A stretch of 64,000 nucleotides of DNA, taken from the NCBI GenBank assembly GCA_965215185.1, contig OZ244034.1:192001-256000 (forward strand), written 5' to 3'. This stretch comes from Acidimicrobiia bacterium (lineage in GTDB: Bacteria > Actinomycetota > Acidimicrobiia > Spongiisociales > ZC4RG35). The translations under genes and the position numbers were made by a program. The notes beneath the pieces were generated by a model. That model saw only the letters and a program-made list of their open reading frames with translations. It had not been told where the DNA came from and did no database searches. Positions 1-64,000 of this stretch are shown one piece after another (positions within the stretch are counted from its first letter, which is position 1; each line of letters starts with the position of its first letter).

Positions 1-833
1 TCGGGGCCAGGTTCCACCGAGTGGACGGAGGGTGGCTCGGAAACGGCCGGGTGGGTTTCGCCACCAACTCGGACGGGGCATCATATGTGGGAACCATCGG
101 CTCGGTGGTCAATGAGCAAGGTGAGTTGCAGGGACGAAGGCTTTTGGTGCTGTTCGTTCCGGTGGGGACACCTGGTCTGACCATCAACGACGACTGGAAC
201 GCTATGGGGTTGCGGGGGACGGCCACCAATTCGGTAACAATCGAGAATGCCTTCGTGCCCGACCGCTACACCATTGTCCGAGACCTAGACCAAACCCAGG
301 CCACTTTCACCGATGATGAGGGAGAGGTGCAGCACATGGCATTTGGGCTGCTCAATCTCTCGGCCGGTGGGATGCAAGTGGGACATTGCCGCCGGATCCT
401 GGACTACATGGCCGGGTTCCTGCGCAAGCGCAAGGGTGGGATAGCGGTGGCCATCAAAGGTCAGGTGACTTTGACTCGAGCCGATGTGGGATGGGCGCAA
501 TCCACCTACGGCAGGATGAGTTTTTGGGTGCGCTCGGCCTCCACGGTGTTGTACGACATTGCAGCCAAGCTCTCTGACCCCCAATACCCGCAGGAGAAGA
601 GAGCCTGGATCAGCCTGATGGCTCTCTACCATGTGCGGCGCATGACTGAGGAGGTGGCCAAAGAGTCTTTCCGCTTGGCCGGGGCCCACGGGATCGTGGC
701 TGCCAGTCCCTACGAGCGGATGTACCGGGACCTGTTGGCTCAGGCCGCCATCATTTTCAAGGCTCCGGAGATGGAAGAACACCTGGGCAAGGCCGAGCTG
801 GGCATGGCCTTTGATCCCATGCCGGGCGGCTAG
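1..833 (+). CDS. Acyl-CoA dehydrogenase / flavin-dependent monooxygenase family protein (5' partial)
   Basis: ORF 21..833, frame open to the window edge. Motifs DDWNAMGLRGTATNSV and GAHG...YERMYRD are typical of the ACAD-fold C-terminal region. Confidence 0.8.
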   Translation, partial: GARFHRVDGGWLGNGRVGFATNSDGASYVGTIGSVVNEQGELQGRRLLVLFVPVGTPGLTINDDWNAMGLRGTATNSVTIENAFVPDRYTIVRDLDQTQATFTDDEGEVQHMAFGLLNLSAGGMQVGHCRRILDYMAGFLRKRKGGIAVAIKGQVTLTRADVGWAQSTYGRMSFWVRSASTVLYDIAAKLSDPQYPQEKRAWISLMALYHVRRMTEEVAKESFRLAGAHGIVAASPYERMYRDLLAQAAIIFKAPEMEEHLGKAELGMAFDPMPGG

Positions 834-861
834 TAGTAGCCCGGCGGAGAATCGGACGACG

Positions 862-1701
862 ATGATCCGAAGTCACCTCTACGTACCCGGCGACCGTCCC
901 TCAATGCTGGCCAAGGCGTCTACCCGGGGGGCTGACATGATCATCCTCGATCTGGAGGATGCCGTTGCTCCCAATGCCAAAGCGGAGGCTCGCCGGATTA
1001 TCAGAGAGGCCATCCCGCAGATGGATGCGGCGGGGGCGCGATTTGCGGTTCGGGTCAACGGCGAACCCGAGGAACAGGAGGCGGATCTTGCGGCTTTGGT
1101 CGACAGGGGAGTCAAGGTCTTGGTGGTGCCGAAAGCCACCGCCGAGGCGATCGCGGCTGTCGCCGAACGGTCCAGACGACTGGGATTCTCATCTTCTCTT
1201 CGTCTGGTGGCTCTTATCGAAAGCGCCCGGGGCTTGTGGGAGGTCCTCTCAATCGCCGAGCATCCACAGGTGGTGGGTTTGGCGATCGGGGAAGAGGACC
1301 TAGCGGCCGACCTGGGATTGGCACACGGCGCCGATCCGATGCTATGGCATCCTGCCCGGTCGCGGCTGGTGTGGGCGTCGGCGTGCGCGGGGCTCCCCGG
1401 CCCCTCCGGTCCGGTGTGGGCCGATTTCTCCGATCTGGACGGGTTGAGGGAATCCACCCACCTGCTTCGACAATGCGGATTCTCATCCCGCCCCGCCATC
1501 CACCCGGCGCAGGTACGGGTGATCAATGAGGTCTTCACCCCCTCGGTAGAAGAGCTGGAGGCGGCCCATCGGCTGGTCGAAGAATACGATCAAGCTAAAG
1601 CCGGAGGCAGGGGAGCAATCCGCGATTCTCAAGGAAGAATGGTCGACGAAGCAGTAGTCCGCCGCGCCCGCCACCTGCTAGATCGACAAGATAGCCAGTA
1701 A
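862..1701 (+). CDS. CoA-ester lyase, CitE/HpcH-HpaI family
   Basis: RSHLYVPGDR, ILDLEDAVAP, LIESARG, IHPAQV and GRMVDEA motifs. ATG at 862 is preferred over 811. Confidence 0.9.
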   Translation: MIRSHLYVPGDRPSMLAKASTRGADMIILDLEDAVAPNAKAEARRIIREAIPQMDAAGARFAVRVNGEPEEQEADLAALVDRGVKVLVVPKATAEAIAAVAERSRRLGFSSSLRLVALIESARGLWEVLSIAEHPQVVGLAIGEEDLAADLGLAHGADPMLWHPARSRLVWASACAGLPGPSGPVWADFSDLDGLRESTHLLRQCGFSSRPAIHPAQVRVINEVFTPSVEELEAAHRLVEEYDQAKAGGRGAIRDSQGRMVDEAVVRRARHLLDRQDSQ

Positions 1702-1856
1702 CCATCTCCCGCCTTAAAGTGGCACGGTGAACGAAGTGTCACCGGACGTGATTAGCCCCACTCTTGCAACACCCACCGGATCTACCATCCGATCCGATAC
1801 ATCAGGATCAATTCCGGAGCCTGACTTGATCCTGCCTGGTGGTGGGTGAATCGGGC

Positions 1857-2666
1857 CTAGTCGAAGACAACGGCGATGGGTCTGACAGGCGATCCGGTGG
1901 CGCCCACCAGCTTCAGGGGGCAGGCCACGAACAGGCATGCTCCCACGCCCAAAGCGGCTAGTTTGCCCAGGTTCATCACCTCGAAGATGTGGATGCCGGT
2001 CTCGACCAGGAGCCGGTGGTGAACAGGCAGGATGCTGTGGCCGGTACCCGCTTTGATCACCTCGAAGGCAATAGTCTCGGCGCCCGCCGCCCGCACGCGG
2101 CGGTCGGCCAGCCAATCGGCGGCTTCCGCGCCGGGTCCCGGTGACCCATGAACCTGGGCAAGAAACATTTCGGGATCGTCCCATAGCAGATTCCAGCCAC
2201 TGTGGATGAGCGCCACATCACCGGCTCGCACCGGGGCGCCGGCCGCCTCCTCCGCCGCGGAGAGATCGGCGGCGGTGATCTCATATCCGGCAGGCAGATG
2301 TTCGACCGAGTGAACACGAGCCACGTCCAAGAGCACGCCCCGGCAGAAGAAGGGTTCCACTGTTTCGATTCCCATCTGCGTGTAGCCATCGGTGGTAGTT
2401 GCCGAGGCGGTAGTGACACCTCCGTGCATCAAGCCTTGATGGGAAACATGGCAAAAGGCATCGACATGGGTGCCGACATGCCCTCCCAACAAGATGATCT
2501 CGTTGGCGGTCGACCCGCCGTCGGACCTCACTTCGTCCCCGTGGCGTTTCATGAGAGTCATTTGGTACGGGGCATGAGTGGGGGAGACCGGCATGCCTCG
2601 GAACCACGGATGGGCCAAATCCACGATCCTCCCACCTAAAAGAGCCGTCCAATCCGTGCTGGTCAC
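1857..2666 (-). CDS. Cyclase family / kynurenine formamidase-like metallohydrolase
   Basis: HVGTHVDAFCH metal motif and C-terminal PLKLVGATGSPVRPIA. GTG start at 2666 follows an AAGGAG RBS. Confidence 0.9.
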   Translation of the reverse strand: MTSTDWTALLGGRIVDLAHPWFRGMPVSPTHAPYQMTLMKRHGDEVRSDGGSTANEIILLGGHVGTHVDAFCHVSHQGLMHGGVTTASATTTDGYTQMGIETVEPFFCRGVLLDVARVHSVEHLPAGYEITAADLSAAEEAAGAPVRAGDVALIHSGWNLLWDDPEMFLAQVHGSPGPGAEAADWLADRRVRAAGAETIAFEVIKAGTGHSILPVHHRLLVETGIHIFEVMNLGKLAALGVGACLFVACPLKLVGATGSPVRPIAVVFD

Positions 2667-2939
2667 TACACCACTCCTTTCCGAGCGAACCCGGCTGCTT
2701 CTCTGCGCTGCCCGAGGATCTTGCAACTAAGAACGGTATCAGCTCTGCTGGTCCGTCACCAGGCGGCGCCACATGGAAGCGGGGGTGAGTCCACGGCGTA
2801 TTATCCGCGTGACTACGAAGGTAGCGGCAGTAACTGGGAGCAGCACGGGTAGTCCCGAAAGGGCCCGCTGCACCAGGAATCTCAACATGGGAATAACGCT
2901 TTATCCTCCCAGGACCGGGTCGATGCCGCCCATTGCCTC

Positions 2940-3845
2940 ATGAACCCCCGCCAACCGGCGTCGGGTGTCCCAAGCGACGGTATGTACAACCCGCGACAGC
3001 TGCTTTTTCCGGGAGGGGGACTGGTGATGGGCACCCTCCCCGGCGGTTCCAAGCCGGTGATGGCCCGCGGCGCCGGTTCTCGGATCTGGGATAACCGCGG
3101 CCGACAATACCTGGATTGTGTATTGGGATCGGGGGCACTGATTCTGGGACACGCCCACCCGGAGATGGTGGCGGCGGGGGTCTCCCGTCAAATAGGGGAG
3201 GGCACCACCTATTACGCCCTCAGCTCGCCCACGTTGGAGCTGGCCGAGCGGATCGTCCATCATGTACCTTCGGCAGAGCAGATACAGTTCTGCGGTTCGG
3301 GAGGAGAGGCGGTCGGCTACGCCCTTCGTCTGGCCCGGGCGGCTACTGGAAGGCAGTTGGTCCTCAAATTTCGAAGGCGCCTTTCATGGCTTCAGCGATT
3401 ATGCCTAGATGAGTTGGGTCCCCTCCGTCCCCTCCCAATATCCGGTCCCCCAGCCCGACACCGCCGGAGTTCCCCTCGCAGTGTCCGACACGGTATTGGT
3501 AGCTCCGTTTAACGACCTGGAGGAGACCGCCCGCATCATCTCCGCCCATGCCGACCGGTTGGCAGCGGTGGTGGTAGAGCCCCTGCAACGGGCAATTGTG
3601 GCCGCGGACGGGTTTCTTCAAGGTGTCCGGGAACTCTGCACCCGCCATGCCATAGTGTTGGTCTTCGACGAGGTGGTCACCGGCTTTCGACCCGGTTTGG
3701 GCGGAGCTCAAGACTATTACGGAGTGCTTCCCGACCTGACCTGTCTAGGAAAAATCATCGGGGGCGGCTTTCCTTTGGCTGCTGTGACCGGTCCTGGCTC
3801 CATTATGGGGTTGGCCGCCCACGGACGCCCCGCCTCCCGTTCCAT
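2940..3845 (+). pseudogene. Class III aminotransferase (glutamate-1-semialdehyde aminomutase-like), frameshifted and 3' truncated
   Basis: ILGHAHP...VLKF then +1 shift near 3371 to EGAFHG; FDEVVTGFR and LGKIIGGG present. Similarity ends near 3840, before the expected GT.SGNP region. Confidence 0.8.
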
Positions 3846-3988
3846 CTTTCCTGATGGCAGCCAGGACTCTTGGCGGTACACCAAGAAAGGTTTCGCTTTC
3901 GAGTTTGGCCCTCACCCTGAGCGGGTGATCGAGCGCAAGACAGGCGCAAACCCGCCGGTCCCTTGTGAAGGGATTCGGTCGTTTCTGT

Positions 3989-6649
3989 CTAGTTGCTGGC
4001 CATCTGGCGGAGGACGTAGGGGAGAATGCCTCCGTGGCGGTAATAGTCCACCTCGATGGGGGTGTCGATGCGGATGATGGCTTCGAACGCCTTGGAGATT
4101 CCGTCCTCGCCTTCAGCTTTCACCATCACCCGCTGGCCTGGCGCCAGTGACTCGTCAACGGGGATGTGAAAAGTCTCGATGCCTGACAGTCCCAGAGTCC
4201 GGGGGTTTTCACCTTCCGCGAACTGGAGGGGCAGCAGGCCCATCATCACCAGGTTGGTGCGATGGATCCGCTCGTAGCTCTCGGCGATCACCGCCCGCAC
4301 GCCCAGCAGGAAGGGGCCCTTCGCAGCCCAGTCACGGGAGGATCCCATCCCGTAGTCCCGGCCCGCAATAACTATGAGTGGCGTTCCAAGGTCACGGTAA
4401 TTGCCCGCCGCTTCGAAGATGGTTTTGACCTGCCCATCCCCGAAGTCGGTGGTGTACCCTCCCACCGTTCCCGGGGCCAGGAGATTCCGCACTCGGAGAT
4501 TGGCGAAGGTGCCCCGGCTCATAACCCGGTCGTTGCCCCGTCGGGCGCCGTAGGAGTTGAATCTAGAGGGTTGGACCCCCCGTTCTATCAGGTAGCGTCC
4601 GGCGGGAGTCTCCGCCGAGATGGAACCGGCGGGGGAGATGTGATCGGTGGTGATCGAATCGCCCACCATCACCAAAGTGCGGGCTCCCACAATGGGCTGC
4701 ACCGCACGAGGCTGGGGGGTCAGGTCCGCAAAGAAGGGCGGCGACTGGATGTAGGTGGATTCCTCCGACCAGTCGTAGAGCCGGCTTTCGGGCGTAATCA
4801 CCGAGCGCCACTCCTCGGCTCCGGTGAAGACGTCTGCATAGCGTCCCGTGAATTGTTCCCGGTTCACATTACGGCTGATGACAGAGGTGACTTCCTTCTG
4901 ACTCGGCCAGATGTCCCTCAGGAAGACCTCCCGGCCTTTGGAGTCGGTTCCCAGCGGCTCGGTGGCCGGATCCCAGTCGACCGTGCCCGCTAGGGCATAA
5001 GCCACCACCAACGGAGGAGATGCCAGGTAGTTGGCCTGGACGTAAGGGTGGATGCGGCCCTCGAAATTGCGGTTCCCCGAGAGCACCCCGGCTGCCACCA
5101 GATCGGCGGAGTCGATAGCGTCCGAGATCGGCTCCGGCAGGGGACCGGAGTTGCCGATGCAGGTAGTGCATCCGTACCCGACCAGGTAGAACCCCAACGC
5201 CTCCAAGTCCTCAGTGAGCCCGGCCTTGTCCAAATAGGCTGTTACCACCTGGGAGCCGGGAGCCAGCGAGGTCTTGACCCAGGGCTGGCGCCGTAGACCC
5301 CGGCGGCGGGCGTTGCGGGCCAAAAGTCCTGCTCCCACCATAACCGCCGGATTGGAGGTGTTGGTACAAGAGGTGATGGCGGCGATGACCACCCGACCGT
5401 GTTCCATGTCGAAGGTGTCACCGTTCATGCTCACTTCCAAAGCGGCGGCGGCGCCGTTGGGAGCGCGGTCGAACACCGCGGCGAGGTCACTGTGCCATTG
5501 CTCCTTCATACGGAACAGCGGGATCCGGTCCTGCGGGCGGCGAGGGCCGGCCAGGGACGGCTCCACCGTGCCCAGATCCAACTCCAGATGGGCGTGATAA
5601 GAGATCTGGCGGTCATCTCGCCACAGGCCCTGTTCCTTGCAGTACTGCTCGACCGTCTCCACCAGCTCTGGGGACCGGCCCGAAAGCTCCAGGTAGCGGA
5701 TGGTCTGGCTGTCCACTGGGAAAAAGCCCACCGTCGCTCCGTATTCGGGCGCCATGTTGGCGATGGTGGCGCGGGTAGCCACCGGCATGTCGTCAAGCCC
5801 CGGGCCCCCGAATTCCACGAATTTGCCTACCACCCCGTAGGATCGCAGCATTTCTGTGACCCGGAGCACCAGGTCGGTGGCGGTGGATCCTTCTCTGAGT
5901 TGGCCGGTGAGACGGACTCCCACCACCTCGGGAAGAAGCATGGAGATGGGCTGACCCACCATCACCGCTTCGGCCTCTATCCCACCTACTCCCCATCCTG
6001 CCACCCCCAAGCCGTTGATCATGGTGGAGTGCGAGTCGGTGCCCACCAGGCTGTCGGGATAGAGCCACTCCCCATCGTCCCATACCACTTTGGCCAGGTA
6101 TTCCAGGTTGACCTGATGGACAATGCCGGTGGCGGGGGGGACCACCCGGAAATTGTTGAAAGCCGACTGCGCCCATTTGAGGAGTTGATACCGCTGCTGA
6201 TTTCTTTCGAACTCCCGCCGGGAGTTGATCATCAGGGCGTCAGGTCGGTTGAAGGCGTCGATCTGAACGCTGTGATCAATCACCAAGTCCACCGGGACCA
6301 AAGGGTTGACCAAGTCGGCCGCGTCGGGATCGCCGGTCATGGCCACGATGGCGTCGCGCATGGCGGCCAGATCCACCACGGCGGGCACCCCAGTGAAGTC
6401 CTGGAGGAGCACCCGGCCGGGAATGAAAGGGATCTCTTTGGCAGAGGAGAGGGCAGGGTTATAGGCGGCGATGGTATCGATGTCCTCGGCAGAGAATCCA
6501 GGTCTGCCCAGGTTCCGTACCGCCGACTCCAAGAGGACCTTGATGGAATAGGGAAGAGCGTCAACCCCGGGCACTGAGTCCAGCCGGGCGATCTTTCTTT
6601 GCCCAAGGGGCGTGGAAATAGTATCTATGGAGCTTTGAGCGGTGTTCAT
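3989..6649 (-). CDS. acnA: Aconitate hydratase A
   Basis: RVLLQDFTGVPAVVDLAAMR, AAITSCTNTSNP, GYGCTTCIGNSG, YGMGSSRDWAAKG. Start taken at MNTAQ (6649). Confidence 0.97.
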   Translation of the reverse strand: MNTAQSSIDTISTPLGQRKIARLDSVPGVDALPYSIKVLLESAVRNLGRPGFSAEDIDTIAAYNPALSSAKEIPFIPGRVLLQDFTGVPAVVDLAAMRDAIVAMTGDPDAADLVNPLVPVDLVIDHSVQIDAFNRPDALMINSRREFERNQQRYQLLKWAQSAFNNFRVVPPATGIVHQVNLEYLAKVVWDDGEWLYPDSLVGTDSHSTMINGLGVAGWGVGGIEAEAVMVGQPISMLLPEVVGVRLTGQLREGSTATDLVLRVTEMLRSYGVVGKFVEFGGPGLDDMPVATRATIANMAPEYGATVGFFPVDSQTIRYLELSGRSPELVETVEQYCKEQGLWRDDRQISYHAHLELDLGTVEPSLAGPRRPQDRIPLFRMKEQWHSDLAAVFDRAPNGAAAALEVSMNGDTFDMEHGRVVIAAITSCTNTSNPAVMVGAGLLARNARRRGLRRQPWVKTSLAPGSQVVTAYLDKAGLTEDLEALGFYLVGYGCTTCIGNSGPLPEPISDAIDSADLVAAGVLSGNRNFEGRIHPYVQANYLASPPLVVAYALAGTVDWDPATEPLGTDSKGREVFLRDIWPSQKEVTSVISRNVNREQFTGRYADVFTGAEEWRSVITPESRLYDWSEESTYIQSPPFFADLTPQPRAVQPIVGARTLVMVGDSITTDHISPAGSISAETPAGRYLIERGVQPSRFNSYGARRGNDRVMSRGTFANLRVRNLLAPGTVGGYTTDFGDGQVKTIFEAAGNYRDLGTPLIVIAGRDYGMGSSRDWAAKGPFLLGVRAVIAESYERIHRTNLVMMGLLPLQFAEGENPRTLGLSGIETFHIPVDESLAPGQRVMVKAEGEDGISKAFEAIIRIDTPIEVDYYRHGGILPYVLRQMASN

Positions 6650-6660
6650 GGCCTTCTTTT

Positions 6661-7374
6661 TTAGGAACGGATGGTGATCTCGACCGGTATTTCGGTTACA
6701 CAGTCCTCGAGATTGTCGTGGTGGGGAGTCAGAACTGTCTGCGAGCATCTTCCCATCGCCTCGAACAGCCCCGACACTATCCCTCTGTCCAGGGAGCACA
6801 CCACCTCGGGATGGCTCGTGGCGGCTTCGCCGAAGGGACAGTGATAAGTGAGAAGGCGCCCCGTCTCCCAGTCGGGATTCATGGCAAAGCCGATCCCGCT
6901 CATGGCCCCCATCACTCCCCGCACCGCCTCCTCATATCCCGCGCCGGTGGGCGTGCCGATCTCGGCGGCCAACTCCTGTCCGTACTCCCTGCCTATCTCC
7001 TCGGCCACTTCCGAGAGACCTTCGGGGGACAGACGGTTGAGGATTTTGGTCAAAAGCTCCACCAACAGGTCGTATCGAATCGTCGGGTAACTTATCTCGA
7101 TGAGGCGAGTGGTGGCTTGGTAGTGCTTGGGAGGCCTTCCCGCTTTTCTGATAAGAGATGTGGGTGGGATGCCAACCTGCAGATACCCGTCCTCGGTGAG
7201 TATTTCCAAATGATGACGGGCCAGATTGCGGTGAATTCCGAACAATTCGGCAACTTTTCCCACCGTAAGGGGTTCAAGGGATTCCCGCACTGCAATGAAA
7301 ATTGCTCGGCGAGTTGCGTCTCCCAGCGCAGAGGTCAAATCGGCTATTTTCTTGTCGATTACCTGATTACGCAT
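6661..7374 (-). CDS. ArsR/SufR-like winged-HTH metalloregulator
   Basis: N-terminal HTH (ALGDATRRAI...ARHHLEIL...GRPPKHY). C-terminal HCPF-X-VVC motif plus two further Cys. Confidence 0.8.
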   Translation of the reverse strand: MRNQVIDKKIADLTSALGDATRRAIFIAVRESLEPLTVGKVAELFGIHRNLARHHLEILTEDGYLQVGIPPTSLIRKAGRPPKHYQATTRLIEISYPTIRYDLLVELLTKILNRLSPEGLSEVAEEIGREYGQELAAEIGTPTGAGYEEAVRGVMGAMSGIGFAMNPDWETGRLLTYHCPFGEAATSHPEVVCSLDRGIVSGLFEAMGRCSQTVLTPHHDNLEDCVTEIPVEITIRS

Positions 7375-7411
7375 GCAACACCCTCGTATCTACAGGGGAT
7401 TATAGTTAAAG

Positions 7412-8500
7412 ATGATCCAGTCACAGGGTGCATTGAGGGCTGCCATATCGGCGGTCGAAGACCCGCTGTTGCGACATTCTCTTGACTCGCTGGGCATGGT
7501 CCGGGCGGTGAAGACCCGGCGGTTCGGGTCGCCTACCATCACCGTCGCCCTGCCCGTGCCGAACTATCCGGTGCTTGGGGAACTGGTCGGAAGATTGAGG
7601 GAAGCAGCGGTTGGCCTGGTTTCCGACCTAGACATCCAAACCGAGGTCATGAGCGATGACGAGCGGGCAGAGATGATGACGAAAATGAGCCGGCAGGCCG
7701 GTCCGGGTCCGGGAGAAGTCGGATCTGCCGCCAGGGTGGTGGCGGTGTCATCGGGAAAGGGCGGGGTTGGAAAGTCGTCGGTCGCCACCAACCTGGGGTT
7801 GGCGCTGCAGGGACTTGGGAAAAGGGTGGGTTTGATCGACGCCGACATCTGGGGTTTCTCGATTCCGCAGATGCTGGGCATAGACCGGGCGCCGGTGATC
7901 ATCGAACAGGCCATCATCCCTCCCCACGCCTACGGGGTGAGCGCCATGTCCATGGACTACTTCGTGCCCGAGGACAAGGCGGTGATCTGGCGCGGTCCGA
8001 TGCTCCACAAAGCATTGGAGCAGTTTTTGAAGGACGTTTTCTGGGACGCTCCTGACTATCTGCTGATCGACATGCCGCCGGGAACGGGGGATATCGCTAT
8101 CTCCATCAGTAACTTCCTGCCGCGGTCCCAGGTGCTTTTGGTCACCACACCTCAGCCCACCGCCCAACGGGTGGCCCGCCGGGCCGCGTTGATGGCGGCG
8201 CAGGTCAACCAGCAAGTGATCGGGGTGGTGGAGAACATGTCCTGGTTCACCGGCGACGACGGCAAACGCTACGAGTTGTTCGGAGCGGGGGGAGGCCAGG
8301 CGCTTGCCACGGAACTGAAGGTGCCGCTGATGGCCAAGATTCCGCTGTTGCCCCAAATGCGGGAGGGCGCCGACCACGGTCTTCCCGTGACGGCGGCCGC
8401 TCCCGGCAGCGAGGCTGCCCAGGCGTTCACCCAGCTTGCCGAGGCGGTGGAGAAGGCCCGTCCCCGGATTCGTTCCCACCCCGAGTTGGTGATCCGCTAG
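7412..8500 (+). CDS. mrp: Mrp/NBP35 (ApbC) Fe-S cluster carrier ATPase
   Basis: N-terminal DUF59-like segment, SGKGGVGKS, DADIWG, WRGPML, DMPPGTGD, VVENMS. Confidence 0.92.
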   Translation: MIQSQGALRAAISAVEDPLLRHSLDSLGMVRAVKTRRFGSPTITVALPVPNYPVLGELVGRLREAAVGLVSDLDIQTEVMSDDERAEMMTKMSRQAGPGPGEVGSAARVVAVSSGKGGVGKSSVATNLGLALQGLGKRVGLIDADIWGFSIPQMLGIDRAPVIIEQAIIPPHAYGVSAMSMDYFVPEDKAVIWRGPMLHKALEQFLKDVFWDAPDYLLIDMPPGTGDIAISISNFLPRSQVLLVTTPQPTAQRVARRAALMAAQVNQQVIGVVENMSWFTGDDGKRYELFGAGGGQALATELKVPLMAKIPLLPQMREGADHGLPVTAAAPGSEAAQAFTQLAEAVEKARPRIRSHPELVIR

Positions 8501-8553
8501 CCGGCCACGCCCGGTGATTTAGAGGGGTACTTTGGGCGACTAATCTGGAGCCA

Positions 8554-9213
8554 ATGGTGGAGATTCGCTCCCCGAGCGTCAGAAAACGATGGTCGGAAGC
8601 CACTCGGGCCCGGGCTTCGGAGATCGTCAAGAGATATCCGCAGTCCCGTTCGGCGGTGATGCCGCTTCTGTACCTCGCCATGGCCGAGGAGGGTTACCTA
8701 ACCGACAACGGCATGAGAGAAGTGGCGAAAATGGTGGGTCTGACTCCCGCGCAGGTCAGCGCGGTTGCCTCGTTCTACACCATGTACAAGAGGCAAGACC
8801 CCGGCCGCTACTTGATCTCATGCTGTACTTCGATCAGTTGCATGCTGCTGGGATCCGACGAGGTGTTGAGAGCCATCGAGGATGAGTCGGAGGTCATGGG
8901 CGGCCAGTCAGACGCTGAGAGATTGATCACGGTCGAGCATGTGGAGTGCATAGGCGCCTGTGGGGGAGCGCCGGCCGTCACAGTGAACTACGAACTGATT
9001 GAGGGAATCACGGTCCAGAAGGCCCAGGAGTTGGTGAGGTGGCTCTACAGCGCCCGACCCGAGGCCATCGGAGGCGCCGAGTGCCAGGAACTGTTCGGAG
9101 GCAGGCGCAGCTTCGACTGGGGAGCTTTCGACCGCGATTCAGCCGTCGGACCCTATCCGGCTTTCGGTCCGTTGGGCACTGTATCCAACCGTCGGCACGG
9201 CCAGGACGGATAG
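8554..9213 (+). CDS. nuoE: NADH-quinone oxidoreductase subunit E
   Basis: YP..RSAVMPLL, VASFYTMY, C-X4-C and ECIGAC [2Fe-2S] ligands. Confidence 0.93.
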   Translation: MVEIRSPSVRKRWSEATRARASEIVKRYPQSRSAVMPLLYLAMAEEGYLTDNGMREVAKMVGLTPAQVSAVASFYTMYKRQDPGRYLISCCTSISCMLLGSDEVLRAIEDESEVMGGQSDAERLITVEHVECIGACGGAPAVTVNYELIEGITVQKAQELVRWLYSARPEAIGGAECQELFGGRRSFDWGAFDRDSAVGPYPAFGPLGTVSNRRHGQDG

Positions 9214-9217
9214 GGCC

Positions 9218-10513
9218 GTGAGCATCCCGTACATCATCACCGACCGGATGAGCCGGTTCCCATCCGACAGCCACACCCTGGAGCGTTACCTGGCAACCGG
9301 CGGATATGAGGCGCTTCGCACCGCCCTGGGAATGTCGCCGAAGGAAATAACCACGGAGGTGAAGAGCGCCAACCTGCGGGGCAGGGGAGGAGCGGGTTTT
9401 CCATGCGGCGTCAAGTGGGGATTCCTGGCTCCGGGCAAGCCGGCCTATTTAGTGGTGAACGGAGACGAATCCGAGCCAGGGACTTTCAAGGACCGCCAAC
9501 TAATGGAACGCGATCCCCACCAGATGCTGGAGGGGATGATCATCGCCTCCTACGCCAGCGAGGTCAATCACGCTTTCGTTTACATCCGGGGGGAGTACAC
9601 CCGTTCCGCCCGTCGGATACAGCAGGCGGTCGACGAGGCCTACACCGCCGGTTACTTGGGCACCGACATCCTGGGAAGTGGTTATGACCTGGATGTCACT
9701 ATTCATCTGGGGGCGGGCGCCTACATCTGCGGGGAGGAGACGGCTTTGCTCAACAGCCTGGAGGGGCGAAGGGGCGAGCCCCGGTTGAAGCCCCCCTACT
9801 ATCCGGCCGCCAAGGGTCTGTACATGAAGCCCACCATTGTCAACAATGTGGAGACGCTTTCCAATGTTCCCTGGATCATCCAAAACGGCGGAGAGGCGTT
9901 TTCATCCATCGGACCGGACGGGTCGCGGGGCACGCGGCTGTTCTCCATCTCCGGGCATGTCCGCCAACCCGGCAACTACGAGTTGGTGATGGGGATCAGT
10001 TGGCGGGAGCTGATCTTCGAAGTGGCGGGAGGAATACCGGGCGACCGGGCGCTCAAATGCTGGATCCCCGGAGGCGCTTCGGCACCCTGGTTCGTGCCCG
10101 ACCTCCACCTGGATCTGCCGGTGACTCTGGACGATACGGCCAAGGCAGGTTCGATGCTGGGGTCCGGGGCGGTGGTGGTGATGGATGAGACCACCTGCAC
10201 CCTGCGGGCCGCCGAGCGGGTGGTGCGGTTCTTCGCCCACGAGTCGTGCGGGCAGTGCACCCCCTGCCGGGAAGGGTGCTCGTGGCTGGAGCGGGTGCTG
10301 CGGCGCATCGAGGAGGGCGCCGGCCGGGAGGTGGACATCGATATGCTGCTCGACATCTCCGACAATATCTCCCCGGGCCTGGCCTGGCCGCCCCGCATGA
10401 CCACCATCTGCCCGCTGGGGCCTTCGGCGGTTTCTCCCATTCTCGCTATCACCAACTACTTCAAGGACGAGGTCATGGCGCACATTCATCAGGGGGGCTG
10501 TCCCTTTGACTGA
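9218..10513 (+). CDS. nuoF: NADH-quinone oxidoreductase subunit F
   Basis: LRGRGGAGFP, NGDESEPGTFKDR, GAGAYICGEETAL, ESCGQCTPCREG. Confidence 0.96.
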   Translation: MSIPYIITDRMSRFPSDSHTLERYLATGGYEALRTALGMSPKEITTEVKSANLRGRGGAGFPCGVKWGFLAPGKPAYLVVNGDESEPGTFKDRQLMERDPHQMLEGMIIASYASEVNHAFVYIRGEYTRSARRIQQAVDEAYTAGYLGTDILGSGYDLDVTIHLGAGAYICGEETALLNSLEGRRGEPRLKPPYYPAAKGLYMKPTIVNNVETLSNVPWIIQNGGEAFSSIGPDGSRGTRLFSISGHVRQPGNYELVMGISWRELIFEVAGGIPGDRALKCWIPGGASAPWFVPDLHLDLPVTLDDTAKAGSMLGSGAVVVMDETTCTLRAAERVVRFFAHESCGQCTPCREGCSWLERVLRRIEEGAGREVDIDMLLDISDNISPGLAWPPRMTTICPLGPSAVSPILAITNYFKDEVMAHIHQGGCPFD

Positions 10514-12923
10514 GCCGGTCACCGTAACCATCAACCGCCGGGAGGTGAGCGCCCAGCCCGGGGACCTGCTCATCAAGACCGCACAGGACAACGGGGTGTA
10601 CATTCCCCGCTTCTGCTGGCATCCCCGCATGAACCCGGTGGGGATGTGCCGCATGTGCCTGGTGCAGATCGAGACTCCCCGAGGTCCACTGCTGGTTACT
10701 TCCTGCACCACTCCGGTCTCCAACGGGATGACGGTGGACACCACCAATCCTATGGTGAAAAAGGCCCAGGAAGGGGTCCTGGAATTCTTGCTCATCAACC
10801 ATCCGCTGGACTGTCCGGTGTGCGATCGGGCCGGCGAGTGTCCTCTGCAGGACCAGACCATGGCCTACGGGCCGGGAGAGAGCCGGTTCGTAGAGGAAAA
10901 GCGCCATTTCGAAAAGCCCATCCCCATCTCCGAGTTGGTCATGCTGGATCGGGAGCGGTGCATTCTCTGCGCCCGGTGCACCCGCTTTTCGGAGGAGATT
11001 TCCGGCGACCCCCTGATCGAATTCCAGGACAGGGGAAACCACACCCAGGTGAACACCTTCCCAGACGAGCCCTTCCGGTCCTATTTTTCGGGCAACACCG
11101 TGCAGATCTGTCCGGTGGGCGCCCTAACTGCAACCCCCTATCGCTTCCGGGCCCGACCCTGGGATCTGACCGCGGTGGAGTCCACCTGCCAGCATTGCTC
11201 GAGCGGCGATCGCATCAACCTGCAATCCAGCCAAAACCGGTTGCTTCGCATTCTGGGTGTGGACTCAGAGCCCACCAACCAGGGTTGGCTCTCCGACAAG
11301 TGCCGGTTTGGCTTCGAATATGTGAGCTCGCCGCAGCGGTTGACCGTTCCTTTGGTGCGAGATGAAGGGGGGCAGTTGCAGGAGGCCTCCTGGGGGGAGG
11401 CATTGGACTATGCCGGTCGGGCTTTGGGTGAGATCATCGGCCGCTTGGGCGGGCGAGCCGTGGCGGGATTGGGCGGAGCGCGGGCCACCAACGAGGACGC
11501 GTACGCCTTCTCCAAGTTCCTCCGATCGGCGGTGGGCACCAACCATGTGGACTGCCAGATGGATGACGGACTCAACCCCCGGTTGCTGTCGGGAGTGGTG
11601 AACCGGGCACGCATCGCCGATTTGGAACGGGCGGGTTCCATCTTGGTGTGGGGACCCGATCTGAAGGAAGAGCACCCCACCCTCTATCTGCGGGTGCGGC
11701 GGGCGGCCCAGGAACTGGGAGCGCAGTTGGTTGTCATCCATCCTCGCCGCACCGGACTGGACGATCGGGCTTCGCTGAAGATCACTTACCAGCCCGGAAG
11801 AGGTGGGGAAGTGCTGAGCGAGTTGATGAACGGCGAGGGAAGGATGGCCAAAGCCAGGGAGCTTTTGTCCAACGGTCCCGTGGTGGCCCTCTTGGGCAGA
11901 CCCGGGTACGGGGAGAGCCCGGATCTGGTGGAAGCCGCCGCCGCATTTGTCCGCTCCCTTCCCGACGCCACCGTGCTGCCGTTGGCTCGCCGGGGCAATG
12001 TGTTCGGAGCGCTGGACATGGGTCTCAGTCCGGCCCTACTGCCCGGGAGAGTCCAGCGGGGCACTTTGGCCTCTCAGCTGCTGGCCGAACGATGGGGGGA
12101 GATACCCACCTCCTCCGGAAGAGACTGCCGAGGGATCCTGGAAGGTTTGGAGGAGGGGAAGATCGAGGCGCTGATCCTGATGGGGTCCGACCCAGTGCGA
12201 GATGTCCCAGATGGAGATCTGGCCCGTCGGGCGTTGGAGAACGCCGGTTTTGTGATGGCGATCGACCAGTTCCTCACCGACAGTTCACGCTTGGCTGATG
12301 TGGTGTTTCCCGCCATGGGATTCGCCGAAGTGGAGGGAACCGTGACCAATGTGGAGAGCCGGGTGCTCAAGGTGAACCGGGTGACGCCCGGCCCGGGTCA
12401 GAGTCGGCCCGACTGGGCGATCCTGGTTGACCTGGCTTCCCGGATGGGTGTGGATCTTGGTTTGGTTTCAGCCCAGCAGATCAGCGAGGACATCGAGGAG
12501 TTGGCCGACATCTACCGCGGGGTAAGTTGGGACCGGCTTGACTGGGAGGAACGGGATGGAATTGTGGTGAGCGGCGACCTTGGTTACGTGCCCGTCTATT
12601 CGGAATGCCGCTCCGTTGTTCCCGGGAACGGTCAAATGGCCCTCCACTATGCCCGGACCATGTATGACGATGGGGTGATGATGAGAGAAAGCTCGTCGCT
12701 GCGACCGTTGGCCCCCGGCGCCGCAGCCCACCTGCACCCTTCAGATGCCGCCCTCCTCGGTTTGGAAGAGGGAGACCCGGCCACAGTGACGACCACCGCC
12801 GGATCGGTGCGGACCAAGGTAGTGATCGATCCCACCCTCCATCAGGGTGTGGTGTACGTTCCTTTCAACCAGCCCGACACCCCCTCCCTGGGCTCGGCGA
12901 CAGAGGCTGTGGTCAGCAAATAG
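10506..12923 (+). CDS. nuoG: NADH-quinone oxidoreductase subunit G
   Basis: IPRFCWHP, CRMCLV, NHPLDCPVCD.AGEC.LQD, RCILCARCTRF, ICPVGAL; molybdopterin-fold C-terminus. Confidence 0.95.
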   Translation: MTEPVTVTINRREVSAQPGDLLIKTAQDNGVYIPRFCWHPRMNPVGMCRMCLVQIETPRGPLLVTSCTTPVSNGMTVDTTNPMVKKAQEGVLEFLLINHPLDCPVCDRAGECPLQDQTMAYGPGESRFVEEKRHFEKPIPISELVMLDRERCILCARCTRFSEEISGDPLIEFQDRGNHTQVNTFPDEPFRSYFSGNTVQICPVGALTATPYRFRARPWDLTAVESTCQHCSSGDRINLQSSQNRLLRILGVDSEPTNQGWLSDKCRFGFEYVSSPQRLTVPLVRDEGGQLQEASWGEALDYAGRALGEIIGRLGGRAVAGLGGARATNEDAYAFSKFLRSAVGTNHVDCQMDDGLNPRLLSGVVNRARIADLERAGSILVWGPDLKEEHPTLYLRVRRAAQELGAQLVVIHPRRTGLDDRASLKITYQPGRGGEVLSELMNGEGRMAKARELLSNGPVVALLGRPGYGESPDLVEAAAAFVRSLPDATVLPLARRGNVFGALDMGLSPALLPGRVQRGTLASQLLAERWGEIPTSSGRDCRGILEGLEEGKIEALILMGSDPVRDVPDGDLARRALENAGFVMAIDQFLTDSSRLADVVFPAMGFAEVEGTVTNVESRVLKVNRVTPGPGQSRPDWAILVDLASRMGVDLGLVSAQQISEDIEELADIYRGVSWDRLDWEERDGIVVSGDLGYVPVYSECRSVVPGNGQMALHYARTMYDDGVMMRESSSLRPLAPGAAAHLHPSDAALLGLEEGDPATVTTTAGSVRTKVVIDPTLHQGVVYVPFNQPDTPSLGSATEAVVSK

Positions 12924-13198
12924 GCGGGCTCCCGGCAGTCGTTGAACACAACGGCAAAAGTCGCGAAAGAACTATCCCTTTTTGGGCCCTCTCCTGTCGC
13001 CACCTTGCCATGGGTTGAACAAGCTCCGTACAGGCCGGAACAGAACTCGTCAAATAGAGTGATGTGATCCGTCGACGCGGTCCGAACGACGCCTGAACGG
13101 ACCGTCTTGGTGTTTGGCTTTTATCAGTATGAACCCTGGGTGGGACAGAGCCAACCCCCCGATGGCGACTTTTTTCACAACCCCTTAGGGAGCTCGGC

Positions 13199-14071
13199 CT
13201 AGTTTCGGCCACTCACCATTTGAAATATGGCGGTCCAGTCCAGGCGGCCCAACCCCTGATGGTGGGCCCTGTCATAAACCGGCAGAGCGCAAGCTCCCAT
13301 TACGCTCGGTGAACCGCTGTCGGCGCTCATCTGCAAGGCCAGGCCCAGATCCTTGCGGGCCAGGTCGACCATGAAACCCGGTTCCAGGTCGCCGGCCAGC
13401 ACCTTAACCGGATAGGTGGTGCCCAGATGCCCACGCCCGGCGGTAGTGCCCATCAACACCTCGATCACAGTGTCCCGGTCGAGACCGGCGCCTGCGGCGA
13501 TGGCCAACGCCTCGGCCACTACCACGTTGGACACGATCGCCAGGTAATTGTTGACCAGCTTGGTGCGAATCCCCGCCCCGGCGGGGCCGCAGTGGATGAT
13601 CGTGTCACCCATGCACTCCAGTATCGGAAGAGCCTGCTCCACATCCTCGGTCTCCCCACCCACCATGATCAGCAGGGTTCCGTTTTCGGCCTCCTTGGAA
13701 CTGCGCCCGACCGGGGCGTCCATGGCCCGCTTCCCGTCAGACCGCAACCTCTCCGCCAGTGCATCGAACTCGCGGGGAAGCCCGGTGCTCATATCGATCA
13801 GCAGCGAGTCGTCGCCCAGCGACTCGGCGGCGCCGCCGGGGCCGAAAACTGCGGCCGCCACATGTTCGCCGGTGGGCAGCATCGTGATGACATAGTCGGC
13901 CCCTTCCGCGGCATCTCTCGGAGATGTGGCTGCCTCGGCTCCCCGCCGCCTGATGGCTTCCAGGGCGGTCGCAGATAAGTCAAAGGCCCGCACCCGGTGG
14001 CCGCCCCCGATCAGGTTAAGGGCCATGGGCAGACCCATCACTCCCACGCCGATGAAACCGACCTTGCTCAT
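13199..14071 (-). CDS. yihU: Sulfolactaldehyde 3-reductase-like NAD(P)-dependent oxidoreductase (beta-hydroxyacid dehydrogenase family)
   Basis: GVGVMG Rossmann motif. PVGRS (rather than the usual PVSGG), GIRTKLVNNY, AGRGH..T.P.KVL.GDL.P.FM.DLA.KDLG and G.GR.DW.AI match E. coli YihU as recalled. ATG at 14071 with GGGAGG RBS. Confidence 0.75.
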   Translation of the reverse strand: MSKVGFIGVGVMGLPMALNLIGGGHRVRAFDLSATALEAIRRRGAEAATSPRDAAEGADYVITMLPTGEHVAAAVFGPGGAAESLGDDSLLIDMSTGLPREFDALAERLRSDGKRAMDAPVGRSSKEAENGTLLIMVGGETEDVEQALPILECMGDTIIHCGPAGAGIRTKLVNNYLAIVSNVVVAEALAIAAGAGLDRDTVIEVLMGTTAGRGHLGTTYPVKVLAGDLEPGFMVDLARKDLGLALQMSADSGSPSVMGACALPVYDRAHHQGLGRLDWTAIFQMVSGRN

Positions 14072-14137
14072 CTCGATCCTCCCTTGCCGGGCTAAGGTGG
14101 CCCGGAGGTCACCGGGCACAGGTAATTTGCTTGTTGG

Positions 14138-15067
14138 ATGATAACCTCGCCCGATCATCAGCAGCTCTGGCTCCCGGGCGGTCAGTTCTCGATGGGGTCG
14201 GATCACCACTACCCGGAAGAGAACCCCGCTCGAACCGTTGCGGTCGGACCATTCTGGATGGACGTCTATCCGGTCACCAACCGCCAATTCCGCCAATTCG
14301 TGGAAGCCACTGGTCATGTGACCATCGCCGAGCGGCCTCCCGACCCGGCCGTGTATGCGGAGGCGGAACCGGAGGATCTGGTTCCGGGGTCGTTGGTGTT
14401 CGGGATGACATGCGGTCCAGTGAACCTGGCGGAATTCTGGCGCTGGTGGGCTTGGACACCCGGTAGCGACTGGTGCCATCCCCTCGGTCCGGGATCGTCC
14501 TTGGACGGTCTCGATAACCATCCTGTCGTCCATGTCACCTACCCGGACGCGGCTGCCTACGCCCGATGGACCGGGATGGAACTGCCGTCGGAGGCCGAGT
14601 GGGAGTACGCCGCCCGGGGTGGTTTGGACGGCGCCGAGTTCACCTGGGGTGACGCGGACCCCCAAGAGTACGCGCCGGTGGCTAATACCTGGCAGGGCCG
14701 GTTTCCCTACGAGAACGCCGAATTGGACGGATGGACCCGCACCAGCCCGGTCGGCTCATACCCACCCAACGGATACGGCCTGTATGACATGGCAGGCAAC
14801 GTGTGGGAGTGGACCGCCGATCCCTACCGCCTCCCCTCGGCAGGAGAGTCGGGACCGCCCTGCTGCGCTCCGCAGGCCGTTGGTGGTGATGACCTGCCGA
14901 CCAGGGTGATCAAGGGGGGATCACACCTGTGCACAATCCAGTACTGCTTCCGATACCGACCCGCCGCCCGCCAGCCCCAGACCATCGACACTTCCACCAG
15001 CCACATCGGTTTCCGTTGCCTGTCGCGTTCTCGACGCCTGATGTCAAGAGTGTCCGAGCCCAACTAA
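14138..15067 (+). CDS. Formylglycine-generating enzyme (SUMF1/FGE)
   Basis: FSMGSDHHYPEE, LPSEAEWEYAARGG, GLYDMAGNVWEW, and catalytic KGGSHLC...YC.RYRPAAR. Confidence 0.93.
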   Translation: MITSPDHQQLWLPGGQFSMGSDHHYPEENPARTVAVGPFWMDVYPVTNRQFRQFVEATGHVTIAERPPDPAVYAEAEPEDLVPGSLVFGMTCGPVNLAEFWRWWAWTPGSDWCHPLGPGSSLDGLDNHPVVHVTYPDAAAYARWTGMELPSEAEWEYAARGGLDGAEFTWGDADPQEYAPVANTWQGRFPYENAELDGWTRTSPVGSYPPNGYGLYDMAGNVWEWTADPYRLPSAGESGPPCCAPQAVGGDDLPTRVIKGGSHLCTIQYCFRYRPAARQPQTIDTSTSHIGFRCLSRSRRLMSRVSEPN

Positions 15068-15068
15068 C

Positions 15069-16712
15069 ATGGCGCTGATGCGTATAGCCGACACCGACCT
15101 GCTTGGTTATGGCAGCTACCAGGCGCTGGTGGAAGGCTTCGAGTGGGACATCCCGGAACGGATGAACATGGCCTCGGAGATCTTCGACCGCTGGAGTCAA
15201 GACCGAGGCCGGGTCGCTCTATATGTTGAACATTCCGATGGGCTCCGGGACACCTGGTCCTACTGGCGCCTGATCAGATTGGCCAAGCGTTACGCCAACT
15301 TCCTTGTGTCGCTGGGAGTGCGCCCCCGAGACCGCGTCTCACTGGTGATGCCTCAGGGCGCCGAGTTGGCCGCCCTCCATTTGGCGGTTTATTCGGTGGG
15401 GGCCACCGCCCTTCCCATGTCCATCCTGTACGGTCCCGACTCCTACCGGCACATCCTGTCTGACTCCGCAGCCAGTGTCATCGTGGTAGCCGAGGCTTAC
15501 GCCAACCCCATCCGACTGGTCCGCGATGATCTGCCCTCTCTGACCGCGGTCGTAATCTCAGGACAGGCGGAGAATGGCGAGCGGGCGCTGTCCGAAGCCG
15601 ACAGCTTTCCGGCTGAATTCGACCCGATCGACACATCGTCGGAAGACCCGGCCCTGCTGCTGTACACGTCGGGCAGCACGGGTCACCCCAAAGGCGCCCT
15701 CCATGCCCATCGGATTCTTGAGGGCTACCTTCTGACTTTCAAGCTCTTCTTCGATGTGGAGTTCGATGAATCCACGGTTTTCTACACCCCATCGGACTGG
15801 GCCTGGGTGGGCGGCCTGCTGGACATACTGCTGCCTGCTTTGGTGTTCGGTTGCCCGGTGGTGGCCGACGAGGAGCGTTTCTCCGCCGAGCGGGCCTTCG
15901 AAGTGATTGGTCGCAATGGCGTCACCCATGCTTTTCTAACTCCTACCGCCCTGAAAGTGATGGCGCAGGTGCCCGACCCCGGCCCCCGTTTCGATCTCGA
16001 TCTTCGGGTCATAGCCAGCGGCGGAGAGTCGGTGGCCGACGAATTGCACCGCTGGAGCGAGCGAGATCTTGGAGCCGTCATCAACGAGTTCTACGGCCTG
16101 ACCGAAGTGAACCACCTGGTGGGTGGATGCCAGGCCTTATGGCCCGGCCGGCCCGGGTGGATGGGACTGCCATATCCTGGCCGGGAGGTAGCTGTATTGG
16201 ATGACAAAGGGGAGGAGATCTCGGCAGGTGAGATCGGCGAAATCGCGGTGCGGCCCGGTGACCCCACCCAGATGCTCGAGTATTGGGGCAACCCCACGGC
16301 CACGGCAGCCGCCCACCGCAACGGCTGGATCATGACCGGCGACCAGGCCACCGTGGATGCCGATGGCTACATCCGGTTCCTCGGACGTGACGACGACATG
16401 GTCGCCAGCGCCGGTTACCGCATCGGGCCTGCCGAGGTGGAGGAGTCGCTGGTCCGCCACCCCGCTGTTGCAGAAGTGGCTGTCATCCCCGCTCCGGATC
16501 CGATCCGGGGCCATGTGGTCAAGGCGATGGTGGTCCTCGCCGATGGCTACCGGGGAGGAGATGATCTGACCGCCGAACTCCAAGCCCAGGTCAAGACCCA
16601 ACTGGCTGCCTACAAGTACCCGCGGATAGTCGAATACGTAGACCGCCTTCCCAAGACTTCGACCGGAAAACTCAACCGGAAACTGCTTGCCGCCCAGGCA
16701 CGGTCAACCTGA
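15069..16712 (+). CDS. Acyl-CoA synthetase (AMP-binding, medium/short-chain type)
   Basis: YTSGSTGHPKG, EFYGLTE, TGD, GRDDD...GYRIGPAEVE, PKTSTGK. Confidence 0.92.
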   Translation: MALMRIADTDLLGYGSYQALVEGFEWDIPERMNMASEIFDRWSQDRGRVALYVEHSDGLRDTWSYWRLIRLAKRYANFLVSLGVRPRDRVSLVMPQGAELAALHLAVYSVGATALPMSILYGPDSYRHILSDSAASVIVVAEAYANPIRLVRDDLPSLTAVVISGQAENGERALSEADSFPAEFDPIDTSSEDPALLLYTSGSTGHPKGALHAHRILEGYLLTFKLFFDVEFDESTVFYTPSDWAWVGGLLDILLPALVFGCPVVADEERFSAERAFEVIGRNGVTHAFLTPTALKVMAQVPDPGPRFDLDLRVIASGGESVADELHRWSERDLGAVINEFYGLTEVNHLVGGCQALWPGRPGWMGLPYPGREVAVLDDKGEEISAGEIGEIAVRPGDPTQMLEYWGNPTATAAAHRNGWIMTGDQATVDADGYIRFLGRDDDMVASAGYRIGPAEVEESLVRHPAVAEVAVIPAPDPIRGHVVKAMVVLADGYRGGDDLTAELQAQVKTQLAAYKYPRIVEYVDRLPKTSTGKLNRKLLAAQARST

Positions 16713-16797
16713 GTACCGAGACAGAACCATCGGCTGCGTGGGCGCCCCCCTTGAACACCACTTGCGTGACCGCCCGGCCGATATGGCTACCGGATTG

Positions 16798-18315
16798 TCA
16801 CCCCGCCGACGTGTCACCCACCCAGTCCAGGGAGCGGGTTACCGCCTTGCGCCAACGGGCGTATCGGGATTCTCGGACATCTTCTGACATCTGCGGGGAC
16901 CAGCGACGGGCTTCCTGCCAGTTGACCCGAAGATCGTTGAGGCTCTCCCAGAAGCCCTCGGCCAGCCCGGCGCCGTAAGCGGCCCCTAAGGCGGTTGTCT
17001 CGCTCACCTGGGGGCATACCACCTCGACATCTAGGATGTCCGACTGGAACTGCATGAGCAGGTCGTTGGCGATCATTCCTCCATCCACACGCAGCTCGGT
17101 CAGCGCCACTTGCGAATCGGCACGCATCGCCTCGAGAACCTCCCGGGTCTGATAGGCGGTGGCTTCCAATGCGGCCCGGGCAATGTGACCTTTGTTGGCG
17201 AATCGGGTAAGGCCGGTGATGACTCCCCGGGCACCCGTTCTCCAGTGGGGGGCGAAGAGTCCCGAAAAGGCCGGCACGAAGTAGACGTCACCGTTGTCCG
17301 GCACCGAGGCGGCCAGCGCCTCCACCTCATGCGTCGCAGAGATCAATCCGAGGTTGTCGCGGAGCCACTGCACCAGGGCTCCGGTCACGGCCACCGATCC
17401 CTCCAGGGCGTAAACGGGATCGGAGCCGGCGATCTGGTAACCGACGGTGGTGAGCAGGCCGTGGGTGGACGGCATCTTCCGAGTACCGGTGTTCATAAGC
17501 AGAAAACACCCGGTCCCGTAGGTGTTTTTGGCTTCGCCAGGCTCGAAGCATGTCTGGCCGAACAGGGCAGCCTGTTGGTCTCCCAGGATCGCCGAGATGG
17601 GAACCCCCTCGACAACGCCCGTTCCGGTCCCCACTCTGCCGATGGAGGGGAGCACCTCGGCCATCATCGAGCGGGGAATCCCCATCGCTTTGAGAAGGTC
17701 ATCACTCCAGTCGAGGGTGTCGAGATCCATCAGCAAGGTCCGCGAGGCGTTGGTGACGTCGGTTACGTGCTCACCTTCATCAACTCCACCGGTGAGGTTC
17801 CAGACCAGCCAGGAATCGACGGTGCCCATCACCGCCCGGCCCGAGGCCGCCTTCTCTGTCACACCTTCCACATTGTTCAACAACCAGGCTGCCTTCGGAC
17901 CGCTGAAGTAGGTGGCCAGGGGAAGGCCGGTTCGATCCCTGAACCGGTCAATGCCCCCTTCCCGAGCCAGTTCTTCGCATATCTCGTCGGTCCTGGTGTC
18001 CTGCCAAACGATCGCATTGGCCAGGGGTCTTCCGGTGGTGCGGTCCCATACCACGGTGGTCTCCCGCTGGTTGGCGATCCCCACCGCTGTCAGATCCCGG
18101 GCGGTCATACCCGCCGAGGCAAGGGCCTCGCCAACCACCGCCTCGATAGTGCCAAGGATCTCCATAGGATCATGCTCGACCCAACCCGGCCTGGGAAGGA
18201 TCTGCTCGAATTCCCGCTGAGCCATGGCAACCACCCTTCCGGCGTGATCGAAGATCATGAACCTGGTGCTGGTGGTGCCCTGGTCGATGGCTCCTACCGC
18301 TCGTCTGTTGTTCAT
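16798..18315 (-). CDS. glpK: Glycerol kinase
   Basis: [53 protein letters not shown]. Confidence 0.97.
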
Positions 18316-18333
18316 CCCGCTAAAACAGTAGCC

Positions 18334-19563
18334 CTATTGGCCGGTTGGGACCCGTCGGTGTCGCCGGGCCGAGAGGGCGAAGGCCAGGCCGATCACTCCG
18401 TAGCCGGCGTAGGATACGGCCAGTGGCGTGACCGATCCGGCGATGGCACGGTCGACGAAGGTGGCCAGCACCGCACCGCCGCCCAACGTGACTGTGCCGA
18501 TAACGGCGGCGGCCGTCCCGGCCAGTTCACCCATGGGCTCCATCGCCTGAGCTTGGATCAGCGGAATGACGAGTGTACGGAGCGCATTGATCACGGTGAC
18601 CAGAGCAAACCAGGCCAAAAACGCTGGCCGCCCATCGGTTTGCCACGACAATAGGGTGACCGCCACCGACAGTGTCACCGCCGAGGGCAAGGCTATAACG
18701 ATCACCCGGTCGGCGCCGACCATCTTCACCAGTCGGCTCCCAGCGAAGATCACTGCTCCCATGAACAGGCTCATCCCGACGATGTAATAAGCAAACTGGT
18801 CGCCCCGGTGGTACACGTCATCGAAGAGGAGTTGGATGCTCCCCAGAAACGCACTGAAAGAGGCGAAGTCGAACATGATCGCCAGTGCCGATCTGGTCGT
18901 CACCCGGTTGGTGAAGACCGCGGCAATGGCGTGGCGGGTGCGGGCGAGGGTGAGTGGGCGCCGCTTGGCCGGAGGGAGGGACTCCGGAAGCCGGATGAAC
19001 TAGATCGCCAGCACCAGTATCCCGGCTGCCGGGGCAGCCATGACCCAGCGCCACGACCCGAAGCTCAGCACGGCCTTACCGAGCAGGGGAGCGAAGGCCG
19101 GGACGACCATGAACACCGAGGCGACCACCGCCAGAATCCGGGCCAGTCGATCTCCTTCGTACAGGTCACGGCCGATTGCCAGAGCCAGGGCACGAGGTCC
19201 GGCTGCACCGATGCCCCAGATGAAGCGGCTGACGATCAGGACCCCGAAGGTTGGGGCGAGGGCCGAGCCCAGGGCGCCGAGAACGTAGAGGCCAAGGCCT
19301 GTGTAGAGCACGGGTTTGCGGCCGAACCGGTCGGTGAACGGACCGTAGAACAACATGGCGCTGGCCACGCCCAGAAAATAGAGGGTGACCGTCAGCGAGA
19401 CCCTCGGCGAGTCCGCAGCGAGACCGAACCCCACCCGGATGTCGGTGAAGGCCGGAAGCGTCATGTCGATCCCCAGCGCCATAGTGGCGCTGATGGCGGC
19501 CAGCATGGCGATGAATTCCCGCTGGGAAATGGTACGCGGTCGCCGCCCCTTGCTGGTCGTCAT
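18334..19563 (-). pseudogene. Bcr/CflA-family MFS efflux transporter with an in-frame TAG
   Basis: ALGIDMTLPA and DRFGRKPV motifs. The two ORF halves are in the same frame, split by one TAG at 19000-19002 (LAI*FIRLPESLPP), probably TGG>TAG. Confidence 0.85.
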
Positions 19564-19873
19564 AATCGGTTGGTCGGGATCAGGGGGCCTCTCCAGGATC
19601 AAAGGGCGCGGCCAGCTAAAAGGAGAAGACCAAGGGCTCCACGCGGTGGACACTCTGAAGGCGCAGTTGCGCCGCCAGGGTGATTGGAAGGCTACCGTAG
19701 CCGGGCCGCATGGCCAGCTATGTGAAATAGACGCGGTACTCAGTTAATTGTTGTAACCCCGAGACCTTCCCCGATCCGGCCGTCCTGGCCGAGATGGCCG
19801 GCAGTTTGCGGCATAGTCTCAAGGACAGGCACTGGAGAATTCTCTCGAACTGACGGAAGAGGCGGACGTAATA

Positions 19874-20253
19874 GTGAAGATAAACCTCAACCAGCGTGTA
19901 TGTAAATGACCAGGGCAAGGCCCTCAGGTGCTATACAAAGATCCTGGGGTTCAAGAAGCACGACCTTCCGGCAGGGATTTCAAGTGGTTGACGGTTGTCT
20001 CACCCCAAGGACCGGATGACATCAAGTTGCTTCTCGAACCCAACGACAACCCGGTTGCCAAGAGTTACCAGGAGGCGATCTTCGAGCAGGGCATACCCCA
20101 AGCGGCGTTTGCTGTTGAAAATATCCAAGCAGAGGACGAGCGATTGAAACGGCTGGGCGTGGTATTCACGATGGACCCAACGGCACAGGGCCAGTCATGC
20201 TAGCCATTCCTAATGACAGCTGCGGCAACCTCATACAGCTGTATCAGATCTAG
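19874..20253 (+). pseudogene. VOC/glyoxalase family protein, degraded
   Basis: Fragments across frames: SVYVNDQ.KAL, WLTVVSP.GP...LLLEPN..P.AK.YQ.A, CGNLIQLYQI*. Several frameshifts. Confidence 0.75.
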
Positions 20254-20270
20254 CTTTGGCGCTGTGACTG

Positions 20271-20942
20271 CTAGACCGAAGACGGTGCTCGCCCGTCGTG
20301 GGAGCGAGTAATGATGCCGAATAGATCCAAGAATGTGACCTCAAGAGCCTGCCGGATGGTTTCCGCGGCTCGGTCACCGTCCTGTTCCAGGCAGGCGGCA
20401 TAGAAGGCGGTTGCCACTGCTTTCGACTCATCGTGTCTCGAGGCAGCCATCAGTGTCCGATGGGTATAGCGACGCGAGCGATCGTAAAGCTCCGCGGTCT
20501 TTTGCAACAGGCTGGGACGATCAGCGGCTTCATAACAGACAACACGCATCTCCCATGCAATACCCACCAAACCCTCACTGTCTCGCTGTTCTGCGGCCGC
20601 CTGGAAATTCTTGAGCTTCTGCTCCATCAGACGCAGCGACCGGCTCGACAACCGGGGCGCGCCCAGTCGAGCCAGCCACGATTCAAAACCCATCCTGGTT
20701 AGGTACAACTGTTCGACCTCATCAAGGGACAGCGCCGATACGTAGTTGGCGGCATTCGGACGCGCGTCTATCAAACCTTCGTGTGCCAGTTCCCGTAGAG
20801 CGGCGCGAACTGGCGTGACACTAACGCCGAACTGTTCAGCGAGATCTCGGTAGCGCACCCGGATGCCCGGTTCGAGGTCTCCTGCGACTATGAGATCCCT
20901 TAGTTCTTTCGTGATCCGTTGTTCAATCGTCCAGTTGTACAA
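20271..20942 (-). CDS. GntR (FCD-type) transcriptional regulator
   Basis: LRDLIVAGDLEPG...LAEQFGVSVTPVRAAL..L..EGLI HTH, followed by an FCD-like domain. Confidence 0.92.
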   Translation of the reverse strand: MYNWTIEQRITKELRDLIVAGDLEPGIRVRYRDLAEQFGVSVTPVRAALRELAHEGLIDARPNAANYVSALSLDEVEQLYLTRMGFESWLARLGAPRLSSRSLRLMEQKLKNFQAAAEQRDSEGLVGIAWEMRVVCYEAADRPSLLQKTAELYDRSRRYTHRTLMAASRHDESKAVATAFYAACLEQDGDRAAETIRQALEVTFLDLFGIITRSHDGRAPSSV

Positions 20943-20963
20943 CTTGCCGCACCTTTCGTTGAG

Positions 20964-22316
20964 TTATCGATCAGTCTTGACTGGCGCTGGATACAGCATA
21001 TCGGACATTTCGTCTAGGACAGTAAACACGGCTTCGGTGACGAATTCGAGGTCCTCTCTGGTGGACACATAGGGAGGGGCTACGTGCAGAATGCCCTCTG
21101 ACATCCGAGCTGCGGCACAACCGATCCTCATTAGCCGTCGAGTGAGCTCTCGAGCCACTTCGTATTTGCCCCGAATTCCTGTCGCGTAGGATTCGCCGGT
21201 CACCGGATTGACAAGTTCGATTCCGACCCAGAGGCCGAAGCGGCGCATGTCTCCTACGATCGGGAGCTTTCGGACTCCGCTCAGCATGTTGAAGAGGTCC
21301 GTTCCCAGGGATTCTGCGACCCGATCCATTCGCCCTTCCACAAATATCTCCATGGCCTTGGCGCCTGCAGCTGCGCTGGCGCCGTGACCCCCGTAGCTCT
21401 GGACCGAGGGAGAGCCCGTGTCGTTGCCAAAGGCCGAGAAGACGTGCTCACGGACGATCATCGCAGCAACAGGAGCGTATCCGCCGCTCAAAGCCTTGGC
21501 CACAACCATCACATCGGGCACTACGTTCCAGTGTTCGATTGCCCACATCCGGCCGCTGCGACAGCAACCTACCAGTGTTTCGTCGATGATCAGCAATACA
21601 CCGTACTCGTCACATATCTGTCTGACCCGTGGCCAGTAGGTCTCATCAGGAATCCGGAACTCGGTAATCGCCACCGGCTCACCGATCACCGCTGCTACCG
21701 TTTCCGGTCCTTCCAGTTCGATGGTGTCTCGGATCTGTTCAGCGAACTGAAGGTCCGAAACTCCCGTCGGCGGCATGACGTGAACTGCTCCCGGCATCAG
21801 GGGGTAGTACATGGCATCGCGGTGTCGACGACCCGACATGGCCAACCCGCCTGCACCGGCGCCGTGATACGACCCATAGCGGGATATGACCTTATAGCGA
21901 TGGTGATCGCCTCGCATGCGGTGATACTGGCGGGCCAGCTTGATGGCGGTCTCGGTGGCTTCTGAACCAGAACTGGTTAGGAACGAGTGTTGGAGATCGC
22001 CCGGCGCGGAGGCAGCAAGCCGCTCAGCCAGTTCCACCGCCCCTTGGGTGGTGAAGAAGATCGGCCCAGCCGTAGCCACCTTGCGGGCTTGGTCGGCCAT
22101 TGCTGAAGTGATGTCGTCACGACCATGCCCCAGGGGCGTCTGCCACATCGACGAGCAGAGGTCAAAGTAGCGACCACCCCGAGTATCCCAAAGCCATGGG
22201 CCTTCACCCCGTTCAAAGACCCTGAGCATGTCGTGATCCACCAGTTCGGATCGAGGACTTTCGTGGATCCATAGATAGTCGAGGGCCCGTTTTTCGAGGG
22301 ACCTCTCTGCGGTCAT
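20964..22316 (-). CDS. Class III PLP aminotransferase (omega-amino acid / taurine-pyruvate type)
   Basis: RGEGPWLWD, SGSEATETAIK, SYHG, LIIDE, PDVMVVAKALSGGY. Confidence 0.9.
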   Translation of the reverse strand: MTAERSLEKRALDYLWIHESPRSELVDHDMLRVFERGEGPWLWDTRGGRYFDLCSSMWQTPLGHGRDDITSAMADQARKVATAGPIFFTTQGAVELAERLAASAPGDLQHSFLTSSGSEATETAIKLARQYHRMRGDHHRYKVISRYGSYHGAGAGGLAMSGRRHRDAMYYPLMPGAVHVMPPTGVSDLQFAEQIRDTIELEGPETVAAVIGEPVAITEFRIPDETYWPRVRQICDEYGVLLIIDETLVGCCRSGRMWAIEHWNVVPDVMVVAKALSGGYAPVAAMIVREHVFSAFGNDTGSPSVQSYGGHGASAAAGAKAMEIFVEGRMDRVAESLGTDLFNMLSGVRKLPIVGDMRRFGLWVGIELVNPVTGESYATGIRGKYEVARELTRRLMRIGCAAARMSEGILHVAPPYVSTREDLEFVTEAVFTVLDEMSDMLYPAPVKTDR

Positions 22317-23881
22317 GCCCTTACACCGGTTTTGGGCTTCCGCTCGGCAAAGTAGTCCTCAAGCACAAAGGCCGCCCGGAAGGCCGTGTATTCGTCAAAG
22401 TGGCGGGCAACGATCTGAACCGAGGCGGGCAGGCCATCGGCGTCCAACAATCCGGGCAATGAGACTGCCGGATGGCCGGAAAGATTGAGCGGCGATGTGT
22501 TGAAGGCCACACTGGCTTTTGAGTCTGCCAGCAGATCCTCGATCGGGGTGGGGGCCTTCGGCAACTTGGGGGCTGTGAAAGGTATGGTCGGTGTGATCAG
22601 CAAGTCCCACGCATCAAGGAGTTCGCTGATGCTTCGTCGCGATTCCAGTCGTGCATTGTGCAACCGTGCGTACGGAACATTCATGTACCGCTCCATCAGA
22701 TACCGGCTGGCAATGGTCCAGCACTTGACGTAAGGATTCAGTTCACGGGATTGGGCACGCCGACTGGTGGCAAAGGCATGCAACCGATCAACATCGATGT
22801 ATCCCATGTGACCGTGGCTGCCTCCCTCGGTCCGCAGCATATTGCCCACCAGGTGGGCCACATAGGGGCCGAATATTCTGTGGGCTTCGCTCCACATGGG
22901 AGCCGATATCCGTTCAACGTGGGCACCGGCTTGCTCGAGTGCATGTATGGCTTCCTTCATCGTCTCGACCACTGCGGGCTGGCAATCGGCATCCGTGATG
23001 CTCTCCTCGATGACGGCGACCCGCAGATCTGCTACGCCGTCCTGTTCAGCACGCCGGTACTCGGGGATATCGATAGGAATGTGGATCCCCTGCGGGTCAC
23101 GCCAGTCCTCTCCAGCAATCACCTCCAACAAGATGGCGACTTCCTTTATCGACCGGGCAAGTGGTGTGACAAAGTCGATGGTGCGGTCTATCGGCGTCAC
23201 CCCGAAAGTGGGGATAAGGCCGTGAGTGGCCTTGACGGTCGCAATCCCGCAGCAGGCGGCGGGTATACGCCCGCTGCCGCCCTGATCCACTCCCAGAGCT
23301 GCGTTGACCATGCGTGATCCAACAGCCGCTCCTGCGCCTCCCGACGATCCTCCGGCGGTTCGCGATGGGTCGATCGGGTTCCTCGCCGGACCGAAGGCGC
23401 TCATAACCCCGGTTGCTCCTCCACCGTGGTCGTCCATGTTGAGCGTTCCTACGATCGAGCCTCCGGCTTTGAGGATCCTTTCGACGACTACCGAGTCCAG
23501 CGTCGGTGTGAACGGGGTAAGAGCAGATCCGTTGGTCATCGGCACACCGGCCACCGCGATGTTGTCCTTCACCCCCAAGCGCCAACCCGCAAGAGGACCA
23601 TGTTCGGCGCCTGCCACATCGCAGACCCGGATGAATGCGTTCAGGGGGTCCTCACTCGCAGACGGCCGACGACCCGGATCGCGCGAAGTCGCATAAGTGG
23701 AGAGGGCGGGCTGGTCGAACCTATCGGCGTCTGCTGCCGCCAGCACCAAGGCGGTAATGATGCCGGACAGGTCTTCGGCTTCCGACTGGGCGAGCTCGAT
23801 TCCATCAAGAGCTGCTGTTTCTGCGATGTCGATGAGCGACGGAGGCCGCACAGTCTGGCGATTGCGTTCCTGTCGAGTCAT
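22313..23881 (-). CDS. Amidase (amidase-signature family)
   Basis: VKDNIAVAG, GGSSGG and DQGGSGRIPAACCG carry the Lys-Ser-Ser triad. Confidence 0.93.
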   Translation of the reverse strand: MTRQERNRQTVRPPSLIDIAETAALDGIELAQSEAEDLSGIITALVLAAADADRFDQPALSTYATSRDPGRRPSASEDPLNAFIRVCDVAGAEHGPLAGWRLGVKDNIAVAGVPMTNGSALTPFTPTLDSVVVERILKAGGSIVGTLNMDDHGGGATGVMSAFGPARNPIDPSRTAGGSSGGAGAAVGSRMVNAALGVDQGGSGRIPAACCGIATVKATHGLIPTFGVTPIDRTIDFVTPLARSIKEVAILLEVIAGEDWRDPQGIHIPIDIPEYRRAEQDGVADLRVAVIEESITDADCQPAVVETMKEAIHALEQAGAHVERISAPMWSEAHRIFGPYVAHLVGNMLRTEGGSHGHMGYIDVDRLHAFATSRRAQSRELNPYVKCWTIASRYLMERYMNVPYARLHNARLESRRSISELLDAWDLLITPTIPFTAPKLPKAPTPIEDLLADSKASVAFNTSPLNLSGHPAVSLPGLLDADGLPASVQIVARHFDEYTAFRAAFVLEDYFAERKPKTGVRA

Positions 23882-23925
23882 GGTTTCTCCCTAGCGTCTT
23901 TGATCACTGATATCTGTCGACCGCC

Positions 23926-24717
23926 TTACTCGCGGGTTCCCACTATTAGATGGACAATGTCGGCGGTGGTCGTCTCTTCTTTTCGACGTGAACCCACTAT
24001 CCGACCGCCCCTCATGACCACGATTCGATCAGCCACCCGAAACACGTGGTCGAGGTTGTGGCTGACCACGATGATTGACACTCTCTGTCCCTTCAGACCT
24101 TCAATGATGTCCAGTACCTTCTGGCCCTCCTGCACTCCCAGGGCCGCCGTCGGCTCGTCCAGAATCATCAGCCTTCGACCAGATCTGAACGAACGGGCAA
24201 TCGCCACCGCCTGACGTTGCCCACCCGACAATGAGGCTGTTCTAGCTCTGACATCGGGCACATTTATGGCCAGGGAACCGAGGAGTTCTGCCGACTCCCG
24301 TTCCATCCGTCGTCTGTCTACCCTGAGCCACCTGGTCGGCACCCGACCCAGAAACACGTTTTCGGCTACGGTCATATTGTCGGCAAGCGCCAGGTTCTGA
24401 TAGACCGCCGTCACTCCCAACTGCAAGGAATCTCGGGTAGTACGGAAAGCAACCTCCCTCCCGTTCAGCTCCAGAGAACCCGTATCCGGTTGTATAGCAC
24501 CTGTCAGAATCTTGACCAGGGTCGACTTGCCGGCGCCGTTGTCACCAACTATCGCTACTGTTTCCCCCGCCTCGACTTGAAAAGTAGCGTCGATGAGGGC
24601 GCGGACTTGACCGTACGACTTCCAGACGCCCTTGGCAACCATCACCGGCTGGGTGGACTGGCCTCCATCACCTTTACCGTTGGGTCCATTCATGCTCTGT
24701 GAAAGGGAAGCCATCAT
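23926..24717 (-). CDS. Sugar-type ABC transporter ATP-binding protein
   Basis: GDNGAGKS, LSGGQRQ, ILDEPTAALG, VSHN. Confidence 0.93.
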   Translation of the reverse strand: MMASLSQSMNGPNGKGDGGQSTQPVMVAKGVWKSYGQVRALIDATFQVEAGETVAIVGDNGAGKSTLVKILTGAIQPDTGSLELNGREVAFRTTRDSLQLGVTAVYQNLALADNMTVAENVFLGRVPTRWLRVDRRRMERESAELLGSLAINVPDVRARTASLSGGQRQAVAIARSFRSGRRLMILDEPTAALGVQEGQKVLDIIEGLKGQRVSIIVVSHNLDHVFRVADRIVVMRGGRIVGSRRKEETTTADIVHLIVGTRE

Positions 24718-25742
24718 CGCCTTCCCAACCTCGGTAGCAGTTCTCTAAGGTCCATTTCGCCCTTGATTATCTTGTCCACCAAAACCGCGGCCAAGATCAG
24801 AGCACCGACTGCGACCTGCTGCCAGAAAGGATCCACTCCCAAGAGAATCAAGCCGTTTTTGATGGTGCTGATAAGGATGATCCCCAACAGGGTGCCAAAC
24901 GTATTGCCAGCGCCACCATTAAGCGATGTACCTCCGATTATCACCGCCGCCACCGCATCGAGTAGTGACTCCGACCCAAAGGACCCATGGCCGGCGTTCA
25001 GTCGGGCACTCAGTACGAGCCCTGCAAGTGTACAAAGCATCGAACTAGCAATAAAGGCCAGCATCAAGACTCTTCTGACACTTATACCCACTAAGCTGGC
25101 CGCCTCTCGGTTACCACCAGTCGCGTACAGTTCTACGCCGTATCGTGTTTGGCTTAGCACCAGTTGCACGAGCACCGTCACAGAAAAGAAAATGATTACA
25201 GGTAGTGGAATCACACCTATACGACCGTGACCCAGGACTTTGTATGCTTCTGGGAATCCACCAATTGTTTGTCCGCTGGTCATTACAAAGGCAAGGCCTT
25301 GTAGTACCCCTAGCATTGCCAGTGTCACGATAAATGACGGGATCTTTGTGAACAGAGAAAAGTATCCGTTTAAGTTACCGACGATTAGACCCATGGCTAG
25401 AACTATCAGGACGCCAGCCCAGATTGATAGCCCTCGTTGGATGATAAGTAGTGCAGCGAGCGTTCCAGCCAAGGCCTGAGTGGAACCGATCGCCAAGTCA
25501 ATCTCTCCCCCGATCAACAAGATAGTGAACCCAACAGCCATTATCCCCACCACAGAACTCTGCAATGCGATGTTGGTCAGATTTTGTACTGTCATGAAGT
25601 ATGGGCTGGCAAAGCTCAGGACAGTCCAAAGGAGCAGAACGGCAGCTAACAGCGCTACGAGTTGCCGGTATTTACTTAAACCATATCGCAACGCTGGGAA
25701 CCGTCTAGTATTCACTTGTGAAGCCTGAGTTGCGTCAACCAC
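24714..25742 (-). CDS. Sugar-type (RbsC-like) ABC permease
   Basis: GEIDLAIGS, IPSFIVTLA, GGNREAA, AAVIIGGTSL.GG.G. Confidence 0.93.
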   Translation of the reverse strand: MVDATQASQVNTRRFPALRYGLSKYRQLVALLAAVLLLWTVLSFASPYFMTVQNLTNIALQSSVVGIMAVGFTILLIGGEIDLAIGSTQALAGTLAALLIIQRGLSIWAGVLIVLAMGLIVGNLNGYFSLFTKIPSFIVTLAMLGVLQGLAFVMTSGQTIGGFPEAYKVLGHGRIGVIPLPVIIFFSVTVLVQLVLSQTRYGVELYATGGNREAASLVGISVRRVLMLAFIASSMLCTLAGLVLSARLNAGHGSFGSESLLDAVAAVIIGGTSLNGGAGNTFGTLLGIILISTIKNGLILLGVDPFWQQVAVGALILAAVLVDKIIKGEMDLRELLPRLGRR

Positions 25743-25810
25743 AGAAACTCATTGACCTTTCAATCCGGACCTTTTTTTACCTACGCAACTCTAACAGTGC
25801 AAGGTAAAGC

Positions 25811-25861
25811 CAATGGCTCCCTCCCACCGCATCCTCTTGGATTGGTAGGAGAGAGCCATTG
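25811..25861 (-). terminator. Intercistronic stem-loop downstream of the binding-protein gene
   Basis: CAATGGCTC(C)CTCC...GGAGAGAGCCATTG inverted repeat between the SBP and permease genes. Confidence 0.6.
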
Positions 25862-25890
25862 CCACATGATGGGTTAGGAGTTGTCCGTGC

Positions 25891-26952
25891 TTAGCACCCA
25901 GCCGCCGCGGCTTCCAGTGCTGTTTTGAGGTCAACACCGCTTACTACGGCTGGTTCTGAACCGTCTAGTACACCTTCCGCGAACGCCTGGTCGACGACAA
26001 CCATTCCAATCGCGATGAACTCGTCCCCGGGGTCCTCTCCTCTGGCGATCTTCACGGCCGCCTCAACAGCCAGGTAGCCAGCCGGATAGAGCGGTTGGAT
26101 CACCGTGAGCGCCTGCCTGCCCTCGAGAATATTCATAAGGCCTTCGCAGGTACCACCGAGGCCGGTCAACACCGTGTCCTTGTATCCCAACTCTTCCATC
26201 GCGGTAAGGGTCGCTCCGGCAAGGAGGTCATGCAAGCCGACGATGATGTCCACATCCGGATTGGCGGTCAGCAGAGACCTGGCTGCGTCGAGACCCGCGG
26301 CGCGGTCCCAGTTGGTGGGTGGGGAAACAACCCTCTCGACATCGGCCAGTCCACCGGCTTCCAGGCCATCTTCGATTCCCGCATATATAGCGGCAATCGA
26401 TTCATCAGCCTGGTTGGAGTCAATGAAAGCGAGTTTCGCCGGTGCGGGCTCGTAAGCGGCGAGCCAATCACCGAGTGGTCGGCCCATGTCAGCACGATAG
26501 TCGTAACCTATCTCGATAGCACTGACTCCCTCAGTAGCACAGGCAACCGAACATACCACCGGAATTCCTTGTTCATTCAAGGCGAGAATCGCAGGCGACA
26601 GGGCTTGGGCGTCAATCGTGTCATAGACGATCACGTCAACACCTGCAGCCGCATAATTCTCGATTGCCGCTACCAGATCTTGGGCGCTACCGCTACCCGT
26701 CACCAAAAGTTCGACACCTGCATCGGCGGCAGCGTCTTCTGCGCCGGTCTTCAAAGCAAGGATCAATTCATTCTGCGTGAAGTCCGGAATCACCAATCCG
26801 ATACGGATCGGCGCCTCGGGCGCGGCGGTCGTTGTGGGCGCCGCGGTTGTGGGCGCCGCGGTTGTGGGCGCGGGCTCATCCTCACCGCAGGCTGCCGCCA
26901 GCATGGCGAAAGCGATGGTGACAGCAATGAAATAGCGCAGTTTCTTAGGCAT
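25891..26952 (-). CDS. Sugar-type ABC substrate-binding lipoprotein (RbsB-like)
   Basis: Lipobox LAAAC, PTTAA linker repeats, periplasmic binding protein type 1 pattern (NWDRAAG...ANPDV). Confidence 0.9.
   Translation of the reverse strand: MPKKLRYFIAVTIAFAMLAAACGEDEPAPTTAAPTTAAPTTTAAPEAPIRIGLVIPDFTQNELILALKTGAEDAAADAGVELLVTGSGSAQDLVAAIENYAAAGVDVIVYDTIDAQALSPAILALNEQGIPVVCSVACATEGVSAIEIGYDYRADMGRPLGDWLAAYEPAPAKLAFIDSNQADESIAAIYAGIEDGLEAGGLADVERVVSPPTNWDRAAGLDAARSLLTANPDVDIIVGLHDLLAGATLTAMEELGYKDTVLTGLGGTCEGLMNILEGRQALTVIQPLYPAGYLAVEAAVKIARGEDPGDEFIAIGMVVVDQAFAEGVLDGSEPAVVSGVDLKTALEAAAAGC
26818..26871 (-). repeat. Tandem 15-bp repeat encoding the PTTAA linker
   Basis: GTTGTGGGCGC(CGCG) occurs three times. 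Confidence 0.85.
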
Positions 26953-27067
26953 CTATTTAATTCCTTTCGTTCAGGAGTGACATGGTTGAGCATGTCGCCC
27001 CCAAGGTTTTTGCAGAGCAGCAGAGATGGTTAGCAAAAGCCGACCTTTCCGCTTGCTTCACAATATG

Positions 27068-27082
27068 TATTTGGTAACATAT
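27068..27082 (-). promoter_or_regulatory. Candidate operator ATATGTTACCAAATA in the divergent promoter
   Basis: 13/15 match to the motif at 36617-36631 upstream of the hydantoinase operon. Confidence 0.5.
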
Positions 27083-27243
27083 AACCTGCATGGTAGTGAA
27101 CCACCTCTGGCCCGGTCAGGGGGTGACGCAATATTTTTTCCCCTCCCCGACCTCGGACTTGTGCCCTTTACTCCGAAGGCAGAGCGGATATCCGCTGCAA
27201 GACGGGTTAGTTGAGAGCTTGACTCAAACGGATTAGCCGGAAC

Positions 27244-28809
27244 ATGTTTGACCTCCTTATTCGTGGCGGCGCCGTTCTCGACGGTACCGGCGGTGAGCCC
27301 ATACAGGCCGATATCGGCATTGTGGGCGACCGTGTCGTTGCGATAGGGGACCTGGCCGACAGCCAGGGTGAGGAACTGGACGCAACCGGATTGTTTGTCG
27401 CCCCGGGATTCATCGATATCCACAGCCACTCTGACTACACCCTTTTGGCGGATCCCCGGGCAGTCAGCGCCATCTACCAAGGAGTCACCACGGAGGTTGT
27501 GGGTAACTGCGGCCACGGGTGCTTTCCGATCAGGGATCCGGATCTGGCACTGAAGGCCATATATGGATACTCGGAGTCGGTTGCTCTTGATTGGGACTCG
27601 GCCTCGGGGTACTTTTCCCGACTCGAGCGGGCAGAGCCGGCTTTAAACGTTCTGAGCATGGTCCCCCATGGTCAGCTTCGTTTGGCCGTCGTAGGCCTGA
27701 CCGACCGGCCATCGACAGAAGGGGAACTGGAGGAGATGTCCCGACTTCTGCGGACGGCACTTGATGAGGGTGCATGGGGGCTGTCGACGGGCCTGGAATA
27801 TGCCACCGAAGCGGGCGCTTCCGAGTCGGAGGTCACGACACTTTGCAAGCCGCTGGCCGAACGGGACCACCTCTACGTCTGCCATGCCAGATACCGGGAC
27901 GCAGGGGCGCCCGAAGGGGTTGCCGAGGCCATCAGGACTGCCAGAGCCGCCGGCGTAAGACTTCAGGTCTCGCATCTGGTTCCCCGCAGTGGCGATGCGG
28001 ACATGGAACAGTGCCTGGAGCTGGTCGATGAGGCCCACCGAAGCGACCTGGACATCGCCTTCGATCTGCATACCCGCCTGTTCGGGTTCACCTACCTCTA
28101 TTCGGTGCTCCCGCCATGGGCCTTGGCGAACGGCCTAGACGAACTCACCTGCGTGCTGACGAGCCAGGACGCACGCCGGCGAATGAAGAGTTTCCGCAGC
28201 ATTCTCAGTGCGGGCGGCGACTGGGACCGCATAGTGCTGCTGGACCACGACGCCTACCCCGACTACGGCCGGCGGTCAATCAGATCGATTGCTGCCGAGC
28301 GGGGACAAGAGGCCCTGGATTGTATCTACGACCTGCTGCTCGGGGCGATCGAAACGATGGAGTCGCTCATGGTCCTGATTGACTGTCACAGCGCGGATCA
28401 ACACCGCACGGCTTTCACGCATCCGCTGTCGATGCCGGCCTCTGACGCCACCACCATGGCTCCGGACGGTCCTTTGGCCGGCAAGACGTTCCACGGCGCC
28501 TACACCTGGGCTTCCTACTTCTACAACTTCTCCGTCAACCAGGAGGGACTCTTAACACCGGGCGAAGCAGCATACCGGTTGTCCGGTCTTCCGGCGCAGC
28601 GCCTCGGGCTGCGTGACCGGGGCGTACTGAGGACGGGCGCCTTCGCTGACATCGCGGTGTTCGATCCAGCAGGTTTTCGCGAAAAGGCGACCCGGTACGA
28701 GCCGAATGTCCTGGCGGAGGGAATGGTGCATGTACTGGTCAACGGCAAGCCCGTGTTGCGGGCCGGTACGCTCTCGGGGGAGAGGTCCGGTCGGGTGCTG
28801 CGAAGATGA
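27244..28809 (+). CDS. N-acyl-D-amino-acid deacylase (D-aminoacylase)
   Basis: APGFIDIHSHSD, QGVTTEVVGNCG, GLSTGLEY, ASD, DRGVL..GAFADIAVFD. Confidence 0.92.
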   Translation: MFDLLIRGGAVLDGTGGEPIQADIGIVGDRVVAIGDLADSQGEELDATGLFVAPGFIDIHSHSDYTLLADPRAVSAIYQGVTTEVVGNCGHGCFPIRDPDLALKAIYGYSESVALDWDSASGYFSRLERAEPALNVLSMVPHGQLRLAVVGLTDRPSTEGELEEMSRLLRTALDEGAWGLSTGLEYATEAGASESEVTTLCKPLAERDHLYVCHARYRDAGAPEGVAEAIRTARAAGVRLQVSHLVPRSGDADMEQCLELVDEAHRSDLDIAFDLHTRLFGFTYLYSVLPPWALANGLDELTCVLTSQDARRRMKSFRSILSAGGDWDRIVLLDHDAYPDYGRRSIRSIAAERGQEALDCIYDLLLGAIETMESLMVLIDCHSADQHRTAFTHPLSMPASDATTMAPDGPLAGKTFHGAYTWASYFYNFSVNQEGLLTPGEAAYRLSGLPAQRLGLRDRGVLRTGAFADIAVFDPAGFREKATRYEPNVLAEGMVHVLVNGKPVLRAGTLSGERSGRVLRR

Positions 28810-28894
28810 CGCCCAGGCGGGTTGAGCAGCCAGGACCCCCCGCGCCGGCAGAACGCGGTGAGGAAAACGCCATACCTGCCGAGGAACACGTGAC

Positions 28895-30049
28895 ATGATT
28901 CGTGACCGCATTGCCGATCGGGGTGCCACCTGGCCACCTGCGGATCTCGCTTCCGAAATTGCCCGGCCCGGAACGATCCACCTTGAGGGACGCACCTACA
29001 TCGCGCTTGCCTTGAACGACTATCTAGGGCTGGCTTGCGATCCCAGGGTCATAGCTGCCGCACAGGTTGCCCTGGCGACCTTCGGCGCCGGAGCACGGGC
29101 ATCCCGCCACATCGGAGGGGACACGGCGGTGCACCGAGAACTCGAGGAGGAACTGGCAGACCTGAAGTCAGCCGAGTCATCGCTGCTGTACGGGTCCGGA
29201 TACGCCGCCAACCTGGGAGTTGTGTCTGCTCTGCCTGGACGGGGAGACACTGTGCTCAGCGATGAACTCAATCACGCCAGCATTGTGGACGGAGCACGCT
29301 TGAGCGGCGCCAAGATAGGGGTCTACCGGCACGGTGACACGGACGACCTGAGCCGCCAACTCGACCAGGCTTGCGGAGCAAGTTTGATCGTCACCGACAG
29401 CGTCTTTTCGATGAACGGCGACCTCGCTCCGGTGGATGAGATAGCCGACCTGGCTGATGCACATGACTCCGTACTGGTTTTGGACGACGCACATGCCACG
29501 GGCGTTTTGGGATCGGGTGGGAAAGGTTCGAGCGGCCACTACCGACGGGCAGACAGAGCCGACGTGATCATAGGAACACTGGGGAAGGCTTTGGGAAGTA
29601 TGGGGGCCTTCGCGACCGGGTCGGCAGAGGTGATCGGCTACCTCAGCGAGGTGTCCCGCACCTTCTTATTCACAACCGCTCCCTCTCCGGTAGCCGCGGC
29701 CGCCGCCTTGGAGGCGATAAGAATCATGCGGTCCGAGCCGCAGCGTTTGGACCGGTTGTGGGAGAATGCCGCCACGATCAACTCTTCATTATCACAACTG
29801 GGGTTTTCGGTGCCCGAAACGGTTGCTCCGATAACGCCCGTGATGATTCCCGATCCTGCCAAGGCCAAGATGGCCGAGAGGGTACTCACTGACCATGGCA
29901 TCTTCGTACGAGCCATCCTGCCGCCCTACGTTTCTCCAGAGACTTGTCGAATTCGTATCATCGCTTCGGCCGTACACAACGACCAACAGATGGAACGAAT
30001 ACTGACGGCCTTTGCGGACGTAGCAGGCCTGTTGAGTCTATCCAGCTAG
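28895..30049 (+). CDS. 8-amino-7-oxononanoate synthase / alpha-oxoamine synthase family PLP enzyme
   Basis: NDYLGLA, SGYAANLG, SDELNHASIVDG, DSVFSM.GD, DDAHATG, GTLGKA. Confidence 0.88.
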   Translation: MIRDRIADRGATWPPADLASEIARPGTIHLEGRTYIALALNDYLGLACDPRVIAAAQVALATFGAGARASRHIGGDTAVHRELEEELADLKSAESSLLYGSGYAANLGVVSALPGRGDTVLSDELNHASIVDGARLSGAKIGVYRHGDTDDLSRQLDQACGASLIVTDSVFSMNGDLAPVDEIADLADAHDSVLVLDDAHATGVLGSGGKGSSGHYRRADRADVIIGTLGKALGSMGAFATGSAEVIGYLSEVSRTFLFTTAPSPVAAAAALEAIRIMRSEPQRLDRLWENAATINSSLSQLGFSVPETVAPITPVMIPDPAKAKMAERVLTDHGIFVRAILPPYVSPETCRIRIIASAVHNDQQMERILTAFADVAGLLSLSS

Positions 30050-30058
30050 AGGGAAACG

Positions 30059-31171
30059 ATGAGCGAAACCACAAACCAAGCACCACCCGGGCAGGTCCAG
30101 ACCGTGCTGGGGATGGTGGATCCCAATCAACTGGGCCCAACCATGATGCATGAACACATCCTGATCGACGTCACGAGTATCTTCGAGCCTCCCCAGACAG
30201 CCAGCGCGAAGGCCCGAGCCTACGACTCGATACGGCTCGACAATCTCAGCTGGATCCGGCGGAACTACTTCCAGCATCATGGCAACCTCCTACTGGGAGA
30301 CATTCCGTCAGCTATTGATGAGATGCGCCTGTACAGAGAATGGGGGGGTGGTGCGGTCGTCGAGGTAACGACTCCGGGTGTTGGCCGGGACCCGGTTGGC
30401 TTGGCGCGGGTCTCACGGTCAAGCGGCGTACACATAATCATGTCCACCGGGTTCTACGTTGCCCATACGCATCCGTCCCACATACACAACAAGACCGAAG
30501 AGCAGTTGGCGGACATCATGAGGGCGGAGGTTTTGAACGGTGTCCAGTTCACTACTGAGGGTCATGATGACTGGCTGGAGAGGCGGGAGGAAACTTCAAT
30601 CAAGGCGGGAGTAATCAAGGTTGGATGTACCTGGCCGTTGGAAGAGCGTGAGAAACGTGTCCTGGCTGCCGCAGTTCAGGTACAAAAGGAGTGCGGTGTA
30701 GCGATCACCACCCATACGGGCCGAGATCAGGAATCCCCATTGGAGGTTGCCGAGTTCCTGGTCGACGCCGGCGCCGACATGAGTCGGGTGGTGATGGGAC
30801 ACGTTGGTCTGCGTGTACAGGACATGCGCATACTCTGGGAGTTGGCAGAGCTGGGATGCTATCTCCAATTCGATCTCTTCGGTACCGAGTCCTCGTTTTA
30901 TGGAGCGACACCCTTTGACATGCCCAGCGACGCGCAACGGCTGGACCGGATCGTGAAACTGCTAGAACGTGATATGGCTTCTCGTCTCCTCATTTCCCAA
31001 GACATCTGCACCAAACATCGGACCACCAAATACGGCGGGCACGGCTACTACCACATCCTCGAGAACGTGGTCCCATTCATGCGCAAGAAGGGGATATCAA
31101 ACGAAGTCATCAGACAGATCATCGTCGACAACCCCGCACGGCTACTAGCCCTACGCAAGCCCGACAAATAG
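30059..31171 (+). CDS. Phosphotriesterase-related (PTER-like) amidohydrolase
   Basis: VQTVLG, MHEH, GRDP..L, GCTWPL, GCYLQFDLFGTE, DMPSD, SQDI.TK.R..KYGGHGY.HIL.NVVP. Confidence 0.9.
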   Translation: MSETTNQAPPGQVQTVLGMVDPNQLGPTMMHEHILIDVTSIFEPPQTASAKARAYDSIRLDNLSWIRRNYFQHHGNLLLGDIPSAIDEMRLYREWGGGAVVEVTTPGVGRDPVGLARVSRSSGVHIIMSTGFYVAHTHPSHIHNKTEEQLADIMRAEVLNGVQFTTEGHDDWLERREETSIKAGVIKVGCTWPLEEREKRVLAAAVQVQKECGVAITTHTGRDQESPLEVAEFLVDAGADMSRVVMGHVGLRVQDMRILWELAELGCYLQFDLFGTESSFYGATPFDMPSDAQRLDRIVKLLERDMASRLLISQDICTKHRTTKYGGHGYYHILENVVPFMRKKGISNEVIRQIIVDNPARLLALRKPDK

Positions 31172-31359
31172 CCGGTTCTTTTGAAATGGGTGGGGACTGG
31201 GGGAGTAAAGCCCGTCGAATGCCAGTCACGGGCAGGTAGGTGTCATGCGGGTCGCCGGGAGCCATCGGTGCTGCAGAACAGCTGTAGGGGTCTATTCTGC
31301 CGTAGGGCGAGTGTCACTACCTAGTGGCATCATGGGGTCCACCGAAGGAAGGATTCAAA

Positions 31360-32456
31360 TTGGCTGTTGAAATGGCGATCTGGCGAATGACCGATGCCGG
31401 GCCGCGTAAGTTGGCGTTGTTGCCGCTTGATTTCGAGCGGCGTCTTGAGCACATGCTCGCTGAGGACCCCAGCATGAGTGGGATCGACCTGCTTGTCATT
31501 GGGAGACACAGACCGCGTATGGCGGCTATATAGATCTCCTGGCCCTCGATGTCGACGCGCGCGTCCATGTCCTCGAACTCAAGCGTGATCGCACCCCTCG
31601 AGACGTCGTCGCCCAAACGCTCGACTATGGGTCCTGGGTGCAGGGTCTAGGTCTCGAGGACCTCGAGCAGATCTACCTCGACCACCATGATGGCGAAACC
31701 GACCTCGGGGAGGCCTTCGCAGAGCGATTCGGCAGCCCTCTCCCGGATGTTGTCAATGCCGCTCAGCAGTTCACGATCCTCGCGTCAGAACTCGACCCGA
31801 CGTCTGATCGCATCGTCGAGTTCCTCGCGGAGTCCTACGGGGTGCCTATCAACGCCGTCTTCTTCCGCCACTTCCGCGACGAAGATCGTGACTACCTCGC
31901 TCGGACGTGGCTGCTCGATCCTCTGCCGACCGAAGGCACCGGCGGGGGACCATCGCGCCGCAAGAGTCGGCCGTGGAACGGCCGGGACTTCTACACCGTG
32001 CTGGGCCGAGCCGACAGTACCGAACGCTGGTCGATAGCGAGCAAGTACGGGTTCCTCAACGGGGGCGGTGGATCGTGGTACTGGAAGCCGCTGCGGAACC
32101 TCACGCCGGGAAAGCGCGTGTTCGCATATGTGGGCGGGGCCGGGTATGTCGGCATAGGCCTAGTCACCGGGGAGATGATCCCCGCGCGTGATGCCAAAGT
32201 CGAGGTCAATGGACAACTCCAATCACTTCTCGATCAAACAGAGCTGAGCGCGGAGTGGCGGGGGAGCGCGGCCTCAGACGACCCCGAACTTACCGAGATG
32301 GTCGTGCCGGTCAAGTGGCTCGGCATACGGCCCCTCGAGGAGGCGGTTTGGGAGAAGGGGCTCTTCGCATCACAGGTCACCGTCTGCAAACTGCGCGACG
32401 AGCGCACAATCAAGACGGTCGAGGCGGCGTTCGGGCTCCAATCTGCCATTGACTGA
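31360..32456 (+). pseudogene. NucS/DUF91-like PD-(D/E)XK nuclease with C-terminal domain, frameshifted near 31510
   Basis: ERRLE...DP...LLVIGR, then in a shifted frame GYIDLLALD...VLELKRDRTPRDVVAQ.LDY, continuing into ORF 31638..32456. Confidence 0.75.
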
Positions 32457-32547
32457 TCGACCAGCCCCCAAGGCAGTCTCCCACGGTTTGTTTGATTCAA
32501 TAACCTAGGCTCGAAGACGACCGGTGCCTGGTCGCAAAGACCGTTTG

Positions 32548-34392
32548 TCAACGAAGAGGTAAGATCTTCCCTGATGCTCGTAGCGCATCGCTGATTCGGT
32601 CTTCTAAGGGCGTCGGTTCCGATGGAGCGACCGGGGTGGTCGTGCTCTCCTGCTCGGACCTGACCCGGCGCGCCGTCCGTTCTGCTTGGGTGGCATCCGG
32701 ATCGACCTGGGCCGTGTCCGGCTTGAATACGACTCCGTATTCGTTGAACGCTCGCTCGGTTGACAAGATTCCGTTACGAACATCCAATGCAACAAGCTGT
32801 ATGTCCCGGTCGAGAGGATCTCCCCAGCCGCCGGCGCCGGCCGTACGGTGAATCAAACGAGTCCCGGCCGTAACCCGCTGAGAGAACTTGGAGGGCATGA
32901 GCATCTCTTGGCCATCTGTGCCGAGACGGTTTTCCGAAGGTGTGCCGGGCTTTCCGGCGCCGATCCCGTAAGGCCAGATTGTGGCCCGGTCGGAACGAAC
33001 GCTCAGGTCGCATTCCTGGAGAAACGTGTACTCGCGCTGAAGCGAGAGGCCACCCCGGTGAAGGCCCGCGCCCCCCGTGTCGGGAACATAGCCGTAGTGA
33101 TCGACTCGGACGGGAAGTGACGACTCGAGCATCTCGACGGGGATGTTGCTCACATTGGCGCCGATATTCGGCACGCCATCCTCGCCATCACCAAGAGACT
33201 GGCCGCCCCACGCCCCAGAAATCAGTTCCACGACAGAGAACCGCTCGCCGTCGGGTCTCATGCCCCCCACCGTGACCAGCGACAGCCCCCCGTCGGAAGC
33301 TCCCATCACCCGGTCGGGGAGAGCGGGTGCCAGGGCGCCGAAAATGGCGTCCAATACCCTGAAACCGGTCAGGCCACGGGTTCCCGTAGCGGCCGGAAGG
33401 ACACAATTGAGGATGCTCCCCAACGGCGCCTTGACTGTTATCGGCCGAAAGAACCCGGCGTTGTTGGGAATGTCGGACCGCAGCAAGGTACGCATCGCCG
33501 CGTAGGTATTCGACTTCGTAAACGACAGGGTGTTGTTCAACGAAGCCCGAACCTGTGGCGAAGTGCCTTCGAAGTCGAGGGTAACTCCACCGTCGCGGAT
33601 CTCTATGGATACGGCTATGGGCACCGGATCATCACGGACACCGTCGTCATCCAGATAGTCGGTGAACGAGTAGGTTCCCTCCGGGAACGTACCGATCTCG
33701 AGGCTGGTGAGCATTTCCGTATAGTCGAGCAGCGCCACTACATGGGCTCTGAACGTCTCGAGTCCGTAGCGGCGGATCATTTGGTGGAAGGCCTTGACCC
33801 CGGTCGTACACGCCACCAGCTGGGCTTCGAAGTCTCCGAGGACAATGTCCGGTACCCGGGTGTTAGCAGCAAGAAGGGCGAATATGCCTTCCTCCCGCTT
33901 TCCACGCGAAAAGAGCTTGACAGGCGGGATCCGCAGGCCCTCCTGAAAACACTCCTCGGCATAGGGCGACATGCTCCCGGCCACCAGTCCACCGAGATCG
34001 GCATGATGCGCCACCGTCGCCACGAGTCCTACGAACTGCGAGTCGTAGAAGACGGGGCGCACGACGAAAATATCAGGAAGGTGCATACCACCGTCAAACG
34101 GATCGTTGACCATGGCCACATCGCCTGGATGCAGATCTCCTCGGAATCGGTTGAGAATCGCCGCCACAGCATCCGGAAGAGCACCGAGTTGGTTGGGCAG
34201 GGTGACTCCTTGTGCGATTATCTGTCCGGTCTCGTCACACAAGGCTGTGGAGAAGTCCATCGCGCTCTTCACCGTCTCCGAATGTGCAGTCCGCAGGACG
34301 CTCACCGCCATCTCTTCGCATATCGCCGCCAGACCCTCGCGGATCAGTTCCCGCTCGATCGCGGCTGTTCCTCTGGATGCTGCGGTGGTCAT
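32548..34392 (-). CDS. Hydantoinase B / 5-oxoprolinase family subunit
   Basis: EEM...LRTAHS...DFSTAL, NDPFDGGMHLPD, H.ADLGG..AGSM, PDTGGAG..RGG, AGAGGWGDPL.R. Confidence 0.93.
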   Translation of the reverse strand: MTTAASRGTAAIERELIREGLAAICEEMAVSVLRTAHSETVKSAMDFSTALCDETGQIIAQGVTLPNQLGALPDAVAAILNRFRGDLHPGDVAMVNDPFDGGMHLPDIFVVRPVFYDSQFVGLVATVAHHADLGGLVAGSMSPYAEECFQEGLRIPPVKLFSRGKREEGIFALLAANTRVPDIVLGDFEAQLVACTTGVKAFHQMIRRYGLETFRAHVVALLDYTEMLTSLEIGTFPEGTYSFTDYLDDDGVRDDPVPIAVSIEIRDGGVTLDFEGTSPQVRASLNNTLSFTKSNTYAAMRTLLRSDIPNNAGFFRPITVKAPLGSILNCVLPAATGTRGLTGFRVLDAIFGALAPALPDRVMGASDGGLSLVTVGGMRPDGERFSVVELISGAWGGQSLGDGEDGVPNIGANVSNIPVEMLESSLPVRVDHYGYVPDTGGAGLHRGGLSLQREYTFLQECDLSVRSDRATIWPYGIGAGKPGTPSENRLGTDGQEMLMPSKFSQRVTAGTRLIHRTAGAGGWGDPLDRDIQLVALDVRNGILSTERAFNEYGVVFKPDTAQVDPDATQAERTARRVRSEQESTTTPVAPSEPTPLEDRISDALRASGKILPLR

Positions 34393-36500
34393 GACGAACC
34401 CTCCTCAATGAACACATTCCAGGACTGGTCACGGAAGACTCTGTAACCGGGTGGGACCACCGTGGTGGCGTCGTAGTCCTCTATGATGAGTGGCGCTTCT
34501 CTGGGTGTAGGCGTGAGATCGCCGCGGCGGATTACCGGTGTCGGCAGGAGGCCGATGGCCTCGCCGAAGAAGACTTCTCGCTCCCGTGACACATCTGGCT
34601 GTGAGTCGGGCCGGTTGCTCGCAGGTACGCCGGGTGGATTCAACTCGCGTATCACCACCAGTAGTTGCACGATCTCGGTTGGATTGTTGGTCCGGTGGCC
34701 ATAGATGTTCTGGTGCTGCTCGCCGAACGCCCTGTCCAGTTCCACCAACCATGATGACCAATCATCGACAAACGGTGGCATCCTGACGGGAAGTTCAAAA
34801 CCCTGACCCACATATCGCATCTCCACCCAGGGTTCGAATTCAAAGGAGACGGTCTGCAGGCTCTTATGTCCCACGCCCTCCTGTGCCTGCGCCTCCAGTT
34901 CACCGATCTCCGATCGCAGTTCCTGGCGGGACAGGCTGCTGGTGCGCCGCAGGTAGGTCTTCTTGGCATGGAATTCGAGCCGGGCCTCCAGAAGTCCGAC
35001 AGCCGAGAAAACCCCAGGTTGGGGCGGCACGATTACCCGCTTGATCCCCAGTTCCCGAGCAATTCCCACGGCATGGACGGGCCCGCTGCCCCCGAACGCT
35101 ATCAGGGTGAAGTCGCGTGGGTCCCGGCCCCGCTGAACTGAAACGGACTTGATCGCCCGGATCATGCTGGCGTTGGCGATCTGATGGGCGCCATAGGCGG
35201 CGACCGGAACATCGAGACCCAGGGGAGCGGCGACCTTGCTCTCGAACACGGCTCGGGCTCTGGCAACATCCAGCTTCACCGCCCCGTCCAGCAGCCCCTC
35301 GGGGTTCAGATACCCGAGCAACAGGTTGGCGTCGGTAACCGTAGGCTCGTCGCCTCCCTTCCCGTAACACACCGGACCGGGAAGCGCCCCGGCCGAAGAG
35401 GGGCCAACCTTCGGAGCACCGGCGGAATCGATCCATACGATGCTGCCACCCCCCGCTCCGACCTCGGCGAGGTCAATGAAGGGCACACTCAGGGCGTAGC
35501 CGCCTCCGCTCCTCAAGCGGCTACCGGCGGACATCGATGACGCCACCTCGAATTCGGCCGTGAAGTGCGGTTCGCCATTCTCCACCAAGGCGGTCTTGGC
35601 GGTGGTGCCGCCCATGTCGAACGTGATGACCTTATCCATCCCCAACGATCGCGCCAGCCCACTGGACGCGATCACCCCGGCTGCGGGACCCGACTCAACA
35701 ACGTATGCAGGTCGCTCAGCGGCCGCTTCGCTGGTCATGACGCCGCCATTGGACTGCATAATGAGCAACGGGGCCGTCACGCCCAGCGAGTTGAGCTTTC
35801 CCCGCAGCGCCTCGAGGTAGGAGGCGACCACTGGCCTGACATAAGCGTTGAGCACCGTCGTGCTGGTCCTCTCGTACTCACGAATCACCGGTAACACCCG
35901 GTGTGATAGTGAGATCCAGACATGGGGGTATTCGTTGGCGAGCATGTCACCGATGGCCGTCTCGTGGGAGGGATTGGCGTAGGAGTGGATAAGGCTCACT
36001 GCAATCGACTCCACCCCCAGTTCGATGAGCTTTTCCGCCTTCCGCCGGGCGTCGTCGAGATCCAGGGCTGTGATCGTGGAGCCGTCAACACCGATTCGTT
36101 CGATGACCTCGAGGCGCCGCGAGCGTTCGACCAGAGGCTCGGGTTTCTTCCAGGTCACGTCGTACAGCTTTGGAACACGCAGTCTTCGCAACTCGAGGAC
36201 GTCGGCAAACCCCGCCGTGGTCAACAAACCCGTGAGGGCGCCCTTTCGTTCGAGAATGGCATTGGTCGCCATGGTGCTTCCATGCACCACGTCGCGCGTG
36301 TCAGCCGACTCGATACCGTGAGACTCGATGATTTCGTGGATCCCCTCAATCACCCCTTTGCTGAAGTCCCGTGGGGTGGACAGCAGTTTGTAGGTATAAA
36401 TATCGCCACTGGCGCTGGTAATGACGACATCGGTAAAGGTGCCTCCCACATCAACACCGATTCTTGATTCCTCTGGCAGCCGTAGGCCGGAAGCGCTCAT
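34389..36500 (-). CDS. Hydantoinase A / 5-oxoprolinase family ATP-dependent subunit
   Basis: GVDVGGTFTD, HGST.ATNA, REYERTSTT, ESGPAAG, DMGGTT, GAGGGSI, PTVTDA. Confidence 0.94.
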   Translation of the reverse strand: MSASGLRLPEESRIGVDVGGTFTDVVITSASGDIYTYKLLSTPRDFSKGVIEGIHEIIESHGIESADTRDVVHGSTMATNAILERKGALTGLLTTAGFADVLELRRLRVPKLYDVTWKKPEPLVERSRRLEVIERIGVDGSTITALDLDDARRKAEKLIELGVESIAVSLIHSYANPSHETAIGDMLANEYPHVWISLSHRVLPVIREYERTSTTVLNAYVRPVVASYLEALRGKLNSLGVTAPLLIMQSNGGVMTSEAAAERPAYVVESGPAAGVIASSGLARSLGMDKVITFDMGGTTAKTALVENGEPHFTAEFEVASSMSAGSRLRSGGGYALSVPFIDLAEVGAGGGSIVWIDSAGAPKVGPSSAGALPGPVCYGKGGDEPTVTDANLLLGYLNPEGLLDGAVKLDVARARAVFESKVAAPLGLDVPVAAYGAHQIANASMIRAIKSVSVQRGRDPRDFTLIAFGGSGPVHAVGIARELGIKRVIVPPQPGVFSAVGLLEARLEFHAKKTYLRRTSSLSRQELRSEIGELEAQAQEGVGHKSLQTVSFEFEPWVEMRYVGQGFELPVRMPPFVDDWSSWLVELDRAFGEQHQNIYGHRTNNPTEIVQLLVVIRELNPPGVPASNRPDSQPDVSREREVFFGEAIGLLPTPVIRRGDLTPTPREAPLIIEDYDATTVVPPGYRVFRDQSWNVFIEEGSS

Positions 36501-36616
36501 ACGGAAGTTGACCTCGATTCCGCCTCCGCGCTGGTCATCGTCTCCGTGCCGACCGCGACTCCGCGCCGACGGTCGGGATCAAAGGATCGAAGCGACATAG
36601 GCCCGTATCTTAGGAG

Positions 36617-36631
36617 ATATGTGACAAAATA
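36617..36631 (+). promoter_or_regulatory. Candidate operator ATATGTGACAAAATA upstream of the hydantoinase operon
   Basis: 13/15 match to the reverse complement of 27068-27082. Confidence 0.5.
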
Positions 36632-36860
36632 TCACAACAACAATCGCCCAAGGCCACTGACCGATTTGACTGCGAGGAATCGGGGGGTGCTTTGCAGGCT
36701 ATCGGGTTTTCGGGTGCTGGTGTAAGTGTCGTGACCCTCGATTTGACTGACCCGGCTTGGTGTCTCTTGTTTGACCTGTCCGGCATTGACGCCGGTCCAG
36801 AGCCTGGCGAACCCGGGGTAGCTTACAGGCATGTAAACGTCCCCTGAAGAAAGGGCAGCA

Positions 36861-37271
36861 ATGAAGAGGGATAACTTGATCAAAGGTGTAATTCCCGGTG
36901 TTATGGCCGGTTACCTGTTCCTGGCTTACGCCGGAGGGGGCATGCAGGACATGATCGGTGGCATGATTGACGCCAACGACTTCGCGGGCTTCATCATGCA
37001 CGTCGTCTTCAGCGCCGTTATTGGTGCTCTGTATACAGCCTTTTTCGTGCCCTATGTGAAGCTGGGTAACGCCCTGTTGAACATCGTGGTTGGTGGTCTG
37101 ATCTACGGTGTCATCTGGTGGGTATTGGGTGGCAACATCATTATGCCGCTTATCGCGGGTGGCGACGTGCTGCAGTTTGGTCTAGGAGCAAGCTTCTATG
37201 GTCACATCATCTTTGGGCACGCTCTTGCCTTCCTCGTGATCTTGCGTGATATGGCGCTGAAGAGCCAGTAA
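36861..37271 (+). CDS. Small membrane protein (DUF1440-like, about 4 TM)
   Basis: Hydrophobic segments with GFIMHVVFSAVIGALY, GLIYGVIWWVLG and GHIIFG. AAAGGG RBS. Confidence 0.7.
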   Translation: MKRDNLIKGVIPGVMAGYLFLAYAGGGMQDMIGGMIDANDFAGFIMHVVFSAVIGALYTAFFVPYVKLGNALLNIVVGGLIYGVIWWVLGGNIIMPLIAGGDVLQFGLGASFYGHIIFGHALAFLVILRDMALKSQ

Positions 37272-37364
37272 AAGGGGCTCTTCCCCTAGCCAGGGACGGC
37301 AAACGGGCCCCGTTCTCCCACTGGACCCCAATAGCGGTGATGGGTCAATCGTTTAGGGAATGCT

Positions 37365-38687
37365 CTAACGGTTGACCCGTTGTCCGCCTTCCACTACGAT
37401 TCGACCGCCGATGATGACATGCCTCACGCGGGTGATGTCATCTCGGTCGACCACAACCATGTCGGCTACGTGTCCCGGTTCGATGAGTCCCCTGCCAGGA
37501 GCTAGGCCAGGGATAATGGCGGCAGGAGAGCTGGTGGCGAGCCTCACAGCCTGCGGGAGAGAGATCACTCCGTATTCGACCGCCTTCTTGATCAACAACA
37601 GGATGGGGTCGTGATAGCCCCCCGAGTAGTCCGTGGACACCACGTCAACCAGCCCCTCGGCCAGCAAGGCGAAGGTGGTCTCCGGACTGGGCTCCAACTG
37701 GCCGACGCCGAAATGGTCGGCGGTGATCACTTCCACGAAGCCTCCGTAACCCCTGACCTCCTTCGCAATCTGCACCGCCTCTTCGGGTGTGGCGTGATAA
37801 TTGGCGTGTAGCGCCACCATCTGGTCGCCAATTTCCTTGGCGACCTCTCGGATGGGGACATAGGTGTCCGGTTCGGTGTGGCACAGGGCAGGTACCCCCA
37901 GCCTCGGGGCATAGTCGATGGTCTCGAGTATCGCTTCTTTAGCGGCCGCCATCGGTTCGACGCTGGTCTCTCTTACCAGCGTCTTCGCTTCGTCTAGCGT
38001 CATCGGTTCCAAACCCGCGTTCTGGATGATTCGAGCGATTGCGCGGTCGTCTCCCGACATGTAAGCAGCGTCCAGAGCGAGTGCGTGGCCCACGGAAATC
38101 GGCCGTTCGAGCCGCAGATTCTTCTCGTACGTTGCGCCGGTGGTGGCCCAGGAGCCTACTTCTCCCATAGCCACGGCGCCCGAAGACACAGCCTCCTCGG
38201 CGGTGAAACTGCGGTGATACGCTCCGAGGCGGTTGCCGCCCAATTCCCCAGAAGCAACGTTCTTCGGCGTGTGGAGAGTCGACATCTTGACGTTCAGCGG
38301 ATGGATCTTGTTTATGGCATCGTTCTCGAAGGGCAGGGCAAAGCCGTCCAGGCTGAGCACGGTCGTCGTCCCTTGGAACAGGTGGTTGGTGAGGTTCGCG
38401 AGAACTCTTTCTTCGGGAGCACCATCTCTCGGAAGCCCCGGACAGAACGGACCGAAGCTAACTACATGCGTATGAATGTTGATGAGTCCGGGCAGTATGA
38501 GACCGCCTTCAGCATCGAGGACCCGATGCGAGTACACCCGGTAGGGGAGGTGTCGGATCCTGTGAAGAGCGGTGATCAATCCGTCTTCGGTTGTGACGGA
38601 AGTGTCCTCTAGGTAGGACCGCCCGTCACCGGTAACGACATGCCCGTTGACGATATCGAGCCGCATTGCATTCCCCCAGGTTGGCAT
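37365..38687 (-). CDS. Amidohydrolase superfamily metal-dependent hydrolase
   Basis: LPGLINIHTH, QGTTT, VSTDY, PA...G...RGLIEPG..ADMVV. Confidence 0.85.
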   Translation of the reverse strand: MPTWGNAMRLDIVNGHVVTGDGRSYLEDTSVTTEDGLITALHRIRHLPYRVYSHRVLDAEGGLILPGLINIHTHVVSFGPFCPGLPRDGAPEERVLANLTNHLFQGTTTVLSLDGFALPFENDAINKIHPLNVKMSTLHTPKNVASGELGGNRLGAYHRSFTAEEAVSSGAVAMGEVGSWATTGATYEKNLRLERPISVGHALALDAAYMSGDDRAIARIIQNAGLEPMTLDEAKTLVRETSVEPMAAAKEAILETIDYAPRLGVPALCHTEPDTYVPIREVAKEIGDQMVALHANYHATPEEAVQIAKEVRGYGGFVEVITADHFGVGQLEPSPETTFALLAEGLVDVVSTDYSGGYHDPILLLIKKAVEYGVISLPQAVRLATSSPAAIIPGLAPGRGLIEPGHVADMVVVDRDDITRVRHVIIGGRIVVEGGQRVNR

Positions 38688-38846
38688 GGATCAAGACTGT
38701 GCCCTCTCGAACTCTACTGGCGCGGTGAGAACGCCGACAGTTTCACACTCATTGGAGTCGCCTCAGGGTCACGGTGAATAGTGGTCACTCGTGGGCGGCG
38801 GTAATACCCAGGACATTGCCAGGCTCTGCCGCTTTTGCCCGCCTGT

Positions 38847-38865
38847 TTGCGGATCGAAACCGACC
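38847..38865 (+). repeat. 19-bp direct repeat, copy 1 (TTGCGGATCGAAACCGACC)
   Basis: Identical to 45803-45821. Confidence 0.85.
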
Positions 38866-38880
38866 ACTAGAGTTACCGAC

Positions 38881-38894
38881 TGTAAGCGCTTACG
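38881..38894. promoter_or_regulatory. LacI-family operator TGTAAGCGCTTACG
   Basis: Near-perfect palindrome upstream of the GH13 gene; second copy at 41662. Confidence 0.8.
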
Positions 38895-38906
38895 GAGAAG
38901 GGCGGA

Positions 38907-40573
38907 TGAAGGGCAGCAGGCCGCAACAGGTTACCACCGGGGGCTTCGTGACTTCATCGTTGGAGGACGCTGCCGGGTGCCATAAGACTCCCTGGTGGGA
39001 AGGAGCCGTCGGCTATCAGATCTATGTACGTTCGTTCGCGGACAGCAACGGGGACGGCATGGGCGACCTGCGCGGCATCGCCCAGCGCCTTGACTATCTC
39101 ACTTGGCTGGGAGTCGGTGCCGTATGGCTGACGCCCTTCTATCCGACGTCCGGGCACGATCACGGCTACGACGTCAGCGAATACTGTGATGTGTCGCCCC
39201 AACACGGCAGCCTCGACGACTTCGACCACCTCGTGGAGTTGGCCCACAGCCGCGGTCTAAAAGTGATCGTGGACGTGGTCCCCAATCACACCTCAATCGA
39301 CCACGAATGGTTCATCCGGGCCCGAGGCCAGCGCGACAGCCCTGATCGGGATCGCTACCTGTGGGCTGATCCGGCGCCCGGCGGCGGGCCGCCCAACAAT
39401 TGGCGCAGCCACTTCGGCGGACCCGCCTGGACCCTGGACGAGGCCTCGGGTCAGTACTGGTGCCATCTCTTTTTGCCGGAACAGCCCGATCTCAACTGGC
39501 GCAACGAAGAAGTGATGGCGTCCTTCGACGCGATCCTGCGGTGGTGGATCCAGCGCGGCGTTGACGGGTTCCGCATCGACGTCGCTTCCGGCCTGGTCAA
39601 GGACGCCCAAATGCGAGACAACCCCCAGATCGCGCCCGTCAATTCGGACATGGATCCCTTGGAGGTGTTCGCTGCATTCGATCACCGCTACGACATGGAC
39701 CAGCCAGAAACCGTTGACATCTTCCGCCGTTGGCAGCGTGTTTGCGAGCCCCACGACATACTCCTGCTCGGCGAGGTCGGCCTGTCGGCGCCCGAGCGAG
39801 TCGGCCATTACGTGGCGCCGGGTGCGCTCGACCGCGCTTTCTTCCTGCCGCCTTCCTGGATGGTGTGGTCGCCGACCGAGATCGTAGCGATGCTGAGATC
39901 GATGCAGCGAGCCGCTCCCGGCGCCGTGGCGTGGGTGTTGAGCAACCACGATCGGATGCGGGTGGCTGACCGCTTCGGCGGAGGCAACGCCGGGCAGCGG
40001 CGGGCTCTGGCCCTCACCACGCTGATGATGGCGCTTGGGGGGATGCCGTTTCTGTACCAGGGTGAGGAACTCGGGCTTGGCGACGGGGTGGTCCGGGCGG
40101 GAGGCCAGCAAGACCCATTCGCGGTCCGGAACCCAGGCGCGGTGAACGGGCGCGACGGCTGCCGTACGCCCATGCCTTGGGACGGCACGGCCTACAACGG
40201 CTTTTCAACCAGCGCGCCTTGGATCGACTCTGAGCCCCGCTCCGTTGAGGAGACAGTCGCGGGCCAGCGCAGCGATCCACACGCTGCGGTGCATCGCTAC
40301 CGCGAGTTGCTGGCGGCCCGCCGTCGACATCCGGATCTCTGGCAGGCGCCGGCCGAGTGGATTGAGACGGGGGATCCGTCAGTGGTCGTGGTGCGTCGAG
40401 GCTCGGCTGTGGTCGTCGCCAACCTGGCCGACCGTCGCACGAGCGTGCGGCTGGGCTCCCCCGGATGGCAACCCGTCTTCGCCAGCCGGGAAAGCATTAG
40501 CCTTGACAGCCCGGCACGGGACGCGGTATCTGTACCTGCCGAGTCAGCCGTGGTGTTGGCGAGCGGTCATTAG
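38907..40573 (+). CDS. GH13 alpha-glucosidase
   Basis: WW..AVGYQIYVRSFADSNGDG.GDL, DHGYDV, DVVPNHTS, EQPDLNW, DGFRIDVA, SNHD, YQGEELG, RDGCRTPMPW. Start uncertain (38907 or 38948). Confidence 0.93.
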
Positions 40574-40593
40574 CAGCCAAAGGAGAAACAGCC

Positions 40594-41607
40594 TTGGGAG
40601 AGAGCGGGACCACAATAGAGGACATAGCCGAGGCGGCGGGAGTGTCGATCGCCACCGTCAGCCGCGCCCTGCGCAACCTCCCCAATGTGGCGCCGGCGAC
40701 CCGTTCGAAAGTGCTCGAGGTGGCGGCCAAGTTTCGGTATGAACTCCATCCTCAGGCGTCGCGCCTGGCCTCAGGGCGGACCTGGACGGTCGGCGTGGTA
40801 GCACCTCTGTTCGGGACTTGGTTCCCGTTCCGCGCCCTGGGTGGCATCAACTCGGTGTTCGCCAAGGCAGGCTACGACCTGCTGATCTCCATGATGACCA
40901 ATCCCGAGGACCGCCAGCGGTTCTTGCAGGGGGCCAGGTCGTTCTGCCGCCGTGTTGACGGGATCGTCCTGATCGACACCTTTGTCAGCGCCGACGTCAG
41001 CTCGGCAGACGCTTTATTCAACCGGCCGGTCGTAGCGGTCGGCGAGAGACTCGAGGGCGCTTCTTCGATAGCCATCGACAACCGCCTCGCTTCCCGGCGC
41101 GCCGTTGAGCATCTCATCGATCTCGGGCACGAGCGCATCGGCCTGGTTGCTGGACCGCAGCCGGCGGGCCTGCCGACACCGGTTCCAAGGCAGCGTCGGC
41201 TCGGCTACGAAGACGCCCTGCGGGCCGCGGGGCTGCCGATCGATCCTTCACTGGTGGTGGGCGGCGAGGGGTCCGCCACCGGCGGCGCCGCTGCACTGGC
41301 GAGGCTCCTTGAAGGCTCCGACCCCCCCACCGCGGTGTTCTGCGCATCCGATGAGATGGCCATTGGTGTGGTGCAGGCCGCGGCTCGCCGCGGCCTCGGC
41401 GTGCCGGGCGACCTCTCTGTTGTCGGGTTCGACGACCACGACCTGTCAGACGCTTTGGGGCTTACCACGATGCGTCAGGCTGTCGACGAGATGGGCGTCC
41501 GGGCGGCTGAGACGGTGCTGGCGCTGATCGACGGCAGCGAGCCGGTGAGCGACATCACCTGGGAAGTCCCCCTGGTGATACGTAACACAACCGCTCCAAT
41601 AGGTTGA
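40594..41607 (+). CDS. LacI-family transcriptional regulator
   Basis: TIEDIAEAAGVSIATVSRAL HTH; PTAVFCASDEMA; VPGDLSVVGFDD. Confidence 0.95.
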   Translation: MGESGTTIEDIAEAAGVSIATVSRALRNLPNVAPATRSKVLEVAAKFRYELHPQASRLASGRTWTVGVVAPLFGTWFPFRALGGINSVFAKAGYDLLISMMTNPEDRQRFLQGARSFCRRVDGIVLIDTFVSADVSSADALFNRPVVAVGERLEGASSIAIDNRLASRRAVEHLIDLGHERIGLVAGPQPAGLPTPVPRQRRLGYEDALRAAGLPIDPSLVVGGEGSATGGAAALARLLEGSDPPTAVFCASDEMAIGVVQAAARRGLGVPGDLSVVGFDDHDLSDALGLTTMRQAVDEMGVRAAETVLALIDGSEPVSDITWEVPLVIRNTTAPIG

Positions 41608-41626
41608 ACACCACCGTGTAGATGGG

Positions 41627-41675
41627 TTGACGCAGCGCGGCGAGTACGCTACAGTAAGAACTGTAAGCGCTTACA
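41627..41675 (+). promoter_or_regulatory. Sigma70-type promoter (TTGACG-17-TACAGT) followed by LacI operator TGTAAGCGCTTACA
   Basis: -35 at 41627-41632, -10 at 41650-41655, perfect palindrome at 41662-41675, GGAGG RBS before the ATG at 41691. Confidence 0.8.
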
Positions 41676-41690
41676 TTCAGGAGGTGCGCC

Positions 41691-43148
41691 ATGAAAAAAC
41701 ACCCGCGCTATAGGCTCGTTCTCGCAGCCCTACTGACCTTTGCCTTAGTGGCCGGCTGCAGTTCACCAGGATCGGAGAGCAGTTCGGAATCGTCGACTAC
41801 CACCACGGTCGAGTCGCCGACGGATGACGCTGTAGTCGAGTCCACCGAGCCGACCGAGTCCACCGAGCCGACCGAGTCCAGCGAGCCCCCCGAGTCGACC
41901 ACGTCGAGCGAGCCGGTCGCTCCGGGAGTGAGCACCGAACTGACGGCTGACCCGGTCTCGCTCGTGTTCTACATCGAGCCCAACTTCCCCTACATCGAAG
42001 CGCTCGGGGCGGAGTTCATGCGGCAGTATCCGAATGTTGAGATCGAGTACCGCAAGGACCAATTCGCCAGCCTGATGGAGAACACGCCCCGTGTGCTGGC
42101 TAGTGACGATCCACCGGACATAGTAAGGTTGCCGACCCTTATCGATCTCGTCGCCAATGATCTGCTGCTCAACCTCGATCCGTACGCTGACGCCTTCGGC
42201 TGGGACAGTTGGCCGCAGTCGATCCTCGCCCAGATTCGCGTGAACGAAGGCGGCTCAAGGGGTTCAGGATCGCTCTACGGTCTGGGTCTGGGATACAGCG
42301 TTACCGGAATCTTCTACAACAAGGAGCTGGCCGAACAGATAAACATAACGGCCGCCCCCGAGACTCTGGCGGAGCTCGACGCGCATCTGGCCGCGGCGAA
42401 GGTAGCGGACATTCAGCCGATCCTCGGGATGAACCTTCCGATGGCGGGAACAGCTCTGCCGTATCAGATGGTGCTCAACCAGTACGTTGACATAGATGAC
42501 CTGAACGGCTGGATTCTCCAGCAGCCCGGTCACATCTTCAATTCACCTGCGGCACTGGAGGCAGCCGAGCACTTCAATGACTGGATCGAAGCCGGCTACT
42601 TCCAATCCGATGTAAATGCCATTGACTACCCGACACACGTCGGCCAGTTCATCGACGGCGAGGGGCTCTTCCTGTTCATCGGTGATTGGGAGTCCGCCAA
42701 TCTTGGCGCACAGATGGGTGACAACGTGGGCTTCTTTCTCGTTCCGCCTCTGGAGGCCGGTGATCCCCATGTGGCGATGTCTGCGCCGGCTACTTACGGT
42801 GTGGCTGCCGCCTCCGCCAACCCTGATGCAGCGGCATTCTTCCTCAACTGGGCACACACCAGCCCCGAGGCCCGTCGTATCATCATCGAGGCCAGTGGGC
42901 AGAGTCCTGGTGGCCCGGCTGACTTGCCGGTTCCGGTTGTCGAGGGAACGCTTGCAGCAGAGACGATCGCCGCAGCGGCCGTCCTGGGAGAAGACGACGG
43001 AGCGGTCGACTTCATCGCCAACGCCACTGGCGCTATCTTGTCAGCGGCGATAAGCCCGGAGTTGCAGAAGATGTTCGCCGGCGAGCAGACCCCTCAAGGA
43101 CTGATCGATGCGATTCAAGCAGAATACGAGGACCAACTGGAGAGATAA
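41691..43148 (+). CDS. Oligosaccharide ABC substrate-binding lipoprotein
   Basis: Lipobox VAGC, ESTEPT repeat linker, GIFYNKEL, GDNVGFF (CUT1-type SBP). Confidence 0.9.
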   Translation: MKKHPRYRLVLAALLTFALVAGCSSPGSESSSESSTTTTVESPTDDAVVESTEPTESTEPTESSEPPESTTSSEPVAPGVSTELTADPVSLVFYIEPNFPYIEALGAEFMRQYPNVEIEYRKDQFASLMENTPRVLASDDPPDIVRLPTLIDLVANDLLLNLDPYADAFGWDSWPQSILAQIRVNEGGSRGSGSLYGLGLGYSVTGIFYNKELAEQINITAAPETLAELDAHLAAAKVADIQPILGMNLPMAGTALPYQMVLNQYVDIDDLNGWILQQPGHIFNSPAALEAAEHFNDWIEAGYFQSDVNAIDYPTHVGQFIDGEGLFLFIGDWESANLGAQMGDNVGFFLVPPLEAGDPHVAMSAPATYGVAAASANPDAAAFFLNWAHTSPEARRIIIEASGQSPGGPADLPVPVVEGTLAAETIAAAAVLGEDDGAVDFIANATGAILSAAISPELQKMFAGEQTPQGLIDAIQAEYEDQLER

Positions 43149-43277
43149 CACCTCTGCGGGGGAGGGTATCTCTCTCCCGAACGGCACGCGCGGCCGTGCT
43201 GTCGCCTGCGGAGAGCGAATCTCTGCGTTGAATGACACGCCCGGCCGCGCTGTCTACTGCACGACTCCTCTCTGCTC

Positions 43278-44156
43278 GTGAGGCTTAGGGTTCGAAGCGC
43301 CGGTCTTGGGGGATGGGTATACGTTCTGCCGGCGCTGGCTATCTATGCGTGGTTGGTGCTTGGTTCGCTCGCCACTGCGTTCCAGTACTCGTTGTACTAC
43401 TGGGACGGAGTGGGCGAATCACGGTGGGCCGGCTTCGACAATTACATGGAAGTGTTCCGCGACGACGAACTCCTCGGCGCGGTCGTTCACTCCCTTGTCC
43501 TCATTGGCTTCTACACCTTAATTCCCGTGAGCTGTGGGCTGGTGATGGCCGCCGTGATCCACAGGAGCCGCCAACGCTCTCTCAGCGGTCTCGCTCAGAC
43601 AATTCTCTTCGTGCCGCAGCTGGTTCCACTGGTAGCAGCCGGCATCGCCTGGAGATGGATGTTCTCGACCACTGGCGTCATCAACCAGTTCCTGGGCGTC
43701 ATAGGCCTCGGCTCGATCACGAGAGCTTGGCTGGCTGACTTCGACACGGCCCTTTCTGCGGTGGGACTGATCGGTGTCTGGGTGCTGCTGGGGTTTTGCA
43801 CGGTGCTGCTGTTGACCGGCATGAGCAAGATAGACCCGACGCTGTACGAGGCAGCCAGAATCGACGGAGCCGGACCGGTTCGCGAATTCTTTGCTGTGAC
43901 GCTTCCCTCAATACGTAACCAGATAGCGGTATGCCTGACGGTGACCGTCATCCTCTCCCTGGCGAGCTTCGACATCGTATTTGTGTCGACCGGGGGCGGA
44001 CCGGGTCTCCAGACGATGGTTCCCGGTGTGCAGATCTACAGACTCGCGTTCGCCCACCGCCAGGTCGGGCTCGCGTCCGCCTTTGGGCTGGTTCTCATGG
44101 TCCTGGTGATGGTTCTGATCCTTCCCATTCAGCGACTCTCGGTGAGGAGCGACTGA
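43278..44156 (+). CDS. Carbohydrate ABC permease
   Basis: WDG.G...WAGFDNY, LYEAARIDGA EAA loop, T.GGPG. Confidence 0.93.
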   Translation: MRLRVRSAGLGGWVYVLPALAIYAWLVLGSLATAFQYSLYYWDGVGESRWAGFDNYMEVFRDDELLGAVVHSLVLIGFYTLIPVSCGLVMAAVIHRSRQRSLSGLAQTILFVPQLVPLVAAGIAWRWMFSTTGVINQFLGVIGLGSITRAWLADFDTALSAVGLIGVWVLLGFCTVLLLTGMSKIDPTLYEAARIDGAGPVREFFAVTLPSIRNQIAVCLTVTVILSLASFDIVFVSTGGGPGLQTMVPGVQIYRLAFAHRQVGLASAFGLVLMVLVMVLILPIQRLSVRSD

Positions 44157-44980
44157 TGATCGCGAGTAAGCGGGAAGTTCTCCTGGGCAGGCTGATTGTG
44201 CTGGTGGCTATCGTCTATACGCTCATTCCTTTGCTGAGCATGCTTTCTGCTGCCTTGCAGCCTCAAGGGACGATCCCCAGAGGGTTCGAATGGCCTGATG
44301 ATCCACAGTGGGGGAACTTCCGCGACGCCTTCAACACGGCCAACATGGCTGCCCTGCTCAAGTCGAGCCTCATCATCGAGGCTGCGGTAGTTCCGATCTC
44401 GGTCTTGATGGCCACCATGGCTGGCTTCGCACTTGGACAGCTCCGTATTCCAGGCGGCAGGGCGGTATTCCTGATCATGCTATTGGGTTTGACGATGCCG
44501 TTCGAAGTGGTAATCACACCGCTCTACTACGAGATGCGTGATCTGGGTCTTGTCAATACCAGATGGGCGATCATCCTGCCGTTGATCGCGCTGTTCATGT
44601 CTTTTGGGGTCTTTTGGATGCGCTCGCACTTCTTGAACTTGCCCTCGGAGTTCTCCGACTCGGCCAAGGTGGACGGGGCAAGCACGTGGCAAGAGTTCCG
44701 CCATGTCCATCTCCCGCTGGCCAGACCGGCCATGTCGTTGCTGGCGATTCTCTACTTCATCTGGACGTGGAACCAGTTTTTTCTCGCTCTCGTCATGGTC
44801 AACGACGCTGAACAGCGCACGATGGCCGGTGCGTTGGGCTACTTTCAGAGCCAATGGGGTATCGATGTGGTGCTGCTGTCCGCCGGTTCGCTGGTCATCC
44901 TCACCCCCACTCTGATTCTCTTTGTCCTATTCCAACGACAGTTCGTGGCAGCGCTACTAGCGGGAGCCGTCAAGGGATGA
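44156..44980 (+). CDS. Carbohydrate ABC permease
   Basis: LPSEFSDSAKVDGA, F..TWNQF, QRQFV..L.AGAVKG. Coupled by TGATG overlap. Confidence 0.93.
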   Translation: MIASKREVLLGRLIVLVAIVYTLIPLLSMLSAALQPQGTIPRGFEWPDDPQWGNFRDAFNTANMAALLKSSLIIEAAVVPISVLMATMAGFALGQLRIPGGRAVFLIMLLGLTMPFEVVITPLYYEMRDLGLVNTRWAIILPLIALFMSFGVFWMRSHFLNLPSEFSDSAKVDGASTWQEFRHVHLPLARPAMSLLAILYFIWTWNQFFLALVMVNDAEQRTMAGALGYFQSQWGIDVVLLSAGSLVILTPTLILFVLFQRQFVAALLAGAVKG

Positions 44981-45747
44981 TTAGCAGGGTCCTGTCAGCT
45001 CATAAGCAGCGGGAAAGCAGTCGGGCCGCTGGTAGGGAGTCTCCCGAAGTGATTGAGGCAAGCTTTATAGAGCAACGGCCTCTTTCCGAAGGCCATCCGC
45101 GGCCCGACGCCGCCGATGAGCCTCACTGCATCACCCGGGAAGAACTTCTGCAACTCGCGGTTGGGATTCACGCCGCAGAGAGAAGGTACCTGATCGGGCT
45201 GACCGGACCGCCCGGATCGGGGAAGTCGACCCTGGCCGAGTATCTCGCTAAGTTGCTGTGCCCTTCCCCACCCATCGTACCGATGGACGGATTCCACCTG
45301 GCACAGGCAATGATCGAAGGGAAGGGATTAGGGGGCAGCAAGGGCTCGCCCGAGACCTTCGACCCTTGGGGCTTCGTCAACCTGATCAGGCGGATAGCGA
45401 GACCGGCTGACGACGCTGTGGTGTATGCGCCACAGTTCCATCGTGAAATCGAAGAACCGATCGCCGGAGCCATCCCGGTCAGACCCGCCGACGGCCTGGT
45501 GATCGTCGAAGGGAACTATCTGTTGTTGGGCGAATCTCCGTGGGATCGGATACCGCCGCTACTCGATCTCTGCGCCTACTTGGAAATCGATGACGCCACC
45601 CGGATAAGCCGTCTCGTCGATCGGCACGTGCGATACGGAAAGTCCAGCATTGAGGCCGAACGCTTCGTTCGTAACTCTGACGAGGTGAACGCTCAACTGA
45701 TCAAGGCAAACCGTCATCGTGCTGACCTCATTGTGCGCCTCAGTTGA
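44977..45747 (+). CDS. Nucleoside/sugar kinase (FrcK/YggC-like P-loop kinase)
   Basis: GPPGSGKST, VPMDGFHL, KGSPETFD, EGNYLLL, RH...GK. Confidence 0.85.
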   Translation: MISRVLSAHKQRESSRAAGRESPEVIEASFIEQRPLSEGHPRPDAADEPHCITREELLQLAVGIHAAERRYLIGLTGPPGSGKSTLAEYLAKLLCPSPPIVPMDGFHLAQAMIEGKGLGGSKGSPETFDPWGFVNLIRRIARPADDAVVYAPQFHREIEEPIAGAIPVRPADGLVIVEGNYLLLGESPWDRIPPLLDLCAYLEIDDATRISRLVDRHVRYGKSSIEAERFVRNSDEVNAQLIKANRHRADLIVRLS

Positions 45748-45802
45748 GTTGGCCGGTCGGATGTGGCTTCGCGGAACGGTCACGCGCCTTGGATAGGGAG
45801 GC

Positions 45803-45821
45803 TTGCGGATCGAAACCGACC
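45803..45821 (+). repeat. 19-bp direct repeat, copy 2
   Basis: Identical to 38847-38865. Confidence 0.85.
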
Positions 45822-45972
45822 GGCGCCGCCTGCACCACCGTCGCGTTGAACCTCCTGCTCGGGGCTTCTCAGCCATGCCGGAACTCGTTAAGATGGGTCA
45901 ACGACATCGCCGAAACACGCCAATGGCGGCAAAGGGCCGCAGCGGCGCCGAGAGATCTCCCAGGAGGTAGCC

Positions 45973-46410
45973 ATGTCCATCCGAAGGTTTACCGAAGTCG
46001 AGGCATACCAGCATGCCGATGACGGCTACTACTACCGTCCGCTGGTCGCCGGGAAGGAACTGTTCTCCTACGTGGCCCACGTGCCCGCCGGCGGTTACAT
46101 GCCACCCGATGCGGAGGAGGCCGAGCTGTTCGAGCTTTCGCTGTTCATGCTCGAGGGGAATCTGGACGGGATCCTCGACGAGGACCGGGTGGCCCTGACC
46201 GCGGGAGATGCGCTGCACATTCCCAGGGGGATGCCGTTCGGAGTGGAGAACAGGGGTTCTGCTACGGTCTCGTTCGTGCTCAGCTTCGCCCCCCCGCCGC
46301 CCAATGTGAATCTCGCCACGATGAAAGAGTCGGCCCTGCAACGGGGCCGGGTGGTGATCGAAGCCGCCGACGTCGAGGATGTGGTGGGCCCGGTCACCTT
46401 CCCCGGATAG
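45973..46410 (+). CDS. Cupin domain protein
   Basis: FMLEG.L...L.AGDALHIPRG.P....N cupin pattern; AGGAGG RBS. Confidence 0.8.
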   Translation: MSIRRFTEVEAYQHADDGYYYRPLVAGKELFSYVAHVPAGGYMPPDAEEAELFELSLFMLEGNLDGILDEDRVALTAGDALHIPRGMPFGVENRGSATVSFVLSFAPPPPNVNLATMKESALQRGRVVIEAADVEDVVGPVTFPG

Positions 46411-46415
46411 GCATC

Positions 46416-47450
46416 ATGACGATCGGCGCACCCGGCGAGTCGATCGGCGGGAAAACCGCGGGCTGCAGGTCAACTTTCCGCGACGAGACCCGGTTCGTCG
46501 AGGTCGACGGCGCAACCCTGGCCGGAACCCTGACGTGTCCCACCACGGACGGACCGTGGCCGGTGGCCCTCCTTATAGGCGGGACGTTCTCGGACCTGCG
46601 GGACGCGGATGCGGATCCGAGGCGGTTCCCAGGAGCTCCCAAGCGCGGCATGTACAAGATCCTCGCCCACGGGTTGGCGGAAGCGGGCATCGCCTCCTAC
46701 AGGTTCGACCGCAGAGGCGCCGGTGAGAGCACCGGGGAATTTGGGGTGGAACGCGCCCAGGAGGTCGCCGACGCCGGCGCGGTGTGGCGCTGGGTCAGGT
46801 CTTTACCCGAGTGCAAAGGGAAGGCTGCCATGGTGGGCCACAGCTCCGGCGCCTACATCCTGTGCCGGGTGGCGCTCGAAGTCGGGCAACCCGACGCGGC
46901 GGTGCTGCAGGGCGCCCTGTACCGGTCCATCGCCGATCTGTTCAGGTACAACGGTGGCCAGGTGCTCGACTACATGCGGCTCGGGGCAGAGCAGGCGGCA
47001 TGGGTCAGGGAGCACTCTCCCAAGACCTACGAGGATGCGCTGATGCTGGACGCCACCGTCGGCGCCCTCGAGAACGGCGACTTCATCGCCGAAGCCGAGG
47101 TTGACGGTGTGACAAGGACCCGCGACCTGTCGAGCCTCCGATACGACCTGGAGTTGCCTCCCGAAGACCAGTTCCGCCATCTCGCCGCCCCCACCCTCGT
47201 CCTCCACGCCTCGGAGGACCTGAACGTCCCGGTAGAGGACGCCTTCGACACCGTCCGCGCCCTATGGGCCGCCGGGAACCGGGATGTAGAGCTGCGGATA
47301 CTCTCGGCCGGCAACCATTCGTTCCAGTTCGACGCCCAGGACTACGAAACCCGGGTTCAGGAGAAGATCACCAAGCAGAACTTCGCCCGCCCTTTCGATC
47401 CGCTGTACCCCGCCGTCGTCATCGACTACCTGGCGCGAAGGCTCGCCTAA
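46416..47450 (+). CDS. Alpha/beta hydrolase
   Basis: LAGTLT.P, LAEAGIASYRFDRRG.GES.G, GHSSG nucleophile, D.NVP, NH. Confidence 0.88.
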   Translation: MTIGAPGESIGGKTAGCRSTFRDETRFVEVDGATLAGTLTCPTTDGPWPVALLIGGTFSDLRDADADPRRFPGAPKRGMYKILAHGLAEAGIASYRFDRRGAGESTGEFGVERAQEVADAGAVWRWVRSLPECKGKAAMVGHSSGAYILCRVALEVGQPDAAVLQGALYRSIADLFRYNGGQVLDYMRLGAEQAAWVREHSPKTYEDALMLDATVGALENGDFIAEAEVDGVTRTRDLSSLRYDLELPPEDQFRHLAAPTLVLHASEDLNVPVEDAFDTVRALWAAGNRDVELRILSAGNHSFQFDAQDYETRVQEKITKQNFARPFDPLYPAVVIDYLARRLA

Positions 47451-47636
47451 CCCGGCCGCGGACCGGTCACGAAACCTGCTCAAGATTCCATCGGCCCTGG
47501 AATCGTAAACGTTGCTGGCGATCAGCGAAAGTTCCGGGCCACGGGTTGTTAGAAGCCCCTGCGCGTCGTCTCAAACGTCGCGGAGGCCTATTCACCACCA
47601 GAGGTCGCCCTGACCACCCACGCGGTTATCGAGTAG

Positions 47637-47710
47637 CTGATCAAAGTAACCCGCAAATCGTGCTGACTTCATCGTGCGCCCGGGTTGAGTTGGCCGGTCG
47701 GATGTGGCTT
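47637..47710 (+). repeat. Diverged copy of the kinase gene 3' end and downstream flank (45697-45769)
   Basis: CGTGCTGAC.TCAT.GTGCGCC...GTTGAGTTGGCCGGTCGGATGTGGCTT is shared; the last 27 bp are identical. Confidence 0.85.
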
Positions 47711-47922
47711 TCTCGCGGCTTACGGGCAAAGGTGAGCGGAGCGAGTGCGGTTGGGTTGCTAAGGTGTCCTGTTTCTGAGATGTAGCGACACCTCGGGTTA
47801 ATACCGGGCTCGGGGGGTTCGGCGGTGCATCCTGTTGCTTGAGCATCGGCGAGAACCGCACTTTCGGATTACCCCAAAAACCGCACGAACCGAGCAGCTC
47901 GCACACCCGACAGGAACACGCT

Positions 47923-47955
47923 TGACGACGGATACTATCCCAATATCTTTCGTAA
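47923..47955. other. Putative recombination site A: TGACGACGGATAC-tatccca-ATATCTTTCGTAA
   Basis: 13-7-13 imperfect inverted repeat at the same position relative to the integrase fragment as site B is to the intact integrase. Confidence 0.65.
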
Positions 47956-47972
47956 GCGGTTGCTAAAGCGTC

Positions 47973-48138
47973 GATCTAGCTGGGGGTTTGGTCCTAGGAT
48001 CCATGCATGAACCATGTTGAATATCTTTTGTATGAGGGGGTGTGTGCTGTGAATAGCCGAGTGGTGGCCCTGGCCGACTACCGGGGAACACCACGACTGC
48101 GGTCGGCGGTGGAAGCGTTCTTCTCGGACAAACAACTT
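47973..48138 (+). pseudogene. Truncated second copy of the tyrosine recombinase leader and N-terminus
   Basis: Encodes AVNSRVVALADYRGTPRLRSAVEAFFSDKQL, identical to the N-terminus of 53472..54398. DNA is an inverted, diverged copy of about 54300-54465, cut by the ISL3 end. Confidence 0.9.
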
Positions 48139-50784
48139 GAGGCTTCGCGATATGTTGGGATTTGGGTAGGGAGGGGCTCTGGAGTTGCCCCGTTTTTGTG
48201 GACGGTTTGATGGTCCCCCGGTTTCTTGGAGTCAGCTCACTTGGATCAGTGGAGTGACGGTTCGGTTGTCGTCGTAGTGTATTTTCTCGTATTCGATGGG
48301 GGTGTGCATCTGTAGGGCGGTGTGGCGCCGCTGCCGGTTGTGGAAGATCTCCACGTACTCGAAGATAGCGTTGGCGAGTTCGATACGGGTCCGCCAGCGT
48401 CGCCGGTCCAACAGTTCAACCTGCATACGAGCCCAGAACGACTCCATTGTGGCGTTATCGAAACAATCCCCGACGGTTCCCATCGACGGTACCAGTCCGG
48501 ATTCGAGGGCCCGTTGGGTGAACGCCCAGGAGGTGAATTGGGTGCCCTGGTCCGAATGTATAACCGTGCCGGGATCGGGTTGGCGGTTCCCGATTGCCAT
48601 TCCCAACGCCGAGGTGACCAGTCCCGAGGTCGCCGAGTTATCGATCGACCAGCCCACGACCCGGCGACTGAACACGTCCAGCACCACAGCACAGTACACC
48701 TTGCCTTCCCGGGTGGGATGTTCTGTGATATCGGTCACCCACAGTTGGTCCGGTTCGAAACGGGCGAAGTTGCGGTCGACCAGGTCCACTGGCGTGTCTG
48801 CGTGGCGGGTCCGCCGTCTCGGGGTGCGGTCACCTACTAAGACCAGCTAGACCAGCTCTGCGCATCAGCATCGCTACTGCGTTGTGTCCTACGGTTATTC
48901 CATGACCCAATCTCAGTTCGGCGTGCACCCGCGGTGCCCCATACGTGCCGCGTGACTGTTCATGGATGTGGTGGATGACGTCGGTCAACCAGGCGTGGCG
49001 GATGCAACGGGCTGACGGCGGTCGGGACCTCCAGGCGTAGAACCCGGACTCTGACACTCCGAGCACTCGGCACGCCACCTGGGTGGGAAGCCGTTCGGTT
49101 CTCATGGTCCCGGATCACGGCGTAGCGTCTTTTGGGGACACCACTTGGTCTCCCAGCAGTTCAATAGCTCGCTTGGTCACGGCCAGTTCGGTTTCCAGAT
49201 CGACGATCCGACGGCGAGCGGCGCGCAGTTCGGCCTGTTCCTCCGAAGTGGCGCCGGGTTGTAGACCGCGGTCGATTCGGTCTTGACGCCGCCAGTTGTA
49301 GATCGTCTGATCAGACACCCCGAGATCCGCTGACAACGACGCTACCGACCTACCAACTGCCAGCAGATCGAGCACCCTGCGGCGAAACTCGGGGGGATAT
49401 CGATAAGGCATGAAGACTCCTTTCGGGTCAGTCATACCACCAATTCAAATAACCCGACTCCACGAAAGTGGGGTACCACCAGGGGTTGAGGCCTCGCTGG
49501 AATTGGCGGTGTAAGCATTGCCTATCCAGGAGGCCTCAATGAGTTTCGATGTTATGAGGGTGCGGTTGCACCTGCGTGGTGTTCGTGTGACCGGTGTGGA
49601 AGTGGACACCCCCGCAGAGTTGGTGGTGGGGGTGGTTTCTGTCAGGAAGTTGTCATCGTGCCCGTTTTGTGGGCTTTCTTGCCAGCAGGTGCATGACCGT
49701 CGCCGCAGGGAGATCCGCGATCTGGAGCACGGCGGCCGCTCGACGGTGGTGCTATGGACCCAGCGGCGGTTCGTGTGCGGTGCTTGTGGGAAACGGCACA
49801 TGGAAAACCATCCCCAGTTCGAAGGCAGTATTACCCGGCGGCTGGCCCGGCGGCTGGTCCAAGACGCTCAGGTGATGCCGATCAGTGCGGTGTCCCGACA
49901 TCATCGGGTGGGGTGGCATCTGGTCATGGGACTGCTCTGTGACTGGTCCGGGCTGGTCGGAGATCATCGTCGCAAACAGTCCTGTCGGGTGTTGCTGATC
50001 GATGAGACATCGATCCGCAAACGGCATCGGTATGTGACCGTGATCCCCTAGCGGTGACACCGGAGAGATGTTGGCGATGATCGAAGGACGCTCCAAAGCT
50101 GCTCTGAGCAGGTTCTTCATAGAACAAGGACCCCGATGGTGCCACAGTGTGCGTACCGTGGTCACCGACGGTTCCCACTCCTACCGGGCAGCCGTCCATC
50201 GCTATCTTCCCGGAGCCCGTCACGTCCTGGACCGGTTCCACGCCGTCCGCTGGTTCGCCCAAGGACTGACCCTGGTACGCAGAGAACTGCAACGCCGCCA
50301 ACCGCCCGGTGTGAAACCCGCCTTCGAACCGGACCTGTTCCGCGCCCGGTTCTGTCTGCTACGCAGAAACGACCACCTCACCGCCGCCGACCGGAAACGC
50401 CTCGAATGGCTATTCGCCGCCCACCCGCGTCTTCGGGTGGCCTGGGACGCTCTACAAGAGCTCTACGGCCTCTATCAGGCCGACGATCTCCAAGGCGCCC
50501 TGGACGCTCTCCAACGCTTCGCCGACCTCTACGAAACCGGCCAGATTCCCGAGTACCACAACACCGTGGACACCATATTGAACTGGTCAGACGAAATCCT
50601 GAACTGGCACCACAGCCGCCGTTCCAACGGACCCCTCGAAGGCACCAACAACCTAATCCAAACCCTCCGCAGAACCGCCCACGGCTTCACAAACCCCCAA
50701 AACTACGCCGCCCGAGGACTCCTCCTAACATGAACCCCACCACCAACCAGCCAGACCACAATCCCACGAATTCGCGAAGGGCCC
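48139..50784 (+). mobile_element. ISL3-family element; transposase 49539..50733 frameshifted near 50047; interrupted by IS3
   Basis: Zn finger CPFC...RRFVC..C, IDE, V.TD, DRFH, SNGPLEG.NN.I..L.R.AHGF.N..NY. Ends CTTCGCGATATGTTGGGATT and AATCCCACGAATTCGCGAAG are inverted repeats. Confidence 0.85.
48208..49481 (-). mobile_element. IS3-family element (orfA 49115..49435; orfB 48232..49105 with an extra frameshift)
   Basis: TG...CA ends with IRs TGATGGTCCCCCGGTTTCTTGGAGTC and TGGTGGTACCCCACTTTCGTGGAGTC. DDE motifs WVTDIT, HSDQGTQF, DNA..ESF. CCCCAAAA slippage site. Confidence 0.9.
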
Positions 50785-50811
50785 AACATCTAGGGTCTTA
50801 CACTGAAGGGC

Positions 50812-51297
50812 ATGGATGTCTTAAAGTCGGTCATCGTAGATCATCTAATCGAGACTGGCCACCAATCGCGATACAACAATGCGTTTGCTCGTCGGTTCCG
50901 CTCTTACCACTCGGGGATGTTGTGGGGGCTGTCTGCTCTCGGCATAGTGGAGATTGTCTTAGTGGTGATAGAGGTACCAGCAGTGACTCTTACCATCGTG
51001 CCAGCGGTGATGGCCGCTATGGCTGGATGGCTGGAAAGAGCGGACTTGCAGGCGAAAGCCGTCACCCTCTCGAATTTGGCGGGCGACTATCAAATCATCG
51101 AGACGGATCTATGGAGATTGTGGCATGGCACCGACGATGACAATGCCGGACACACCCTAGCAACTGTGGAAACCCAGTTCAAGATTCTGAACGCCAAAGC
51201 CTCCTCTAACAGAATCTCTGTTCAGAGCACCATCAGCAAACGATCCCTTGAGAACACACTGAAGGTTCTTGAGGATCGGGGCATCAGCGTTTCTTAG
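50812..51297 (+). CDS. Two-TM helical protein, SLATT-like
   Basis: N-terminal helix (..RY..FARRF..YH), two adjacent hydrophobic helices, then AKA..L..L...Y..IE.DL..LW helical tail. Confidence 0.5.
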   Translation: MDVLKSVIVDHLIETGHQSRYNNAFARRFRSYHSGMLWGLSALGIVEIVLVVIEVPAVTLTIVPAVMAAMAGWLERADLQAKAVTLSNLAGDYQIIETDLWRLWHGTDDDNAGHTLATVETQFKILNAKASSNRISVQSTISKRSLENTLKVLEDRGISVS

Positions 51298-51559
51298 GCG
51301 GAGGAGACGGCTTATCTCGCCTCGCGGGTCGTACTGGACGATCAGGTTTATCACGTCGTAGCGGGCGCCGGTCCCTCTGTGGAGGCGGAGAGGGTTCTCT
51401 GCGTTTCCTCTCAGTCAGGTCTGGTCTTGGGGGGTGGGAGGTGCTGTCTGGGGTCAGGATTGTCTCGATCTCCCGACGGAGGCATTGTGCACGTTCTTGT
51501 ACATCACGAGGTAGTTCGGTGTCTGTGATGGTCATCGCAACCATGATACCAAAGGCGGG

Positions 51560-52378
51560 TCAGTTCGTGATGGGTCCGCACTTCCCTAACTGCTCCTTCA
51601 CAAAGTCGTACTCGCCCTGGTCCATAGTGGCCTTCCAGTCCTCCTTGACAGCCACATGGATGTACAGATACTGACACCACCCCGGATAGTTCACCCTCTG
51701 TGGAGAAGCCGCATCCTCGGTGTTCCACCACTCCAGAGGATCATGGGCACCTTTGGATTGATCAACCGACGCGGCGATGGTCCACAGGTTGTAGGCGTCC
51801 AGGAGGATGCCGGGTTCGCGCACGCCCGAGCACCACGCCTCTCCAATGGACACGACGAAATCCGCGTCTAGCACCTGTCGTTGATGTTGATGGCTCAGGT
51901 AGCCAACATCATGCTTCCACAACGACCAATAGGGCAGGTTGTCGTCCCAATAGCCGGTAGCTGGTGGCCACCCGTCGCAGTTCTCGGGTGCTATTTGAAT
52001 ATTGGAAAGCCGCCGCAACCCATCCCTACCGGGATTCAGAGTGGCGTTGGGTGTGTAATAGGTGACGCCGTCGATCACGGTGGTGGTTGTGGTGGTGGGA
52101 CCGGGTGTTGGTGCGGTGGATCTGACGGGTGGCGCTTCTCCGGTCTGCTGGGCATAGCGGTACAGAAACGTGACGATCTGAGCTCGGGTCACCGGCTGAT
52201 CCGGGCAGAACCTGTCCGTGGCGCACCCCCGGGTGATCCCGTTCTCTACTGCCCATGCGATGGCGTCTTCTGCGTAGTGCCCAGGGGGCACATCGGTGAA
52301 CGGGTTGGCGGCTCTGGCTAGGACCACGCCGCCGGTCAGCCCGAGAGCAAACGCTAGGACGATAAGCAGTTTTCTCAT
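51560..52378 (-). CDS. Secreted SLH-domain protein with a DUF1524/HNH-like C-terminal domain
   Basis: Signal peptide; FTDVPPGHYA..AI.WA...GIT.G...FCPD..VTRAQ SLH; PT linker; LDADFVV...EAW.SG...NL....SVDQSKG..DP.EW...CQY....VAVK..W. Confidence 0.75.
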   Translation of the reverse strand: MRKLLIVLAFALGLTGGVVLARAANPFTDVPPGHYAEDAIAWAVENGITRGCATDRFCPDQPVTRAQIVTFLYRYAQQTGEAPPVRSTAPTPGPTTTTTTVIDGVTYYTPNATLNPGRDGLRRLSNIQIAPENCDGWPPATGYWDDNLPYWSLWKHDVGYLSHQHQRQVLDADFVVSIGEAWCSGVREPGILLDAYNLWTIAASVDQSKGAHDPLEWWNTEDAASPQRVNYPGWCQYLYIHVAVKEDWKATMDQGEYDFVKEQLGKCGPITN

Positions 52379-52383
52379 GTCAC

Positions 52384-52783
52384 TCAGCACGTAAAGCTCT
52401 TAAAGGATACGAACGGTTTGGAATACCCCGTGAGAGTCGCCACATTGCGCCCCGCTTTCAGATTGACCCACTCGTTGATACGGTCAACTTGGAACCCCTC
52501 CTCGTCATAGAACCGCACCTCGAAGTAGACATCATCTTCGTCCCCGCCCCAGTCAAGTTCAAGGCGGCATGACACCTCCCAGTATCCGCCTGCAAAGTCG
52601 TCATCTATCACTTTGCACCGTTCCTCGAAAAACTCGGGGGACTGATGTTGTGGAGGCGGTGGCTCGGGTGGTGATCGGGCTGTCTGTTTCGACAATTGCT
52701 TGTGCGTCCGAGCCGAGTTCTTCCAGTGCTGTGCATCCAGTGAGCAACAGGAAGAGCAAAGCCATCGCGATGGCCTTGCTCAT
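52384..52783 (-). pseudogene. Lipoprotein, frameshifted near 52635
   Basis: MSKAIAMALLFLLLTGC lipobox in one frame; C-terminal domain (FEERCKV...FYDEEGFQV) in another, switching at the C5/T5 tracts. Confidence 0.6.
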
Positions 52784-52803
52784 GGTTGTTGTCCTTTCTC
52801 GGG

Positions 52804-52992
52804 TTAGGCGCAGTAGACGAAGGCTAGCAGGAGCGTCCCGATCAGCCCGATACCCATGAGGAAGTTGGCGAATTGATGAATTCCCCAAGCGACCTTGCCT
52901 GTGGCTGGTTTGCGAGCGCCGCACTTGGGGCAGGCTTTCGCTGATCGGGACACCTCGGTCTGGCAGTCACGGCAGGTAGGTGGCGGCAGCAT
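52804..52992 (-). CDS. Zinc-ribbon membrane protein
   Basis: CRDC..EVS..A.ACPKCG plus a C-terminal TM helix. Confidence 0.7.
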   Translation of the reverse strand: MLPPPTCRDCQTEVSRSAKACPKCGARKPATGKVAWGIHQFANFLMGIGLIGTLLLAFVYCA

Positions 52993-53059
52993 ACGACCTC
53001 ATGGGAGCCTTGATTTCACAACTTTGGATGTCCTGTCGACGCCCCGCCAGTGGTGCTGA

Positions 53060-53332
53060 CCCTTTTCAGGTCACGGTGGACGGATATTCGTTTCTCGGAG
53101 ACCAACGAGTCGCGCCGACGTCTTCGCAGGCATTCGTCGCCATGTGGTTCGACCCGTCCATGAATCATGTATACACCGAAGGAATCAAACCGGCTATCCA
53201 ACACGCTGGTTACGAACCTCTGCGCATAGACCGCACCGAGACATCAACAAGATCCACGACGAGATTATCAGAGAACTCTGACGCTGGTTGTAGTTGCTGA
53301 TTTCACGTCCGGCTCGGGTGGAGCGCGAGGGG
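53060..53332 (+). pseudogene. Fragment of a nucleoside deoxyribosyltransferase/TIR-like domain gene
   Basis: SSQAFVAMWFD.SM..VY..GIKPAI..AGYEPLRID, then in shifted frames INKIHDEII and VVADFT...GARG; truncated. Confidence 0.7.
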
Positions 53333-53471
53333 TGGGTGGGTTAGTGGAACTATGCGAGATTGCCGACGTTGTGGAGGGCGGTGTGGTAGGCGTGGCCATG
53401 GACATCGGACGGGGAGGCGCAGTAAAGCATGTGCGCCGTGGTTGCGGTTCTTCGATCCTAGGAGCCATTGT

Positions 53472-54398
53472 TCATCTCGGTAACCGTTGTTTGTCAAATG
53501 TGGATGTGAGTTCCGCGATGGCTTCGTTTCCTGGTTTGGTGTATATGGCGAGTGTGCGTGGGTCTTGGTGTCGGCTTTTGGCTTGGAGCAGGATGGTGGA
53601 GGCCCCTTTCTCGCCGAGGTGGGTGAGTGAGGAGTGGCGGAGTTGGTGCAGTGTCCACCCCCCGGTGGTTTGTTTGTAGATGGTGGAAGCCCGCTCGTAG
53701 GACAGTCTTCCCCGGCCGGTGTGGGGGCATTCGTCTCCTCGGGCGGGGATGACGTTGGGTCGCCGGTGGGTTAGAAACACAGGTCCTCGACGGCGGCCGG
53801 CCAAATACCGTGATAGAAGCCGTGCGGTGCCGGATGCCCAGAAGACGTATTCTTTGTGGCCGCCTTTGCCGATGATGACTGCCCGCTTGCGGGGAAGGTC
53901 AAGATCCTCCACGTTGAGCGCGAGGATTTCCCCGGCCCGGGCGGCTGTTTCGTACAGCATCTTCCACAGGGTTTTTTCTCGCAGGTCTATGTCTCTTCGG
54001 GACCATAGATTTTCGAGGTCTTGGTAGGGGATGGCTTTGGTCTGGTCGCGGGGCTTCCGGCGGCGTACTACCAGTGTCATCGGGTCGTGGTCTATCCATT
54101 TGTTGCGTTGGCAGTAGGAAACGAACGACTGGAGGGCGGTGATTCGGGTGTTCCAGGTGGCGGGTTGAGCGGACCCCCACCGTTGCTGGAAGACCTCTAG
54201 AACATGGCGGGGGTCCAGTTGGTCAACGGAAAGGTCCATGCCAAGATCCTCGATTACGGCCGATAGCGCTTGGCCATATGCCCGCCGGGTGTTGGCTGAG
54301 AGTTGCTTGTCGGAGAAGAACGCTTCCACCGCCGACCGCAGTCGTGGTGTTCCCCGGTAGTCGGCTAATGCCACGACCCGGCTGTTCACAGCATGCAC
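53472..54398 (-). CDS. Tyrosine recombinase / site-specific integrase
   Basis: N-terminal SANTRRAY SAM-like domain. Catalytic R (YETAAR), K (GKGG), HQLRH, H (SRH) and Y (LAIY) are all intact. Confidence 0.93.
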   Translation of the reverse strand: MHAVNSRVVALADYRGTPRLRSAVEAFFSDKQLSANTRRAYGQALSAVIEDLGMDLSVDQLDPRHVLEVFQQRWGSAQPATWNTRITALQSFVSYCQRNKWIDHDPMTLVVRRRKPRDQTKAIPYQDLENLWSRRDIDLREKTLWKMLYETAARAGEILALNVEDLDLPRKRAVIIGKGGHKEYVFWASGTARLLSRYLAGRRRGPVFLTHRRPNVIPARGDECPHTGRGRLSYERASTIYKQTTGGWTLHQLRHSSLTHLGEKGASTILLQAKSRHQDPRTLAIYTKPGNEAIAELTSTFDKQRLPR

Positions 54399-54482
54399 TC
54401 CCGGTTATGAAAGATATTCAACATGGTTCATGCGCGGATCCTAGGACCAAACCACCAGCTAGATCCACGTATTACCGGCCGG

Positions 54483-54515
54483 TTACGACAGATACTCCAT
54501 AAATATCAGCCGCTA
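54483..54515. other. Putative recombination site B: TTACGACAGATAC-tccataa-ATATCAGCCGCTA
   Basis: About 85 bp upstream of the integrase; 17-bp core identical to site C. Confidence 0.7.
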
Positions 54516-54919
54516 TGTGTATGCAGGAGGGGAATGTGGGTTTCAGAAGCAGGACCGGGATCGTCATAAAGTGTCTGGGGTGACGTGTTTTGGGAATCCA
54601 GTTGGTTGGCTGTTCGGTAAGGGAGGGTGGTATTAACACCGGAGCCGTGGTCGGTCAGGGGCGTTGTGTGTCCACCGGTCATATTGAGAGCGGGCAATGG
54701 CACCGGAGGGTCGGGCCTCTCGGCTCGGCCAGCCTTCTTCTGGTCAGGCCGCTATAGGTGGGGCCACCGATGGCTTGGGGTCAAAGCGCGATGTCAAAGC
54801 CTGTTTCGGGGTGGCAGTGGTCGCGGAAGGGCCTGTTAACCCCCGGCCGGTTCTCAGCAACAGGGCCGAACAGAGGTCCCTCATGTCCTGTATTGGTGGG
54901 TGGTGGAGGTCCGTTCTGG

Positions 54920-57859
54920 TTAGGGGCTTGTTGGTAGGGCTGTTTCTAGAGTGCGGAGGGAATCGAGGAAGTTGTAGTGGTCGTAGAACGTTCGAGCTTG
55001 TTGCACTAGAGCGGTCTGTTCATCCGTGAGTTCCATGGCGGCGAGTTGCGCGAATAGTTTGTCGGAGTTGGCTTGCATCGTTTGCATTTCGTAGTAGAGG
55101 TCTTGTGCTAATAGGAATTGCTTCAACTCCGTTTCGGTATCGAACCCGGCTGACAGTGTTTGCCCTTCTTTGAGTCTCTCGATTTGATGGGCGAAGGCTG
55201 TTTCTGGGTGGTAGCTCGCCAGATCCCGGTCCCATAACGCTTCCTGGTCCTCCCACGTGAACAAGGGATCGATATGTTGAAAGAATGTTTCGATGTCCCC
55301 GGCCTCAAGTTCCAGGCCTCTGTTCTGGTTTATGAAGTCGGCGGTGATCTGCCATCCATCGATCCTGGTTTGCGGGTCTTCTAGGTAAGCCATCGTCCGG
55401 TACCCCACCGAAAGCAGACGGAACATGGTGTCCCGGTTCTTTTCTACCCATTCCCGGTTGGCCAACAGTCCTGTGCCACCTACTGTTGTGCTGGCTATCG
55501 CTGCCGGCCGGGAAACAGCGTCGTGTTCGAAGATCATCGCATAGCTGATCAGCGGATCCCAGCCGTTGCGGATCAACTCGACAGCAGTCAGAGCCCCTAA
55601 AGGCATGGCGAACTCGACTCTGCCTGGAACCTTGGAATCTTGGGCGATAGTGGGGTCATCGAGGTACCGTGGGTTGGCGTAATAACGCCAGTCCCGGCTG
55701 GTGATGTATATCGGCTGGGGATTGCCATCGGCGTCCAACACCGGCGAGCCATCATAGTTCATCAGGACTGGGTTGTTGCCGTCAGCGTCCAAGGCCAGTT
55801 GATGGGGCTGTTCGTTCTGCCACCACTCGGGCAGATAAGCAAAAAACGCGTCCGCGTACTGCGCTTGGGTAGTGCTGTGGGGCGGCATGTGGACTGTCTT
55901 CCCCAACAGTTGGCGCACAGCCGCTTGGGCCGCTTCGGGAAAGGACATCCCTTCTGACATGAACTCCAAGGCGGTCTTAGCATCGCTGTCCGGCGCCACA
56001 AGAATCAGGTACCCGATGTAGATGTCCTGGAAGAGAATCGGCGGATAGTTCTGACCGTCGCGTTCCAGGAGTCCGAACACTCCGGGCACCCAGGCGGTTG
56101 CAACATCCAATTGGTCCCGTTGGAGAGCAGGGACGATCTCCGCCGACGTAGAGAAGAGGTGCCCCCCCTCGGGCGCGATGGTTATTCCAAGTTCTTCGAA
56201 CCAGCCTTTCTCTATGGGAATCTGCAAGAACGCAAGATCAGCGCAACAGGGATAAATCCCCATACGAATCGTCCCCGAGTCAGAGGTGGTGTCGGAAGAG
56301 TCGCTGGGGGTGCCTCCTAGGAGGTTGACGGTGCGGTAGAGGAAGGTAACGATCTGAGCGCGGGTTATTGTCCCGTCTGGACCAAAGAGACCTGCACCGA
56401 TTCCAGAGGTTATCCCGTTTGTGAAGGCCCAACCTATCGCTTCGTCGGCCTCGTGTTCCCTAGGGACATCATCGAAGAAGTCGGATCCTCCGCCGAGTCT
56501 GCGGGATGACCATGCCTGTGTTGACAAGTCGTCCTCGGAGCTGTTGTTGGTGATTCGAAGCCGGTTGGTGCCGTCAGCGTTCATTGTGTAGATTTCAAAG
56601 TTGCCGACGTGGCCTTGATCACTTCGGAAAGCGATTTGGGTTCCGTCCGGCGACCAACTGGGACGGCGGTGGTTAGCGAAATCATCGGTAAGTTGGTGCT
56701 CGTTGGTCCCATCGGTGTCCATCACCAAGATTTGCCAACCCCTGCCCCGGTCACTTTGGAAGGCGATTTGGGTTCCGTCCGGCGACCAACTCGATGCCCA
56801 GTCGATGTGGGTGTTGTTGGTGAGTTGGCGAACGTTGGTCCCATCGGCGTTCATCACATAGATTTCCATGTCCCCGTCTCGGTCACTATTGAAAGCGATT
56901 TGGGTTCCGTCCGGCGACCAACTCGCCTGTCCGTCACGGTAGGTGTTGTTGGTGAGTTGGCGAACGTTGGTCCCATCCGTGCTCATCACATAGATTTCCA
57001 GGTCGAAGTCTCGGTCACTTTGGAAGGCGATTTGGGTTCCGTCCGGCGACCATCTCGGCGCCTCGTCATAACTAGGATGGTTGGTGAGTTGGCGTACGTT
57101 GGTACCGTCGGCGTTCATTACAAAGATCTCAGCCAGGTCCCCAGCCCGGTTACTAGCGAAGGCGATTTGGGTTCCGTCCGGTGACCAACTCGGTAACAGG
57201 TCATTGTAGGTGTTGTTGGTGAGTTGGCGTACGTTGGTACCGTCGGCGTTCAACACAGTCCCGTCAGCGTTTGTCACGAAGATCTCGTGGTCCCCGTCCT
57301 GGTTGTTGGTGAAGAGTATGGCACCATCTGGATCCGTTGTTGTCGTCACCGGTCTGCCTTGGATCAGGTTGACCGTGCGTTGGATGAAAGTGACCATCTC
57401 CGCGCGGCTTACGGTCCCATCCAGGTTGAAGGTTCTACCGTCGACTCCACTCACGACCCCGTTAGAGACTGCCCATCCGATCTCCTCGTCCGCCCAGTGC
57501 CCAGCAGGAACATCATCAAACAGTTGGGATCCCAGAACAGAGACAGGAGTGTTCTGCAGAAGGTTGATCGTGCGGAAGAGGAAAGTGAAAATCTGTGCGC
57601 GAGTGACGATTCCGTTCAGGTCAAATCGACCCTCACCCACTCCAACAGTGATGCTGTTCGCCACCGCCCATCCGATCTCTTCGTCCGCCCAGTGCCCAGC
57701 AGGAACGTCATCGAAAGTATCAGACCCTTTAGGGTCTTCCGTCTGAGCGATGGTTGTTCCACCCAATGACACCACCATCGCGATCGCTATCAGAACAACA
57801 ATGACGTTCCCGGGGCTGGCAAAATGTGCTCTTTCATTATCTCTCTTTAGACCAAACAT
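54920..57859 (-). CDS. Surface protein: SLH modules + TolB-like (PD40) beta-propeller + NMT1/SsuA-like substrate-binding domain
   Basis: Three FDDVP..H.ADE.IGWA...G SLH blocks; five WSPDGTQIAF.S repeats; C-terminal IRMGIYPCCAD...EKGWFEELGI SBP-like domain. Confidence 0.85.
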   Translation of the reverse strand: MFGLKRDNERAHFASPGNVIVVLIAIAMVVSLGGTTIAQTEDPKGSDTFDDVPAGHWADEEIGWAVANSITVGVGEGRFDLNGIVTRAQIFTFLFRTINLLQNTPVSVLGSQLFDDVPAGHWADEEIGWAVSNGVVSGVDGRTFNLDGTVSRAEMVTFIQRTVNLIQGRPVTTTTDPDGAILFTNNQDGDHEIFVTNADGTVLNADGTNVRQLTNNTYNDLLPSWSPDGTQIAFASNRAGDLAEIFVMNADGTNVRQLTNHPSYDEAPRWSPDGTQIAFQSDRDFDLEIYVMSTDGTNVRQLTNNTYRDGQASWSPDGTQIAFNSDRDGDMEIYVMNADGTNVRQLTNNTHIDWASSWSPDGTQIAFQSDRGRGWQILVMDTDGTNEHQLTDDFANHRRPSWSPDGTQIAFRSDQGHVGNFEIYTMNADGTNRLRITNNSSEDDLSTQAWSSRRLGGGSDFFDDVPREHEADEAIGWAFTNGITSGIGAGLFGPDGTITRAQIVTFLYRTVNLLGGTPSDSSDTTSDSGTIRMGIYPCCADLAFLQIPIEKGWFEELGITIAPEGGHLFSTSAEIVPALQRDQLDVATAWVPGVFGLLERDGQNYPPILFQDIYIGYLILVAPDSDAKTALEFMSEGMSFPEAAQAAVRQLLGKTVHMPPHSTTQAQYADAFFAYLPEWWQNEQPHQLALDADGNNPVLMNYDGSPVLDADGNPQPIYITSRDWRYYANPRYLDDPTIAQDSKVPGRVEFAMPLGALTAVELIRNGWDPLISYAMIFEHDAVSRPAAIASTTVGGTGLLANREWVEKNRDTMFRLLSVGYRTMAYLEDPQTRIDGWQITADFINQNRGLELEAGDIETFFQHIDPLFTWEDQEALWDRDLASYHPETAFAHQIERLKEGQTLSAGFDTETELKQFLLAQDLYYEMQTMQANSDKLFAQLAAMELTDEQTALVQQARTFYDHYNFLDSLRTLETALPTSP
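56575..57260 (-). repeat. About 132-bp tandem repeats encoding PD40 blades
   Basis: GCGATTTGGGTTCCGTCCGG(C/T)GACCA recurs near 56631, 56764, 56896, 57027 and 57162. Confidence 0.9.
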
Positions 57860-57989
57860 ATGCAGGAGTCCCAGCCTTCCATCGTATATTGTGACCTAAG
57901 CGTAGAAACGCCTTAGGTTGCACCTATAGGAAAAGCGATATCAATTTGTATTATCCTGGATGCTACATCTGTCCCCTTTGGGAGGCGAT

Positions 57990-58490
57990 AATGAGGCCTG
58001 GATGAAGGAGCGTTTGGGGCTGCGGGTGGTTTTGCCGTCGCTGGTGTGCTTCGGTTCAGTCGGTGGCGGATGGGTTGCCCGGAGGAGGCTAGGGGTGGTG
58101 CGAGCGGGCAAACCGAGCGAAGGGTGCTTCGTTGCGACATCGGCCTGGATGAGACAAGACGATGTACACTTGGGAAGGCGGTGATGGGTCCTATTCCTGG
58201 CTGGTCCAATAGGCGGCGGGGCAACAGAGTTGACCAGTTCGGCGATGGATGCTTTGAGGGCTTGGGAAGGGCAAGACCATCAACAGAACTCGTGATTGAG
58301 TGGGGAGACGGGACTCGGGACACCATTTTGAGTGGGGTCGTCCTCGGTGATGTCCCCTACCCGCACCGGTAGTCGCAGCCAACTCAATCCCGGGAGAGTC
58401 AGTTCCGCGCCGGTCCTGGGTGTGCTTGGTGAGCACACGGATGCGTCTGGCCAGGCTGTGGAGCGCCTGTTTGGTGGCGGTGAGTACGTT
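57990..58490 (-). mobile_element. Degraded IS110-family transposase remnant
   Basis: Fragments across frames: LHSLARRIRVL, LLDQPGIGPITA, PLASSGQPIRHRLNR. Confidence 0.65.
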
Positions 58491-58526
58491 CATGGGTGAC
58501 CGCCCTCTTCGGGACATTACCGTAGG

Positions 58527-58559
58527 CTACGACTGATACTCCATAAATATCTGTTGTGA
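58527..58559. other. Putative recombination site C: CTACGACTGATAC-tccataa-ATATCTGTTGTGA
   Basis: Direct repeat of site B (TACGAC.GATACTCCATAAATATC). IS remnants on both sides end at or near it. Confidence 0.7.
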
Positions 58560-58848
58560 TGAGTGCCCGCCGCAGGCAGGTCAACCCCTCTCGTTCCTCC
58601 GATGCCAAACATAGGAGATCGACCCTCATTAATCTCGGCCTGGGTCACCCACCGTCGCAGACCGGAACTGGAAGTCCCAACCGGCGAGCAACAACAGACA
58701 GCACTTTCTCCCTCTCCCGAAGCAAATCCACTGCTCGACGGTGGAACTCCTCCGGATAGGCAGCCGGATCACAACCTCCTTGCCAAAGAGCCCAAACCGG
58801 CTCTTGCACGATCACAGAGTACGTGCCCAGAAAACGGAGGAACTCCAA
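58560..58848 (-). mobile_element. IS3-family left end and orfA remnant, truncated at site C
   Basis: IR-like TGGAGTTCCTCCGTTTTCTGGGCAC; PAAYPEEFHRRAVDL...VARRLG, WVTQAEI, SEERE.L..LRR. Confidence 0.65.
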
Positions 58849-59163
58849 CAACCGACTGTGGGGGCTGTGGAGTGGAGGAAGTCCAGGTTGATGGTTCCTT
58901 GTTTGGGGAACCGGGTGGTGGGGAGGGGGGTTCTTCTGAGAAGGACAGCAGTGACACTGTTTGAGCCTTCTGATGGTTCTGGTGTGGAGGGCGCTGGTGG
59001 GGTGCCTCAGACAGTGTTGTTCAGGTCAAACCTGATGCGGGAGCCCGCAGGCCTAGCCACTACCGAGGTCAGTTTCTGCTTGAGCGTCGGTACTATGGAG
59101 GCGCACCCCGGCTATTTGACCGCTCGGGCAGCCTACTGTTCACGTTGCTAGGTCGGCCTCTAG

Positions 59164-60135
59164 ATGGATCGCAAATCTATGAAGGTTATTGAGATTGGAA
59201 CTCTTGATCGCATCGCGGTGCGTGAGGTATGGCCGCAGGAGGCCGGGGATTTCACGCCATGGCTTGCAGAGAACGTCGAACTAATAAGTGAGGCAATGGG
59301 GATGGACCTTGAACTTGTGGGTCAAGAAGTCTCAGTCGGCAAATACAGCGCCGATCTGGTGCTGAAAGAGGTCTCTTCTGGTGCTGTGGTGGTTGTTGAG
59401 AACATGTACGGCCAGACGGATCATGACCACATCGGCAAGCTCATCACCTATGCGGCTGGCCTGGACGCGAGTTACGCGGTGCTATTGGCCGAGAACTTCC
59501 GTCCCGAGCACCGCTCAGCGCTCAATTGGCTGAACTCGATCTCAACTGAGGACTGCGGCTTTTTTGGTCTCGGTCTAGAAACATGGCGTATCGGTGATTC
59601 GAGCCCGGCGCCGCAGTTGCGGATTGATGTGCAACCCGACGACTGGACCAAGAGCGTCAGAGCGACAAAGGGCCGGCAGGACAGCCAGCGTGAAACGCTA
59701 TTCAGACGGTTCTGGGCTGAGATGCAGTCGAGCTTCAGAGCAGACAGCACAGACTGGGCAGGAAGAGGCAAGCCGTCAAAAGAGGCGTGGATGCCCTTCA
59801 AGTCGCGCAAAGGCGTCCAGTTCATTGTCACATTCTGCAAACCGGGCAATGTCCCGGCTTTCCGTGCCGAGGCATATATCGACACAGGGGACAAGGAAAG
59901 CACAGCCAAGCTGTATGAGGCTCTTGAGGCAAGACGAACTGAGATCGATACCGCATTTGGCAAAGAACTCGAATGGTCAAGGTTGGAGAAGCGTCGGGCT
60001 TCCCGCGTCAGTACCTACTATCCGCAACCGATCGGGATCGAGGACGAGGACCACTGGCCGCAAGCCCGGGCCTGGGCAGTGTCCGCACTCGGTGGCCTAC
60101 GTGCGGCTATTGAACCGGTACTTGACGATCTGTAG
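59164..60135 (+). CDS. DUF4268-domain protein with N-terminal PD-(D/E)XK nuclease-like domain
   Basis: REVWP.EA.DFTPWL, E.SVG.YSADL...VVVEN....TDHDH.GKLITYAAG, FR.EHR.AL.WLN; C-terminal EI...FG.EL.W..L..RRASR. Confidence 0.85.
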   Translation: MDRKSMKVIEIGTLDRIAVREVWPQEAGDFTPWLAENVELISEAMGMDLELVGQEVSVGKYSADLVLKEVSSGAVVVVENMYGQTDHDHIGKLITYAAGLDASYAVLLAENFRPEHRSALNWLNSISTEDCGFFGLGLETWRIGDSSPAPQLRIDVQPDDWTKSVRATKGRQDSQRETLFRRFWAEMQSSFRADSTDWAGRGKPSKEAWMPFKSRKGVQFIVTFCKPGNVPAFRAEAYIDTGDKESTAKLYEALEARRTEIDTAFGKELEWSRLEKRRASRVSTYYPQPIGIEDEDHWPQARAWAVSALGGLRAAIEPVLDDL

Positions 60136-60221
60136 GTCGGCTCAACTGGATTAATGCCGGCACCAGCGGTGATCACAGCACCGTCACCTCCACCCGACTA
60201 GAACAGTCTCCTTCTTCCCCG

Positions 60222-60254
60222 ATGTGACGGATACTCTGGGAATATCCGTCATTT
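60222..60254. other. Putative recombination site D: ATGTGACGGATAC-tctggga-ATATCCGTCATTT
   Basis: TGACGGATA/TATCCGTCA perfect arms with the same GATAC-N7-ATATC core as sites A-C. Confidence 0.55.
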
Positions 60255-60736
60255 GTGCTAGGTCTCTACACACTGCCCTGGTGTTGAGGACGTGACCCAA
60301 ATCAGGACAGCAAATACTGTGGAGCCAGTCATGGTCCGCCTATGAAACTCTTACAGTGTTGCTCTTTGTTGCCACGGTCGTACCCTTGGCTGAGGTGACG
60401 GGCTGGATCGATTGGCGCAGGTGCAGTCTTTTGCAGCGGCCACAACGCCTCGCAGCGATTCTGGTGTTGGTGAGCGTCACTTGTGGTACGCATGACTGAC
60501 CGGCCGTCTAGTGCGGATCACAGGTCCGGCTTGTAAGCGTCGAACTGACAAGCGGATGGTTGCCACAGGGAGAATTCACAGGCGAGAACATCACCAGTCC
60601 GATTCTCGCGCTGCGACGTGGCCCACCGAATGCTTGGTATACGAATCCCTTCTGCGCTGTGACATTACCCTGAGCGTTTGACCGGCGTTACGAAACTGCG
60701 GAGATATTCCTGAGTTCCTCAACCCCGCGACGATCT

Positions 60737-61315
60737 CTATCGCTGGGCGCGCTTCTTCCTAATGAGAGCCTGGTTCTGCCTTACCACACCGGTAACGCTC
60801 AATCTGTACCGGGCCATCTTTTCGCTGACACCGTACTTCTTGGCTACATCTTTCGCTCCTGACCCCTTACGGACTTCCGCCAAGAGCAACGCTCTGGGCA
60901 GAAGGAGGCATCCAGACAACCAGCCAGCCTCTTCCTCCTGAGTCAGGTCACAAGAAAGAAAGGTGATATCGCCAAGCCGCTCAACACGGCTCAAATTGTG
61001 GTCGAGGAGAACATGTGCTAGTTCGTGGGCGACATCGCTCCTCTGGCGCGACTTTGCCGATAGAGGGTTGTATACAACGACCGCTCGATCAGGCGAAGGC
61101 TGAAGCGTGCATGCAGAGAAGGAATTGGGCTGGATGTTTTCGAGTTCGTTGAAACGTTCTCGCGGTATCAACTCGTCTCCCGCTCGGACCTCAATACCCA
61201 GCAGCTTCGCAAGAGCTTCAGGCTCAACGGACTGAGCGGCCTTCATCCCCAGTTCCGTTCGCACATCCCTTGCGATTCTCTCCGCTTCGGACTTAAACCC
61301 TCTGCGCAGGGCCAT
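60737..61315 (-). CDS. ImmA/IrrE-family metallopeptidase
   Basis: RRGFKSEAE, RQRSDVAHELAH (HExxH), QEEEA.WL.G.LLLPR. Confidence 0.92.
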   Translation of the reverse strand: MALRRGFKSEAERIARDVRTELGMKAAQSVEPEALAKLLGIEVRAGDELIPRERFNELENIQPNSFSACTLQPSPDRAVVVYNPLSAKSRQRSDVAHELAHVLLDHNLSRVERLGDITFLSCDLTQEEEAGWLSGCLLLPRALLLAEVRKGSGAKDVAKKYGVSEKMARYRLSVTGVVRQNQALIRKKRAQR

Positions 61316-61772
61316 GAGCGGCCTCCTCCATGAGGGCTTGATTCAGATCGCTCAGCAAAGCCCCTAGAGCGCGGGCCGCGTCAGGGCGGAAGGTCTTCGC
61401 AGCCCGCAGGTGTACAGCAGCGATCTCCTGGGGGCGCGCCAGAGCCTGGTAGAGGTCGCCGACGATGCCTGCGATCCGTTCCGCGGCTTCAGGGGGGAGG
61501 TTGCGGTCTGCACGCAGGTGCTCAGCGATTACATCGGGGGTCGCAGTTGCCTTCTGCTGAATTTCAAAGAATTGATTGATATCGGCGCCGCACCACTCGA
61601 CAAGGCGCTTGAATTTAGGAAGGTCTGGTACGTGTCCCTTCTCGACCCGTGCCAGAGTATTGAAGGGGATTCCTAGGGCAAAAGCGGCTTCTCGGAGGCT
61701 CATCCCTCTCCGGTTTCGCTCGGCTAGGACAAGGCGGCCTAGGTCGCTGAGTTCAAGCTTGCCTGCGTTCAT
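61293..61772 (-). CDS. XRE-family HTH repressor
   Basis: R.RRGMSLREAA..LGI...TL.RVEKG..PD HTH and a HLRADRNL...A...IA segment; overlaps the peptidase start. Confidence 0.9.
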   Translation of the reverse strand: MNAGKLELSDLGRLVLAERNRRGMSLREAAFALGIPFNTLARVEKGHVPDLPKFKRLVEWCGADINQFFEIQQKATATPDVIAEHLRADRNLPPEAAERIAGIVGDLYQALARPQEIAAVHLRAAKTFRPDAARALGALLSDLNQALMEEAAHGPAQRV

Positions 61773-61790
61773 CCATTTTGCCCCTTGTGC

Positions 61791-61874
61791 GTATACTGGT
61801 ACAGTGTACTGATAGTGATCGACAAGGCGTCGGTCACAGTACCGCAAATGGTACTTTGAAGGTTCTTTGGAACC
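61791..61874. promoter_or_regulatory. Palindromic candidate operators in the divergent promoter
   Basis: GTATACT-ggtac-AGTGTAC (61791-61809), AGTACC-gcaaat-GGTACT (61838-61855), GGTTC-tttg-GAACC (61861-61874). Confidence 0.5.
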
Positions 61875-61892
61875 TAGAAAGGAGTCTGGACA

Positions 61893-62162
61893 ATGGTTGC
61901 AGACAAAGACAAAGTCACGATTGTCGTGAACGGGAGAAAGAGGGTAGTCCCTTCAAAAGATCTCTCCTCTGATGGAGAGATCTCCTTCAAGCGGGTCGTT
62001 AGCCTAGCGTTCGACCCACCGCCCTTCGGTCCATACATCGTGTTCACGGTGAGTTACCGGAACAGTGCGGGGAGGCCGCCAGACGGAAGGCTGATTGCGG
62101 GCCAGAGTGTGAAGATCCAGGACGGGACTGTTTTCAATGTCTCTTTCACTGATAAGTCGTAG
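61893..62162 (+). CDS. Ubiquitin-like (multiubiquitin / beta-grasp) protein
   Basis: VTIVVNGR...ISF..VV.LAF...FTV.Y...L..GQSVKI.DG.VFNV..TDKS pattern; AAGGAG RBS. Confidence 0.85.
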   Translation: MVADKDKVTIVVNGRKRVVPSKDLSSDGEISFKRVVSLAFDPPPFGPYIVFTVSYRNSAGRPPDGRLIAGQSVKIQDGTVFNVSFTDKS

Positions 62163-63309
62163 CGCCGACCTCAAGCTCCTTGAAGACGAGGGCTACGAAG
62201 TGGAGGTGCGCTCCGACTACCTGCTCTTGAACTCCATCCCCTACGTCACCGAAGCCAGAGCCATCAGGTACGGGACTCTCGTTTCTGAGTTGAGCTTGAC
62301 GGTAGACGCCACCACGATGCCGAGCACGCATGTCGTGATGTTCGCCGGAGAGATGCCTTGCGACCCAAAAGGGCGCCCTTTGACCCAGATCAGTCACTCC
62401 AGTGATAGGCAGGAGCTTGCTGAAGGCTTAGTCGTGAACTACAGCTTCTCAAGCAAACCGCCTGGAGGCTATGCGGACTACTACCAGAAGATGACCACCT
62501 ACGAGGCCATCATTTCCGGGCCAGCCCAGTCGATTGACGCGAGTGTCACCGCTCGAACCTTTTCTGTGGTCGAGGCTCAGGACGAGGACTCCGTGTTCAA
62601 GTACATGGATACAGCGTCGACCCGTGCCCGAATCGGCCCCATAACTGGAAAGCTAAAGATCGGCGCGGTAGCAATCATAGGGCTGGGGGGGACAGGTTCA
62701 TACATACTCGACCTGGTGGCGAAGACACCGGTGAGGGAAATCCACCTGTTCGATGGCGACAAGTTTGGACAGCACAACGCCTTCCGGTCGCCAGGAGCGC
62801 CGTCCATCGAAACGCTGAAGGCCGCACCACAGAAAGCCTCTCATTACAGAGACATTTACTCCGAGATGCGGCGCAACATCGTCGCCCACGGATACGTGGA
62901 TGAATCAGTGGTGGAGCGCCTGCGGGCTATGGACTTCGTCTTCATAGCGGTCGATAAGGGTCGCCCCAGGAGGCTCGTAGTGGAGAAACTGGAGGAATTC
63001 GGCGTGCCGTTCATAGACGTTGGGATGGGCGTGGACGAAGTTGAGGGTTCGCTGCTGGGCCAATTGAGAGTGACTGCGAGCACGGACCGGTCTCGTGACC
63101 AAGTGCGCTCGACACTCCCTATTTCAGACCGCGACGACGAAGACGACTACTCCCGCAACATTCAGATCGCTGATCTCAACGCACTGAACGCGGCTCTGGC
63201 CGTGATCAAGTGGAAGAAACTTTGCGGATTCTATGCCGACCTTGAGAAGGAGCACACGAGCTTGTACCAGATTGACGGCAACTACCTGATCAACGAGGAC
63301 AAGGTGTGA
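62137..63309 (+). CDS. E2-like (DUF6791-type) domain fused to a ThiF/E1 adenylyltransferase
   Basis: N-terminal DL..L..EGY.V......LL...IPY (E2 family E-like), FSSKP..GY.DYY.K. C-terminal IIGLGGTGS, FDGD, HNAFR, PFID.GMG, NIQIADLN. Confidence 0.88.
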   Translation: MSLSLISRSADLKLLEDEGYEVEVRSDYLLLNSIPYVTEARAIRYGTLVSELSLTVDATTMPSTHVVMFAGEMPCDPKGRPLTQISHSSDRQELAEGLVVNYSFSSKPPGGYADYYQKMTTYEAIISGPAQSIDASVTARTFSVVEAQDEDSVFKYMDTASTRARIGPITGKLKIGAVAIIGLGGTGSYILDLVAKTPVREIHLFDGDKFGQHNAFRSPGAPSIETLKAAPQKASHYRDIYSEMRRNIVAHGYVDESVVERLRAMDFVFIAVDKGRPRRLVVEKLEEFGVPFIDVGMGVDEVEGSLLGQLRVTASTDRSRDQVRSTLPISDRDDEDDYSRNIQIADLNALNAALAVIKWKKLCGFYADLEKEHTSLYQIDGNYLINEDKV

Positions 63310-63710
63310 CTCGAATCAACACGCTCCGACACGAGTTTGTTGAATACATCCCAGATGCAGTGAATGAGGGCGTGTTGTACGTGTCCATGCCCTTCGCCAC
63401 AGTCGTGCACCGGTGTTGCTGTAGGTGTGGAAGCGAGGTGGTGACACCGCTGGATCCCAGCGACTGGGAGATGACGTTCGACGGGAAGTCCATCTCCCTC
63501 TACCCGTCGATTGGAAACTGGAGCCTAGCCTGCCAATCCCACTATTGGATCCATCGCAACCAGGTCCGGTGGGCTCGACGCCTCTCGACATTTGAAATCA
63601 AGAAAGGCCGAGCCATCGACCGTATTAAGAAGGCATGGCTCCCCGGCTGTAAGTGGCAGTCTCTTTGGCGGGTGTTATCCAGGCGGTTCAGGCGAATGAC
63701 TAGGGGCTAG
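63306..63710 (+). CDS. DUF6527 family protein (putative Ubl peptidase)
   Basis: FVEYIP.....G.LYVS..F....H.CCC.CG..V.TPL...W...SL.PSIGNW...C.SHYWI; GTGA overlap with the E1 gene. Confidence 0.85.
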   Translation: MTRINTLRHEFVEYIPDAVNEGVLYVSMPFATVVHRCCCRCGSEVVTPLDPSDWEMTFDGKSISLYPSIGNWSLACQSHYWIHRNQVRWARRLSTFEIKKGRAIDRIKKAWLPGCKWQSLWRVLSRRFRRMTRG

Positions 63711-64000
63711 ACAGCATGGGTTATTTCTTTAGAGACTCTGTTCGGCTGTTGGCGATCACTGAAATTCGCTCATAATGGATGGTGCCCCGTTTTACGGGGC
63801 CGCCCTACCATGATGGGGGGTGACCCGTAGACCGGGGAGCGATCTGACCCAATTGAAATCTGGCGTATGAGCGTCTTTAGGGGATCTATCGGCCTGTCCC
63901 CCAAGTAGGGCGAGGTGGGCGGTTTCCAAGGGGCGCTGGGTGGCCGAGAGGACCTTACCAACCCTGCCGGATAGTTAGGCGCCCAGCCTCGGTGAAACGA

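Follow-up and report, generated by a model that had tools for sequence, protein, structure and literature searches.

A candidate module-exchange system of a Xer-like tyrosine recombinase and 33-bp palindromic sites in an acidimicrobial genome

A 308-residue Xer-like tyrosine recombinase, int308, and a family of 33-bp palindromic core sites probably constitute a dedicated site-specific recombination system for the exchange of gene modules, functionally akin to integron cassettes and dif modules but a member of neither group. The observations on which this rests are the anatomy of the sites, their linkage to the enzyme, arrays in direct orientation, the same modules with different neighbours and breaks in homology inside the core. 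The gene-capture reading put forward in the initial annotation of the window (a 64,000-nt stretch of contig OZ244034.1 from an Acidimicrobiia bacterium) thus appears supported, at the level of sequence, by motif frequency, enzyme linkage and breakpoints inside the palindrome.

Anatomy and distribution of the core sites

Four sites sharing GATAC-N7-ATATC inside inverted arms had been described, and these were borne out: the motif occurs four times in the window, always on the plus strand (47931, 54491, 58535 and 60230), against a mean of 0.03 matches in shuffled windows, none of 100 shuffles reaching four. With 8 nt on each side, the motif forms an imperfect 33-bp palindrome in which inverted arms of 14 nt each flank a 5-nt centre; the genome-wide consensus is TTATGACnGATAyT-N5-ArTATCnGTCATAA. 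The core can be read as 13-7-13 if each arm is cut one base in from its inner end. A decayed site proposed at 60688-60718 was not upheld, its best position weight matrix (PWM) score being -27 compared with 32-47 for real sites, with a single GATATT half. The features of the window are as follows.

47923-47955: site A, core palindrome with centre ATCCC (class II); accessory sequences on the right, inner side
47976-48033, plus strand: accessory part of site A; CTAG at 47976-47979, third arm at 48020-48033, starting 81 nt from the centre
48040-48147 (genome 240040-240147), plus strand: 5' fragment of a second recombinase copy; 36 codons, 91.7% identity to the intact gene (tblastn)
47944-48137 and 54301-54494: 194-nt inverted repeat, 86% identity; site edge, upstream region and first 36 integrase codons
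about 48208-49481, genes on the minus strand: IS3-family element in the A-B unit (Pfam rve, HTH_Tnp_1); multi-copy DNA matches in relatives
about 49481-50795, plus strand: ISL3-family element in the A-B unit (Pfam DDE_Tnp_ISL3); multi-copy DNA matches in relatives
51560-52390, minus strand: 276-aa SLH-domain protein, cargo of the A-B unit
53472-54398, minus strand: int308, 308-aa Xer-like tyrosine recombinase; SAM-like N-terminal domain and catalytic domain
54405-54462, minus strand: accessory part of site B; third arm at 54405-54418, 81 nt from the centre, CTAG at 54458-54462
54483-54515: site B, core palindrome with centre CCATA (class I), recombinase-proximal
54920-57859, minus strand: 979-aa PD40 and SLH surface protein (Pfam), cargo of the B-C module
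56602-57257: tandem 132-nt repeats inside the gene for the 979-aa surface protein
58527-58559: site C, core identical to B (centre CCATA) in direct orientation; without CTAG and without third arm
59164-60135, plus strand: 323-aa DUF4268 candidate defence protein (Pfam; PADLOC PDC-S11, E 2e-93), cargo of the C-D module
60174-60221: P-type accessory flank of site D, 40-48 nt
60222-60254: site D, palindromic core (centre CTGGG) flanked by the 3' ends of two convergent genes
60737-63710: locus beyond D; minus strand, M78 peptidase (capP-like) and HTH; plus strand, DUF6791+ThiF and DUF6527 (Pfam, PADLOC)

Occurrence above background had been set as a check on the motif; across the genome, 15 exact core copies were found compared with none for a control pattern. 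A PWM scan added two weaker sites to give 17, with scores of 21.6-46.8 for called sites versus a best of 13.2 in three shuffled genomes. The sites cluster in three to four islands, and within any array all cores share one direct orientation. The centres along the window array run ATCCC, CCATA, CCATA and CTGGG, so that B and C are the only matching pair; the few centre sequences in use recur across species.

A full site consists of the core, a CTAG-containing motif and a third copy of the arm. The CTAG motif lies ∼37 nt from the centre, only on the gene side; at flank position 20-21 it was present on one side at 28 of 50 sites, on both at one and on neither at 21 (background, 2.9% per 18-nt window). 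At recombinase-proximal sites, the third arm immediately precedes the start codon, beginning 79-81 nt from the centre. It was found at this fixed distance at 21 of the 50 sites examined, comprising all recombinase-proximal sites and five of class II that form the distal end of the unit, and at none of the cargo-only sites among the 50. This third arm may regulate the reaction or the gene. In the remaining cores of the genome (C, D and 13 outside the window), the accessory part is short or absent, and these cores split the adjoining island DNA into modules.

Sites A and B delimit, one at either end, a 3-7 kb unit in which the recombinase gene lies together with 2-6 kb of cargo. Each end is a full site with its accessory parts facing inward, one end having the centre CCATA and the other ATCCC. 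That A and B each precede an integrase start was confirmed by the 194-nt inverted repeat and by the tblastn match of the fragment; their equivalent positions therefore stand, but as the ends of a unit rather than as two like cassette boundaries. The left int308 copy breaks off after 36 codons and is followed by the IS3-family and then the ISL3-family element. Distinct modules between the sites were likewise recovered by Pfam and PADLOC, with the PD40 and SLH protein in B-C, DUF4268/PDC-S11 in C-D and other genes beyond D. In that last locus, the DUF6791+ThiF protein gave a weak E1-E2 match, and no further core bounds the outer side. Island cargo between cores consists mostly of cell-surface and defence genes.

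The recombinase and its linkage to the site

Inspection of int308 reveals the catalytic Arg (R154), His-x-x-Arg (H251 and R254), His (H277) and Tyr (Y286). The closest solved structure is XerD (1a0p; E 2.7e-15, residues 19-297), and two distant Xer-like genes elsewhere in the genome share 25-26% identity with int308. That the enzyme is not IntI and the sites are not attC-like, as initially suspected, agrees with a TIGR02249 score of 42 bits against a cut-off of 265 and with 33-bp palindromes of double-strand type. Assignment as XerS was also rejected (31 bits, cut-off 267). Copies in sister species are 82-91% identical with an open reading frame, except for one with an early stop. In plasmid relatives from Streptomyces and Nocardia (41-45% identity), the gene is preceded at ∼115 nt by a palindrome that also has a 5-nt centre, with one extra arm copy on the gene side of the palindrome.

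The site is strictly linked to the int308 enzyme family, in keeping with the association claimed by the initial annotation. Each of the 11 full-length homologues of the genus, which are confined to G000, G002, G007 and G011, has a site ∼95 nt ahead of its start codon, and a homologue from another lineage outside the genus (L016, 68% identity) has the same core and third arm. For a further homologue (L017, 70% identity), no site was present within the 290 nt read upstream. Core sites were found in 5 of 17 congeneric genomes (those named above and G004); the other 12 gave zero matches with up to two mismatches allowed, and none of the 24 genomes searched outside the genus yielded a core. G004 has two sites, yet no int308 at E ≤ 1e-20.

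Module exchange and alternative explanations

The sequence data can be accommodated by the following scheme. The cognate site of int308 would be that directly upstream of its own gene. The arms would be bound by int308, and the position at which it cleaves the core is likewise a predicted one. When two compatible cores recombine, the DNA between them would leave as a circle and could be inserted by the reverse reaction, so that genomes could lose or gain modules and re-sort them, internally as well as with one another. The 5-7-nt centre is expected to set compatibility and so to decide which cores pair. Classical tyrosine recombinases require identical overlap regions; given the differing centres of neighbours, most neighbouring pairs, including the two unit ends, should not recombine with each other, which weighs against the scheme.

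Positions 922242-926248 of G000, encoding an MMPL transporter, are 98.3% identical over 4007 nt to positions 16855-20859 of L011 in G011. In either genome, each end of this module is no more than 13 nt from a site centre, and the neighbours differ between the two. With only 89% identity over a G000-G011 core-genome stretch, this integrase-less 4-kb module points to recent movement. The system may be active today. A second match, from 911970 onward in G000 and 6106 onward in L029 (97%), starts inside a site in both, and the int308 homology block stops 10 nt beyond the centre of site B. Breakpoints at sites, as had been proposed, are thus observed: between-genome homology breaks inside the 33-bp core, at its centre, and the flanks fall into twelve families that re-sort with one another at sites. 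Only 3 of 12 block ends coincided to within 21 nt with a site in each of the two genomes (six blocks of at least 93% identity, island 2 of G000 versus fetched sister-species loci); with most ends away from sites, other rearrangements also shape the islands. No excision or circle junction was present among the assembled contigs, two of which cross site C in the reference arrangement.

Much of this could also arise if the cores were fossil att scars, left by elements of the int308-unit type that inserted serially at one locus and decayed into a static record lacking present-day exchange. Tandem insertion yields directly repeated arrays with one intact recombinase gene, the differing centres of neighbouring cores would block excision, and decay is apparent in the truncated int308 at A with its IS3 and ISL3 insertions, in three-frame int308 pseudogenes, in integrase fragments beside 897307 and 2504643 and in the recombinase-less sites of G004. 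That int308 is intact and conserved in four species argues against this account, as does the MMPL module, with its between-species identity and differing neighbours. Tandem insertion at a single site also predicts identical centres, whereas the centres differ. We regard fossil scars as unlikely, although still deserving some weight. It is improbable that the palindrome is instead an operator through which a regulator, possibly int308 as no more than its own repressor, governs integrase and island genes, and that it coincides with module edges only because promoters are found at the borders of gene clusters. The palindromes are AT-rich within a GC-rich genome, always intergenic and upstream of two integrase families (∼100 nt before int308, ∼290 nt before the P4-type integrase), and binding at the third arm, which abuts the int308 start codon, could affect expression. 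Nevertheless, the core centre lies upstream of the expected promoter position of int308, and D and the site at genome 873962 sit between the 3' ends of convergent genes, implying that cores are not promoter elements in general. The homology breaks at the centre of the 33 bp, the re-sorting of flanks and the recurrence of the same few centres across species are further points against an operator.

Site D raises a separate issue. It was described as one of the four array sites, and it carries a P-type flank that elsewhere precedes a P4-type integrase gene. This flank is found at six or seven sites, including genome 922246, 873962, 2504643 and 1590570. At 922246 a complete P4-type integrase gene follows it, and at 2504643 and 897307 fragments of such a gene do. 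Arm-binding P4-type integrases, rather than int308, might therefore act on some or all cores, at least those with P flanks. Island 2 adjoins tRNA-Pro and tRNA-Met genes, tRNA genes being the usual setting for such integrases, and L012 has two P4-type integrase genes beside a site. These two genes lie on the side opposite the P flank, however, and at five of seven P-flank sites the 40-nt flank is followed by other cargo. Moreover, the same arms are present at int308-proximal sites, with third-arm recurrence only beside int308, which leaves P4-type action on the cores quite improbable. Finally, short inverted arms around a short centre, the Xer-like sequence of int308 and the two distant Xer-like genes would be compatible with dif-like sites of the housekeeping XerC/XerD, as in Acinetobacter dif modules. 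A housekeeping site is expected in every genome, whereas 12 of 17 congeners have no match; the sites are grouped in islands and follow the distribution of int308; and the cores are directly repeated, whereas dif modules, according to abstracts on them, alternate C and D modules. This explanation appears extremely improbable, and a dedicated int308 system is the reading retained below.

Comparison with known systems

Systems of the XerS/difSL type comprise a single Xer recombinase with a site beside its own gene, one site per chromosome, and serve dimer resolution. The present system is similar in having one Xer-like recombinase with a site adjoining its gene, but differs in the 17 island sites and several gene copies of the int308 genome and in its absence from most congeners. 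In accretion of integrative elements, integrase-less, cis-mobilisable modules lie between directly repeated att sites, with one element encoding the recombinase. The int308 arrays have the same row of direct repeats, with the recombinase in one element and neighbours lacking it. Accretion at a single site gives identical cores along the row, in contrast to the differing int308 centres, whose classes recur across species.

By layout, the enzyme-proximal int308 sites may be likened to the TnpI/IRS system of Tn4430. Both enzymes are small tyrosine recombinases without an arm-binding domain, and both sites have extra motif copies beside the core as accessory binding sites, putatively so for int308. 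The Tn4430 core has two 14-bp inverted motifs and a 4-bp spacer, compared with 5 nt for int308; its 116-bp site contains two adjacent DR motifs, whereas int308 has one extra arm at 79-81 nt with an unrelated CTAG between. Tn4430 cores deprived of accessory motifs undergo relaxed recombination (deletion, inversion and intermolecular products), which would fit core-only sites such as C and D. Unlike Tn4430, the int308 genome has many sites with different centres, and a scan of the ORFs at 44-64 kb in the window showed no Tn3-type transposase.

Integrons (PMC8876359, PMC3053210) share with int308 a primary site directly upstream of the recombinase gene, a one-directional array of modules leading away from it, each ending in a recombination site, and accessory and defence cargo. 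The attC sites are long, variable and folded, in contrast to uniform 33-bp palindromes; int308 modules, unlike cassettes, measure 1.7-4 kb, contain genes that may face either way and presumably rely on their own promoters; and the int308 gene itself lies inside a unit bounded by two full sites. The Acinetobacter dif modules, as described in the abstracts of PMC13141974, PMC6449649 and PMC10132070, similarly have short sites of Xer type at their borders, bring expression signals of their own and are shuffled between replicons by XerC/XerD at pdif. Relative to that description, the int308 system is chromosomal, has a dedicated recombinase gene beside a site, and is distinguished by sites that are all direct, by several discrete centre classes and by its occurrence in 5 of 17 congeners.

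Palindromic sites in the window and the genome

Inspection of the 64-kb window revealed four matches to GATAC-N7-ATATC (47931, 54491, 58535 and 60230, all on the + strand), as the initial annotation had reported, against a chance mean of 0.03; four matches were reached in 0 of 100 dinucleotide-preserving shuffles. Each match lies at the center of a 33-bp imperfect palindrome, so that the inverted arms described for these sites are also present. The four cores delimit modules (the DNA between neighboring cores), and the cargo previously named was found in place, namely the surface protein between B and C, the DUF4268 protein between C and D, and the locus beyond D:

47923-47955, + strand: site A, 33-bp core with 14-nt arms
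53472-54398, - strand: int308, gene for a 308-aa Xer-like tyrosine recombinase
54483-54515, + strand: site B, 33-bp core with 14-nt arms
between B and C: 979-aa PD40 + SLH surface protein
58527-58559, + strand: site C, 33-bp core with 14-nt arms
59164-60135, between C and D: DUF4268 protein, PADLOC PDC-S11 candidate defense protein, full-length, E 2e-93
60222-60254, + strand: site D, 33-bp core with 14-nt arms
60737-63710, beyond D: capP-like M78 peptidase and HTH protein, facing a DUF6791+ThiF protein and a DUF6527 protein

The equivalent placement of A and B at two integrase starts, also claimed earlier, was confirmed as a 194-nt inverted repeat (47944-48137 versus 54301-54494, 86% identity) that has A and B at its outer edges and holds the upstream region and first 36 codons of the recombinase gene. 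The right copy leads into the intact 308-aa gene; the left copy breaks off at 48147, after which come IS3- and ISL3-family elements.

The source genome is a single contig of 3.12 Mb. A relaxed core, GATAYT-N5-ARTATC, occurs in it 15 times versus 0 for the reversed control, and a position weight matrix (PWM) built from these copies added two weaker ones, giving 17 sites with the consensus TTATGACnGATAyT-N5-ArTATCnGTCATAA (site scores 21.6-46.8; best score in three shuffled genomes, 13.2). A decayed fifth site that had been suspected at 60688-60718 did not survive this analysis, as only one half of the motif is present there and the PWM score is -27. The 17 copies are clustered: the window has 4, the 861-926-kb region 9 and the 2495-2505-kb region 2, with single copies at 1471 kb and 1591 kb. 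The 861-926-kb cluster adjoins tRNA-Pro and tRNA-Met genes. That the sites are parts of tRNA genes was ruled out; the window contains no tRNA gene, and no Rfam family was matched in 44-64 kb. Small ORFs starting beside the sites were rejected as a conserved gene family because their translations resemble chance frames in GC-rich DNA and are mutually unrelated except via shared flanks. Two core pairs are separated by merely 142 nt (9750/9892 in the relative locus L018) and 432 nt (genome 911551/911983); such pairs may be empty or minimal modules.

The recombinase and the anatomy of its sites

The int308 protein matches the Pfam families Phage_integrase (E 4.5e-17) and SAM-like N-terminal domain (E 1.3e-6), and residues 19-297 align to XerD (1a0p) with catalytic R154, H251, R254, H277 and Y286 in place. 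The Arg...His-x-x-Arg...His/Trp...Tyr signature places it in the tyrosine recombinase superfamily. Its scores as XerC, XerD, XerS or integron integrase all fall far under the curated cut-offs, with 97 bits for the XerC equivalog (cut-off 335) and 88 bits for that of XerD (cut-off 330). More than 3400 proteins match int308 at E <= 1e-10, and the names among the matches listed are only "tyrosine-type recombinase/integrase" or "integrase."

Co-occurrence of the motif with this integrase family, the check proposed in the initial annotation, was borne out. Among 41 genomes searched for the 25-nt core (<=2 mismatches), copies occurred within the genus in 5 genomes of 17 (15 in the present genome, G000; 13 in G002; 10 in G011; 7 in G007; 2 in G004) and in 0 of 24 genomes of other genera in the family and order; a control pattern gave one match in one genome. 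Full-length int308 homologs (E <= 1e-20, 59-91% identity) were present only in G000 (one copy), G011 (three), G002 (four) and G007 (three). At the same threshold G012 and G015 yielded short fragments only, and the gene was not found in 11 of the 16 congeners of G000. Comparison of coordinates placed a site 90-115 nt upstream of the start at all 11 full-length copies in the genus. An upstream site also accompanies a frameshifted 53% paralog (1470 kb), the truncated copy at A and one G002 fragment; the 5'-truncated int308 pseudogene copies have none. Outside the genus, the same core lies upstream of a 68% homolog (L016), and no site was found in the 290 nt read upstream of a 70% homolog (L017).

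Counting pseudogenes, G000 contains 8 int308 matches alongside its 17 sites. The pseudogenes at genome 3353-4211 (L009) and 2996699-2997557 (L008) are mutually identical and share 76-82% identity with int308; both are missing codons 1-5, have no upstream site and are read in three successive frames. A G011 copy (2007248-2008106) matches the same three query ranges.

Full-site anatomy was compared in 50 sites from G000 and the fetched loci, some of them near-duplicates. A CTA[GC][CT]-type motif at flank position 20-21 was one-sided in 28, two-sided in 1 and missing from 21, against a background of 2.9% per 18-nt window. On the CTAG side, 21 of the 50 sites carry a third arm copy, which starts 79-81 nt from the center and is oriented like the nearer core arm. 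Every recombinase-proximal site has it, that of L016 included, and at these sites the copy immediately precedes the start codon (54405-54418 at site B). Five sites of the ATCCC/GGGAT center class, located 3-7 kb downstream of the gene and with accessory parts turned back toward it, have the copy as well (L010 14933, L012 13053, L020 15418, L030 4837 and L070 7871). This arrangement therefore defines a unit of the form core(CCATA)-accessory-int308-cargo-accessory-core(ATCCC), whose length is 5.0 kb in L010, 3.2 kb in L012, 4.2 kb in L018 and 7.1 kb in L070. The window unit, from B back to A, is 6.6 kb, inflated by two insertion sequences, and its ATCCC-class end has been homogenized with the CCATA-class end over 194 nt. 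Given that no inverted repeat of at least 30 nt was detectable around the unit in L010, L012 or L018, the 194-nt A/B repeat was rejected as a conserved feature; in those loci only the ~100-nt accessory parts are inverted, and they have diverged. When metagenomes were scanned with the 25-nt core pattern, 71 stretches were returned. Of these, 63 come from unrelated DNA, mostly of low GC content, that has one match each and lacks int308, as chance could produce in a collection of this size. The other 8 are relatives of G007, and one of them (L070) shows the full recombinase-bearing unit.

Sites C and D are without a third arm. Site D has a 40-48-nt flank (the P flank) common to five or six other sites, which at genome 922246 continues into a complete P4-type integrase gene. 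The right flank of C (58566-58847) is 71-76% like genome 1612222-1612507, 1622483-1622719 and 920470-920642; the first two are inverted to each other, 10 kb apart, and the third lies just beyond the 3' end of a P4-type integrase gene.

More distant homologs of int308 (<60% identity, best 41-45%) were found in 169 actinobacterial plasmid records, mostly from Streptomyces, Rhodococcus and Nocardia. In a Streptomyces record (L106 3853-3972), a palindrome with 25-nt arms (84% complementary) and a 5-nt center lies ~115 nt before the gene, with one more arm-like copy ~70 nt nearer the gene; a mercury-resistance module adjoins. An 11-5-11 palindrome with one further right-arm copy was seen directly in the sequence of a Nocardia record (L105 3826-3925), beside a chromate-resistance module. 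The like layout at genes for plasmid recombinases only 41-45% identical suggests that the principle may be wider in Actinomycetota.

Cargo, module boundaries and evidence for exchange

SLH-anchored surface proteins occur in many modules, including A-B and B-C in the window, those beside int308 in L010 and L012, and those at genome 869-876 kb, 912-916 kb and 2496-2498 kb. A site lies no more than 5 kb away from 6 of the genome's 33 ORFs with an SLH match, where 1.3 would be expected (binomial P 0.0015 in a post hoc test). Other cargo includes the PDC-S11 candidate defense gene, a transporter and a DprA-like protein. The DUF6791+ThiF protein gave weak E1-E2 matches (E 5e-7), and its ThiF part in the window is 90% identical to G011 DNA adjoining the site array of that genome. 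Within module B-C, five tandem 132-135-nt repeats at 56602-57257 (67-78% identity) correspond to the PD40 repeats of the surface-protein gene. A ~200-nt fragment at 58048-58258 has six other genome copies (72-82%) and is probably the remnant of an insertion sequence end, because a multi-copy insertion sequence ends directly next to one of the copies.

The window array lies inside a ~61-kb stretch (genome 239467-300258) in place of which G004, a close relative with 94% identity in shared genes, has ~14 kb of different, IS-rich DNA. Relative to G004, G000 also has ~27.5 kb more DNA at 210370-237886, which together with the 61-kb stretch flanks a conserved hydrolase gene. Between that gene and A lies an 84-nt intergenic repeat (47759-47842) with 4 partial copies elsewhere in G000 (78-97%) and 15 among the matches listed in G004, G011 and G002 (86-91%); it matched no tRNA gene and no Rfam family.

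Cores within one array all share the same orientation (window, L010, L012, L018 and L029). Their flanks fall into 12 families that are re-paired differently from site to site, with the homology of a family beginning no more than 25 nt from the edge of the site (1-2 nt for G000 pairs) and on one side only. The clearest evidence for exchange is a module encoding an MMPL-family transporter, genome 922242-926248, which is 98.3% identical over 4007 nt to G011 (L011 16855-20859), compared with 89% for a core-genome stretch and 86% for the int308 regions of the same two genomes. Both module ends lie within 13 nt of a site center in both genomes, and the DNA outside is unrelated (18% and 31% identity). 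At the right end, identity is 100% through the left arm and falls at the first variable base of the center; at the left end, it begins at the center. A second block, genome 911970-915632 versus L029 6106-9765 (97%), likewise has a site at its start in each of the two genomes. The int308 block shared with G011 stops 10 nt past the center of B. The window and G011 arrays have a common framework of ThiF locus, CTGGG-type core, CCATA-type core by int308 and ATCCC-type core, between which their DNA differs. Counting against exchange at the cores, only 3 of the 12 ends in six blocks of at least 93% identity match sites on both sides of the comparison; the islands are also rearranged by insertion sequences and other events.

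No site-to-site joints were listed among Logan contigs from four runs of one study (depth ~2-9 in unique parts), a result that does not bear on rare excision. The contigs stop or branch in A, B and D, as expected for repeats, and two cross site C in the reference order. One clear joint, from 48176 to 49481, skips the IS3 copy. In that joint (runs X4 and X5) 10 other letters stand between the two positions; the form without IS3 probably derives from other copies or other organisms, because its depth is far above that of the organism's unique DNA.

Interpretation and comparison with known systems

The simplest account of these comparisons is that the 33-bp palindromes would be the recombination cores of int308, the three-armed site beside the gene its regulated "home" site, and the bare cores partner sites at which modules may be excised, inserted and re-sorted. 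The earlier reading of the locus as a platform for site-specific module exchange is thereby favored on comparative grounds, with recombination as its prediction. The cores were rejected as dif-like sites of the housekeeping Xer system because they are missing from most congeners and track int308, and an integron was rejected given the distance of int308 below the integron-integrase cut-off. A purely regulatory role is unlikely, if not excluded, as some of the sites are flanked by the ends of convergent genes and homology is interrupted within the palindrome. The array may instead be a fossil of serial insertions that is no longer active, and the P4-type integrases of the same islands may take part.

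If int308 does act on these cores, their centers may matter. Only B and C have identical centers among the window sites, and the recurrence of the same few centers in four species suggests that they could be compatibility classes. A fuller reading, doubtful as a whole, is that of a naturally occurring form of recombinase-mediated cassette exchange. A single dedicated enzyme of the Xer-like type would act on shared arms with a few mutually incompatible center classes kept across species (CCATA, ATCCC, CTGGG, CAGCA, CAGCG and others); a module between two different classes would be held stably and swapped en bloc with DNA carrying the same pair. Its main use in these Acidimicrobiia would be to diversify S-layer-anchored surface proteins and defense genes, and on Streptomyces, Nocardia and Rhodococcus plasmids the relatives that have three-armed sites beside metal-resistance modules would act likewise. 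An active system would explain the exchange of surface-protein and defense genes between species in these genomes, and would give genome engineering a compact enzyme that brings its own natural set of orthogonal sites.

Two well-known site-specific systems move single genes or small modules, namely integrons and the dif modules found in Acinetobacter. The layout here resembles that of integrons in that B lies ~100 nt upstream of int308 with modules B-C and C-D on its far side, and a primary site followed by an array is also seen in L010 and L012. However, int308 stands outside IntI, scoring 42.4 bits against TIGR02249 (cut-off 265) over residues 27-193 only and matching the IntI4 structure only at residues 249-288. 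Integron attC sites are long imperfect palindromes recombined as folded single strands, whereas the present sites are uniform 33-bp palindromes with a 5-nt center. The absence of IntI character and of attC-like sites had both been anticipated. Unlike dif modules, which depend on housekeeping XerC/XerD and alternate in site orientation, these sites track a dedicated recombinase, are missing from 12 of the 17 genomes of the genus, and are unidirectional, with all four window sites on the + strand and the arrays of the relative loci likewise. Nor does the system follow the pattern of chromosome-dimer resolution by Xer enzymes (XerC/D/S/H/A), with one conserved copy and one site per chromosome throughout a group.

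The three-armed layout, plasmid relatives included, recalls TnpI/IRS of Tn4430. There, the IRS core consists of two 14-bp inverted motifs with a 4-bp spacer and is cut at positions separated by 6 bp. Additional recombinase molecules are bound by the adjacent DR motifs, which impose resolution selectivity, while recombination of bare cores is relaxed (PMC2847244). A comparable accessory motif, the third arm 79-81 nt from the center, is found at all int308-proximal sites, with one extra arm copy rather than the two described there for TnpI/IRS. In contrast to a Tn3-family transposon, with TnpA and terminal repeats, no Tn3-type transposase was found among the 28 ORFs scanned in window 44-64 kb or the 28 in L010 and L012, the transposases there being of IS3, ISL3 and IS110 only. 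The literature search found no description of a system of int308 and three-armed sites. The system would be a variant of site-specific module or cassette exchange that combines a TnpI-like site layout with a dedicated Xer-like enzyme and predicted recombination. With its own small recombinase, a simple 33-bp double-strand site and built-in center variants, the locus looks like a third solution beside integrons and dif modules, in a little-studied actinobacterial class.

Follow-up and report, generated by a model that had tools for sequence, protein, structure and literature searches.

A compact operon with the Type II Bub gene set, and a divergent HTH/M78 regulator pair, in an Acidimicrobiia genome

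Among the bacterial relatives of ubiquitination, Bub operons have diverged furthest, and they operate without any catalytic cysteine. The Type II operons (6E.2, DUF6527 type) have been defined by BubA, a ubiquitin-like protein (Ubl), BubBD, an E2-E1 fusion, and BubE, a Ser/His protease with a C4 zinc site (bioRxiv 10.1101/2024.11.21.623953, hereafter the Bub preprint). The proteins of Citrobacter and E. coli are the only ones for which ATP-dependent conjugation of BubA via oxyester intermediates has been demonstrated, and 168 of 544 Bub operons carry CapH+CapP (Bub preprint). HTH/M78 pairs elsewhere control the induction of prophages and ICEs, as well as the damage response of Deinococcus.

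Here we compare these systems with a locus near the end of the window, by which we mean the whole stretch of 64,000 nucleotides that was analysed. Positions 61893-63710 very probably represent an intact Type II Bub operon that forms, with an HTH and M78 pair, part of a five-gene cassette and that works along the lines proposed below. The operon is an ordinary representative of an already described family, not a new kind of system.

The operon and its E2-like/E1 enzyme

Three genes make up the operon:

bubA, 61893-62162, + strand: 89 aa, a single beta-grasp domain (Pfam PF14452 Multi_ubiq, E 9.7e-12)
bubBD, 62137-63309, + strand: 390 aa, an E2-like/E1 fusion, with DUF6791 at residues 10-159 and a ThiF-like E1 part at about 165-385
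bubE, 63306-63710, + strand: 134 aa, DUF6527 (Pfam PF20137, E 3.2e-24)

The ORF list gives the same coordinates and the lengths of 89, 390 and 134 aa for the three overlapping, intact genes that an earlier sequence-only reading had noticed; bubA and bubBD overlap by 26 nt, bubBD and bubE by 4 nt, and internal stops are absent. At the level of sequence, the Pfam and NCBIfam matches of the three ORFs are far above chance, including those of BubBD to PF20590 DUF6791 (E 2.6e-58, residues 10-159), to PF00899 ThiF (E 1.3e-10, residues 172-297) and to NCBIfam PRK06153.1-4 (563 bits; cut-off 352). Gene set and order agree with the Bub preprint. The DUF6527-type "Bub" label that the sequence-only reading had given (Ubl, E2-like/E1 fusion) fits the published Type II definition, with every testable signature residue present, and its view of the small protein as a beta-grasp Ubl is borne out by the Multi_ubiq match. 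Its description of a minimal three-gene system holds for the three genes, but the unit has five, as a divergent HTH repressor and an M78 metallopeptidase co-travel with them. It was also right that a JAB gene is absent, but a deconjugating peptidase is present: the absence of JAB does not imply the absence of a deubiquitinase, because BubE (DUF6527) removes BubA conjugates as a Ser/His protease in the Bub preprint. The absence of thi and moa genes nearby was confirmed among 29 flanking ORFs scanned with Pfam (12 + 17, at least 90 aa long downstream and at least 120 aa upstream, so that small genes could escape).

Conservation in BubBD was assessed over 144 sequences, namely that of the window and 143 of 150 listed representatives, the other seven having lengths outside 370-420 aa. 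His65 and Arg217 are present in 144/144, Ser105 in 142/144, Tyr338 in 141/144 and Lys107 in 129/144. The E2-like domain has a Ser (Ser105), accompanied by Lys107 and His65, in place of the catalytic Cys, and no conserved catalytic Cys is found in the 144 sequences. Cys75 was considered as a catalytic cysteine, being invariant in a first alignment of 21 sequences, and was rejected with only 101/144 in the wider sample. We equate Ser105, the adenylation Arg217 and the crossover-loop Tyr338 with S106, R219 and Y342 of E. coli ZDHYS365 BubBD, the positions mutated in the Bub preprint; they lie 1-4 positions apart, and the match rests on their conservation and almost equal numbering, not on a direct alignment.

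The AF2 model of BubBD has a pLDDT of 78.4, and Tyr338 falls within a low-confidence loop (332-341) that fits a mobile crossover loop. A Foldseek search with the whole model, a check that had been suggested, placed Citrobacter BubCD first, through the E1 domain (9ea5, 9eav and 9ea4, 1.9e-11 to 1.3e-10), and the VIA comparison with 9eae_B (BubCD) gave Z 21.5 and an rmsd of 3.0 over 207 aligned residues, covering model residues 166-382. As modelled, the C-terminal half has an E1 adenylation fold related to BubCD, UBA5 and ThiF. The modelled N-domain runs in the order helix, four-strand meander, short strand ending at Ser105, loop and long helix, an order that would be compatible with a UBC fold. 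The lists from whole-model searches are occupied by the E1 domain, and an ESM Atlas search with residues 1-150 gave no usable match. When a profile built from 87 BubBD sequences was run against the sequences in the PDB, BubCD and further E1s came up, but the E2 chain of Type I BubB, for which a structure is solved, was not among the matches at E up to 10; similarity between the two E2 domains is not detectable by profile search.

A serine-ended BubA and its predicted contact with BubE

The C-terminus of BubA reads ...FTDKS, and its last residue is Ser89, not Gly. The terminal Ser is found in 20/20 BubA sequences, and BubA aligns through to the end of the E. coli Ubl structure (PDB 9cd2), the TDKS tail being common to both. 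By analogy with the identical tail of E. coli BubA, Ser89 would be the residue that is activated. An adenylated Ubl with a non-Gly C-terminus is unusual. In addition, the tail is encoded in a stretch that is read twice:

dual-coding overlap, 62137-62162, + strand: 26 nt, read as NVSFTDKS-stop for the tail of BubA and as MSLSLISRS for the N-terminus of BubBD

An identical 26-nt overlap was found at 24/24 loci (the window, 19/19 genome loci with bubA and 4/4 viral-contig loci with upstream sequence), which span Chloroflexota, Proteobacteria, Bacteroidota, virus-like contigs and two archaeal MAGs. The main text of bioRxiv 10.1101/2024.11.21.623953 mentions neither the Ser-terminated tail nor the dual coding. 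Both are minor new points, and are simple, testable features. A more far-reaching proposal, which we consider distinctly improbable, is that activation of Type II Bub Ubls takes place at an invariant C-terminal Ser whose T-D-K/R-S tail is dual-coded with the first nine BubBD codons, and that either the overlap is functional as a design rule, or the Ser tail and the all-oxyester chemistry steer BubA to hydroxyl or non-protein acceptors and not to lysines, with a cassette trigger that also differs from the published one. If it were true, functional dual coding would mean obligate translational coupling or a fixed stoichiometry, with tail and enzyme N-terminus co-evolving, which would be an unreported family rule; the directing of BubA to hydroxyl or non-protein acceptors would likewise be an unreported rule.

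BubE is rich in Cys and His, as the sequence-only reading had said of the third protein (H35, C37, C38, C39, C41, C76, H79 and H83). The C4 zinc-site residues C37, C39, C41 and C76 and the dyad Ser68/His79 are invariant in 19/19 sequences, and the Cys-to-His spacing (C76+3) equals that of Citrobacter C99/H102. Residues ~92-134 form a basic and hydrophobic C-terminal extension. Folded from its single sequence, BubE gave a model of no use (pLDDT 34.8). Complex modelling, which had been suggested as a check, was carried out on the BubE-BubA pair and passed its controls, with a score of 0.75 against 0.45 for the best control, a mark reached by 58/80 solved complexes and 2/110 mismatched pairs; contacts agree by at least 97% between runs, and partner pLDDT is at least 86. 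In this model the BubA tail (82-89) lies against BubE residues 67-74 and 79, which supports the presentation of the tail to BubE at a predicted interface that includes the Ser68/His79 neighbourhood. The result is not the memory of a solved complex, because the PDB copy searched holds no solved BubE structure (the best match of a BubE sequence search, E 0.6, is not meaningful).

Regulator pair, cassette borders and neighbourhood

Upstream of the operon, on the opposite strand, lies a pair of genes arranged as in CapH+CapP, with an HTH repressor and an HExxH metallopeptidase. The features on this side are:

PDC-S11, 59164-60135: PADLOC match, 2.3e-93
capP-like, 60737-61315, - strand: 192-aa M78 (ImmA/IrrE-type) zinc metallopeptidase (Pfam Peptidase_M78, 2.2e-18)
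capH-like, 61293-61772, - strand: HTH (XRE-type) repressor (Pfam HTH_3, 7.8e-07; HTH_31, 2.1e-06)
candidate operator 1, 61798-61809: palindrome GGTACAGTGTAC adjoining the capH-like start
candidate operator 2, 61839-61854: palindrome GTACC-N6-GGTAC, between a -35-like element and the bubA ribosome-binding site

The capP-like protein matches the PADLOC capP model at 1.7e-11 (profile positions 4-150 of 242). Its H97-E98-x-x-H101 motif and E128, after which comes an HTH-like linker, give it the zinc ligands (H97, H101, E128) and catalytic Glu (E98) of E. coli CapP with identical numbering; all four residues and R90 are invariant in 10/10 orthologues, each of 182-201 aa. With 192 aa, the protein has no C-terminal GAF domain, which in E. 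coli CapP covers residues 182-288, and between its stop and the PDC-S11 gene there is no other ORF that matches a family. Judged from its sequence, it is best named CapP-like or ImmA-like, without GAF. The ssDNA trigger cannot simply be carried over, because the peptidase lacks GAF and with it half of the CapP ssDNA groove.

The capH-like gene probably starts at the ATG at 61772 (159 aa), while its longest ORF extends to a TTG at 61847; by longest ORF, 3/9 orthologues have 159 aa and the other six 137-180 aa. It overlaps the capP-like gene by 23 nt. Single-sequence PDB searches with the two proteins found nothing. The GTAC palindromes beside the pair are putative operators of the HTH repressor. 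The GGTAC-N3-GTAC motif of operator 1 is kept in the window and in most of eight related loci, and paired GTAC motifs 12 nt apart occur in 9/10 aligned upstream regions, the exception being the tenth locus, which has no GTAC. Near operator 2, the -35-like element is CGACAA here and TTGACA in relatives, and the bubA ribosome-binding site is AGGAG (61880-61884). A scan for promoters and terminators gave a number of sites not above that in shuffled sequences.

The five-gene cassette measures 3.0 kb (about 60,730-63,746). DNA similarity to eight related genomes extends from the stop of the capP-like gene (60724-60785) as far as the stop of bubE or slightly beyond it (63576-63746), and the flanks are unrelated; we assign the HTH/M78 pair to the bub cassette because this shared block runs from one stop to the other. 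Terminal direct or inverted repeats were not found at the borders. There are no tRNA genes in the window at 30000-64000 nor in the 14.5 kb downstream, and the tRNA-linked insertion of the preprint's two examples (bioRxiv 10.1101/2024.11.21.623953) was not seen at the present locus; RNA families of Rfam are likewise absent from the locus and the 14.5 kb downstream. The cassette is patchily distributed, as defence genes are: DUF6791 occurs in 3/201 sampled genomes of the host order, the present one included, and in 0/30 others of its own family. BubBD relatives are carried by 8 IMG/VR contigs, and an Acidimicrobiia MAG holds a truncated and frameshifted near-copy of the cassette.

The defence island of the sequence-only reading is corroborated, with defence genes on both sides. 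The suggested PADLOC check returned PDC-S11 (59164-60135) and the capP match, and past the window end there are a match to a dCTPase/dCTP-deaminase model (4.1e-125) and DpdC/A/B/E/F of a Dpd cluster, in which DpdE is split. The decayed IS fragments that it had described are supported in part. No ORF recognisable by Pfam occurs at 57880-59160, a segment with 14 partial matches (71-89% identity) at other places in the genome, of which some fall within IS110-family transposase genes. The region at 48-54 kb contains an integrase gene and ORFs for ISL3 and rve transposases.

Proposed pathway, alternatives and relation to known systems

We propose the following pathway, for whose oxyester chemistry, protease activity and repressor cleavage we rely on published work on related systems. 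The E1 half of BubBD would bind BubA and adenylate its C-terminal carboxylate (that of Ser89, not of a Gly) with the help of Arg217 and the Gly-rich ATP loop. BubA would then be handed on, in oxyester form, to Tyr338 in the flexible crossover loop, and from there to Ser105 of the fused E2-like domain, helped by Lys107 and His65, to end on amino groups of target proteins. BubE, acting as a zinc-stabilised Ser68/His79 protease, would grip the BubA tail, strip conjugates and so restrain the pathway. The HTH repressor probably sits on the GTAC palindromes over the bubA promoter and would be inactivated through cleavage by the M78 peptidase, probably upon a DNA-damage or infection signal.

As to what the cassette is for, we somewhat favour anti-phage defence or an infection-linked stress response. 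The sequence-only reading had described Bub operons as proposed anti-phage systems; such an action is not established, and a defence role is circumstantial, because the preprint authors could not identify any Bub operon with a protective effect against phage in E. coli (bioRxiv 10.1101/2024.11.21.623953). The same chemistry could serve a role other than anti-phage, in a DNA-damage or stress-response module or one for mobile-element maintenance that tags host proteins upon induction, and we regard this as a serious possibility, if still an unlikely one. The discussion of the Bub preprint leaves "antiphage immunity or stress response" open. HTH/M78 pairs also govern the damage response of Deinococcus and the induction of prophages and ICEs, and the IMG/VR contigs with BubBD relatives point in the same direction. 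However, genes known or suspected to act in defence (PDC-S11, dCTP deaminase, Dpd) flank the cassette, the patchy distribution resembles that of defence genes, and the related Bil and Type II CBASS pathways are defensive according to the introduction of the preprint.

The preferred reading of BubE as mainly a deconjugating protease also has a competitor, in which BubE is an E3-like adaptor or transfer factor that offers the BubA tail to targets, possibly at a membrane. A Ser/His pair near the BubA C-terminus could perform Ubl transfer or proteolysis, and cleavage in vitro needed 48 h (Bub preprint); the C-terminal extension is basic and hydrophobic, and our complex model, with the tail on Ser68/His79, is compatible with either reading. 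We consider this very unlikely, as wild-type Citrobacter BubE stripped BubA conjugates in E. coli, whereas S92A and H102A did not, and E. coli BubA and BubBD conjugated without BubE (bioRxiv 10.1101/2024.11.21.623953). To a sulfur-carrier or peptide-modification pathway of ThiF/MoeB type, in which adenylation of a beta-grasp carrier leads to a thiocarboxylate or serves biosynthesis and not protein tagging, we give almost no credence. ThiF, MoeB, TcdA and MccB do match the C-terminal half of BubBD in sequence and fold searches, but the best matches are BubCD, the carrier ends in TDKS without a Gly-Gly tail, thi, moa, rhodanese, cysteine-desulfurase and sulfurtransferase genes are absent among the 29 flanking ORFs scanned, and the fused DUF6791 and the DUF6527 partner define Bub operons, in which conjugation was shown (Bub preprint). 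Decay of the cassette into a non-functional remnant of a degraded island might be suspected from the IS fragments, the split DpdE and the broken near-copy in an Acidimicrobiia MAG; with all five ORFs intact, every signature residue kept, and gene overlaps and ribosome-binding site preserved, it is extremely unlikely.

Among known systems, the closest is the Type II Bub operon of E. coli ZDHYS365, which has the same BubA-BubBD-BubE order, likewise without JAB, and the signature residues paired above (S105/S106, R217/R219, Y338/Y342, by numbering and conservation). Its BubA shares the TDKS tail but contains three beta-grasp domains in 222 aa, against one in 89 aa here, and the regulator peptidase here has no GAF domain. 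Type I Bub (6E.1) of Citrobacter sp. RHBSTW-00271 (PDB 9ea4, 9ea5, 9ea8, 9eae, 9eav) has, by comparison with our model, the same E1 adenylation fold (Z 21.5), and the two systems share a Tyr in the crossover loop, a Ser instead of Cys in the E2, and a BubE that combines a C4 zinc site with a Ser/His dyad. In Type I, however, Ubl and E2 form one protein (BubAB) and a JAB peptidase and the E1 another (BubCD), the Ubl has a Gly end after JAB cleavage where the present one has a Ser end, and the E2 Ser is accompanied by His and Asp, as opposed to Lys and His here.

More distant relatives share parts of this plan. Cap2/Cap3 of Type II CBASS and the 6A-MBL systems have in common with it an E2-E1 fusion that conjugates a C-terminus, a reversing peptidase and frequent CapH/CapP control. 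Unlike the present system, Cap2 has catalytic cysteines, conjugates a CD-NTase and not a Ubl, and is paired with a JAB peptidase; a CD-NTase gene is absent at the present locus, and matches of PADLOC E1-E2 models are confined to the Rossmann region of BubBD, at 26 bits or less. Bil (bacterial ISG15-like) operons are alike in conjugating a Ubl in a defence context, but their separate E1 and E2 with catalytic cysteines and their JAB deubiquitinase have no counterpart at this locus. The regulator pair resembles CapH+CapP (E. coli MS115-1, Thauera sp. K11), ImmR/ImmA and DdrO/IrrE in that an HTH repressor and an HExxH metallopeptidase lie divergently, upstream of the operon they control. In contrast to CapP, the peptidase here stops after its HTH-like linker and does not conserve the cysteine-switch Cys (C122 is not invariant), and its size is nearer to that of ImmA. 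The usefulness of the present copy lies in its compact, single-beta-grasp version of the pathway, its clear cassette borders, its GAF-less regulator and the three other defence systems around it.

The Type II Bub cassette and its surroundings

The sequence-only reading had proposed three overlapping, intact genes for a ubiquitin-like protein (Ubl), an E2-like/E1 fusion and a DUF6527 protein, forming a Bub-type operon within a defence island. The ORF listing, together with Pfam and NCBIfam scores, confirmed the three genes at precisely the coordinates given and spoke against a chance pattern.

61893-62162 (+), bubA (ORF1), 89 aa; Pfam Multi_ubiq 9.7e-12
62137-63309 (+), bubBD (ORF2), 390 aa; Pfam DUF6791 2.6e-58 at residues 10-159, ThiF 1.3e-10 at residues 172-297
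63306-63710 (+), bubE (ORF3), 134 aa; Pfam DUF6527 3.2e-24

All three are intact, consecutive ORFs overlap by 26 nt (bubA/bubBD) and 4 nt (bubBD/bubE), and the ATG of bubA has an AGGAG 9-13 nt ahead of it. The fusion scores 563 bits for NCBIfam PRK06153.1-4, whose cut-off is 352. The "6E/DUF6527" operons have been renamed "Bub", and Type II (6E.2) consists of the BubA Ubl, the BubBD E2-E1 fusion and the DUF6527 protein BubE, with a JAB peptidase usually absent (bioRxiv 10.1101/2024.11.21.623953). The window holds exactly this gene set, which upholds the Bub-type interpretation: what it carries is an intact and typical cassette of the Type II Bub kind, already described in 2024 and unsurprising in itself. 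The BubBD family is large, with 2036 cluster representatives found at E ≤ 1e-3 (558 of them at E ≤ 1e-30) and, at the level of 90% identity, no fewer than 8000 clusters. DUF6791 turned up in just 3 of the 201 genomes sampled from the order, with this genome counted, and in 0 of the 30 others sampled from its own family.

"Defence island" proved a fair description, given PDC-S11 upstream and, on the same contig downstream of the window (L002), a dCTP-deaminase-type gene and a Dpd cluster.

48232-48789, rve integrase-core ORF
49518-50051 and 50068-50733, ISL3 transposase, split in two ORFs
53472-54398, tyrosine recombinase (integrase) gene
57880-59160, 1.3 kb without recognisable genes, holding degenerate repeat fragments
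59164-60135 (+), PDC-S11/DUF4268 candidate defence gene; PADLOC 2.3e-93, full-length match
L002 1268-2959 (-), dCTP-deaminase-type defence gene, 563 aa, with a cytidine/dCMP-deaminase domain; PADLOC dCTPase 4.1e-125
L002 3877-13945 (+), Dpd (7-deazaguanine DNA modification) cluster: DpdC, DpdA, DpdB, DpdE, DpdF

The PDC-S11 gene sits immediately beyond the border of the Bub cassette. The repeat-bearing stretch before it has 14 partial matches elsewhere in the genome (71-89% identity), and those at contig positions 371964-372169 and 374115-374311 fall in IS110-family transposase genes. Further upstream lies an SLH/PD40 surface protein, and no tRNA gene was found near 48232-54398. Downstream, the dCTPase gene lies ~770 nt past the window end, ~1.5 kb without recognisable genes separating it from bubE, and DpdE is carried in two overlapping ORFs (L002 8235-9749 and 9637-11367), which suggests either a frameshift or faulty assembly.

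Residues and structure models of BubBD and BubE

In the published chemistry, the Bub E1 makes a Ubl~Tyr oxyester on its crossover loop and the E2 a Ubl~Ser oxyester, the Type II Ser having an invariant Lys and His beside it; the substitutions R219A, Y342F and S106A in BubBD of E. coli ZDHYS365 abolished BubA-BubA conjugates in vitro (bioRxiv 10.1101/2024.11.21.623953). For BubBD, our alignment combined the window protein and 143 of the best 150 50%-identity cluster representatives, leaving out seven of a length outside 370-420 aa. His65 and Arg217 are kept in 144/144, Ser105 in 142/144, Tyr338 in 141/144 and Lys107 in 129/144. Judged by this conservation, the signature residues appear to be equivalents of those in E. 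coli ZDHYS365, offset by 1-4 positions, the E. coli sequence itself not being part of the alignment. Two of the 144, both among the cluster representatives P0121-P0270, have Cys in place of Ser105 and may thus have reverted to thioester chemistry. Cys75 looked invariant in the closest 21 sequences and was considered as a conserved catalytic cysteine, a role ruled out by its retention in only 101/144.

An AlphaFold2 model of BubBD (26-row alignment; mean pLDDT 78.4) places Tyr338 within a low-confidence loop, residues 332-341, in keeping with the preprint's proposal of a mobile crossover loop. Foldseek matched the model best to Citrobacter BubCD entries (1.9e-11), and VIA re-alignment to BubCD gave Z 21.5 and rmsd 3.0 over 207 aligned residues (model residues 166-382), with ThiF, SUMO E1, Atg7 and UBA5 ranking directly beneath. 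Both whole-model lists are occupied by E1-domain matches, and a profile search found no connection between the N-domain and the solved Type I BubB. That this domain is an E2 is a prediction, drawn from its match to Pfam DUF6791, its Ser/Lys/His signature and the preprint's account.

The preprint reports weak Ser/His protease activity for BubE, which has a C4 zinc site and strips conjugates in cells. H35, C37, C39, C41, C76, S68, S78 and H79 are invariant in 19/19 sequences (the window and 18 relatives; the broken copy in L012 and that at the contig end of L020 were left out). No BubE structure was found in the PDB copy searched, and a single-sequence model reached a pLDDT of 34.8. The BubE-BubA complex model scored 0.75, the best of three controls 0.45; the mark used was reached by 58/80 solved complexes and 2/110 mismatched pairs, counts that are rough since our own alignments were used. 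Contact agreement between runs was at least 97% and partner pLDDT at least 86. The predicted interface joins BubE 67-74 and 79, including the Ser68/His79 dyad, to the BubA C-terminal tail (82-89). The model supports BubE-BubA binding, short of proof, and AlphaFold 3 predicted the same arrangement for two other species (bioRxiv 10.1101/2024.11.21.623953).

The serine tail of BubA and the dual-coded junction

BubA ends in Ser, not Gly, in 20/20 sequences (the window and 19 relatives with bubA), 19 of them in T-D-K/R/Q-S. E. coli BubA (PDB 9cd2) likewise has a terminal Ser, as do the proteins of 4/4 more distant virus-like contigs with upstream sequence. In 24/24 loci (window, 19 relatives and these four contigs) bubA, with its stop, extends exactly 26 nt into bubBD, so one set of bases encodes both the end of BubA and the start of BubBD (MSxSLISRS, M1 invariant). 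The conserved Ubl Gly is described in the preprint for Type I only; its main text contains neither "C-terminal serine" nor "translational coupling", nor "overlap" in this sense, and its supplements may show either point.

The virus-like contigs come from a set of eight in IMG/VR (L025-L032) that encode relatives of BubBD (39-61% identity); each of the four that extend upstream combines a Ser-terminated bubA with the identical 26-nt overlap. Complete bubA-bubBD-bubE triads also occur at ~4745-6612 in MAGs labelled Nitrosopumilus sp. (L019) and Bathyarchaeota (L021), again with both overlap and Ser tail; the main text of the preprint treats bacterial operons only.

A five-gene unit, its proposed cycle and its rivals

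Two further genes lie divergently upstream of bubA.

60737-61315 (-), M78 metallopeptidase (capP-like), 192 aa; Peptidase_M78 2.2e-18, PADLOC capP 1.7e-11
61293-61772 (-), HTH protein (capH-like); HTH_3 7.8e-07
61798-61809, GTAC-based palindrome 1, between the capH-like gene and bubA, candidate operator
61839-61854, GTAC-based palindrome 2, same intergenic region, candidate operator

The pair has the same arrangement in 9/20 related genome loci, and CapH+CapP accompany 168/544 Bub operons in the preprint. In blastn, DNA similarity to eight of the loci extends from 60724-60785, at the peptidase stop, to 63576-63746, at the bubE stop or shortly after it. Because similarity is confined to this span and the flanks are unrelated, a cassette of ~3.0 kb moves as a block, and the Bub unit is five genes, not three. 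The GTAC pairs, which we infer to be candidate operators, are kept in the window and 8/9 related loci aligned, with none in L022. In five related loci (L004 6520-7068, L009 6580-7077, L015 6578-7057, L022 6382-7041 and L003 6668-6985) a conserved hydrophobic protein of ~160 aa, probably with several transmembrane segments, directly follows bubE; tblastn found no counterpart in the window, and in that clade the gene may have an accessory or effector role.

The reading with the best support applies the Type II Bub cycle of the preprint to the window locus, its chemistry drawn from relatives. The Ser89 carboxylate of BubA would be adenylated, and BubA would be handed to Tyr338 and on to Ser105, each time as an oxyester, before transfer onto target amines; BubE would undo conjugation, and the HTH repressor would keep expression off until cut by the peptidase. 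An unlikely rival is that BubE is a transfer factor; the predicted contact of its dyad with the BubA tail suits either role, and the conjugate stripping reported in cells speaks against it. Another, very unlikely, takes the genes for a sulfur-carrier system; ThiF is among the structural matches, and BubCD ranks ahead of it. The cassette might also have a non-defence stress role: in favour of it, the authors of the preprint saw no Bub operon protect E. coli from phage; against it, defence genes lie on both sides here. As for a dead remnant, also very unlikely, decay of this kind is seen in L012, an Acidimicrobiia MAG contig in which (5001-6641) BubBD retains only residues 164-390 and a frameshift splits bubE in two, while the window genes are whole. 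The L012 DNA is 90% identical to window 62629-64307, similarity reaching ~600 nt past bubE with additional patches of 82-92% downstream, which suggests that the sequence passed between phyla recently or that the contig was binned wrongly.

With the Type II Bub cycle as the preferred reading, the value of the window cassette lies in its minimal, single-domain-Ubl version, its clean borders and its unusual regulator peptidase, and the Ser tail and dual-coded junction offer two simple, testable family features. The CapP GAF domain (E. coli residues 182-288) forms half of an ssDNA-binding groove (bioRxiv 10.64898/2026.05.16.725639). The window peptidase ends after an HTH-like linker, and neither it nor any of the nine orthologues (all 182-201 aa) has this domain, so the two upstream genes are labelled CapH/CapP-like (or ImmR/ImmA-like) here and an ssDNA trigger is regarded as putative. 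Compared with E. coli CapP, the window peptidase retains the zinc site at the same numbers (H97, E98, H101 and E128) but lacks the GAF domain; R90 is kept as well.
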